The notes below the pieces were generated by a model. That model made no database searches, was not told where the DNA came from, and saw nothing but the letters and a program-made list of their open reading frames with translations. Made by a program: the position numbers and the translations under genes. Positions 1-24,000 of a stretch of DNA of 24,000 nt are shown here, piece after piece (within the stretch, counting starts at the first letter, position 1; the number at the start of each line of letters is the position of its first letter). This DNA comes from Arenicella sp. (GTDB taxonomy: Bacteria; Pseudomonadota; Gammaproteobacteria; Arenicellales; Arenicellaceae), in the NCBI GenBank assembly GCA_047629535.1, contig JBLHXJ010000001.1:41975-65974 (forward strand), written 5' to 3'.

Positions 1-1067
1 CGCTTGTAGTAATCGCAATTGTGGCGCTGGTAATCGCGCTATCGTTGTTTCCATCAGCACCCAATACCGAATTAACAGAAGTGGATAGCAGCCTCCCACC
101 AGCCGAAATTGTTCAAAAAGTTTTTGGCCCTATCCAGCCAATAAAAGCGGCTACCGATTTAGACCCTGAGAAAGTTTCTCTAGGTTCGCAATTATTCAGT
201 GACAATATACTGTCTGAAGATAATACCGTCTCCTGTGTAACTTGCCACAGTCTTGAGACCGCTGGTACTAACGGCTTGACCGTGTCGGTGGGCATTGCTG
301 GCGGCGTAAAGCACATCAATGTGCCAACCGTGTTTAATTCAGCGTTGAACTTTGTGCAATTTTGGGATGGCCGAGCAAAAACACTTGAAGAGCAGGTGAG
401 TGGCCCGGTCGAGCATCCGTTGGAGATGGGCTCTACTTGGCCCAGTGTAATTAGCCGCCTGAATGCCAATCGTAATTACCGAGAGCAATTTGCTGATCTC
501 TATACAGAAGGCGTATCAAAAGAGTCGGTTAGTCACGCGCTTGCTGAGTTTGAGCGCTCGCTAAATACACCAGATTCGCCCTTTGACCGGTATTTGAAAG
601 GTGATCTGAATGCTTTGGACGAGAAGCAATTGGCCGGTTATCAATTGTTTAAGCAGCTTGGCTGCATACGCTGTCACCAGGGGCAGGGTGTGGGCGGTAA
701 TATGTTTCAGCGAATGGGAGCTAAAAAAGACTACTTCGCTGGCCGCGATGATTTGACTGAGCACGACATGGGCCGCTTTAACGTGACCGGCGATGAGTAC
801 GATCGACATCGGTTTAAGGTCCCGAGCCTTCGTAATATTGCACTTACCGCACCGTACTTTCATGATAGTAGCGCAGCGACCCTGGAACAGGCTATCCAAA
901 CCATGGCGACCTACCAACTCGGTCGTCGCTTAAAAGATCAAGAAGAACAATTGTTAGTTAGCTTTTTAGAAAGCTTAACCGGCGAATACAAGGGCACTAA
1001 GCTAAGCCTTGGAGCCGTTTTTGAAACAGGCGCCGAGACAGGCGATCAAAACGGCAAAAAACTATGA
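1..1067 (+). CDS. Di-heme cytochrome c peroxidase / MauG-family protein (5' end probably off-window)
   Basis: The reading frame is open from the window edge. The ORF-track start at 21 is a GTG inside a hydrophobic signal-like stretch (..VVIAIVALVIALSLF) with no charged n-region, so the true start is probably upstream. Two CxxCH heme c motifs are present: CVTCH (nt 234-248) and CIRCH (nt 663-677). Family hallmarks FWDGRA, FKVPSLRNIALTAPYFHDSS and LEQAIQTMA are also present. Confidence 0.9.
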   Translation, partial: LVVIAIVALVIALSLFPSAPNTELTEVDSSLPPAEIVQKVFGPIQPIKAATDLDPEKVSLGSQLFSDNILSEDNTVSCVTCHSLETAGTNGLTVSVGIAGGVKHINVPTVFNSALNFVQFWDGRAKTLEEQVSGPVEHPLEMGSTWPSVISRLNANRNYREQFADLYTEGVSKESVSHALAEFERSLNTPDSPFDRYLKGDLNALDEKQLAGYQLFKQLGCIRCHQGQGVGGNMFQRMGAKKDYFAGRDDLTEHDMGRFNVTGDEYDRHRFKVPSLRNIALTAPYFHDSSAATLEQAIQTMATYQLGRRLKDQEEQLLVSFLESLTGEYKGTKLSLGAVFETGAETGDQNGKKL

Positions 1068-3199
1068 AAGCCCGAGCAGAATATATTATTGGTTCGGGCG
1101 TCATTTTTGTTGGCGTGCTGTTGATGGCATTCTTCTTTTGGAAGTCTGGCGCGATCGACGATACTCGTGAGCATCAGCGCTTTGTAGAAAGTGTCCGCCA
1201 TTTGCAGGCCAGCGATGCAATTCTCGATCAGCACCTTTTACGCTTGCGCAACGGCTCGGCGACTAGCGTTGATAATGTTAACCAAGAGTTAGTTGCGATC
1301 AGCCGATTGAATGCAATTATAGCTAGGCCGCCGGATTATATTTCGCCAAAAGGTACCGCGATTTTGATGGATATTTTGGCAAATTATCATCTGGTGATGG
1401 AGCGTAAGAAATTACTAATTGAGCGCTTTATGGCTGAAAATGCGAATCTTAAAACATCTATTGTGTATTATCCGATTTTGAGTCAAGAGCTGGTAGATAG
1501 CTTAGACGAGATTGAGCAAGGCCAACCTATTACCGAAAAAATACAGACGCTTTTGCGTGATATTTTATTGTTTAACCTTAATACCAACCCTGGTTTAGGT
1601 ATTTCAATTAAAAGCCAAATTGGTCGGCTCGATGCGGCTGGTCAAGCTTACCTCATAGGTGCAAACGCAACGAGCTTGAATTCGATTAGAGGAATTGAAG
1701 ATCTAAGCTTGCAGGGGCAAACGATTCTGCGGGTGAAGCCTGGAGTTGATTCGCTTATTACCGAACTAATGTCGATACCGATAACGGTTGAGCTCGAGAG
1801 CTTTGCAGACGAATACCACCGCTGGTATAGCTATGCGCTAGACAGTGCCAAGTTTTATCGTTTTTGTTTGTACTTTATGATTGTTCTGACAATCATAATT
1901 ATTTCCTGGATGATTATTCGAAACCTTAATGCCCGCATAAGGCGCGCGACCCAATCTATTGCACAACAACGCGATCAGTTAGTAGTCAAACTCGATGAGC
2001 GAAGGGCCCTATCTGAGGTGGCCATGGCGGTCAGTAGCGTTGGTGATCTGAACAAGGTATTAGATACCATATTAGCAAAGAGTCTTGAGGTGGTTGAGGT
2101 CGAAGCAAGCTCCATATTGTTGCTCGATAAAGAGAAAAATGATCTCTATTTTCATACCGTGCAGGGCCGAGTCTCTGACAATCTTAAAGATATACGCATC
2201 GCGTTAGGTCAAGGCTTGGTAGGGCATGTTGCTCAAAACGGCAAAACGGAGGTAGTTTCTGACCCTTATGCGGACCCACGTTTTAACCAACAGGTAGATA
2301 TTGCTACCGGCTTTGTTACCAAATCAATTCTGACAACACCGCTGGTAAGCCAGGATGAAATCATCGGCGTGTTACAGTTGGTAAACCGTCGGCAACAAGA
2401 GTCGTTTGATGATAACGACGTGCTACTAATTGAATCATTCGCGGTACAAGCCGGTATTGCAATCGTAAATTCGCGACTTTATTCCGACGTTAAAAATTAT
2501 GCCAACGACCTTAAAGAGTCTCTCGAAAAAGAACGAACCTTAAGAGTTCAGAAGCAGAAAATGGGTGCTTACATGCCTAAGGATGTGGTCGATCAGATAT
2601 CACGTAGCAGCGAAGAAAAAATCGCTCTTGGTGGTAAGGTAGTGCGCGCCACGATTATGTTCTCAGACATTGTTGGTTTCACCCGTTTGTCAGAACGCTT
2701 GGAACCAGAAAAAGTAGTCGATTTTTTAAATCTTTACATGACCGCGATGAGCAACATCATAGAACAAGAGGGTGGCATTGTAGATAAGTTCATTGGCGAT
2801 GGCATTATGGCCGTTTTTACTGACAGTGAAACTGAGCAGGCAATGGCGGCGGTGCAAGCGGGCTTGAGAATGCAAGCCGCGGTTCAGAGCGAACGAGAAA
2901 GCTGGGGTAGCATTGATCAAGATTTGGCTAAGGTGGAGATTCGTATTGGTATTAACTCCGGCCGAGTAATATCCGGTAATGTAGGGTCCGAACAACGAAT
3001 GGATTACACCGTGATTGGCGACAATGTAAATGTCGCAGCGCGAATCGAGCAAGCGTGTAATCCCGGCGAAGTACTTATTAGTCTATCTACTTTTGAAGAC
3101 GTCAAGCTGCGAGTTAAATCGACCGAAATGGAGCCAATTAAAGTGAAAAATCGAGATCAGGCTGTCCTAACTTATTCAGTCGACTCAGTGTTGTCTTAG
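1064..3199 (+). CDS. Membrane sensor protein: periplasmic helical domain - GAF - class III adenylate cyclase
   Basis: ATG 1064 overlaps the upstream TGA (ATGA at 1064-1067). Two predicted TM helices (aa ~8-27 and ~263-287) bracket a helical extracytoplasmic region of about 235 aa. A GAF-like region spans aa ~316-468 (nt ~2009-2467). The cyclase homology domain spans aa ~525-700 (nt ~2636-3163) and contains FSDIVGFT, DKFIGDGIMAVF and DYTVIGDNVNVAARIE (metal Asp, Asn/Arg). The Lys575/Thr648 pair suggests ATP as substrate (class IIIb-like). Confidence 0.9.
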   Translation: MKARAEYIIGSGVIFVGVLLMAFFFWKSGAIDDTREHQRFVESVRHLQASDAILDQHLLRLRNGSATSVDNVNQELVAISRLNAIIARPPDYISPKGTAILMDILANYHLVMERKKLLIERFMAENANLKTSIVYYPILSQELVDSLDEIEQGQPITEKIQTLLRDILLFNLNTNPGLGISIKSQIGRLDAAGQAYLIGANATSLNSIRGIEDLSLQGQTILRVKPGVDSLITELMSIPITVELESFADEYHRWYSYALDSAKFYRFCLYFMIVLTIIIISWMIIRNLNARIRRATQSIAQQRDQLVVKLDERRALSEVAMAVSSVGDLNKVLDTILAKSLEVVEVEASSILLLDKEKNDLYFHTVQGRVSDNLKDIRIALGQGLVGHVAQNGKTEVVSDPYADPRFNQQVDIATGFVTKSILTTPLVSQDEIIGVLQLVNRRQQESFDDNDVLLIESFAVQAGIAIVNSRLYSDVKNYANDLKESLEKERTLRVQKQKMGAYMPKDVVDQISRSSEEKIALGGKVVRATIMFSDIVGFTRLSERLEPEKVVDFLNLYMTAMSNIIEQEGGIVDKFIGDGIMAVFTDSETEQAMAAVQAGLRMQAAVQSERESWGSIDQDLAKVEIRIGINSGRVISGNVGSEQRMDYTVIGDNVNVAARIEQACNPGEVLISLSTFEDVKLRVKSTEMEPIKVKNRDQAVLTYSVDSVLS

Positions 3200-3323
3200 C
3201 GTCATGTCGTTAATGTATTTTCTTGTAGCTAAATTAAACTTAGTAATTAAGTGAAAATACTGTTAATAGCTAATTCCTACTTTAGCTTATGATAGGCCTA
3301 ACTCTATTGCTGTTGTTATCTGT

Positions 3324-4169
3324 ATGAAAACACCGAAAAGACTATTGCCGCTGATTGAAGACGGCTTGGTCGACGAAGTCCTTGGTCAACTGATGAGTGG
3401 CAAAGAAGCCACTGTGTATATGGTGCGCTGTGGCTCCGAGGTTCGTTGTGCCAAAGTGTATAAAGAAGCCGCACAGCGAAGCTTCAAAAAAGCAGTGCAA
3501 TACCAAGAAGGCCGTCGTGTGCGTAATAGCCGCCGCGGCCGGGCAATGGAAAAGGGCTCTAAGTTTGGACGCGATCAACAAGAAGAAATTTGGCAAAGTG
3601 CCGAGGTAGACGCCTTATATAAACTTGCCGCCGCTGGGGTGCGAGTGCCAGAGCCCTACGGTTGCTTCAACGGTGTGCTGTTAATGGAGTTAATTACCGA
3701 TGAAGAAGGCTACGTAGCACCGCGTCTAAACGACGTGGAACTAAGCCCAGAACGAGCGCGGCGTGACCATGCCGTGGTTATGCAAGACGTTATTAAAATG
3801 TTATGCGTTGGCCTAATTCATGGCGACTTATCTGAATTTAATGTGTTGGTTGATGAAGTTGGCCCGGTAATTATCGACCTGCCACAAGCCGTTAACGCGG
3901 CGGGTAATAACAATGCAAAAGCCATGCTCGAACGAGACGTGCGCAACATGACTAACTACTATGGCCAATTCGCACCTGAATTACTCGAGAGCGAACACGC
4001 AAAAGAAATTTGGAAGCTCTATGAAAAAGGCGACCTCAAAGCAGATACTAAGCTCACGGGCATTGTCGAAATAGATACTCGCCCAGCTAATGTCGACTCA
4101 GTAATGCTAGAAATCAAAGCGGCTTTCGAAGAACAGGAAGAGCGTTTGCAGCGATTGAGTGATGATTAG
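3324..4169 (+). CDS. RIO-type serine protein kinase/ATPase
   Basis: 281-aa ORF. It has the RIO ATP-loop motif SGKEATVY, the catalytic loop LIHGDLSEFNVL and the metal-binding IIDLPQAV. An AT-rich 124-bp upstream spacer precedes it. Confidence 0.85.
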   Translation: MKTPKRLLPLIEDGLVDEVLGQLMSGKEATVYMVRCGSEVRCAKVYKEAAQRSFKKAVQYQEGRRVRNSRRGRAMEKGSKFGRDQQEEIWQSAEVDALYKLAAAGVRVPEPYGCFNGVLLMELITDEEGYVAPRLNDVELSPERARRDHAVVMQDVIKMLCVGLIHGDLSEFNVLVDEVGPVIIDLPQAVNAAGNNNAKAMLERDVRNMTNYYGQFAPELLESEHAKEIWKLYEKGDLKADTKLTGIVEIDTRPANVDSVMLEIKAAFEEQEERLQRLSDD

Positions 4170-4183
4170 CTATAAGGCTTTGT

Positions 4184-5698
4184 TTATTTTATTGTTGATC
4201 TCTTTTCATCTGTCACCCCGATTTTGCTTCTAACAATCTCCGACTCTTGCGGGCTGAGCTCGACACTTGCATCGATTATTTTTTCAAAATGTGCTGTATC
4301 CCAAGTGTTTTCGCCACTTAAGCAATAAACATAGAGCTCGGGAAAATCTTCAATTGCCAGTTGGTCTTCGATAAAAAGCGTTTCAATTAATTTTGAATCT
4401 TCGCCTTTGCGTTTACTGTCGTAGGCCATGTTCACTGGCAGAGCGTCTTTACGACATAATACGCTGCCTTCCCATAGTCGAATATTTGAGCAATATACTT
4501 TGTTATTTTCTCGTCGGTGGATTAACCAACGAGGTAAAACTGAGGCGGCCTTATTCTGTTTTAAGGCTGATTCTAATTGCCTTGAAAGACGTGTCGGATG
4601 ATACCAATCATCGTCATCCCACTGGCAAACGAACCGGCCCTTGGCCATTTCGATCGAAAAATTGCGCAAATCACCTAGGCTTTTCTTTGCTTCGATCGGC
4701 ACAACGTGATGCCTTATTTCTTTATTATTAAGGCCCTTCAAGAACTTGTGTGTTGCCGTGTCATCAGATTCGCTAATCACGACCAGCTCTTTATGTGAAT
4801 AGCTTTGTGCCTGAAAACAATCAATAGCGCGCTCTAATAGTGCTACCCGGCCACGGGTCACGCACAAACAGGATATTAGCGGGGCTGGAGAGTTTGACGA
4901 CGACGGCTTGTCGGCCAATCTATATTTTGTTTGCTGGGCGTTAGTGGTGATGTCCTTTTGTGCAATCGAACGATAAAACGATGGTGGCCGTTCGTAATAC
5001 AGGGTTAACAGTGAGAGGTTGCGTATATAGCTCTGGGGATCAATGCCGTTAGGCTCACTTGACTGATGCCACAAATGGTAGGCAATGCCCTTAAGTGTTG
5101 CCATTTTGGTAGCAAAAAAGGCTACCCGCTTGGACATGGCGTCGTCTTCTGCACCCCAGCCTTCAAAGCGTTCATCCATACCGCCCGTCGCGTGGTAAAG
5201 TCTTCGTGTAAGGGCGAACGCTCCTCCGCAGAAGGGGGGGTATTGGCCTATCGACTGTCGGTTTGTCTGTTGCCTTGTTCTATTAATATGCAGCGATTGT
5301 GTCTGCGCTAAAAGCTGTTGTGATTCCTCCTGGCTTAGGTCAACTAAAACGTCATACGGATTGATCGCGTCTACATCGTTGTTCATTTGTTGGCAAATCT
5401 CATCTAACGCAGCTGCGCTAATGAGCATGTCTGAATCGGCGAATACCAGCCGCTCACAGCTTGCATAATTAGCGGCGATGTTCAGCCCCCAGGATTTATT
5501 GAAGCGCCCAGAATTCTCAACAAATACATACTTGATGTTAGCTTGCTGTTGGTTTTTAAATTGAGGGGTAGCGTCTTGCTCGACGAGAATTATCTCTAAG
5601 CTTCGGTCGAGGCTGAGCTGCTGTAAAAGGAAGTGTAAGTTATGTTGCCGACCTTGATCAGATTGGCGATAGGTTATTAGGTAAGAGAAGCGATACAT
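4184..5698 (-). CDS. Two-domain glycosyltransferase: N-terminal beta-1,4-galactosyltransferase-like (GT7/Glyco_transf_7C-like) + C-terminal GT2
   Basis: N-domain (aa 1-~215): ILVEQD, RFNKSWGLNIAANYA, FADSDM (DxD) and FCGGAFALTRRLYHATGGMDERFEGWGAEDDAMSKR, which parallels the beta4GalT FGGVSAL...WGWGGEDDD block. C-domain (aa ~270-504): ISCLCVTRGR, ELVVISESDD, LGDLRNFSIEMAKGRFVCQWDDDDWYHP (classic GT2). No TM segment is evident. Confidence 0.85.
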   Translation of the reverse strand: MYRFSYLITYRQSDQGRQHNLHFLLQQLSLDRSLEIILVEQDATPQFKNQQQANIKYVFVENSGRFNKSWGLNIAANYASCERLVFADSDMLISAAALDEICQQMNNDVDAINPYDVLVDLSQEESQQLLAQTQSLHINRTRQQTNRQSIGQYPPFCGGAFALTRRLYHATGGMDERFEGWGAEDDAMSKRVAFFATKMATLKGIAYHLWHQSSEPNGIDPQSYIRNLSLLTLYYERPPSFYRSIAQKDITTNAQQTKYRLADKPSSSNSPAPLISCLCVTRGRVALLERAIDCFQAQSYSHKELVVISESDDTATHKFLKGLNNKEIRHHVVPIEAKKSLGDLRNFSIEMAKGRFVCQWDDDDWYHPTRLSRQLESALKQNKAASVLPRWLIHRRENNKVYCSNIRLWEGSVLCRKDALPVNMAYDSKRKGEDSKLIETLFIEDQLAIEDFPELYVYCLSGENTWDTAHFEKIIDASVELSPQESEIVRSKIGVTDEKRSTIK

Positions 5699-5855
5699 AT
5701 AAATTCTAATTAACGAGTTGCGTCGGGTTTACTGGCGTAAGACTATGCATAACAATATAACGGATAACCGTGTCCGAGTTCTATTAGAGTAAGATGGTTC
5801 ACAGTTGCGGGCAACCGCGTTCATTTCACTGATAATTTAAATTAAAAAGTACACT

Positions 5856-6512
5856 ATGAAACAAGCGCCATCTCCACAAGTATTGATTGGCACGCCTGCT
5901 TACAATGGCATGCTGCATACAGACTATCTGCATTCGATTCTTGGTTTTGTAAAAAATGACATCCCGCATGCGGTGATGACCATTGGTAATGAGAGTTTGA
6001 TCACTCGGGCCAGGAATACAATTTTGGCCAGTTTCTGGGAGGCCGACACGTTTACCCATCTACTTTTCCTTGATGCTGATGTGTTTCTTGACCATCAGGG
6101 CCTTAGCCAAATGCTTAGCCATAATAAAGATGTTGTTGGCGCGCCAGTTTATCTGAAAGGCAAGAACGCAGACGGCGAACAAACCGCAAATACAGATGCC
6201 AAACTGAATGTTCTGCCGGTGCTTCAATCAGTAACTAGAGTTGGCACCGCAGCACTGCTGCTATCACGTTCGGCGGTTAATTCTTTGGTCGCCCACGCAA
6301 TCAAGCAAGATCGGACCTACAGCATAAATAAGATGCTTCGACATGAAGGGATGGCAACCACCCACTACGATGTGTTCAGAGTGGGTATCTCTAATGACGA
6401 GTATTTATCAGAAGATTTTTGGCTTTGCAAAGAATTGCGAGAGCTGGGTCACGAAATTCACGTCGACACCTCGGTATACACTCGCCATAACGGTATGGTC
6501 TGCTTCGACTAG
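5856..6512 (+). CDS. Small putative GT-A fold glycosyltransferase
   Basis: 218-aa ORF. VLIGTPAYNG opens a Rossmann-like strand. It also has SLITRARNTILASF and HLLFLDADVFL (DxD). I cannot assign a CAZy family by eye. It is divergent from the 4184-5698 gene across a 157-bp spacer. Confidence 0.65.
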   Translation: MKQAPSPQVLIGTPAYNGMLHTDYLHSILGFVKNDIPHAVMTIGNESLITRARNTILASFWEADTFTHLLFLDADVFLDHQGLSQMLSHNKDVVGAPVYLKGKNADGEQTANTDAKLNVLPVLQSVTRVGTAALLLSRSAVNSLVAHAIKQDRTYSINKMLRHEGMATTHYDVFRVGISNDEYLSEDFWLCKELRELGHEIHVDTSVYTRHNGMVCFD

Positions 6513-6634
6513 CGCGGTCTTAATATGAGCGCTAGTCGGTAATCCGTGGACCAGTTTTTATAGCTGTACGCTGGAATAAATTTGCCCTAGGCTGATTCGT
6601 CTAGGGCAACGGCTTCGGCGTAAGAAAAACTGAC

Positions 6635-7486
6635 TTATGCCCAGCTAGACTTCGACAAGCTGAAATTAAACGCAACGTTTGAATTTGCTGGCATAGGCGT
6701 GGTTGGCATAGGCGTTGTTGGCATAGACGTGGTTGGCATAGACGTGGTTGGCATAGACGTAGACGTGGTAGTCGGTACGCCTGTAGTCGTTGGTGCAACA
6801 GTAGTCGTTGGTGCGCCTGTAGTCGTTGGTGCAACAGTAGTCGTTGGTGCCGCAGTGGTGGTTGCCACCGGCGCGCAAACTGGATCAGACGAAGAGACAG
6901 TAAATGCTCCAGTTTCACCTAAGCCACTAATGGAACCCGTAGCCGAAGTTGGCACAGTCGCGCTGTTAAGCGTTGCCGTCACTGTAAAGCCAGAGTGCAA
7001 ACCCACAACGCTTACTGCGGTGCCGTTAACAGAGCCTTTTTGAACATCAACTTCATTATTATTTAGAGTCAATGAAACGGTTGCAACGCCGGCTTCAAGT
7101 GTGAGCAGTACGCAACCGCCATTTAATACTGTAATGGGCGCTTCTTCGGCATATGCCTGACCAATGAAAATATCCAGAATATCGTTAACATCAACGCCGT
7201 CATTTTCAGCCTTGGATATCGATATGCCGCCGCCGCCGCCCATTACTACAACAGCAGCACTGGTTTGTGCATGGCTTGGAAGTATTACCGCGTCAAGTAA
7301 TGGCTTTTTCCATTTATCAGGGACTAAGCTAGTTGAAATAACCGCGCCGCCGCCAATTAAGGTATTTCTTAATACTGTACGTCTAGCATTCTTCTGCTCT
7401 ACACCAACAGCTAGCTCTTGTTGCTCAGCTGATTTAGACGAAGGTGTCGCTTCGCTACTCAATGAATCATTTGTATCTTTAGGCAT
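6635..7486 (-). CDS. Exported protein with twin-arginine-like signal and C-terminal Thr/Pro-rich mucin-like repeat tail
   Basis: The ORF is open to TTG 7549, but the first ATG is at 7486 (MPKDTND...), and using it removes the overlap with the divergent gene. ARRTVLRNTLIGGGAVISTSLV is followed by LPSHA|Q, a possible signal-peptidase site. A central region of about 130 aa is rich in Gly/Val/Thr and carries 2 Cys. The tail is APVATTTAAPTTTVAPTTTGAPTTTVAPTTTGVPTTTSTSMPTTSMPTTSMPTTPMPTTPMP (62 aa, 27 Thr), followed by ANSNVAFNFSLSKSSWA. Confidence 0.75.
   Translation of the reverse strand: MPKDTNDSLSSEATPSSKSAEQQELAVGVEQKNARRTVLRNTLIGGGAVISTSLVPDKWKKPLLDAVILPSHAQTSAAVVVMGGGGGISISKAENDGVDVNDILDIFIGQAYAEEAPITVLNGGCVLLTLEAGVATVSLTLNNNEVDVQKGSVNGTAVSVVGLHSGFTVTATLNSATVPTSATGSISGLGETGAFTVSSSDPVCAPVATTTAAPTTTVAPTTTGAPTTTVAPTTTGVPTTTSTSMPTTSMPTTSMPTTPMPTTPMPANSNVAFNFSLSKSSWA
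6689..6874 (-). repeat. In-frame coding tandem repeats (15-bp x5 and 36-bp x2) encoding the PT-rich tract
   Basis: The 15-bp units are at 6690-6704, 6705-6719, 6720-6734, 6735-6749 and 6750-6764 (ggcata[g/a][g/a]cgt[g/t]gtt; units 3 and 4 are identical). They encode MPTT(S/P). The 36-bp units at 6780-6815 and 6816-6851 match at 35 of 36 positions and encode (APTTTV/APTTTG). Confidence 0.95.
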
Positions 7487-7496
7487 TTTTAATACT

Positions 7497-7524
7497 TTGG
7501 CGGTAGTTAATATGGTCTTATAAT
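7497..7524 (+). promoter_or_regulatory. Candidate sigma70-type promoter for the GT32-FkbM / mega-GT operon
   Basis: TTGGCG (7497-7502), a 16-bp spacer, then a perfect TATAAT (7519-7524), about 95 nt upstream of ATG 7620. This is a pattern match only. Confidence 0.3.
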
Positions 7525-7570
7525 AACCCGAATAATAATTGGCTGCCAAGGGCTATAGGTTAACTTCTAG

Positions 7571-7591
7571 GCTACTCTTTGCTAGAGTAGC
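7571..7591. promoter_or_regulatory. Perfect 8-bp inverted repeat (operator or 5'-UTR hairpin candidate)
   Basis: gctactct (7571-7578), ttgct, agagtagc (7584-7591). It lies in the 133-bp divergent spacer between the PT-protein gene and the GT32-FkbM gene, 29 nt upstream of ATG 7620. Confidence 0.3.
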
Positions 7592-7619
7592 GGGAATATC
7601 CCTCCAGCACCGATTGATT

Positions 7620-9437
7620 ATGATTCCTAAAATTATCCACCAAACTTGGAAAACCGATCAGGTTCCAGAGCAGTGGAAGGCATTTGCCCAGTCATGGAAA
7701 TCGCATCACCCCGATTGGGAGTATCGGCTGTGGAGCAACGCTGATGGCGCTGAGTTTGTCGAACATTTCTATCCTCATTTCGAACAGACATATTGGTCCT
7801 ATCGATACGATATACAGCGCGCTGATGCGATTCGCTACCTAATAATTTATCATTATGGTGGTATCTATGCCGACCTTGATTTTGAATGCCTGCAATCATT
7901 TGAGAGCCTACGTGACAATCACAAGCTGGTTATCGGCTTTGAGCCTAAGGAGCATGCGCAGGCTCAATCATTGCAAGAAGTGTTATGCAATGCGTTATTC
8001 GCGTCAAAGCCTCGGTCAAAATTTTTAAAAGCCGTTATTGATTTTTTAATAGCGGACGACACTCCGACGATTGGACTTGGGGATGTATTGAGAACCTCTG
8101 GCCCAGTGATGTTGCAGAATGTGTATGAGCAATTTAATAAAAGTGACGTAGATGCTCATCCGCCGGTCCGCTTTTACCCGTTTGAAAATAATGCCCCAGA
8201 ATTAACCCAGCTAGCCAAAAATTCGGATGAAAGTGAACGCATAAGGCAAAAACTGATAGGTTTGGGTTGTTTTGCGGTGCACCACTGGGCAAATTCATGG
8301 ACCAAAGATTTGGCCGGTGAACTGATGAATCCGAGCGCCGATTCAGTTGAGGGGTTTGATTTTTATCCGATGTATGATTCACCTGGGATGGATTTATTTA
8401 ACGGTGGTAGAGAGGTCGCAGCACTTGCAGAACGATGCAGAGCTGATTCTCAGGTAGTAGCGTTCAATACCGATGGCTTTGCAAAGCACACTATCGCCTC
8501 AATATCTGATTTGAGCGTAATGTTAAACGCGAATCAAAATGAAGGGATATATATAAAAAGACCCATCGCTAACGCTAAAGAGGTTTTAGAGCAGCACGAG
8601 AATATGCAACTGGTCTATATTGCCGCTGCTGGCCCTCGGCCATTTAGTCTGTTTGTCGATCAAACCAACGATCTAGTAATTGCTCAGTTTATTGAGAGTA
8701 ACCGCATTTGGGAGCCGCTTGAAACCGCCTTAGTCAGCAAGTTAGTATCCCCAGGCGAAAACGTAATCGACATAGGAGCCAACATTGGCTATTTCACGGT
8801 ACTTTTTTCGCAACTAGTGGGCGAACAAGGCAAAGTGCTGGCGTTCGAACCGGAAGCAAAAAATTACTCTTTATTAAAGGCCAATATATTAATTAATCGC
8901 TTAGATAATGTGGTTATTGAAAATCAAGCGCTGTCCAATACTCAGGGAGTCGCTGATCTATACTTATCTAGTTACAATAAAGGTGATCATCGACTTGGCT
9001 ACACCGCCGGCCGAGAGAAGCAACAAATTAGCAGTATTGAGCTTGACCAATACCTGTCAGGCAACGCCCTGCCGATTCATTTTATTAAATCCGATACCCA
9101 AGGTCATGAGCTTAAAGTGCTGCAGGGTATGACCAAGTTAATTGAGCGAAATAGTGCATACTTATGCTGCTTGCTGGAATTCTCTCCAGGGTTATTGATC
9201 ACTGCAGAACCTAGAGGCGTTGAAGATTTTATCGATTTCTTTGACTTATTCGAGACCGAAATATATTTGATTCAGGAGGTGGCTCGGAACGCCGAATTAG
9301 TATTAATGGATAGCGCCGCATTGCGGCAACTGGCGCGCATAATGTTGCAGCACGAAGCGCAAGACCATTCCGTCAATACTTTAATTTTTTTTAGCACTAA
9401 CGCTCGAATCAAGTATTTCGCTAAAATGGGTTGGTGA
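7620..9437 (+). CDS. Fusion protein: GT32-type glycosyltransferase (Gly_transf_sug, DXD) - unassigned ~70-aa module - FkbM-family methyltransferase
   Basis: The ORF-track start at 7539 is a TTG. ATG 7620 gives MIPKIIHQTWKT, the canonical GT32 N-terminus. RADAIRYLIIYHYGGIYADLDFECL carries the DXD. The FkbM region (nt ~8616-9398) has VIDIGANIGYFTV, LAFEPEAKNYSLLKANI and IHFIKSDTQGHELKVLQGM. Its stop overlaps the next gene. Confidence 0.85.
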   Translation: MIPKIIHQTWKTDQVPEQWKAFAQSWKSHHPDWEYRLWSNADGAEFVEHFYPHFEQTYWSYRYDIQRADAIRYLIIYHYGGIYADLDFECLQSFESLRDNHKLVIGFEPKEHAQAQSLQEVLCNALFASKPRSKFLKAVIDFLIADDTPTIGLGDVLRTSGPVMLQNVYEQFNKSDVDAHPPVRFYPFENNAPELTQLAKNSDESERIRQKLIGLGCFAVHHWANSWTKDLAGELMNPSADSVEGFDFYPMYDSPGMDLFNGGREVAALAERCRADSQVVAFNTDGFAKHTIASISDLSVMLNANQNEGIYIKRPIANAKEVLEQHENMQLVYIAAAGPRPFSLFVDQTNDLVIAQFIESNRIWEPLETALVSKLVSPGENVIDIGANIGYFTVLFSQLVGEQGKVLAFEPEAKNYSLLKANILINRLDNVVIENQALSNTQGVADLYLSSYNKGDHRLGYTAGREKQQISSIELDQYLSGNALPIHFIKSDTQGHELKVLQGMTKLIERNSAYLCCLLEFSPGLLITAEPRGVEDFIDFFDLFETEIYLIQEVARNAELVLMDSAALRQLARIMLQHEAQDHSVNTLIFFSTNARIKYFAKMGW

Positions 9438-12400
9438 GTATCAACGGTATAAAATACTATTCCATGCTTGAGTCATCCGGCTATGGACTGTCTGCGATTA
9501 GCTATTTGAATGCGTTGCTTGACCTCGAGTGCCCAATACATTGGATTCCACTGGTCTTGGGCGAGCGAGGTTACCAACCATGGTATCAATCGACATCGGC
9601 CGAGCAGCAAGTTCGCCAATTGCTGATCGAGTGTCTGACTGACGACAGTCAAATAGACAGACTGATGGCGTGTCTAGAGCCGATTAACAACTATCAATGC
9701 ATATTCATGCATACCGTGCCGGAGTATTGGCCTCATCTTAAAGAGCCCAATAAATATCAAATCGGCTATAGCGTGTGGGAGACTAGTTGCCTACCTAAGC
9801 ATTTTCCTGAGCTCATCAATCAGCTTGACCGAGTGCTAGTACCCAGCACATTTAATCGACCGATATACGAGCGTTCGGGGGTTGAGATTCCGATAGACGT
9901 GGTGCCGCATATTCTAAATAAGCCCGCGCCTGCGGCTAAGGCGACCGTCGATACTATGCGTAGCTTGATTGAGGTTGCGCCAGAAAACTACCTCTTCTAT
10001 TGCATCAATGAATGGACCGCTCGCAAGGCGCTATGGGTTTTGGTTGACGCCTATCTAAGCAGCTTTAGTGCTGATGACTCGGTGTCTTTAGTACTAAAAA
10101 CATCGGCTCGAGGCCCGCGATCGGAAACCGATGCAGACCAGTACGACACACAACTATTGGTGGCACAAATAGCTGCTGGCTATACTGCACCTGCGCATAT
10201 TAAAGTGATTAATCATAAAATCACTAACCCTGAGATCACCGCATTACACCAACTTGGCGATTGCTTTGTCTCTACCAGTCGTAGCGAAGGCTGGGGCTTG
10301 GGTATGTTTGAAGCTGCGGGAATGGGTAACCCGGTGATTGCTACCGGCTGGGGCGGGCATCTCGATTTTCTTACAGAGCAGTCGAGCTATCTGTCATCCT
10401 ATCAATTGACTCAAGTGGTGGATACTCAAGCTGAATCGTCCTACAGTAGCGAACAACAGTGGGCTCAAGTTGATCAAACAAGTATCTCTAAGCATTTAAA
10501 AACGGTGTTCGCCAATCCTCAATTAGCGCAGCAAAACGCTCAAGATTTGGCTCTAGAGCTAAATGAAAAGTATAATTCAGCACAGCTTGGTATACAGCTC
10601 TATAAAGCAATTATGGCAACTAACATCCCCAAGATTTTTCATTTTATATTCGGTTTGAAAGAACAAACTGAGCCGTTTCATCTGGCCTACTATCTTTGTT
10701 TAAAATCCTGCCTCGAGGTTAACAAGCCGAGCGCGCTACATTTTTACTATCATTACCAACCTTATGGTGAATACTGGGAGTTGATAAAACCTCACCTGAC
10801 GCTAATCGAAGTAGAGTTGGAATCTTTTGTAAAACACAATAACGCCTACCAAGATCACCAAGAAGGTCAGTTTATCAAGGCCGCTAAACTCGATTATGCG
10901 CATCAAGCGGATTTTATCCGCTTAAAAAAATTGATAGAATACGGTGGTGTTTATGCTGACATGGACACCCTATTTGTAAACCCAATACCGGATGATCTGT
11001 ATCAGCATCCGTTTGTGATAGGCCGTGAACAGAGTGTTATCGACCCCGTAAGCAAGAAAAAAAATCCGTCATTGTGCAACGCGCTGCTGATGTCCGAACC
11101 CAATTCAGAGTTCGCGCGCCAATGGCTAAAGGCTAGTTATCAATCGTTTGACGGAACCTGGAGTTCGCACTCGTGCCAGTTAGCGGCGACACTTGCAAGC
11201 GAGTTGCCCGATACGGTGCACATTGCGCCGCAACGTTTCTTCTTCAAGCACATGTGGACAAAGCCGGGTATTAGCTCGTTATTTGAAGAGCTTGATGATG
11301 ACTTCGAGCAAGTCTATAGCATGCATATGTGGAACCATCTGTGGTGGGACCAATCGAGAGTAGACTTTTCGAGTTTTCATCAAGGCTTGATCACCGAACA
11401 AAATATTATGACGGTAGATACCACTTATAATGTTATCGCCAGACAATTTTTACCAACAGCAAGTAAGGCAACAACTAGCCCAATTAACAAAGAGCCCTCT
11501 GAAAAATTGAAAAATTCATCCTCATCAATCTTGATTCCAGTAATAGAAGTTAGTTGGGAACTTTCTCAAGAGCAAGGTTCCAGCCGCTTTTCCAATACTC
11601 AAACGGGCCATTCCTTCGCCACTAACGAAACTACAAATTTAATTCTTCAACAGTGCGATGGAATTAAAAATGTTGACGCTATCATTGATTCGCTGAGTGA
11701 GCGCTTTGGTGATGATTTCGACAGTATAGGGCATGATGTTAAAACTACTTTGCGCGAACTAGCTTTGAGTGGCGCGATTCGATTTAAACAAATCACACCG
11801 GCTCTACCAGTTGTTCAGCCCACGCCGCCCGAGGCACCCTCAAAGCAGTACAAGTTGTGTATTGGCATGGCCACCTACGATGACTATGACGGTGTCTACT
11901 TTTCGGTGCAGGCGATGCGAATGTATCACCCAGAAATATTGGAGCATGTAGAGTTTTTAGTGCTCGACAACAACCCCACAGGCGTTTGCGCCGACGCGCT
12001 AAAAAACCTTGGTGATTGGATCCCAAACTATCGTTATATTGAAGGCGATAATTTCCAAGGAACCTGGTCTCGATTTTCCTTGATTAACCAAACTAACGCT
12101 CCGTATATTTTGTGTATGGATTCGCACGTGATGGTTTTACCCGGAGCGATTAAGCAACTGTTGGATTATATCGACATTCACCCCGACACACCCGACATGC
12201 TGCAAGGGCCACTAGTGGCCGATGATTTGTTTTCCTTGTCATCGCATTTTACGCCCGGCTGGGGTAGTGGCATGTATGGCAAATGGGCAACAGATTCAAG
12301 AGCGGAAGATCTCGACAACCCTGGGTTTGATATCCCAATGCAAGGGCTTGGTTTGTTTGCCTTTCGCAAAGATAGCTGGCCGCAAGTAAACTCACGCTTT

Positions 12401-13309
12401 AAAGGGTTTGGCGGCGAAGAGGGCTATGTGCATGAGAAAGTTCGGCGTGCCGGTGGGCGAACATTATGTCTACCATTTTTACGCTGGGTACACCGCTTTA
12501 ACCGACCGATGGGCACGCGCTATGCGCTCAGTTGGCATGATCGCATTCGCAACTATATGGTCGCGCATGACGAACTGGATGTTGATAATAGCGAGATGAT
12601 TGAACACTTCAATTCGTTTATAGGCGAGGCCGAAACCGCAACAATAGTTGCCGATGTTGAAGCTGAAATTAACAATCCATTCTACTTTTTTGATGCTATT
12701 TACTGTATCAACTTAGATCGACAAGAAGAACGATGGAAGACCGCACAGGCACAATTCGATAAGCTTGGCATTACCCATCGAGTTCAGCGTTTTTCCGCTA
12801 TTGAAACACCCGAAAATCACCATATAGGGTGTGCCTTGTCACACCGAGCAATTATTCAAATGGCATCGGTCAATAAGCACAAAAATGTATTGGTGTTAGA
12901 AGATGATGTGATCTTCGATGCGGCCACACTGACTGATCTTGCAAATAGCCTGGATGAGGCAAAAGCCGAAAGCTGGGATGTATTATATTTAGGTGGACAT
13001 TGTTGGGACAAGCGATATCCACTTGTAAGTGGGCGTGAACATTTAAGAGAACTGGTCAGTGGCGAAGTTGGGCCAACCACAACCCATGCGATTGTCTATG
13101 GCGATTCCAGTTATTCGCAACTGCTTAATGATCTTCCCGAGACTATCGCGCAGATGACAAGCGCCATTGATCAAGGGTGGTTAGCGATTGATCAGTATTT
13201 GGCCGTTGAGACAACGCTAAGAAAGCTGATAACCGAACCTAGAGTGGCAAGTCAGCCACCGCTTCTTATCCAAGAAGAAGATAGCTTTACACCGATACTT
13301 TCGGCATAG
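9431..13309 (+). CDS. 1292-aa multi-domain glycosyltransferase: GT4 - GT32 - PqqD-like - DxH GT-A (GT2/GT27-like) - GT25
   Basis: The start is TTG 9431 or GTG 9434, overlapping the upstream TGA (9435-9437). ATG 9464 would delete the first beta-strand IKYYS. GT4 (aa 1-~392): EX7E in SRSEGWGLGMFEAAGMGNPVIATGWGG (nt 10286-10312). GT32 (aa ~397-672): IPKIFHFIFG and ADFIRLKKLIEYGGVYADMDTLF. PqqD-like: aa ~704-786. GT-A (aa ~806-1045): FLVLDNNP, CMDSHV (nt 12119-12127), GFGGEEGY and WVHRF. GT25 (aa ~1085-1280): AIYCINLDRQEERW, GCALSHRA and VLVLEDDVIF. No TM segment is evident. Confidence 0.85.
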   Translation: MVSINGIKYYSMLESSGYGLSAISYLNALLDLECPIHWIPLVLGERGYQPWYQSTSAEQQVRQLLIECLTDDSQIDRLMACLEPINNYQCIFMHTVPEYWPHLKEPNKYQIGYSVWETSCLPKHFPELINQLDRVLVPSTFNRPIYERSGVEIPIDVVPHILNKPAPAAKATVDTMRSLIEVAPENYLFYCINEWTARKALWVLVDAYLSSFSADDSVSLVLKTSARGPRSETDADQYDTQLLVAQIAAGYTAPAHIKVINHKITNPEITALHQLGDCFVSTSRSEGWGLGMFEAAGMGNPVIATGWGGHLDFLTEQSSYLSSYQLTQVVDTQAESSYSSEQQWAQVDQTSISKHLKTVFANPQLAQQNAQDLALELNEKYNSAQLGIQLYKAIMATNIPKIFHFIFGLKEQTEPFHLAYYLCLKSCLEVNKPSALHFYYHYQPYGEYWELIKPHLTLIEVELESFVKHNNAYQDHQEGQFIKAAKLDYAHQADFIRLKKLIEYGGVYADMDTLFVNPIPDDLYQHPFVIGREQSVIDPVSKKKNPSLCNALLMSEPNSEFARQWLKASYQSFDGTWSSHSCQLAATLASELPDTVHIAPQRFFFKHMWTKPGISSLFEELDDDFEQVYSMHMWNHLWWDQSRVDFSSFHQGLITEQNIMTVDTTYNVIARQFLPTASKATTSPINKEPSEKLKNSSSSILIPVIEVSWELSQEQGSSRFSNTQTGHSFATNETTNLILQQCDGIKNVDAIIDSLSERFGDDFDSIGHDVKTTLRELALSGAIRFKQITPALPVVQPTPPEAPSKQYKLCIGMATYDDYDGVYFSVQAMRMYHPEILEHVEFLVLDNNPTGVCADALKNLGDWIPNYRYIEGDNFQGTWSRFSLINQTNAPYILCMDSHVMVLPGAIKQLLDYIDIHPDTPDMLQGPLVADDLFSLSSHFTPGWGSGMYGKWATDSRAEDLDNPGFDIPMQGLGLFAFRKDSWPQVNSRFKGFGGEEGYVHEKVRRAGGRTLCLPFLRWVHRFNRPMGTRYALSWHDRIRNYMVAHDELDVDNSEMIEHFNSFIGEAETATIVADVEAEINNPFYFFDAIYCINLDRQEERWKTAQAQFDKLGITHRVQRFSAIETPENHHIGCALSHRAIIQMASVNKHKNVLVLEDDVIFDAATLTDLANSLDEAKAESWDVLYLGGHCWDKRYPLVSGREHLRELVSGEVGPTTTHAIVYGDSSYSQLLNDLPETIAQMTSAIDQGWLAIDQYLAVETTLRKLITEPRVASQPPLLIQEEDSFTPILSA
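11540..11788 (+). other. PqqD-like (RiPP-recognition-element-like) domain embedded in the mega-glycosyltransferase
   Basis: EVSWELSQEQGSSRFSNTQTGHSFATNETTNLILQQCDGIKNVDAIIDSLSERFGDDFDSIGHDVKTTLRELALSGAIRF follows the PqqD-family pattern (x-LNetaaxIwxlxDGxxtvxeIvxxLxxxy...DVxxfLxxLxxxGli). It is flanked by Ser/Thr/Pro-rich linkers. Confidence 0.6.
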
Positions 13310-13404
13310 GCCATGCACACTAAATGTTGATTAGAATGCACGCATCTTGGCAAGTAATGTTTTAGTTTATCGTTTAGTTAAATAATCAGATTAAGGTGAC
13401 AATT

Positions 13405-13845
13405 ATGAAGCTTTCTACAGTTAGCCGAAGCTTAATGTTTGCCGGCCTTATTCCTTTTATTGCCGGCACAATAGCAATCGCCCTAAAGCTTGATAGCTGG
13501 TGGATTATCAACGATATTGCGATTAGTTTTGCGTTCTACGCGCTTGCTATCGCCAGCTTTATGTCAGGTACTCATTGGGCCGTGGCGCAGTTGCTCGAGA
13601 ATAGAACTGACTTGCTATTTCACAGTAACTTAATGGTTTTATTGCCGTGGATCGCATTACTTACTTTAGGTGATGGATCTACGTTCTATTTTTTCTTGGC
13701 CTTTGTTTTTTTTAAGCAATACCTGCTCGATCGAAAACTTACAAGTCAGGGGGTTTTTGGTCAACCGTATCTACGTGATCGACGAATAGTCACGACCACC
13801 GTTTGCCTGTCGATGCTGTTTGTTGCGGGCATTAATTTTTACTGA
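13405..13845 (+). CDS. Small 4-TM inner-membrane protein (DUF3429-like)
   Basis: ATG 13405 lies 8 nt after AAGG (13393-13396). The ORF track used GTG 13396. There are four hydrophobic helices and the motif SFMSGTHWA. The family call is from memory and tentative. Confidence 0.6.
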   Translation: MKLSTVSRSLMFAGLIPFIAGTIAIALKLDSWWIINDIAISFAFYALAIASFMSGTHWAVAQLLENRTDLLFHSNLMVLLPWIALLTLGDGSTFYFFLAFVFFKQYLLDRKLTSQGVFGQPYLRDRRIVTTTVCLSMLFVAGINFY

Positions 13846-14120
13846 ATGAGGCTCTCGCATAACTGCGTCAGCGGTGGCTTTTTGCCATCCGTATAACAAC
13901 ATTCGTATGTTTAATTTTTGCTTTATAAACCTCGAATACTCATGCTATGGGTGGCTTGATCAACAATTGAATAGTTAGTTGATGTAAGCAACGTTTGTTA
14001 TAAGCTCATTTATGCGCTTCGATTTTGGTTTTTATTGAATATACCGTTAAGAGCTAACTCCGGCCGTAGCCTATGATGGGGAACGAAGTTATTGTTATTA
14101 CTACCCGAATGGAACAAGTC

Positions 14121-14651
14121 ATGCGAATTAAATTTTTTCTGATCTTAGTCAGCCTGGCGTTGCTCACAGCTAGTTTTGCTTTTTCGAAGGACCTTCAGCC
14201 ACTCGCTAGCGATGTAATTAAGCTTATCGACAACAAAATGGACGACTTTCACGATGCCGCAGATAAAGGTGATAAAGCGCGCTACCTTAATCACTTCACC
14301 GAAGACAGCGTGTTCATGGGTACCGACGACTGGGAGCGCTGGCGGTTACAAGATTTCTCCAGATACGTAGACACACACTTTAAAGACGGTAAAGGCTGGT
14401 CATATACGCCAATTAAACGTTACAGCAACTTTAATAGCCGAAAAGACATTGCGTGGGTTGATGAAATTCTTGAGTCAAAAAAATGGGGGCGTTTCCGTGG
14501 CACGGCAGTCCTCGAAAAGACAGCGCAAGGTTGGAAACTTAAACACTACTCACTCAGCAAACTTGTACCCAACGAGTCATGGGTAGAGGTAAGCGAGATT
14601 ACCAAGAAAGCGTTCGCAGAAAGAGCGGTCGCCCCTGGGTTAGAGCCATAA
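14121..14651 (+). CDS. Exported SnoaL/NTF2-like fold protein
   Basis: ATG 14121 gives the signal peptide MRIKFFLILVSLALLTASFAFS. The ORF-track start at 14073 adds 16 non-signal residues. FHDAADKGDKARYLNHFTEDSVFMGTDDWERW resembles the SnoaL_3/DUF4440-like N-terminal helix region. Confidence 0.6.
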   Translation: MRIKFFLILVSLALLTASFAFSKDLQPLASDVIKLIDNKMDDFHDAADKGDKARYLNHFTEDSVFMGTDDWERWRLQDFSRYVDTHFKDGKGWSYTPIKRYSNFNSRKDIAWVDEILESKKWGRFRGTAVLEKTAQGWKLKHYSLSKLVPNESWVEVSEITKKAFAERAVAPGLEP

Positions 14652-14710
14652 ATTAGGCTGACTCATTGTTGCTTAGGGTGAAATTTCTTGGCTAAGTTAG
14701 AAAGACTTAA

Positions 14711-15295
14711 CTATCGGCTCTGTTGTTGTTCTAGGTAATCTAAAATGGCTATGTCATCGACATACAATTCGGCGATTACGGCATAACCGTTTTTTATTCT
14801 AACGTCAGCGTAAAACTCCACATTTTGGCCTGCGACTCGAGTCCACAACAATGACTCTATCTTTGGTGCTTTCGATTCCTCGGCATAATAGCGGTCAAAG
14901 GGTAGGGTGATGTTGTATTTTTCGTTATAGCTGTAGCTACTTTTTATTCTTACATAATTTTGATGTTTTGGTGGTTCTTTCTGAATATCTCGAACCCGCG
15001 CGATACTATCAGAATCTCTATCGATGATTGCATAGGCCGCTGTTTTTCTGGGTAGCTCAGTTATTATCACTGGGTTTTCTAAATCCTTGATCGCGCCACT
15101 TGAGATAGGAAAGTCGAGAACAACATAGCGGCCTTTAAAAGGGTCTGCGGGGTCTCGTGGCTCGACTTTGAACAGATAACGCTCACCAGTCTGTAAAATA
15201 TCTTCATAGCGGCTTGCCATGCTGGTCGGTATAAACAGCTGCGCGGCGATGGTTAATAGTGCAACCGACAAAATCAATAATCTATTTCGACTCAT
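14711..15295 (-). CDS. GDYXXLXY-domain protein (membrane-anchored/secreted)
   Basis: N-terminal anchor MSRNRLLILSVALLTIAAQLF. The motifs FKVEPRDPADPFKGRYVVLDF and FDRYYAEE match the GDYXXLXY family pattern. The ATG overlaps the upstream gene's stop by 4 nt (15292-15295). Confidence 0.7.
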   Translation of the reverse strand: MSRNRLLILSVALLTIAAQLFIPTSMASRYEDILQTGERYLFKVEPRDPADPFKGRYVVLDFPISSGAIKDLENPVIITELPRKTAAYAIIDRDSDSIARVRDIQKEPPKHQNYVRIKSSYSYNEKYNITLPFDRYYAEESKAPKIESLLWTRVAGQNVEFYADVRIKNGYAVIAELYVDDIAILDYLEQQQSR

Positions 15296-16569
15296 ATTTT
15301 ACCCCTTTGATTTTGCCATAAATTAGATCCAATAAACGCACAGCCGATAATAATAAACGCGATTCCTTTAACGATAAAACTAAAGTCTTGATCAAAGAAT
15401 CTCAGCAGGATCAAGGTCATGATCAGTACAAGGCCAAAATTCATTTGACTGCTACTATTGTCATCAATACCACGCCATAAGTACCAAACGCCCAACGATA
15501 GAACAAGGCTATTGGCAAGCAGAGAAAATAGATCGGGTCGCCAACTTGATACTGGTATAAAAGCCACAGCCAATGAGAATAATAGGGCGCTGCCTAAGGG
15601 TAATAGGTCCGTTCGTTTAGAGCGCAAAGCCCACGCTAAGCCGATAACAGCAAAAACAAGCAGCAGTAACTCAGGCGAGAGTAGTCGCTCTAAGCTAAAA
15701 CCCGAGTCAGAGCTAGCTGATTGCCATATGTCGGTGAAGGTATAAACTAACAGGTTGAGGGCGATGCCCGCCGCGCCTAAATTACTAAACGGCCGATTCC
15801 AAAATCCATGTTTTGGTTCAGTAAAACTACCTAAGAAATAAATTGAAGCAGCGCCTCCCATAAATACTAATACGGCAATACTCAGGCTATCCGTCGCCGC
15901 GATAGGACTGAGCAGAATCGAAACTGAAAAGCCGAGCGCAAATAGCCAACCGATCAAGCGGTTTTTTTGGTCGCGTCCATAAGGCTCAAGTAGAAAATGA
16001 AATGGTAACAAGGCCGCCGCGCAAAGCCAATAGTCACCTTGATGCAAGGCGGCCATCCAAGCAGCCAATAGCATCGCCAGTATCGCTGTCAGCTTGGCCC
16101 TAAGCAAATACACAAATGGCAACACCAACAGAAACCATAGCGTTTGAAACGACTGAAAATCATTGCTGATATGATAAGTTTGCCCGACCAGAGCAATAGA
16201 TGCTGGCACCGCACAAAACATCAATGCCGCCGTCGCTTCACGCCACGCTGCACCGCGTGGTTTTGGGAACAAAGCCAGCAAAGCCAAAATTTGAGAGATA
16301 ATTAAAGGTGACAAGGCTAACAGCATCCGGCTAACCCGACTCATTTGATCCCAATTATGGGCAAAGATCATAATGATGCCGCCGCCGATCAAGAGCCCGC
16401 CCACAGCCGCCAAAATGATGGTCATTTTTGACAAACCTTGAGGCTCATCGGCTAGCGTATCCAAGTTAAAATATTCGCCTAAACTGCTAGCGGCACGCTG
16501 GTTTAATACACCCTTAGAGAGTAGCTCTGGCAATTCACTGGCAAGCCACTGGCGATGTCCCTGACTCAT
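15292..16569 (-). CDS. Polytopic membrane protein (DUF2157/DUF4401-like), operonic with the GDYXXLXY gene
   Basis: 425 aa. A soluble N-terminal region of about 45 aa is followed by about 11-12 hydrophobic helices. AGGAG lies 7 nt upstream of ATG 16569. The 4-nt overlap with the downstream gene indicates co-translation. Confidence 0.7.
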   Translation of the reverse strand: MSQGHRQWLASELPELLSKGVLNQRAASSLGEYFNLDTLADEPQGLSKMTIILAAVGGLLIGGGIIMIFAHNWDQMSRVSRMLLALSPLIISQILALLALFPKPRGAAWREATAALMFCAVPASIALVGQTYHISNDFQSFQTLWFLLVLPFVYLLRAKLTAILAMLLAAWMAALHQGDYWLCAAALLPFHFLLEPYGRDQKNRLIGWLFALGFSVSILLSPIAATDSLSIAVLVFMGGAASIYFLGSFTEPKHGFWNRPFSNLGAAGIALNLLVYTFTDIWQSASSDSGFSLERLLSPELLLLVFAVIGLAWALRSKRTDLLPLGSALLFSLAVAFIPVSSWRPDLFSLLANSLVLSLGVWYLWRGIDDNSSSQMNFGLVLIMTLILLRFFDQDFSFIVKGIAFIIIGCAFIGSNLWQNQRGKI

Positions 16570-17044
16570 ATAAAGCTCCTAATATTCGATCCTATGTAAG
16601 TTAACTAAGCTCTGTTGTCTGATCATGCATGAAAAAATAGTTTGCTGCAAAACGGTGCTTAATACGAGTCGAGCTTGCGCCCGTCTCTTTTCTTCGGTCA
16701 ACATCAGGTGCCTTCGTGGTTCAGTTCTGGTTCGACACCCGCCGGCCGATCGCTGTGAGCCAATCTTTTGTATTTTATTTCTCGAGCTTGAGTTACCAAA
16801 CTGATTCAGCTAAGGCGACTGCTATCAATCCGGGCAGTCTAGCGCGCTACTTGAACCGCATCGTGCGCAACATGGTTTTCTTCGGAAATAATAACGCTAA
16901 CAATTCAGCGCGGCATAAAAATTTTTGTTACCTTAAGCATTCTGCATTCTGCATTCTGAGCTCGGGCAATTTTGACCAACAATCTTGCTTAGCAGCGCTG
17001 GTTTGAAACTAACTGTTATACTGATTGAAAATCAATAAAAAACG

Positions 17045-19603
17045 ATGATGAATAACGCCTCTGACTCAGTTCAACAAGCGCTAAAAATAGCCGAAGCCTC
17101 CGATCACAACACCATGCTGTTAGTGCTCGGAATCACTGGCCTACTTGCCTTAGCGGTGCTGGTTGTGCCATTAGCGGCCAGGCTTAAAATTCCCTTTACA
17201 GTCATGCTGGCGGCGGTTGGTGTACTCATCGGTCTGGGCTCAGAAATTATTTTGCTCGCGCCTGGACTTGGGTTTTTACATGAATTTATACAGGCACTCA
17301 ATTCTTTAGAGATCACCTCGGATGCGGTGTTCTTTGTGTTTTTGCCGGCGCTGGTATTTGAATCTGCATTAGCCATCGATGTGCGTCGCCTGTTCGACGA
17401 TATATCGCCAATTCTGATGTTGGCAATTGTTGGCCTATTGATTTCAACAGCGGTGGTTGGTTTCACCATGTCCTATATAACCCATGTTCCCTTGCTGGTG
17501 TGCTTGTTATTGGGGGCGATTGTGTCGGCAACTGACCCGGTCGCGGTAGTTGCTATTTTTAAAGACTTAGGAGCTCCGCAGCGCTTAGCAATTCTGGTAG
17601 AAGGCGAAAGCTTATTTAATGATGCTACTGCGATTGTGGTGTTCACCATTATCTCCGCTATGCTACTAGGCCAATCTGACCCGACCTTGCTTAGTGGCAT
17701 TGCCTCTTTTGTTAAAGTATTTTTTGGCGGCATTATCGTCGGCTACTTAACGGCTCGACTGATCTGCTTTTTGCTAGTGCACATTGGCGACTCCAATTTG
17801 CCGAAAATCACACTGACCATTTCTCTCGCTTACTTATCTTTCATAATCGCCGAGCATAGCCTTCATGTGTCGGGCGTTATGGCGGTGGTGACGGCGGCCT
17901 TGGTGCTCGGCTCACGCGGGCGCAGTGTGATTACTCAGAGTGCCTGGCACGGGCTCGAGGAAGTCTGGGAGCAGATCGGCTTTGTGGCTAATTCGGTGAT
18001 TTTTATTCTGGTTGGTTTAAAAGTGCCGTCGATTATGGCGGCCATGGACAGTCAACAATTTATCTGGCTAGCGGCGTTACTACTGGCTGGGTTTACTGCG
18101 CGCTTTGCGATTATCTTTGGTTTGGTACCGGTGATGAGCAAGTTTGGTTGGTCAGCGCCAGTGAGTACTGGCTACCGAGCTGTGATGTTCTGGGGTGGTC
18201 TGCGCGGCGCGGTGTCTCTGGCATTGGCATTAGCGGTTATCGAAAATGATGCTTTTGCGCCGGAAATCCAGGAATTTCTGGGCGTCATGGTGACCGGTTT
18301 CGTGCTCTTCACCTTAGCCATTAACGCCACCACCGTGCCACTTGTAATGCGCGCCTTTGGCCTTGCCAAACTCGGCCCTGCCGATGTTGCGATTCGTGAT
18401 CGAGCGTTTTCAAAAGCCATGGTTAATGTAAGCGAGCGAGTGAAAGGAACCTCGCGCGCCTTACACATTGGCGAAGAGCGAACCAATCAGGTGGTAAAAC
18501 CCTATGAGCAACTAATTCAAGCGAGTTCAAACAAAGTCGCCAGTAATAATCTAAGTGAAGATGACTGGCTGTTGATCGGCTTACGCATGATCTGCATGAA
18601 CGAAAATAAAGCCTATGCAAAGATGTTGGATCAAGGTGAGGTTTCGCCTGATACCGCGCGTAGTCTTTTCCGCCAAGCCGCTGACCTCAGTGATAGCATC
18701 AAGCATCGCGGGCTAGATGCTTATCTAGATGATTATCGCCGCAAACTCGGTTTTCACTGGCATACCAAGTTAGCAATGAAGGTACAACGGTCTTTTGGGT
18801 ATACCCGTTTGTTGGCAAATAATTTGGCCAACCGCTTTCAGGTTCTGGAGGCCGAGTGCACCGTATTACATGAACTAAAGGGCAATGTTGCTACACAACT
18901 CACCGATATGATCGGTTCTGAGGCAACCGTCAAACTGCAACAGATATTGGCTCGTCGTGACCTTGAAACAGAGCAAGCTTTAGAAGTACTTCGAGTTTGC
19001 TATCCGGAGTACGCCAAAGCACTCGAGAAAAGAGCATTGCAACAAACCGCCATGCGCTTGGAAGAGAACCAATATAAGGAAATGATGGCGAGTTCGCTGA
19101 TCAACAAAGAAGTTGCCAGCGAATTAAAAGAGGGTATGAGCGAGCGCTATCAAGAACTCCAACAAAAACTGAGCCTCGATTTGGGACTGGATGCTAAAGC
19201 GCTGGTTGCTAAAATGAATTTCTTTAAGAACTTAGATCAAAGCGCCCAGAACGATATTGCTAAATTGCTTAAACCTCGATTAGCGCTGCCGGGCGAGGTT
19301 ATTTTTGAAAAAGGAGGTCCGCCAGATGCTATGTATTTTATTTCCTCCGGCGCAAGCAGAGTTGTATTGGACCAGCACACCGTCATTATTGGTAGCGGTG
19401 ATTGTTTCGGAGAGATGGCCTTGCTGCAACAAAAGCCGCGTATTGCCAGTGTTATTTCTGATGGTTTTAGTGAGCTTTTGGTACTGCATACCAAGGACTT
19501 TAATCAGATGCTCAATAAGGATCATGCATTGCGGGAGCAGATAGAAAAAATCGCTCAGCAACGAACTATAGAGAATCAAAGCGGCCTTCCAGCTAAGCTG
19601 TAG
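17045..19603 (+). CDS. CPA1-family (NhaP-type) Na+(K+)/H+ antiporter fused to a long helical linker and a C-terminal cyclic-nucleotide-binding domain
   Basis: The exchanger core (aa ~20-440) has VSATDPVAV, ESLFNDATAIV and WGGLRGAVSLALAL. A mostly helical region of about 270 aa follows. The CNBD (nt ~19214-19530) has LPGEVIFEKGGPPDAMYFISSG and FGEMALLQQKPRIASVIS. Confidence 0.9.
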   Translation: MMNNASDSVQQALKIAEASDHNTMLLVLGITGLLALAVLVVPLAARLKIPFTVMLAAVGVLIGLGSEIILLAPGLGFLHEFIQALNSLEITSDAVFFVFLPALVFESALAIDVRRLFDDISPILMLAIVGLLISTAVVGFTMSYITHVPLLVCLLLGAIVSATDPVAVVAIFKDLGAPQRLAILVEGESLFNDATAIVVFTIISAMLLGQSDPTLLSGIASFVKVFFGGIIVGYLTARLICFLLVHIGDSNLPKITLTISLAYLSFIIAEHSLHVSGVMAVVTAALVLGSRGRSVITQSAWHGLEEVWEQIGFVANSVIFILVGLKVPSIMAAMDSQQFIWLAALLLAGFTARFAIIFGLVPVMSKFGWSAPVSTGYRAVMFWGGLRGAVSLALALAVIENDAFAPEIQEFLGVMVTGFVLFTLAINATTVPLVMRAFGLAKLGPADVAIRDRAFSKAMVNVSERVKGTSRALHIGEERTNQVVKPYEQLIQASSNKVASNNLSEDDWLLIGLRMICMNENKAYAKMLDQGEVSPDTARSLFRQAADLSDSIKHRGLDAYLDDYRRKLGFHWHTKLAMKVQRSFGYTRLLANNLANRFQVLEAECTVLHELKGNVATQLTDMIGSEATVKLQQILARRDLETEQALEVLRVCYPEYAKALEKRALQQTAMRLEENQYKEMMASSLINKEVASELKEGMSERYQELQQKLSLDLGLDAKALVAKMNFFKNLDQSAQNDIAKLLKPRLALPGEVIFEKGGPPDAMYFISSGASRVVLDQHTVIIGSGDCFGEMALLQQKPRIASVISDGFSELLVLHTKDFNQMLNKDHALREQIEKIAQQRTIENQSGLPAKL

Positions 19604-19644
19604 AGAAGATCAGACTAGATCTAGGTTTTACTTAAACGCTTAGA

Positions 19645-19674
19645 AATTGGATGCTTTTTAAGTAGCATCCAATT
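19645..19674. terminator. Bidirectional rho-independent terminator candidate between convergent genes
   Basis: A perfect 11-bp stem, aattggatgct (19645-19655) and agcatccaatt (19664-19674), with an 8-nt loop. Both flanks are A/T-rich. It sits between stop 19603 (+) and stop 19693 (-). Confidence 0.55.
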
Positions 19675-19692
19675 CAATATACCTAATCGGCA

Positions 19693-19965
19693 TCAGATAG
19701 AGGCTAAGCTTTCTGCCGAGGATTGAACGCTTATAGTTTGCTCGCCAACCAGGCTATCAGCAACAATATGCATTGCATGGTTGATTGCTTGCTGACTGTT
19801 TTTGAGGCTGAAGATTTCAAAATTGGCAACTTCTGGCTGTGTAACAGCGACTATTTTTTCAATCCGCTGAGTAGCGCCTGTAGCGGTCTCTTTTGATTCA
19901 GCAAGTACAGATTGTGTGGCTGATAAAGTTAGAATAAGTGCTAGGCAAATTGATAAATTTTTCAT
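19693..19965 (-). CDS. Small secreted hypothetical protein
   Basis: 90 aa with the signal peptide MKNLSICLALILTLSATQSVLA|E. I recognise no family. Confidence 0.5.
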   Translation of the reverse strand: MKNLSICLALILTLSATQSVLAESKETATGATQRIEKIVAVTQPEVANFEIFSLKNSQQAINHAMHIVADSLVGEQTISVQSSAESLASI

Positions 19966-20190
19966 GAGATGGTGTTTCCAGTTTATGTTCTTTTAGAGGC
20001 GTCATCGCCGCTTACGTAAACTTAGATGCTGCTTTTAATAAAATGGATTCAAAAAATATCGAGTATTGTAAATAGCGATGCAATACCCCAGCCCTAGCTT
20101 ACGAGCGGCCGAGTGGCAATCACCTCATTGTAGGTTCAGCTTGTCAGTCGCTCCTTAACTTGCGGCATAATGCGCCTACTTACCGGCACG

Positions 20191-20562
20191 CTATCTCGCT
20201 TCGCAATGGTCAAGATACCAGTCACAGAAGTGGTCCGCGGCAGTGACGGGGTCGTGCGGTGTTGACATATCAGAGCGATGCGCACGCAGAAAAATTGGCG
20301 GCAGAAATTGTTCCAGTTGATTCGGGCTATCACTGTGCAGCACCTTGTTGCCTGTCAGCAATGCCGGTGCGCCTTTGCAGTAGGCGATGTTAGCGATCTG
20401 AACAAGCTCTGATTTATTCGCACTATTGACGCTCAATGTGCGCGGCCCGCTATCGACTTGATTCTGATCGATAATTAACTGTAATTTGTCGGCGCGAGCT
20501 TGTTCCCGTACGCGAGCTTCGCGTTCATCGGAGTAGATCAATACCTGGTGTACAAACAGCAT
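20191..20562 (-). CDS. Hypothetical ORF of doubtful reality
   Basis: The ORF-track start at 20568 is a TTG and the first ATG is at 20562. I recognise no motif and no convincing RBS. It lies in a region that otherwise looks decayed and abuts a plus-strand hydrolase remnant, so it may be non-coding. Confidence 0.2.
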   Translation of the reverse strand: MLFVHQVLIYSDEREARVREQARADKLQLIIDQNQVDSGPRTLSVNSANKSELVQIANIAYCKGAPALLTGNKVLHSDSPNQLEQFLPPIFLRAHRSDMSTPHDPVTAADHFCDWYLDHCEAR

Positions 20563-20804
20563 CGCCAAAAAGTGATGTTCCTCTGCTGTTGTTCAGCGGC
20601 ACCTTAGACGGCCTACCTATATTGAGAGTCAGCAGCAAGCGATCGCAGGGCTAAGCAATAGCACCGCAATTATGGTTGTCAATGCTGGGCATAATTGGTT
20701 TAAGTCTTCACCTAAAGTCGCCAAAAATCACCGAGACAATCGAGCCATTTATGCGCGACGAGGAAATTAAGATTAGGGAAATCGAGGTATCGCTGCCGTT
20801 TTAG
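20562..20804 (+). pseudogene. Frameshifted C-terminal remnant of an alpha/beta hydrolase (TAP-like C-terminal region)
   Basis: Three frames join into SPKSDVPLLLFSGTLDG / PTYIESQQQAIAGLSNSTAIMVVNAGHNWFKSSPKVAK / ITETIEPFMRDEEIKIREIEVSLPF*. This reproduces the canonical alpha/beta-hydrolase C-terminus (vPvLlxxGxxDxxTP ... aGH ... xxF). It requires a 1-nt shift near 20611 and another in the A5 run at 20723-20727. No upstream nucleophile region is present. Confidence 0.5.
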
Positions 20805-20822
20805 TCGCAACACCTTAGAGAG

Positions 20823-20851
20823 TTGAAATACAATAAGGCAAAGCCTATACC
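20823..20851 (+). promoter_or_regulatory. Candidate sigma70-type promoter for the alpha/beta hydrolase gene
   Basis: TTGAAA (20823-20828), a 17-bp spacer, then TATACC (20846-20851), 26 nt upstream of ATG 20877. This is a pattern match only. Confidence 0.3.
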
Positions 20852-20876
20852 GCCTGCATCATGTTAAGATCTGAAG

Positions 20877-22031
20877 ATGAAAATATTGAAGATACTTATA
20901 AAATGGAGCTTACTGTTTTGGACTATAGTTGGACTTGTATTGGTCGCTATGTGGTGGCTAAACGCACCACAAGATTTAGCTGAAAATAGCCAGTCACTGG
21001 CGAGGCTAGATCGGGCCGCCTATTCGGTTGGCAAGGTCGATCTGGAGATTCTCGACCTTTCTCGCGAGACGCCCGCGTTGGGTGATTTTGAGGGCGATGA
21101 TAAGCGAACTCTCAACGGTACAATCTGGTTTCCTAATGAGAAAAAATCGACCTACCCCTTGATTGTATATAGTCATGGCTTCGCTAGCTATCATAAGGAA
21201 AGTACCCACATTGCAAAGTATCTTGCGAGTAATGGTTACATAGTCGCGGCAGTGGATTTTCCATTGAGCAAGAATACCTCGCCAGCAGGTGTTCCTCAGC
21301 TGGTCGATGTTGTCAATCAGCCGGGCGACGTGAGCGCCGTGATTGATCATATATTGAAGTTGAACACTGATTCCGACAGCGCCCTATATCAGCAAGTTGA
21401 GGCAGATAATATTGGCGCAATGGGCTTGTCATTGGGTGGGCTTACCACCGCGTTAGTCTCCTTTCATCCAGACCGTAAAGACTCGCGGATAAAAGCAGCG
21501 ATAATGATGGCTCCGCCTTTGGAGGGTTTTAGTGATAAGTTTTATGCCACCAATCCCGAGGTAAAGTCGTTATTGATATCGGGTTCTATGGATAGAGTGG
21601 TGCCAGAGCCTAAGAATGCTACTGAGGTTATCGCACGCCACCCCAATGGTTGGTTTATCAGCATCGATAAAGGCACACACTTAGGTTTTGCTGACGTAGG
21701 CAGCCCACTCCGATGGATGGAAAATCCAGATAATTTAGGTTGCCTATTTATGAACATGATGTTGCCGAAGCTCGAGCTGCCAGAACGCTGGGATGCAGTG
21801 CTAGCCAACACCGGTGGTGTGCTGCGTGATGTGGCCGCGGCCCCACCTTGCCCCAAGTTACCGGGCGAATCAATCAACGGCTTAAAGCAACAGTGGCTAA
21901 CCCGCCTCGCGGCCGGTTCGTTCTTTGATATGCATTTACAATCAGGCGATCGCGCGATCTCGGCGAGTGAGTTTTTCACATCAAAGCTGAGTTCTGAGAA
22001 CCCGGCGATTCGTTTGACGGCTCCGCGCTAG
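20877..22031 (+). CDS. Membrane-anchored/secreted alpha/beta hydrolase (PAF-acetylhydrolase / dienelactone-hydrolase-like lipase/esterase)
   Basis: N-terminal hydrophobic anchor WSLLFWTIVGLVLVAMWW. PLIVYSHGFASYHKESTHIAKYLASNGYIVAAVDFP is present. The nucleophile elbow is GAMGLSLGG (GxSxG). The candidate acid is in ISGSMDRVVP and the candidate His is in DKGTHLGF. Confidence 0.85.
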   Translation: MKILKILIKWSLLFWTIVGLVLVAMWWLNAPQDLAENSQSLARLDRAAYSVGKVDLEILDLSRETPALGDFEGDDKRTLNGTIWFPNEKKSTYPLIVYSHGFASYHKESTHIAKYLASNGYIVAAVDFPLSKNTSPAGVPQLVDVVNQPGDVSAVIDHILKLNTDSDSALYQQVEADNIGAMGLSLGGLTTALVSFHPDRKDSRIKAAIMMAPPLEGFSDKFYATNPEVKSLLISGSMDRVVPEPKNATEVIARHPNGWFISIDKGTHLGFADVGSPLRWMENPDNLGCLFMNMMLPKLELPERWDAVLANTGGVLRDVAAAPPCPKLPGESINGLKQQWLTRLAAGSFFDMHLQSGDRAISASEFFTSKLSSENPAIRLTAPR

Positions 22032-22064
22032 CGACGAGTCTGAGTGACTTGGCTTGATTGCGTA

Positions 22065-23315
22065 TCAGCGGTTCGCCGTTAATACGCCTTCAAGATAGTC
22101 TAATGCATTGGGGTCATTCGACTGGCCTAGCCAAAAGAAAGCTTCTTTTTTTACCGACCTCTCGGTTGCGGTTTCAATCAGTTCGCTTAGCGCCGGTGTT
22201 GATTGGCTTGATTTTAATTGCGCTAATGCGAAGACTGCTTTTTTCTTGATTGACGCGGGGCCTTTGCCCTTTGCCAAAGCCATTAAAATTGACACAGGGT
22301 TTTCATCTTCATTTTGTGAGAGCCAGAAAATAGCTTGCTGCTGCACTTCACTATCGGCGGGATTTTGTGCCAACTTAATTAGCTGCTGCCAGCTTGCCTT
22401 GGTGCTTATTTGTGCCAATGAAAAAACGGCTTTCTTTCGTACATAATTGTTGTCACTATTTTGCAAGATATAGTCGATTACATTAGCCGCCTTTGAGTTG
22501 TAATTCTGAGCCAGCCAAAACACCGATTCGGCCTGAATTTCTTGATTATCGCTGTGCATAGCAAGCTGCACTAATTTTTCAGATGAACTTTCATCGCTGT
22601 TTACACTTAATGCAAAAACCGCCTTGAGCCCCGCTGTATGGTCTCTCGCGTTGTCATCAACAATGCTTAATAGCGATTCATAGCCCGCCCTATTTCTGGC
22701 TTGGCCAAGCCAGAATATCGATTCATGTTTTAGCTTTTTGGAATCACTCTCTGTGAATCTCTCGAGCAATTTATGGGCGTCACTACCCTGATGCAATGCA
22801 ATCGCCGCCAAGGCCGAATGCCCCACTTGCGTGCTCTTTGTGTCTCTTTCAGCAAGCCCTTTGAGAAACAAAATACTTGGCTTTTGTGCGACGCCATTTA
22901 TTCTGTAAACAAGATTGCTGCCGGTCTTTACCTTGCATTCGCTGCCGGCCAAGAAAAGATCTGAAGCTTCGCCGCGGTTGATCTTGAAATAGACATTCAG
23001 CACTTTCGAATCTACCGACTGGCTGATAGAAGAAGACCAATTATTAGTTCTATTGTCGAGGCTGCAACTCGATTCGGTATCGCTTATTAGGCAGCAGGGC
23101 ATACCGTTATTAGCTTCCATCGCCACTTGATAGCTAAACCATTTGCCGTTGCTATCAGCGACTGCGCCGATGGTCTTGGCTATACTGTGTTGCAACTCTA
23201 TGACTTGTTGCTTGCTGCTCAATAGCTTGGTCTCGGCATTCGATGGTAGTGCCGTTAGTAATAGTGAAAGCGCGAACGCTTCTGCAATGATACTGAATAC
23301 TTTTAAATTGCGCAT
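22065..23315 (-). CDS. Periplasmic HEAT-repeat protein with Cys-containing N-terminal domain
   Basis: ATG 23315 lies 8 nt after GAGGA and gives the signal peptide MRNLKVFSIIAEAFALSLLLTALPSNA|E. The ORF-track start at 23330 is a GTG. The C-terminal ~230 aa alternates FWL(G/A/S)Q and (K)AVF(A/S)L(A/S)x helices: ESIFWLGQ, LKAVFALSV, ESVFWLAQ, KKAVFSLAQ, QAIFWLSQ, KKAVFALAQ, EAFFWLGQ. Confidence 0.8.
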   Translation of the reverse strand: MRNLKVFSIIAEAFALSLLLTALPSNAETKLLSSKQQVIELQHSIAKTIGAVADSNGKWFSYQVAMEANNGMPCCLISDTESSCSLDNRTNNWSSSISQSVDSKVLNVYFKINRGEASDLFLAGSECKVKTGSNLVYRINGVAQKPSILFLKGLAERDTKSTQVGHSALAAIALHQGSDAHKLLERFTESDSKKLKHESIFWLGQARNRAGYESLLSIVDDNARDHTAGLKAVFALSVNSDESSSEKLVQLAMHSDNQEIQAESVFWLAQNYNSKAANVIDYILQNSDNNYVRKKAVFSLAQISTKASWQQLIKLAQNPADSEVQQQAIFWLSQNEDENPVSILMALAKGKGPASIKKKAVFALAQLKSSQSTPALSELIETATERSVKKEAFFWLGQSNDPNALDYLEGVLTANR

Positions 23316-23319
23316 TGGT

Positions 23320-24000
23320 CTAGTCCTCACCGTTCAATATGTCGTCGAAGAATTTCAATGATTCGTCAGAACCCAATAGCGAGAGTTTTTGCAGTGCCTC
23401 GCGCTTTAACATTGGGTCGTTTTCGGTCTCTACAATATTGCTTAAGCCAGCACCATCGGCCTGAATAAACAATGACTGTATAACCGCTTTTCGAACCTCA
23501 CTATTATCATTTTGTTGATAGATTTTTGCTAGGTAGGCGGCGGTTGCATCGTTGCCGCTTATGCCCATTTTTTGTACGGCTTCGGTTAGCAATTGTTGGT
23601 CTTCTTCTGAATTAGCAATTTCGAGCAAGGCCTCTGCGCCATCGCCGATAGCCAGTGCATGTAATATCTCACTACGAAAATCTTTAAACTCAGCGTCGCC
23701 ATACATTTCCAGCAACACATCGGCATTGGACATCACCCCAACTAAGTGAATCGCCTGTTTTTTAAGAACTGGGTTTGACTCCAACTTAGCTAATTCAATA
23801 AGCTGCTCACTCTGGCCAGCGACCATGTAACTGTGGAGAATTTTCATTTTAGTTGCTTCATTATCGGACGATCGGTATACACCAATTAGCTGAGTCATTG
23901 ACTGCTCAGAACCTGAAATACCTAATACCCGTATTGCCTCTTCCTGGAGTTGCTTGTTTGTACTATCGCCGGCAAGTGCCGAAATAAAATCAAATGCTTT
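23320..24000 (-). CDS. HEAT-repeat protein (5' end off-window)
   Basis: The frame stays open beyond the ORF-track Met at 23898 to the window edge (..KAFDFISALAGDSTNKQLQEEAIRVLGISGSEQSMTQLIGVY..). The upstream residues continue the same repeat pattern (EEAIRVLGI, KQAIHLVGV, SEILHALAI, TEAVQKMGI, RKAVIQSLF, REALQKLSL). The stop is 4 nt before the next gene's ATG. Confidence 0.75.
   Translation of the reverse strand, partial: KAFDFISALAGDSTNKQLQEEAIRVLGISGSEQSMTQLIGVYRSSDNEATKMKILHSYMVAGQSEQLIELAKLESNPVLKKQAIHLVGVMSNADVLLEMYGDAEFKDFRSEILHALAIGDGAEALLEIANSEEDQQLLTEAVQKMGISGNDATAAYLAKIYQQNDNSEVRKAVIQSLFIQADGAGLSNIVETENDPMLKREALQKLSLLGSDESLKFFDDILNGED

What the first reader, a model, noticed from the sequence alone, without database searches (positions are those of the whole stretch)
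11540..11788. PqqD/RRE-like peptide-recognition module embedded inside a glycosyltransferase
An ~80-aa segment matches the PqqD-family pattern (..TNETTNLILQQCDGIKNVDAIIDSLSERFGDDFDSIGHDVKTTLRELALSGAIRF). Established knowledge: PqqD-like domains are the RiPP recognition elements that bind precursor peptides and present them to modifying enzymes such as radical SAM enzymes, cyclodehydratases and lasso-peptide enzymes. Finding one inside a GT chain, directly before a DxH GT-A domain and beside a PT-repeat gene, suggests protein-substrate docking rather than polysaccharide synthesis. Candidate docking sites are the long Ser/Thr/acidic N-terminal region of the PT protein (MPKDTNDSLSSEATPSSKSAEQQELAVGVEQKN) and its non-repeat C-terminal 17 residues.
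Basis: partly seen in the sequence, partly recalled or inferred. Interest (0 to 1): 0.78.

Follow-up and report, generated by a model that had tools for sequence, protein, structure and literature searches.

The report
Peptide-docking domain in a protein-glycosylating megaenzyme
A genuine peptide-recognition (PqqD/RRE) domain sits inside a four-domain sugar-transferring enzyme, and related loci suggest it targets the enzyme to a conserved leader on a neighbouring threonine-rich secreted protein, a leader-guided protein glycosylation system I could not find described.

Summary
Window 11522-11800 (aa 698-790 of ORF 9431-13309) is a real PqqD-type RiPP recognition element. Pfam scores it 33.3 bits (cut-off 23.4). 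The AlphaFold2 model (pLDDT 86) best matches the lasso-peptide leader binders TbiB1/TfuB1 and PqqD.

The domain lies between a GT4-GT32 half and a GT2-GT25 half. The GT2-GT25 half resembles two protein O-glycosyltransferases, human COLGALT1 and mucin-type ppGalNAc-transferases.

Eighty-two non-redundant related loci were compared:
- GT2-GT25 is always fused.
- A PqqD domain is present in 46 loci. It is fused to the GT, free-standing, fused to other glycan-tailoring enzymes, or fused to the substrate.
- A Thr-rich ORF or a class-1 leader lies nearby in 44 loci.
- Thirty loci share a 40-residue leader (RRxxLKxIxxGxG...LPxKWxKPvIxxVxLPAHA) followed by a variable Thr/Pro-rich body. The window's PT protein is one of them.

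Best reading (inferred, no binding data): the domain docks the enzyme on this twin-arginine leader, the Thr-rich tract is O-glycosylated in the cytoplasm, and the product is then exported.

Its proposed docking sites are not: the N-terminal 33 residues are the least conserved part, and the C-terminal tail is clade-specific.

The parts
11522..11800 (+). PqqD-type RiPP recognition element (RRE), aa 698-790 of the megaenzyme. This is the finding itself.
   Evidence: Pfam PF05402 33.3 bits, above cut-off. Own family HMM 94 bits, envelope 698-790. AF2 pLDDT 86, b-b-b-b-a-a-a-b. Foldseek top hits TbiB1, TfuB1 and PqqD. Family profile against PDB hits PqqD 3g2b at E 3.4e-8.
9431..13309 (+). Cytoplasmic four-glycosyltransferase megaenzyme, 1292 aa from the TTG start. 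The database copy P0001 is 1281 aa, so the real start is probably M12 at 9464.
   Evidence: ORF. Pfam domains GT4, Gly_transf_sug, PqqD, Glycos_transf_2 and Glyco_transf_25. 100% identical to an Arenicella sp. MAG protein.
9464..10630 (+). GT4 (GT-B) domain, aa ~12-400.
   Evidence: PF20706, PF00534 and PF13692 hits at aa 245-382. Absent from the shorter orthologs P0007-P0009.
10631..11410 (+). GT32-like domain (Gly_transf_sug / Caps_synth, DxD), aa ~401-660.
   Evidence: PF04488 38.3 bits at aa 465-524, PF05704 at aa 482-569. Most conserved domain among orthologs, 84-90% identity.
11846..12667 (+). GT2 GT-A domain, ppGalNAc-T-like, with invariant 'MATYDDYDG' and 'CMDSHV' (D897-x-H899), aa 806-1079.
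   Evidence: PF00535. Own HMM 497 bits. Invariant columns. Foldseek hits to GalNAc-T2, T3, T4, T10 and T12 at E ~1e-10. 2998 relatives at 45-60% identity.
12713..13264 (+). GT25 domain, aa 1095-1278. Always fused behind the GT2 domain in this family.
   Evidence: PF01755 40.2 bits. Own HMM 183 bits. GT2+GT25 together match human COLGALT1 over ~570 columns, E 6e-17.
6635..7486 (-). Thr/Pro-rich secreted protein (283 aa from ATG 7486), the presumed glycosylation substrate.
   Evidence: ORF. Start set by homologs. Member of a family next to GT2-GT25 genes in 24 loci by clustering, and 30 non-redundant loci by leader HMM. No Pfam or NCBIfam family.
7268..7384 (-). Conserved twin-arginine leader RRTVLRNTLIGGGAVISTSLVPDKWKKPLLDAVILPSHA (aa 35-73). 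Best candidate RRE docking site and probable export signal with an AxA cleavage site.
   Evidence: Leader alignment. HMM 90 bits. Mean pairwise identity 49%, against 17% upstream and 25% downstream. RR-to-AHA length fixed at 37-41 aa. R35 and R36 are the only invariant columns across all substrate classes.
6686..6865 (-). Thr/Pro-rich tract (aa 208-267; APTTT and MPTTS repeats). The 80 residues from C204 to the C-terminus hold 27 Thr. Presumed O-glycosylation acceptor.
   Evidence: Sequence. Composition. DNA tandem repeats with periods of 15, 18 and 36. Tract length varies among orthologs.
7539..9437 (+). GT32 + FkbM methyltransferase (the real start is probably 'MIPKIIHQTW' at 7620). Presumed glycan extension and methylation.
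   Evidence: PF04488 79 bits, PF05050 62 bits, TIGR01444 102 bits. Conserved in the five-gene module.
5856..6512 (+). 218-aa small GT-A-like protein, part of the conserved module.
   Evidence: Weak PF13506 and PF03452 hits. Cluster 6, present in 8 loci. Present in L001 and L003.
4184..5698 (-). Double GT2 protein (504 aa), with a Glyco_transf_7C-like region. Part of the conserved module.
   Evidence: PF00535 twice, PF10111, PF02709. Cluster 3, present in 12 loci.

Best explanation
SHOWN:
- Window 11522-11800 encodes a genuine PqqD-type RiPP recognition element (RRE).
- It sits at the seam of two modules that also exist as separate proteins elsewhere: GT4-GT32-(RRE) and (RRE)-GT2-GT25.
- The GT2-GT25 half looks like protein O-glycosyltransferases (COLGALT1, ppGalNAc-T).
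- The gene belongs to a five-gene module that keeps together in loci with different flanks. The module holds a double GT2, a small GT, a Thr/Pro-rich protein, GT32-FkbM and the megaenzyme.
- The Thr/Pro-rich protein belongs to a family with a conserved 40-residue twin-arginine leader and a variable Thr-rich body. This family accompanies GT2-GT25 enzymes and PqqD domains in several phyla.

INFERRED:
- The RRE binds the leader of the Thr/Pro-rich protein (RRTVLRNTLIGGGAVISTSLVPDKWKKPLLDAVILPSHA). The likely mode is the usual RRE one, with a leader strand ('KPLLDAVILP') added to the edge of the beta-sheet.
- This holds the unfolded Thr-rich tract next to the catalytic domains in the cytoplasm.
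- The ppGalNAc-T-like GT2 domain starts O-glycosylation on Thr.
- GT25, GT32, GT4, the other GT genes and the FkbM methyltransferase extend and methylate the glycan.
- The finished glycoprotein is exported, most plausibly by the Tat pathway, which accepts bulky cargo. The leader is cut after AHA.

In relatives the same logic is spread over several enzymes, each with its own RRE.
For: RRE identity.

Architecture:
- RRE-GT2-GT25 exists as a stand-alone protein of 520-606 aa (P0071-P0094, 46-66% identity over the whole query). A permuted GT2-GT25-RRE also exists (P0138).
- GT4-GT32-RRE ends at the RRE in P0010.

Protein-GT resemblance: Foldseek gives COLGALT1 at E 6e-17 and GalNAc-T2/T3/T4/T10/T12 at E ~1e-10. 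D-S-H is invariant.

Module conservation: window, L001 and L003 have different flanks.

Substrate family:
- 26 members in 24 loci by clustering.
- The leader HMM hits 32 loci, 30 of them non-redundant.
- Short precursors of 75-140 aa have the poly-Thr core directly after AHA.
- The leader is 49% identical on average, against 17% and 25% for its flanks.

Association: RRE against class-1 leader gives 25/21/5/31, p 1.8e-4. RRE against leader-or-Thr-rich ORF gives p 0.0014 in loci of 12 kb or more.

Independent fusions: PqqD is fused to GT2_4, GT2, GT32, PIG-L deacetylase, LicD and sulfotransferase in these loci. L050 has four RRE-bearing enzymes around one precursor gene.

Tat-like character: the RRxxLK motif is present. 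TIGR01409 hits 9 of 24 substrates, best E 1.8e-4. The h-region is moderately hydrophobic, mean 1.75.

No polysaccharide export or priming genes are in the window, and there is no defence-system signal.
Against: - No binding or glycosylation data exist.
- RRE and leader distances do not co-vary once the close Arenicella clade is collapsed (partial r 0.01, p 0.46).
- Among orthologs the RRE is only 60-69% identical. The catalytic domains are 80-90%, and a neighbouring linker is 54-62%.
- The window's own protein does not hit TAT_signal profiles. The RR-to-AHA distance of 40 aa is long for a Tat signal.
- Twenty-one RRE-containing loci lack a class-1 leader.
- In some phyla the PqqD domain is fused to the substrate itself, which a simple 'enzyme-borne RRE binds leader' model does not explain.
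- In bufferins, the closest precedent of RiPP precursors with export signal peptides, the signal peptide was dispensable for modification (PMC11626156).
Confidence: 0.6

Rival explanations
1. The RRE does recruit the neighbouring Thr/Pro-rich protein, but it binds the mature part (the globular domain or the Thr-rich tract) rather than the twin-arginine leader. The leader would be only an export signal.
For: In bufferins, removing the whole signal peptide did not prevent modification by the MNIO/RRE-partner pair (PMC11626156). No RRE-leader co-variation outside one clade. Loci with RRE and Thr-rich ORFs but other leader types exist.
Against: The mature parts are not conserved across the family. 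The body ranges from about 27 to about 210 aa, with or without a folded domain. The leader is the only shared block. Known RREs bind short conserved linear motifs, as in the TbiB1-leader complexes that are the best structural matches.
Confidence: 0.15
2. The PqqD domain is an inter-enzyme adaptor or activator. It binds another pathway protein (for example the GT32-FkbM or double-GT2 enzyme, or the catalytic domain next to it) rather than the substrate. The role would be to assemble the multi-enzyme complex or to switch on catalysis.
For: RREs are known to contact and potentiate their partner enzymes (stated in PMC12710340). The domain sits exactly at the seam between two enzyme modules. PqqD fused in cis to the substrate could be read as a handle for the enzymes.
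Against: Several different enzymes of one locus each carry their own RRE (L050). This fits a common ligand, the precursor, better than pairwise enzyme contacts. The fold is closest to leader-bound B1 proteins.
Confidence: 0.12
3. The domain is an evolutionary relic or passive spacer. The cluster makes a cell-surface polysaccharide or LPS decoration, as the database name 'glycosyltransferase involved in cell wall biosynthesis' implies. The PT protein would be an unrelated neighbour.
For: Source annotations. RRE conservation is modest. GT25 and GT32 families are commonly annotated as LPS or capsule enzymes.
Against: PqqD recurs with this GT family in at least 46 of 82 loci in many arrangements. 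Thr-rich or leader ORFs are adjacent in 44 of 82. The AF2 model is confident and canonical. The window has no flippase, polymerase, ABC exporter, priming transferase or sugar-nucleotide genes. The closest folds are protein glycosyltransferases.
Confidence: 0.05

Closest known systems
Discrete and fused RREs of RiPP pathways (PqqD; lasso-peptide B1 proteins TbiB1/TfuB1; LynD/TruD; PbtF)
   Same: Same fold and detectable sequence homology. Fused or adjacent to modifying enzymes. Accompanied by a precursor with a conserved leader and a variable core.
   Different: The partner enzymes are glycosyltransferases. In this window the presumed ligand belongs to a 283-aa secreted protein with a folded domain, not a short peptide. 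The leader looks like a twin-arginine export signal.
RRE-glycosyltransferase (PF00535) fusions listed by RRE-Finder (PMC7470986, 2020; PMC12710340, 2025)
   Same: Same domain combination. Those papers note it as a fusion not present in known RiPP classes.
   Different: Those papers only catalogue the fusion. They describe no substrate, leader motif, Thr-rich core, GT2-GT25 didomain or export signal. I could not check whether their examples are this family.
Mucin-type O-glycosylation by polypeptide GalNAc-transferases (GT27)
   Same: GT-A fold similarity at E ~1e-10. D-x-H metal motif (established for GT27; here 'DSH' is invariant). Thr/Pro-rich tandem-repeat acceptors.
   Different: There is no ricin-type lectin domain. 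A PqqD domain occupies the targeting role. The enzyme is bacterial and cytoplasmic. Sequence identity is only 15-19%. The donor sugar is unknown.
Human COLGALT1/GLT25D1 (collagen hydroxylysine galactosyltransferase)
   Same: Best structural match. It has the same two-domain layout of an N-terminal GT-A domain followed by a GT25 domain, and it acts on a protein.
   Different: 14-16% identity. The overall TM-score is low (0.25) because the domain orientation differs. The acceptor there is hydroxylysine in collagen, and there is no RRE.
Bufferins (MNIO + DUF2063-RRE partner; precursors with Sec signal peptides; PMC11626156)
   Same: Unusually long RiPP precursors, or small proteins, carrying an export signal peptide. 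They are modified in the cytoplasm by an RRE-containing machinery and then exported by a general pathway.
   Different: The chemistry is Cys to thiooxazole, not glycosylation. The signal is Sec, not twin-arginine-like. The signal peptide was dispensable for modification there.
Serine-rich repeat adhesins with GtfA/GtfB and the accessory Sec system; Tat signal-binding chaperones (TorD/DmsD). Both from own knowledge.
   Same: Cytoplasmic O-glycosylation of a repeat-rich protein before export, with a special signal peptide. A dedicated cytoplasmic protein binds a twin-arginine leader until maturation is complete.
   Different: The glycosyltransferase families are different, there is no RRE, and the export route is different. 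TorD-type chaperones have an unrelated all-helical fold.
TIGRFAMs 'HPr-rel-A system' (HprK-related kinase A TIGR04352 + PqqD_rel_X TIGR04353)
   Same: In many related loci the GT2-GT25 enzyme carries an N-terminal HprK_rel_A-like domain (E 7e-30). These loci also have a discrete PqqD ORF and an NTP_transf_5 gene.
   Different: The window's locus has no kinase or nucleotidyltransferase. Scores are below the equivalog cut-offs. To my knowledge that system is defined only by gene neighbourhood and has no known function.

Membership tests
PqqD / RiPP recognition element (PF05402) | Sequence match to the family profile above the curated threshold | tested here: met
   33.3 bits against cut-off 23.4. 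The family profile hits PqqD 3g2b at E 3.4e-8. NCBIfam equivalog subfamilies (PQQ, lasso, GeoRSP) all fall below their cut-offs, so it belongs to none of those specific systems.
PqqD / RiPP recognition element (PF05402) | Winged helix-turn-helix fold with a three-stranded sheet followed by three helices | tested here: met
   AF2 pLDDT 86.3, E-E-E-E-H-H-H-E. Foldseek TM on target 0.79-0.84 and rmsd 1.8-2.2 A to TbiB1 and TfuB1.
PqqD / RiPP recognition element (PF05402) | Fused or adjacent to a post-translational modification enzyme, with a nearby precursor that has a conserved leader | tested here: met
   Fused to four GT domains. The leader family is conserved across loci. Co-occurrence p 1.8e-4.
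PqqD / RiPP recognition element (PF05402) | Physical binding of the leader peptide | not testable with these tools
FP, ITC or AF-Multimer is needed.
RiPP biosynthetic gene cluster | Short gene-encoded precursor (typically under 150 aa) with leader and core | tested here: not met
   The window's substrate is 283 aa, with a ~130-aa probably folded domain between leader and Thr-rich tract. Relatives of 75-140 aa do meet the criterion.
RiPP biosynthetic gene cluster | Leader more conserved than core | tested here: met
   49% against 25% (core) and 17% (N-terminal region) mean pairwise identity.
RiPP biosynthetic gene cluster | Dedicated leader protease and/or exporter | tested here: not met
   None in the window. 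An AxA (AHA) motif suggests the general signal peptidase instead.
Twin-arginine (Tat) signal peptide | Z-R-R-x-hydrophobic-hydrophobic motif, weakly hydrophobic h-region, AxA site | tested here: met
   The window has A-R-R-T-V-L and the family has RRxALK. Maximum 13-aa hydropathy is 1.2-2.5. AHA is present. The RR-to-AHA distance (40 aa) and the n-region are unusually long.
Twin-arginine (Tat) signal peptide | Match to TAT_signal profiles (PF10518 / TIGR01409) | tested here: inconclusive
   The window protein has no hit at E<=10. Nine of 24 family members hit TIGR01409 (best E 1.8e-4) and six hit formate_TAT.
Twin-arginine (Tat) signal peptide | Tat-dependent export | not testable with these tools
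   Needs RR-to-KK mutants, a tatC mutant or reporter fusions.
GT27-like polypeptide O-glycosyltransferase | GT-A fold with a D-x-H metal motif | tested here: met
   Foldseek E ~1e-10 to several GalNAc-Ts. Invariant D897-S-H899. That these residues superpose on the GT27 DxH is inferred, not checked residue by residue.
GT27-like polypeptide O-glycosylltransferase | C-terminal ricin-type lectin domain | tested here: not met
   No such domain in Pfam. A GT25 domain follows instead.
GT27-like polypeptide O-glycosyltransferase | Transfers GalNAc to Ser/Thr of a polypeptide | not testable with these tools
   Only the genomic association with Thr-rich ORFs bears on this.
Polysaccharide / LPS biosynthesis locus (the database annotation) | Flippase/polymerase or ABC exporter, priming polyprenyl-phosphate transferase, sugar-nucleotide genes nearby | tested here: not met
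   The flanking genes are cytochrome c peroxidase, adenylate cyclase, RIO kinase, DUF3429, SnoaL, GDYXXLXY/DUF2157 and a Na/H exchanger.
TIGRFAMs HPr-rel-A system | HprK-related kinase A together with its PqqD partner | tested here: not met
   No kinase domain in the window proteins. It is present in relatives such as L062.

The most novel reading that the evidence does not exclude
The window shows one variant of a widespread, undescribed maturation system, present in Gammaproteobacteria, Desulfobacterota, Acidobacteriota, Alphaproteobacteria, Planctomycetota and Actinomycetota.

In this system Thr-rich peptides and proteins carry a twin-arginine leader. A ppGalNAc-T-like GT2-GT25 enzyme and a changing set of tailoring enzymes give them mucin-type O-glycans in the cytoplasm. 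The tailoring enzymes include GT32, GT4, a deacetylase, LicD, a sulfotransferase, a kinase and a methyltransferase. Every enzyme is recruited through a PqqD-type RRE.

The RRE binds the export signal itself. It therefore also acts as a Tat 'proofreading' chaperone that holds the cargo back until glycosylation is finished. This would be RiPP logic applied to protein glycosylation, and the first bacterial glycoprotein route through Tat.
Probability: 0.3. Interest if true: 0.9.

Novelty: new variant of a known kind. Interest (0 to 1): 0.74.

Why it matters
RREs are known as the adaptors that let RiPP enzymes find short precursor peptides. Bacterial protein O-glycosylation is known to use sequons, oligosaccharyltransferases or dedicated GtfA/B-type enzymes. 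A leader-guided, RRE-dependent route to heavily O-glycosylated Thr-rich proteins would join these two fields.

It would explain a large family of 'hypothetical' GT2-GT25 enzymes (about 3000 relatives in the protein search). It would give a sequence rule (RR...LPxKWxKPvIxxVxLPAHA plus a Thr-rich tract) for finding their substrates.

It would also raise a testable question: can the Tat pathway export cytoplasmically glycosylated cargo? A portable leader that directs multi-step glycosylation would be useful for glyco-engineering.

Culturable carriers exist for experiments: Oricola indica JL-62 and Desulforhopalus singaporensis DSM 12130.

Tried and rejected
No complex model was obtained.
- Mantel and partial Mantel tests of RRE against leader distances, controlling for GT2: significant with all 25 pairs (partial r 0.25, p 0.001). 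The signal vanishes when the close Arenicella clade is collapsed (partial r 0.01, p 0.46). This gives no independent co-evolution support.
- phmmer of the 110-aa RRE alone against 1.84 billion representatives gave only 19 hits and was little help for the domain's origin.
- phmmer of RRE+GT2 against PDB sequences gave no hit. Only the family profile found PqqD and TbiB1.
- The GT2 domain has no sequence-level solved relative better than E 0.036.
- NCBIfam equivalog PqqD models (PQQ, lasso, GeoRSP, SynChlorMet, HPr-rel-A) are all below cut-off, so the domain is not assigned to any named RiPP system.
- A defence or conflict-system reading, prompted by the PF20706 'GT4-conflict' hit, was rejected. 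PADLOC finds nothing for the megaenzyme.
- No tRNA or Rfam features are in the window.
- Literature searches for RRE/PqqD with O-glycosylation, twin-arginine, threonine-rich or HPr-kinase terms found no description of this system. The library lacks most subscription journals.
Full report
**Observation.** The finding lies in ORF 9431..13309 (+), 1292 aa. Coordinates 11540-11788 are aa 704-786, and the quoted peptide is there.

Pfam finds five domains in the protein:
- GT4 (aa ~245-382)
- Gly_transf_sug/GT32 (465-524)
- PqqD PF05402 (723-781; 33.3 bits, cut-off 23.4, E 6.3e-8; 37.4 bits when the segment is scanned alone)
- Glycos_transf_2 (813-919)
- Glyco_transf_25 (1131-1178)

NCBIfam's PqqD subfamily models hit below their cut-offs. 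The domain therefore belongs to the superfamily but to none of the named RiPP systems. A profile of 31 family members matches solved PqqD (3g2b) end to end at E 3.4e-8, and also matches TbiB1 and TfuB1.

AlphaFold2 of aa 695-800 gives pLDDT 86.3 and the order b-b-b-b-a-a-a-b. Foldseek against the PDB returns leader-bound lasso B1 proteins first (5v1u/5v1v/6jx3; TM on target 0.79-0.84, rmsd about 2 A). PqqD, TruD, the PbtF RRE, ThcOx and CteB follow.

**Source and gene neighbourhood.** The protein is 100% identical to one from an Arenicella sp. MAG, annotated 'glycosyltransferase involved in cell wall biosynthesis'. One ortholog is annotated 'PqqD family peptide modification chaperone'.

The surrounding genes are:
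- a double GT2 (4184-5698, minus strand)
- a 218-aa GT-like protein (5856-6512, plus)
- the Thr/Pro-rich protein (6635-7486, minus)
- GT32-FkbM methyltransferase (7539-9437, plus)
- the megaenzyme

These five genes stay together in loci L001 and L003, whose flanks are otherwise different. The window holds no flippase, polymerase, exporter, priming transferase or sugar-nucleotide gene. It has no tRNA or Rfam feature and no defence-system signal.

**The enzyme half behind the RRE.** A search with aa 700-1075 returned 2998 proteins. The GT2 domain is 45-60% identical across phyla.

RRE-GT2(-GT25) exists as stand-alone proteins of 520-606 aa (P0071-P0094). A permuted GT2-GT25-RRE also exists (P0138). 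P0010 is GT4-GT32-RRE and ends at the RRE. The RRE therefore sits at the seam of two modules.

AF2 of aa 680-1292 (pLDDT 81.6) matches human COLGALT1 best. COLGALT1 is a GT-A plus GT25 protein that galactosylates collagen (E 6e-17, about 570 columns). Next come many mucin-type polypeptide GalNAc-transferases (E ~1e-10). The family has an invariant D-S-H (aa 897-899). D-x-H is the metal motif of GT27 enzymes (established knowledge). The residue-level equivalence is inferred.

**Comparative genomics.** A scan of one genome per species returned 80 loci. I built HMMs for the RRE, GT2 and GT25 parts from alignment A2.
- Every locus has GT2 and GT25 fused.
- A PqqD domain occurs in 52 of 87 loci, or 46 of 82 after removing duplicates.
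- The PqqD domain is fused to the GT at the N-terminus, internally or at the C-terminus. It also occurs as a 90-110-aa ORF, or fused to other neighbours.
- Those neighbours are glycan-tailoring enzymes: GT2_4, GT2, GT32, PIG-L deacetylase, LicD, and sulfotransferase+GT2 with two RREs.
- Locus L050 has four RRE-bearing enzymes around one precursor gene.
- Many ~800-aa members carry an N-terminal HprK-related kinase A-like domain (E 7e-30). Nineteen loci have an NTP_transf_5 gene. This links part of the family to the uncharacterised TIGRFAMs 'HPr-rel-A system'.

**The substrate family.** Clustering all neighbouring ORFs gave, as the second largest cluster, the family of the window's PT protein: 26 members in 24 loci.

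The members share an N-terminal block, RRxxLKxIxxGxGxxxxxxxLPxKWxKPvIxxVxLPAHAxTS, followed by very different bodies rich in Thr/Ser/Pro. An HMM of this block finds ORFs in 32 loci. Some are only 75-140 aa long, with the poly-Thr core starting right after AHA. Examples are Oricola indica L062 and L044, L061, L067, L037 and L023.

Conservation figures:
- Mean pairwise identity is 49% for the RR..AHA 40-mer.
- It is 25% for the next 60 residues.
- It is 17% for the 25 residues before RR.
- The RR-to-AHA length is fixed at 37-41 aa.

A conserved leader with a variable core is the hallmark of RRE-dependent precursors.

Other substrate classes exist.
- Bryobacterales have a short 'PDRRRFVQxILxMAGFAVP' leader plus a poly-Thr core, with a discrete PqqD ORF next to it.
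- In Acidobacteriota, Actinomycetota and Fraserbacteria a PqqD domain is fused in cis to 'SRRxxL...' and the Thr-rich tract.
- Across all 24 aligned substrates the only invariant columns are the two arginines.

Association statistics: RRE and class-1 leader co-occur (25/21/5/31, Fisher p 1.8e-4). RRE and 'leader or Thr-rich ORF within 3 kb' co-occur with p 0.007 for all loci and p 0.0014 for loci of 12 kb or more. These are lower bounds, because many contigs are short and my RRE HMM misses some cis-fused domains.

**Export signal.** The leader fits the Tat consensus (Z-RR-x-hydrophobic-hydrophobic; here ARRTVL). It has a weakly hydrophobic Gly-rich h-region (mean maximum hydropathy 1.75) and an AxA site.

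TIGR01409 hits 9 of 24 substrates (best E 1.8e-4), but not the window's own protein. The 20-residue block LPxKWxKPvIxxVxLP is extra relative to an ordinary Tat signal. It is my preferred candidate for the RRE recognition sequence.

The enzymes have no signal peptides, so modification must happen before export. Tat, which carries folded or bulky cargo, is a natural route. This step is inferred.

**Mechanism proposed.** The RRE docks the megaenzyme on the leader of the PT protein. The ppGalNAc-T-like GT2 domain initiates O-glycosylation of the Thr-rich tract (the 80 residues from C204 to the C-terminus hold 27 Thr). GT25, GT32, GT4, the two other GT genes and FkbM extend and methylate the glycan. 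Export and cleavage after AHA follow.

The shown parts are domain identity, architecture, module conservation, the leader/core pattern and the co-occurrence. The inferred parts are binding, the acceptor, the order of steps and the Tat route. Confidence is 0.6.

**Evidence against and caveats.**
- No complex model could be made.
- RRE-leader co-variation disappears once the close Arenicella clade is collapsed.
- Among orthologs the RRE is 60-69% identical. The GT domains are 80-90%, and a neighbouring linker is 54-62%.
- Twenty-one RRE loci have no class-1 leader.
- The cis-fused PqqD-substrate class is not explained by the simple model.
- In bufferins, RiPP precursors with Sec signal peptides and an RRE-containing partner, the signal peptide was dispensable for modification (PMC11626156).

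The protein-docking idea is supported. The specific docking sites are not. The N-terminal Ser/Thr/acidic 33 residues are the least conserved region. The C-terminal tail is restricted to the Arenicella-type clade.

**Comparison with what is known.** RRE-glycosyltransferase (PF00535) fusions are listed by RRE-Finder in 2020 and 2025 as fusions not found in known RiPP classes. Neither paper describes a substrate or function (PMC7470986, PMC12710340). Searches of the held library found no paper joining PqqD/RRE with O-glycosylation, twin-arginine leaders or Thr-rich precursors. Subscription journals are largely missing from that library.

The domain is a new member of the RRE family. The system is a new variant that combines RiPP-type leader recognition with mucin-type protein O-glycosylation and a Tat-like leader.

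Noticed in passing
window 6638-6685 (minus strand); L001, L003, L007, L009, L010: Arenicella-type PT proteins end in a conserved non-repeat tail, N(S/A)N(V/I/M)xFNFSLSKSxW(A/S). It is absent from all other family members. It could be a clade-specific sorting or anchoring signal.
   Followed up: partly
L032 4345-5969 (three tandem paralogs), L043 4018-5013, L064 1778-2716, L066 6040-6522, L072 2144-3118, L056 9614-10507: In Acidobacteriota, Actinomycetota and Fraserbacteria the Thr-rich protein itself begins with a PqqD-like domain, followed by an 'SRRxxL..G..A' segment and the poly-Thr tract. The RRE is thus fused in cis to its presumed ligand.
   Followed up: partly
L027 6169-6357, L028 2832-3038, L085 7705-7884: Giant sulfur bacteria (Parabeggiatoa, Thiomargarita) have ~55-aa ORFs with the motif RREAMKKLGKYGAYTAPAVITLLASRKVPA next to RRE-GT2-GT25 genes. 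This may be a further precursor class. L027 carries four PqqD domains.
   Followed up: no
L004 9922-11373 (minus strand): In a sponge-symbiont (Poriferihabitaceae) locus, RRE-GT2-GT25 lies next to a 483-aa protein with a CSFGCSHC (CX3CX2C, radical-SAM-like) motif. No Thr-rich ORF was found there.
   Followed up: no
proteins P0192 (2023 aa), P0193 (1065 aa), P0206 (1006 aa): Large proteins with 6-10 separate stretches matching the window's PqqD domain, i.e. tandem arrays of RRE-like domains.
   Followed up: no
L062 (Oricola indica JL-62), L079 (Desulforhopalus singaporensis DSM 12130), L083 (Hoeflea sp.), L086 (Streptomyces gamaensis): Cultured or named organisms carry GT2-GT25 relatives. Oricola has a minimal set: a 108-aa PqqD, a 75-aa leader plus poly-Thr precursor, HprK-GT2-GT25 and NTP_transf_5. 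This set is suitable for experiments.
   Followed up: partly
window 7539-7620 and 9431-9464: The mechanical TTG starts are probably too early. The GT32-FkbM protein most likely starts at 'MIPKIIHQTW' (7620), as in relatives. The megaenzyme most likely starts at M12 (9464), as in database copy P0001 (1281 aa). This leaves a ~130-bp divergent intergenic region between the PT gene and the GT32-FkbM gene.
   Followed up: partly
L007 and L010 (record titles): Loci 67-77% identical to the Arenicella locus over the whole module are labelled Polaribacter sp. and Cryomorphaceae (Bacteroidota) MAGs. This points to mis-binning or recent horizontal transfer.
   Followed up: no
window 1064-3199, 3324-4169, 17045-19603: The unrelated flanks are rich in signalling genes: a DAHL-GAF-adenylate/guanylate cyclase, a RIO-type kinase, and a Na+/H+ exchanger fused to a cyclic-nucleotide-binding domain.
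   Followed up: no
window 6689-6850: The Thr/Pro tract is encoded by near-perfect DNA tandem repeats (period 15 x 4.8 copies, period 18/36 x 3.8/2.1 copies; 88-97% matches). The tract length differs among orthologs, which suggests repeat expansion and contraction.
   Followed up: partly

What the first reader, a model, noticed from the sequence alone, without database searches (positions are those of the whole stretch)
11846..12565. GT-A domain with a DxH ... GGEE ... VHRF motif set reminiscent of polypeptide GalNAc-transferases
The fourth module reads FLVLDNNP ... YILCMDSHV ... GLGLFAFRKDSW ... FKGFGGEEGYVHEKVRRAGGRTLCLPFLRWVHRFNR. From memory, the GT27 enzymes that initiate mucin-type O-glycosylation use a D-x-H motif plus a distal His (..CSRVGHVFR) for Mn2+, together with a WGGEN(L)E Gal/GalNAc-T motif. 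Here D897-S-H899 and H1021 are 122 residues apart, which is similar spacing, with GGEE between them. Given the adjacent PT-repeat gene, this is the best candidate for the initiating, peptide-directed transferase. Caveat: many bacterial GT2 enzymes share parts of this pattern.
Basis: partly seen in the sequence, partly recalled or inferred. Interest (0 to 1): 0.65.

Follow-up and report, generated by a model that had tools for sequence, protein, structure and literature searches.

The report
Bacterial mucin-type-like peptide glycosyltransferase domain
One domain of a giant multi-enzyme protein in a marine Arenicella-like bacterium most resembles the animal enzymes that start mucin-type sugar chains on threonine, and its many uncharacterised bacterial relatives sit beside genes for exported threonine-rich proteins, which suggests an undescribed way for bacteria to glycosylate proteins inside the cell.

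Summary
Residues 806-1080 of the 1292-aa ORF (9431-13309) form a GT-A domain with D897-S-H899, G994-G-E-E997 and W-V-H1021-R-F. All three motifs are invariant or nearly so in 244 relatives.

- The 50 best solved-structure matches of a confident AlphaFold model are all GT27 polypeptide GalNAc-transferases (E 2e-14 to 2e-11).
- GalNAc-T10 is the only PDB sequence that a family profile aligns across the whole catalytic core, motif for motif.
- A second model, from a distant relative, also puts GT27 first, but ordinary GT2 enzymes follow closely.

It is not a GT27 member. Identity is 15-18%. There is no lectin domain and no membrane anchor, and Pfam's Glyco_transf_7C and GT60 models do not match.

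The domain defines a large, sharply bounded, unnamed bacterial family: 1,042 50%-identity clusters at E<=1e-30, and relatives in 427 GTDB species genomes. It is repeatedly fused to PqqD peptide-binding domains or HprK-like kinase domains. Genes for twin-arginine-leader proteins with poly-Thr/PTTT tracts lie within 3 kb about 15 times more often than at 5-10 kb. In this genome the only such gene sits in the same cassette.

Most likely it is the cytoplasmic, peptide-directed, initiating O-glycosyltransferase. Donor sugar and stereochemistry are unknown. This scan had already flagged the cassette's PqqD domain and Tat leader on this same window.

The parts
9431..13309 (+). 1292-aa soluble multi-glycosyltransferase: GT4, GT32-like, PqqD, DxH GT-A, GT25
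   Evidence: ORF and translation. Pfam domains. No TM-like segment, maximum Kyte-Doolittle 1.26. The database copy is 1281 aa, so the start may be the ATG at 9464.
11846..12670 (+). The flagged GT-A catalytic domain (residues 806-1080), founding member here of an unnamed DxH family
   Evidence: Pfam PF00535 at 813-919. AF2 model with pLDDT 88.7. Top 50 PDB fold matches are all GT27. 1,042 representative clusters at E<=1e-30.
12119..12127 (+). D897-S-H899, the DxH metal/nucleotide-sugar motif
   Evidence: Invariant in 244 relatives. Aligned to the DSH of GalNAc-T10 by HMMER and hhalign.
12410..12421 (+). G994-G-E996-E997, at the 'xED' / Gal-GalNAc-T motif position
   Evidence: E997 is 100% and E996 97% conserved. 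Aligned to GGEQ of GalNAc-T10 and GGEN of GalNAc-T7.
12485..12499 (+). W1019-V-H1021-R-F, the C-terminal His ('C-His') predicted as third metal ligand
   Evidence: W, H, R and F are invariant. H aligns with the His of ..SRVGHIY.. in GalNAc-T10 and T7. The Glu-to-His spacing is 25 in both proteins.
11597..11773 (+). PqqD / RiPP-recognition-element-like domain directly upstream of the GT-A domain
   Evidence: Pfam PF05402 E 6.3e-8. NCBIfam PQQ_PqqD 2.7e-6. It folds as a separate module in the AF2 model. In relatives the fusion occurs on either side of the GT domain.
12698..13306 (+). C-terminal GT25-like domain, probable elongating transferase
   Evidence: Pfam PF01755 E 4.4e-10 at residues 1131-1178. 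Present in 71 of the 120 listed relatives. Absent from at least 9 loci that still carry T-rich genes.
6635..7486 (-). Predicted acceptor: exported protein with a twin-arginine leader (ARRTVLRN...PDKWKKPLLDAVILPSHAQTS) and a C-terminal APTTT/MPTTS tract
   Evidence: Translation. It is the only ORF in the 2.68-Mb genome that meets the T-rich criterion. Leader profile match E 3.2e-22. The ortholog is kept in the syntenic locus L003.
6689..6874 (-). Tandem DNA repeats encoding the PTTT / MPTTS tract
   Evidence: TRF periods 15, 18 and 36 with 88-97% matches.
4184..5698 (-). Two-domain GT-A protein with DxD motifs (DSD, GWGAEDD, YHLWH; WDDDDW), GT7/chondroitin-synthase-like; probable elongating enzyme
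   Evidence: Pfam Glyco_tranf_2_2, Glyco_transf_7C, CHGN and Glycos_transf_2. Sequence. Conserved in L003.
5856..6512 (+). Small 218-aa GT-A-like protein of the cassette
   Evidence: Weak Pfam Glyco_transf_21/Anp1 hits. Conserved in L003.
7539..9437 (+). GT32-like (DXD sugar-binding) domain fused to an FkbM methyltransferase
   Evidence: Pfam PF04488 4.1e-22 and PF05050 7.4e-17. TIGR01444 4.9e-29.

Best explanation
Residues 806-1080 form a soluble, cytoplasmic, metal-dependent GT-A glycosyltransferase. It belongs to a large, unnamed bacterial family. The nearest characterised relatives are the GT27 polypeptide GalNAc-transferases.

Proposed mechanism:
1. D897, H899 and H1021 hold a divalent cation that binds the diphosphate of a nucleotide sugar.
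2. The invariant GGEE loop lines the sugar/acceptor site.
3. The enzyme transfers the first sugar onto threonine hydroxyls in the (A/G/M)PTT(T) tract of the neighbouring twin-arginine-leader protein (6635-7486, minus strand) while that protein is still in the cytoplasm.
4. The adjoining PqqD domain docks the substrate. In other lineages an HprK-like kinase domain sits there instead; what that domain does is unknown.
5. The GT25, GT4, GT32-FkbM and DxD GT-A domains of the cassette then extend and methylate the glycan.
6. The Tat pathway exports the finished glycoprotein.

Shown: the motifs and their invariance, the fold resemblance, the fusions, and the gene linkage.
Inferred: the metal ligation, the acceptor, the initiating role, the order of steps and the export route.
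Unknown: the donor sugar and the anomeric configuration.
For: Motifs and family
- The motifs are invariant in 244 relatives.
- The family is sharply bounded: 1,734 representative clusters at E<=1e-3, of which 1,042 are at E<=1e-30.
- Relatives occur in 427 GTDB species genomes from Gamma-, Alpha- and Betaproteobacteria, Desulfobacterota, Acidobacteriota and others.

Fold and sequence
- AF2 model pLDDT 88.7. All 50 top PDB matches are GT27, E 2e-14 to 2e-11.
- GT27 is also first for an independent model of an alphaproteobacterial relative.
- The family HMM aligns all three motifs with GalNAc-T10 (E 0.002). hhalign gives E 1.5e-4.
- The Glu-to-His spacing is 25 in both proteins.
- Taujale et al. 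2020 (PMC7185993) report DxH in place of DxD as confined to GT27 and GT60. Both families O-glycosylate polypeptide Ser/Thr.

Peptide targeting
- Fusion to PqqD on either side of the domain, including a 404-aa protein that is only this domain plus PqqD.
- Fusion to HprK-related-kinase-A-like domains.

Acceptor linkage
- 35 of 80 loci carry a T-rich ORF. 37 of 46 such ORFs lie within 3 kb of the domain (7-13 per 100 kb, against <=1 per 100 kb at 5-10 kb).
- With the leader profile added, 42 of 80 loci are positive.
- The T-rich gene lies directly upstream of the GT gene, in an operon-like arrangement, in L046, L060, L062, L064, L066, L068, L071, L079, L080 and L082.
- Nine of the T-rich-positive loci have no GT25 extension.
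- The own genome has exactly one T-rich ORF in 2.68 Mb, and it is in this cassette.
- Halioglobus japonicus, an isolate, has a Tat-leader poly-T gene next to its homolog.

Within the cassette
- This is the only DxH domain; the neighbour uses DSD/AEDD.
- None of the four GT proteins has a TM-like segment.
- TatC is present in the genome.
- There are no Wzx/Wzy/ABC or polyprenyl-phosphate GT genes in the window.
Against: - There is no biochemical evidence of any kind.
- Identity to GT27 is only 15-18%, and the sequence-level statistics are marginal (E 0.002, hhalign probability 51%).
- The N-terminal half scores better against ordinary GT2 enzymes (TarP 2.9e-6, K4CP 1.8e-4).
- In the second, less confident model, K4CP and other GT2 enzymes come within about 2- to 20-fold of the GT27 E-values.
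- The T-rich association was found by searching outward from the GT domain, so it does not prove that this domain, rather than a co-fused one, touches the peptide.
- Only about half of the loci show a T-rich or leader-bearing neighbour. Many contigs are short.
- The leader is not specific to the system. Two other proteins of this genome carry it without T-rich tracts, and a congeneric genome has five leader proteins but no GT homolog.
- I could not read model coordinates, so the D/H/H metal geometry was not measured.
Confidence: 0.6

Rival explanations
1. The domain takes part in glycosylating the threonine-rich protein, but as an elongating enzyme. Another domain makes the sugar-Thr bond: the GT4, GT32-like or GT25 module, the small 218-aa GT, or a transferase encoded elsewhere.
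For: The cassette holds about eight GT domains, and nothing in the sequence fixes their order. GT25 is co-fused in 71 of the 120 listed relatives. Some minimal loci have a GT4 gene a few kb away (L060).
Against: Loci with T-rich genes directly upstream carry this domain without GT25 or PqqD. A 404-aa relative is only this domain plus PqqD. The DxH motif and the nearest folds point to enzymes that act on peptide directly.
Confidence: 0.17
2. It is an ordinary GT2-type enzyme for a polysaccharide, LPS or other non-protein acceptor. The DxH / GGEE / His set is just the generic GT-A core (DxD, xED, C-His), and the PT-protein neighbour is coincidental.
For: Pfam and NCBI annotation call it glycosyltransferase family 2. 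The best sequence-level PDB scores for the N-terminal half are TarP and K4CP. C-His and xED are common to many GT-A families (PMC7185993). GT2 enzymes appear among the top hits of the second model.
Against: The top 50 fold matches are all GT27. There is a roughly 15-fold local enrichment of T-rich Tat-leader genes across phyla, and a single such gene genome-wide here. The domain is repeatedly fused to peptide-handling domains. The window has no membrane anchor, flippase, polymerase or lipid-carrier GT.
Confidence: 0.08
3. It is a true GT27 enzyme (retaining UDP-GalNAc:polypeptide alpha-GalNAc-transferase) that bacteria acquired from eukaryotes by horizontal transfer.
For: GT27 is the best structural match, and the three catalytic motifs align.
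Against: Identity is only 15-18%. There is no Glyco_transf_7C or ricin-lectin Pfam match and no membrane anchor. The position after the conserved Glu is an invariant Glu, where GT27 has Asn/Gln. The wide and deep bacterial distribution, with members typically about 45-60% identical to this domain, argues for an old bacterial lineage.
Confidence: 0.05

Closest known systems
GT27 polypeptide N-acetylgalactosaminyltransferases (human GalNAc-T2, T10, T4, T7, T12; Drosophila PGANT9; Toxoplasma GalNAc-T3)
   Same: GT-A fold, and the best structural match in the PDB. A DxH motif in place of DxD, a GGE-x motif, and a C-terminal His 25 residues after the Glu, all aligned by HMM. The presumed acceptor is a Thr/Pro-rich, mucin-like tract.
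   Different: Only 15-18% identity. Soluble and cytoplasmic rather than a type II Golgi membrane protein. No ricin-type lectin domain; peptide targeting is presumably taken over by PqqD or HprK-like modules. Invariant Glu where GT27 has Asn/Gln. 'GFGGEE' instead of 'WGGEN'. Bacterial, and fused into multi-GT polypeptides. Donor and stereochemistry unknown.
GT60 (Pfam PF11397 'GlcNAc'): Dictyostelium Gnt1/Skp1 HyPro GlcNAc-transferase and protist polypeptide alpha-GlcNAc-transferases
   Same: Together with GT27, the only families reported to carry DxH instead of DxD, and they also act directly on polypeptide (PMC7185993). Gnt1 is cytoplasmic, which I state from general knowledge. A bacterial PF11397 member also shows DSH and, by eye, FFGEE. 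Phage proteins named 'Glycosyltransferase, GlcNAc' are among the top viral fold matches.
   Different: PF11397 does not match the domain. hhalign against one bacterial PF11397 protein aligns only the DSH region, with 5.8% probability. phmmer with one bacterial PF11397 member found no related chain in the PDB, so it is unlikely that fold could be compared.
GT2 enzymes of the chondroitin-synthase type (E. coli K4CP) and GT7 beta-1,4-Gal/GalNAc-transferases
   Same: Same GT-A clade as GT27 according to Taujale et al.. K4CP is the best non-GT27 hit, at rank 8 in the second model, with a sequence hit at E 1.8e-4. There is a carboxylate at the position after the conserved Glu.
   Different: These enzymes use DxD, act on glycan acceptors and are inverting. 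The window's neighbour gene (4184-5698) is the cassette's real member of this type: DSD, GWGAEDD and a Glyco_transf_7C hit.
RiPP and protein glycosyltransferases of bacteria: glycocin S/O-GTs (SunS, ThuS), flagellin GT2 enzymes, SRRP GtfA/B, HMW1C, EarP
   Same: Cytoplasmic, sequential glycosylation of a ribosomal product. It uses an RRE-type (PqqD) domain, which is the hallmark of leader-guided RiPP tailoring.
   Different: None of these appears among the top 50 fold matches or the HMM hits. RRE-glycosyltransferase (PF00535) fusions are mentioned in the RRE-Finder papers only as fusions absent from known RiPP classes. The substrate here is a 70-300-aa Tat-leader protein with a poly-Thr tract, not a short antimicrobial peptide.

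Membership tests
GT27 (ppGalNAc-T) | DxH motif (Asp and His ligands of Mn2+) in place of DxD | tested here: met
   D897-S-H899 is invariant in 244 relatives. It is aligned to the DSH of GalNAc-T10.
GT27 (ppGalNAc-T) | C-terminal His as third metal ligand (..SRVGH[VI][FY]R..) | tested here: met
   H1021 is invariant. It is aligned with the His of GalNAc-T10 and T7, and the Arg at -3 and the Pro at -6 also match. The metal geometry in the model was not measured.
GT27 (ppGalNAc-T) | Gal/GalNAc-T motif (WGGEN/QxE; Pfam Glyco_transf_7C) | tested here: inconclusive
   GFGGEEGY aligns with WGGEQYE and WGGENFE. However, W is replaced by F, N/Q is replaced by an invariant E, and PF02709 gives no hit at E<=10.
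GT27 (ppGalNAc-T) | GT-A catalytic fold closest to solved GT27 structures | tested here: met
   All 50 top PDB matches are GT27, at E 2e-14 to 2e-11. GT27 is also first for a second family member.
GT27 (ppGalNAc-T) | Significant sequence similarity to family members (the CAZy criterion) | tested here: inconclusive
   phmmer of the single sequence finds nothing in the PDB. The profile gives E 0.002 for GalNAc-T10. hhalign probability is 51%. Identity is 15-18%. dbCAN HMMs were not available.
GT27 (ppGalNAc-T) | C-terminal ricin-type lectin domain and type II membrane anchor | tested here: not met
   No ricin/lectin Pfam hit. Maximum hydropathy is 1.26, so there is no TM-like segment. The flanking domains are PqqD and GT25.
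GT27 (ppGalNAc-T) | Retaining transfer of GalNAc from UDP-GalNAc to Ser/Thr | not testable with these tools
   This needs an enzyme assay and product analysis by NMR or lectin binding.
GT2 (Pfam Glycos_transf_2) | Match to PF00535 above the gathering score | tested here: met
   31.1-32.4 bits against a cut-off of 23.3, covering only the N-terminal nucleotide-binding half, residues 813-919. From general knowledge, this Pfam model also covers GT27 enzymes, so it does not discriminate.
GT60 (Pfam PF11397 GlcNAc) | Match to PF11397 | tested here: not met
   No hit at E<=10. In the whole-genome scan the one candidate in G000 did not score, while real bacterial members scored at 1e-50 to 1e-61.
RRE-dependent RiPP tailoring enzymes | PqqD-like RRE fused or adjacent, with the substrate gene in the same cluster | tested here: met
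   PqqD at residues 723-781. Fusions recur in both orders. A substrate-like gene is adjacent. Leader binding itself was not tested.

The most novel reading that the evidence does not exclude
This family is the bacterial, cytoplasmic counterpart of the eukaryotic enzymes that initiate mucin-type O-glycosylation (GT27/GT60), and possibly shares a deep origin with them. It starts glycans on poly-Thr/PTTT tracts of small Tat-leader proteins, guided by RiPP-type docking modules (PqqD or HprK-like). The result would be pre-glycosylated 'bacterial mucins' exported by the Tat pathway, in at least five phyla.
Probability: 0.3. Interest if true: 0.85.

Novelty: new variant of a known kind. Interest (0 to 1): 0.7.

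Why it matters
If the domain does initiate O-glycosylation on threonine tracts, it defines a widespread and so far unnamed bacterial route of protein glycosylation. The route would be soluble GT-A enzymes acting in the cytoplasm, targeted by RiPP-style recognition modules, on substrates carrying Tat leaders. That differs from the known OTase, PMT, SRRP, autotransporter and glycocin systems.

It would also supply a prokaryotic relative for the GT27/GT60 clade. That makes two questions testable: where mucin-type O-glycosylation came from, and how peptide specificity is achieved without a lectin domain.

On the practical side, compact soluble enzymes that decorate PTTT tags could be useful for glyco-engineering in laboratory E. 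coli. Cultured carriers exist for genetics: Halioglobus japonicus, Desulfofustis glycolicus DSM 9705 and Desulforhopalus singaporensis DSM 12130.

Tried and rejected
- Single-sequence phmmer against the PDB found nothing at E<=10. NCBIfam has no model for the domain at E<=1. Progress needed profiles and fold comparison.
- I considered using the invariant E997, at the 'catalytic base' position, to argue for an inverting mechanism. I dropped this. A bacterial member of the retaining GT60 family also shows FFGEE by eye, and Glu at this position is ambiguous in retaining GT-A families generally (general knowledge).
- GT60 membership: rejected.
- The leader as a specific GT-recognition signal: weakened. 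The leader profile hits 6 of 400 sampled Gammaproteobacteria, including all 4 with the GT. But it also hits a congeneric genome with five leader proteins and no GT, and two non-T-rich proteins of this genome.
- My own quick HMMs for partner-domain statistics were probably contaminated by alignment noise, so I do not rely on those counts.
- Five of the six literature searches found no description of such a system (PqqD + threonine-rich + Tat; polythreonine; bacterial GT27; HprK/PqqD/nucleotidyltransferase; cytoplasmic mucin-like O-glycosylation). The sixth, on PqqD/RRE-glycosyltransferase fusions, led only to brief mentions of uncharacterised RRE-GT fusions.
- Model coordinates are not exposed, so the distances between D897, H899 and H1021 could not be measured.
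- Foldseek lists only 50 rows, so the rank of the first non-GT27 structure for the main model is unknown.

Full report
**What is there**

The window's largest ORF (9431-13309, + strand) encodes 1292 aa. Pfam divides it into five parts:
- a GT4 domain (hit at residues 245-382)
- a GT32-like DXD sugar-binding domain (465-569)
- a PqqD domain (723-781)
- a Glycos_transf_2 domain (813-919)
- a GT25 domain (hit at 1131-1178)

The finding concerns the fourth module. D897-S-H899, G994-G-E-E997 and H1021 lie at window positions 12119-12127, 12410-12421 and 12491-12493. The two histidines are 122 residues apart.

The protein has no TM-like segment, and neither do the other three GT proteins of the cassette.

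**The domain defines a large, sharply bounded, unnamed family**

- With the single sequence, phmmer finds nothing in the PDB at E<=10. NCBIfam has no model for it. Pfam gives only PF00535, over the N-terminal half.
- A search of 1.84 billion cluster representatives returns 1,734 hits at E<=1e-3, of which 1,042 are at E<=1e-30. The family is populous but has almost no 'twilight' neighbours.
- Members are typically 45-60% identical to the query over about 290 residues.
- 427 stretches in the GTDB species-genome collection encode a relative. They come from Arenicellales and other Gammaproteobacteria, sponge-symbiont Poriferihabitaceae, Beggiatoales (Thiomargarita), Desulfocapsaceae, Hyphomicrobiales, Burkholderiales, and many Acidobacteriota (Bryobacterales, Terriglobales, Vicinamibacterales).
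- Within Gammaproteobacteria it is rare and patchy: 4 of 400 sampled genomes.
- In 244 aligned members, D820, G821, D846, D897, H899, E997, H1021, R1022 and F1023 are invariant. E996 is 97% conserved.

**GT27-like or ordinary GT2?**

- An AF2 model of residues 700-1100, built with 50 aligned sequences, has mean pLDDT 88.7. Its 50 best Foldseek matches in the PDB are all GT27 polypeptide GalNAc-transferases: human T2, T10, T4, T7 and T12, mouse T1, Drosophila PGANT9 and Toxoplasma T3. E-values run from 2e-14 to 2e-11.
- For scale, generic GT2 proteins in the viral structure library score 1e-9 to 1e-7 against the same model. One phage protein is a real family member (E 3e-24, 28% identity). Several 'Glycosyltransferase, GlcNAc' (GT60-type) phage proteins rank high.
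- A family HMM searched against PDB sequences shows a split:
  - The nucleotide-binding half (profile positions 12-131) scores best with the GT2 enzymes TarP (2.9e-6) and K4CP (1.8e-4).
  - The only chain aligned across the whole core is GalNAc-T10 (E 0.002). There DSH pairs with DSH, GFGGEEGY with IWGGEQYE, and CLPFLRWLHRF with IPCSRVGHIYR.
- hhalign reproduces this alignment (E 1.5e-4, probability 51%).
- A profile of the C-terminal half alone finds one PDB sequence, GalNAc-T7, weakly (E 0.35), with the same motif pairing.
- The Glu-to-His spacing is 25 in both proteins.
- An independent, less confident model of an alphaproteobacterial member (pLDDT 78.6) again ranks GT27 first (E 4e-9). K4CP then appears at rank 8, and other GT2 enzymes from rank 26. 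The margin over the chondroitin-synthase type of GT2 is therefore real but not wide.
- Taujale et al. 2020 place GT27, GT60, GT7 and the chondroitin-synthase GT2 domains in one clade. They state that DxH in place of DxD is confined to GT27 and GT60, the two families that O-glycosylate polypeptide Ser/Thr directly (PMC7185993).
- My reading: the domain belongs in or next to that clade and shares its peptide-GT hallmark. It is not a GT27 member in the CAZy sense: identity is 15-18%, there is no Glyco_transf_7C or lectin match, there is no membrane anchor, and an invariant Glu sits where GT27 has Asn/Gln.
- PF11397 (GT60) does not match it either.

**Evidence that the acceptor is a peptide**

Fusions:
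- The domain is fused to PqqD on either side. One 404-aa relative is only this domain plus PqqD.
- In about 600-aa proteins it is fused to an HprK-related-kinase-A-like domain.
- It also occurs with GT25, FucT_N (PF18025), sulfotransferase (PF03567), LicD (PF04991) and methyltransferase modules.

Neighbours:
- I scanned the 80 fetched loci for ORFs with a 30-aa window holding at least 10 Thr and at least 17 Thr+Pro. 35 loci have one.
- 37 of the 46 such ORFs lie within 3 kb of the domain: 7-13 per 100 kb, against at most about 1 per 100 kb at 5-10 kb.
- These ORFs encode 70-300-aa proteins. They have a twin-arginine leader (for example DRRxFLK), a conserved 'P-x-K-W-x-K-P-V-V-x-x-V-V-x-P-A-H-A' segment, and then runs such as TTTTTTTTTTTT or (A/G)PTTT repeats. 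They often occur as two to four tandem paralogs directly upstream of the GT gene.
- Adding a leader-profile search raises the positive loci to 42 of 80.
- Nine T-rich-positive loci have a GT protein that ends right after this domain, with no GT25. The DxH domain is therefore the constant partner.
- In the window's own 2.68-Mb assembly, exactly one ORF meets the T-rich criterion. It is the PT-repeat gene at 6635-7486 (minus strand), in the same cassette.
- The cassette is syntenic in a related metagenomic locus: double GT-A, 218-aa GT, PT protein, GT32-FkbM, mega-GT.
- In the isolate Halioglobus japonicus, the homolog sits next to a Tat-leader protein reading VTTTTTTTTTTVQPTTTGSPTTTGGPTTT, and next to sulfotransferase genes.

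**Why this domain rather than its neighbours**

- It is the only DxH domain of the cassette. The 504-aa neighbour carries DSD, GWGAEDD and YHLWH plus a Glyco_transf_7C hit. That makes it a GT7/chondroitin-synthase-like enzyme, of the kind that acts on glycans.
- The window has no flippase, polymerase, ABC exporter or polyprenyl-phosphate GT.
- TatC is present in the genome.

**Proposed mechanism**

1. Inferred: D897, H899 and H1021 bind a divalent cation and the nucleotide-sugar diphosphate, and the GGEE loop lines the sugar/acceptor pocket.
2. Inferred: the PqqD module, or in other lineages the HprK-like module, engages the substrate.
3. Inferred: the first sugar goes onto Thr of the PTT(T) repeats in the cytoplasm.
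4. Inferred: the other GT domains and the FkbM methyltransferase elaborate the glycan, and the Tat system exports the product.

The donor sugar and the anomeric outcome are unknown. I first thought the invariant Glu at the 'base' position argued for inversion. But a bacterial member of the retaining GT60 family shows FFGEE at what looks like the same place (by eye only), so I draw no conclusion.

**Caveats**

- The gene-linkage analysis started from the GT domain, so it is one-directional.
- The partial reverse test shows that the leader is broader than the GT system. Six of 400 genomes have the leader, including all four with the GT. A congeneric genome has five leader proteins and no GT. This genome has two further leader proteins without T-rich tracts. 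The T-rich tract, not the leader, is what tracks the GT locus here.
- Sequence-level similarity to GT27 is marginal on its own.
- Metal-site geometry could not be measured.

**Prior knowledge**

- Five literature searches for such a system found nothing.
- The RRE-Finder papers mention RRE-glycosyltransferase (PF00535) fusions only as fusions not present in known RiPP classes.
- Earlier notes of this scan, on this same window, had already flagged the PqqD module, the Tat-type leader and the cassette as a candidate protein-glycosylation system.
- This report adds:
  - the GT27-type fold and motif alignment of the DxH domain
  - its family size and boundaries
  - its HprK-type fusions
  - the quantified linkage to poly-Thr genes
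  - the finding that the leader also occurs outside the system

**Verdict**

This is a new bacterial variant of the polypeptide O-glycosyltransferase type of GT-A enzyme. It is not a member of GT27. The function is plausible but unproven.

Noticed in passing
L037:6366-7972 (Acidobacteriaceae MAG): Three tandem poly-Thr precursor genes each carry their own N-terminal PqqD-like domain (…LIVEKLSDGTTAILDKDTKSVYSLNASAAAAFEAC…). It sits ahead of the twin-arginine leader and the T-run. Here the docking domain is fused to the substrate rather than to the enzyme.
   Followed up: no
G000:C26:9685-9819 (-) and G000:C94:3325-3429 (+); also genome G350: The conserved leader (RR…P-x-KW-x-KP…VLPAHAQTS) also heads two other secreted proteins of this genome that have no PT repeats. 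A congeneric genome has five leader proteins but no homolog of the GT domain. The leader is therefore a broader export or sorting signal, not one exclusive to the GT cassette.
   Followed up: partly
L060:5726-7573 and 9110-10906; L080:9011-11353; L060:11282-11977; L080:11350-12384: In Alphaproteobacteria the DxH GT domain is fused to an HprK-related-kinase-A-like P-loop domain (TIGR04352, E 1e-20 to 1e-25, below the trusted cut-off). It is accompanied by an NTP_transf_5 nucleotidyltransferase gene. This enzyme set is otherwise seen with PqqD in lasso-peptide-type clusters.
   Followed up: partly
L002:8702-13126 (Halioglobus japonicus CP019450): The homologous GT gene and its poly-Thr Tat-leader neighbour are flanked by two Pfam-supported Sulfotransfer_2 genes and a third look-alike. 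This hints at sulfated products in that lineage.
   Followed up: no
L004 ('Polaribacter sp.' MAG) and L009 ('Cryomorphaceae' MAG): Contigs binned as Bacteroidota carry the Arenicella-type cassette at 81% and 69% protein identity, including the PT protein. Either the contigs are mis-binned or the transfer was recent.
   Followed up: no
BFVD entry A0A6J7WYC1 (uncultured Caudovirales phage, 288 aa): A phage-encoded stand-alone member of the same GT family: Foldseek E 3e-24, TM 0.84 on the target, 28% identity.
   Followed up: no
L056:9059-10927 (Arenicellales MAG): The GT ORF has one in-frame stop at codon 602, near the C-terminal end of the domain. This could be a sequencing error, a pseudogene or the natural end of the gene.
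   Followed up: no
L093:1330-2286 (genome G376): A bacterial member of Pfam PF11397 (GT60-type 'GlcNAc' transferase; 2 of 400 sampled Gammaproteobacteria) shows DSH and FFGEE motifs like those of the flagged family.
   Followed up: partly
window 9431-9466: The database copy of the mega-GT is 1281 aa. The gene therefore probably starts at the ATG at 9464 rather than at the TTG at 9431, which overlaps the upstream gene's stop.
   Followed up: no
window 1064-4169 and 17045-19603: The flanks hold signalling genes unrelated to the cassette: a DAHL-GAF-adenylate/guanylate cyclase, a bacterial RIO1-type kinase, and a Na+/H+ exchanger with a C-terminal cNMP-binding domain. The RIO gene is not conserved next to the cassette in L003.
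   Followed up: no
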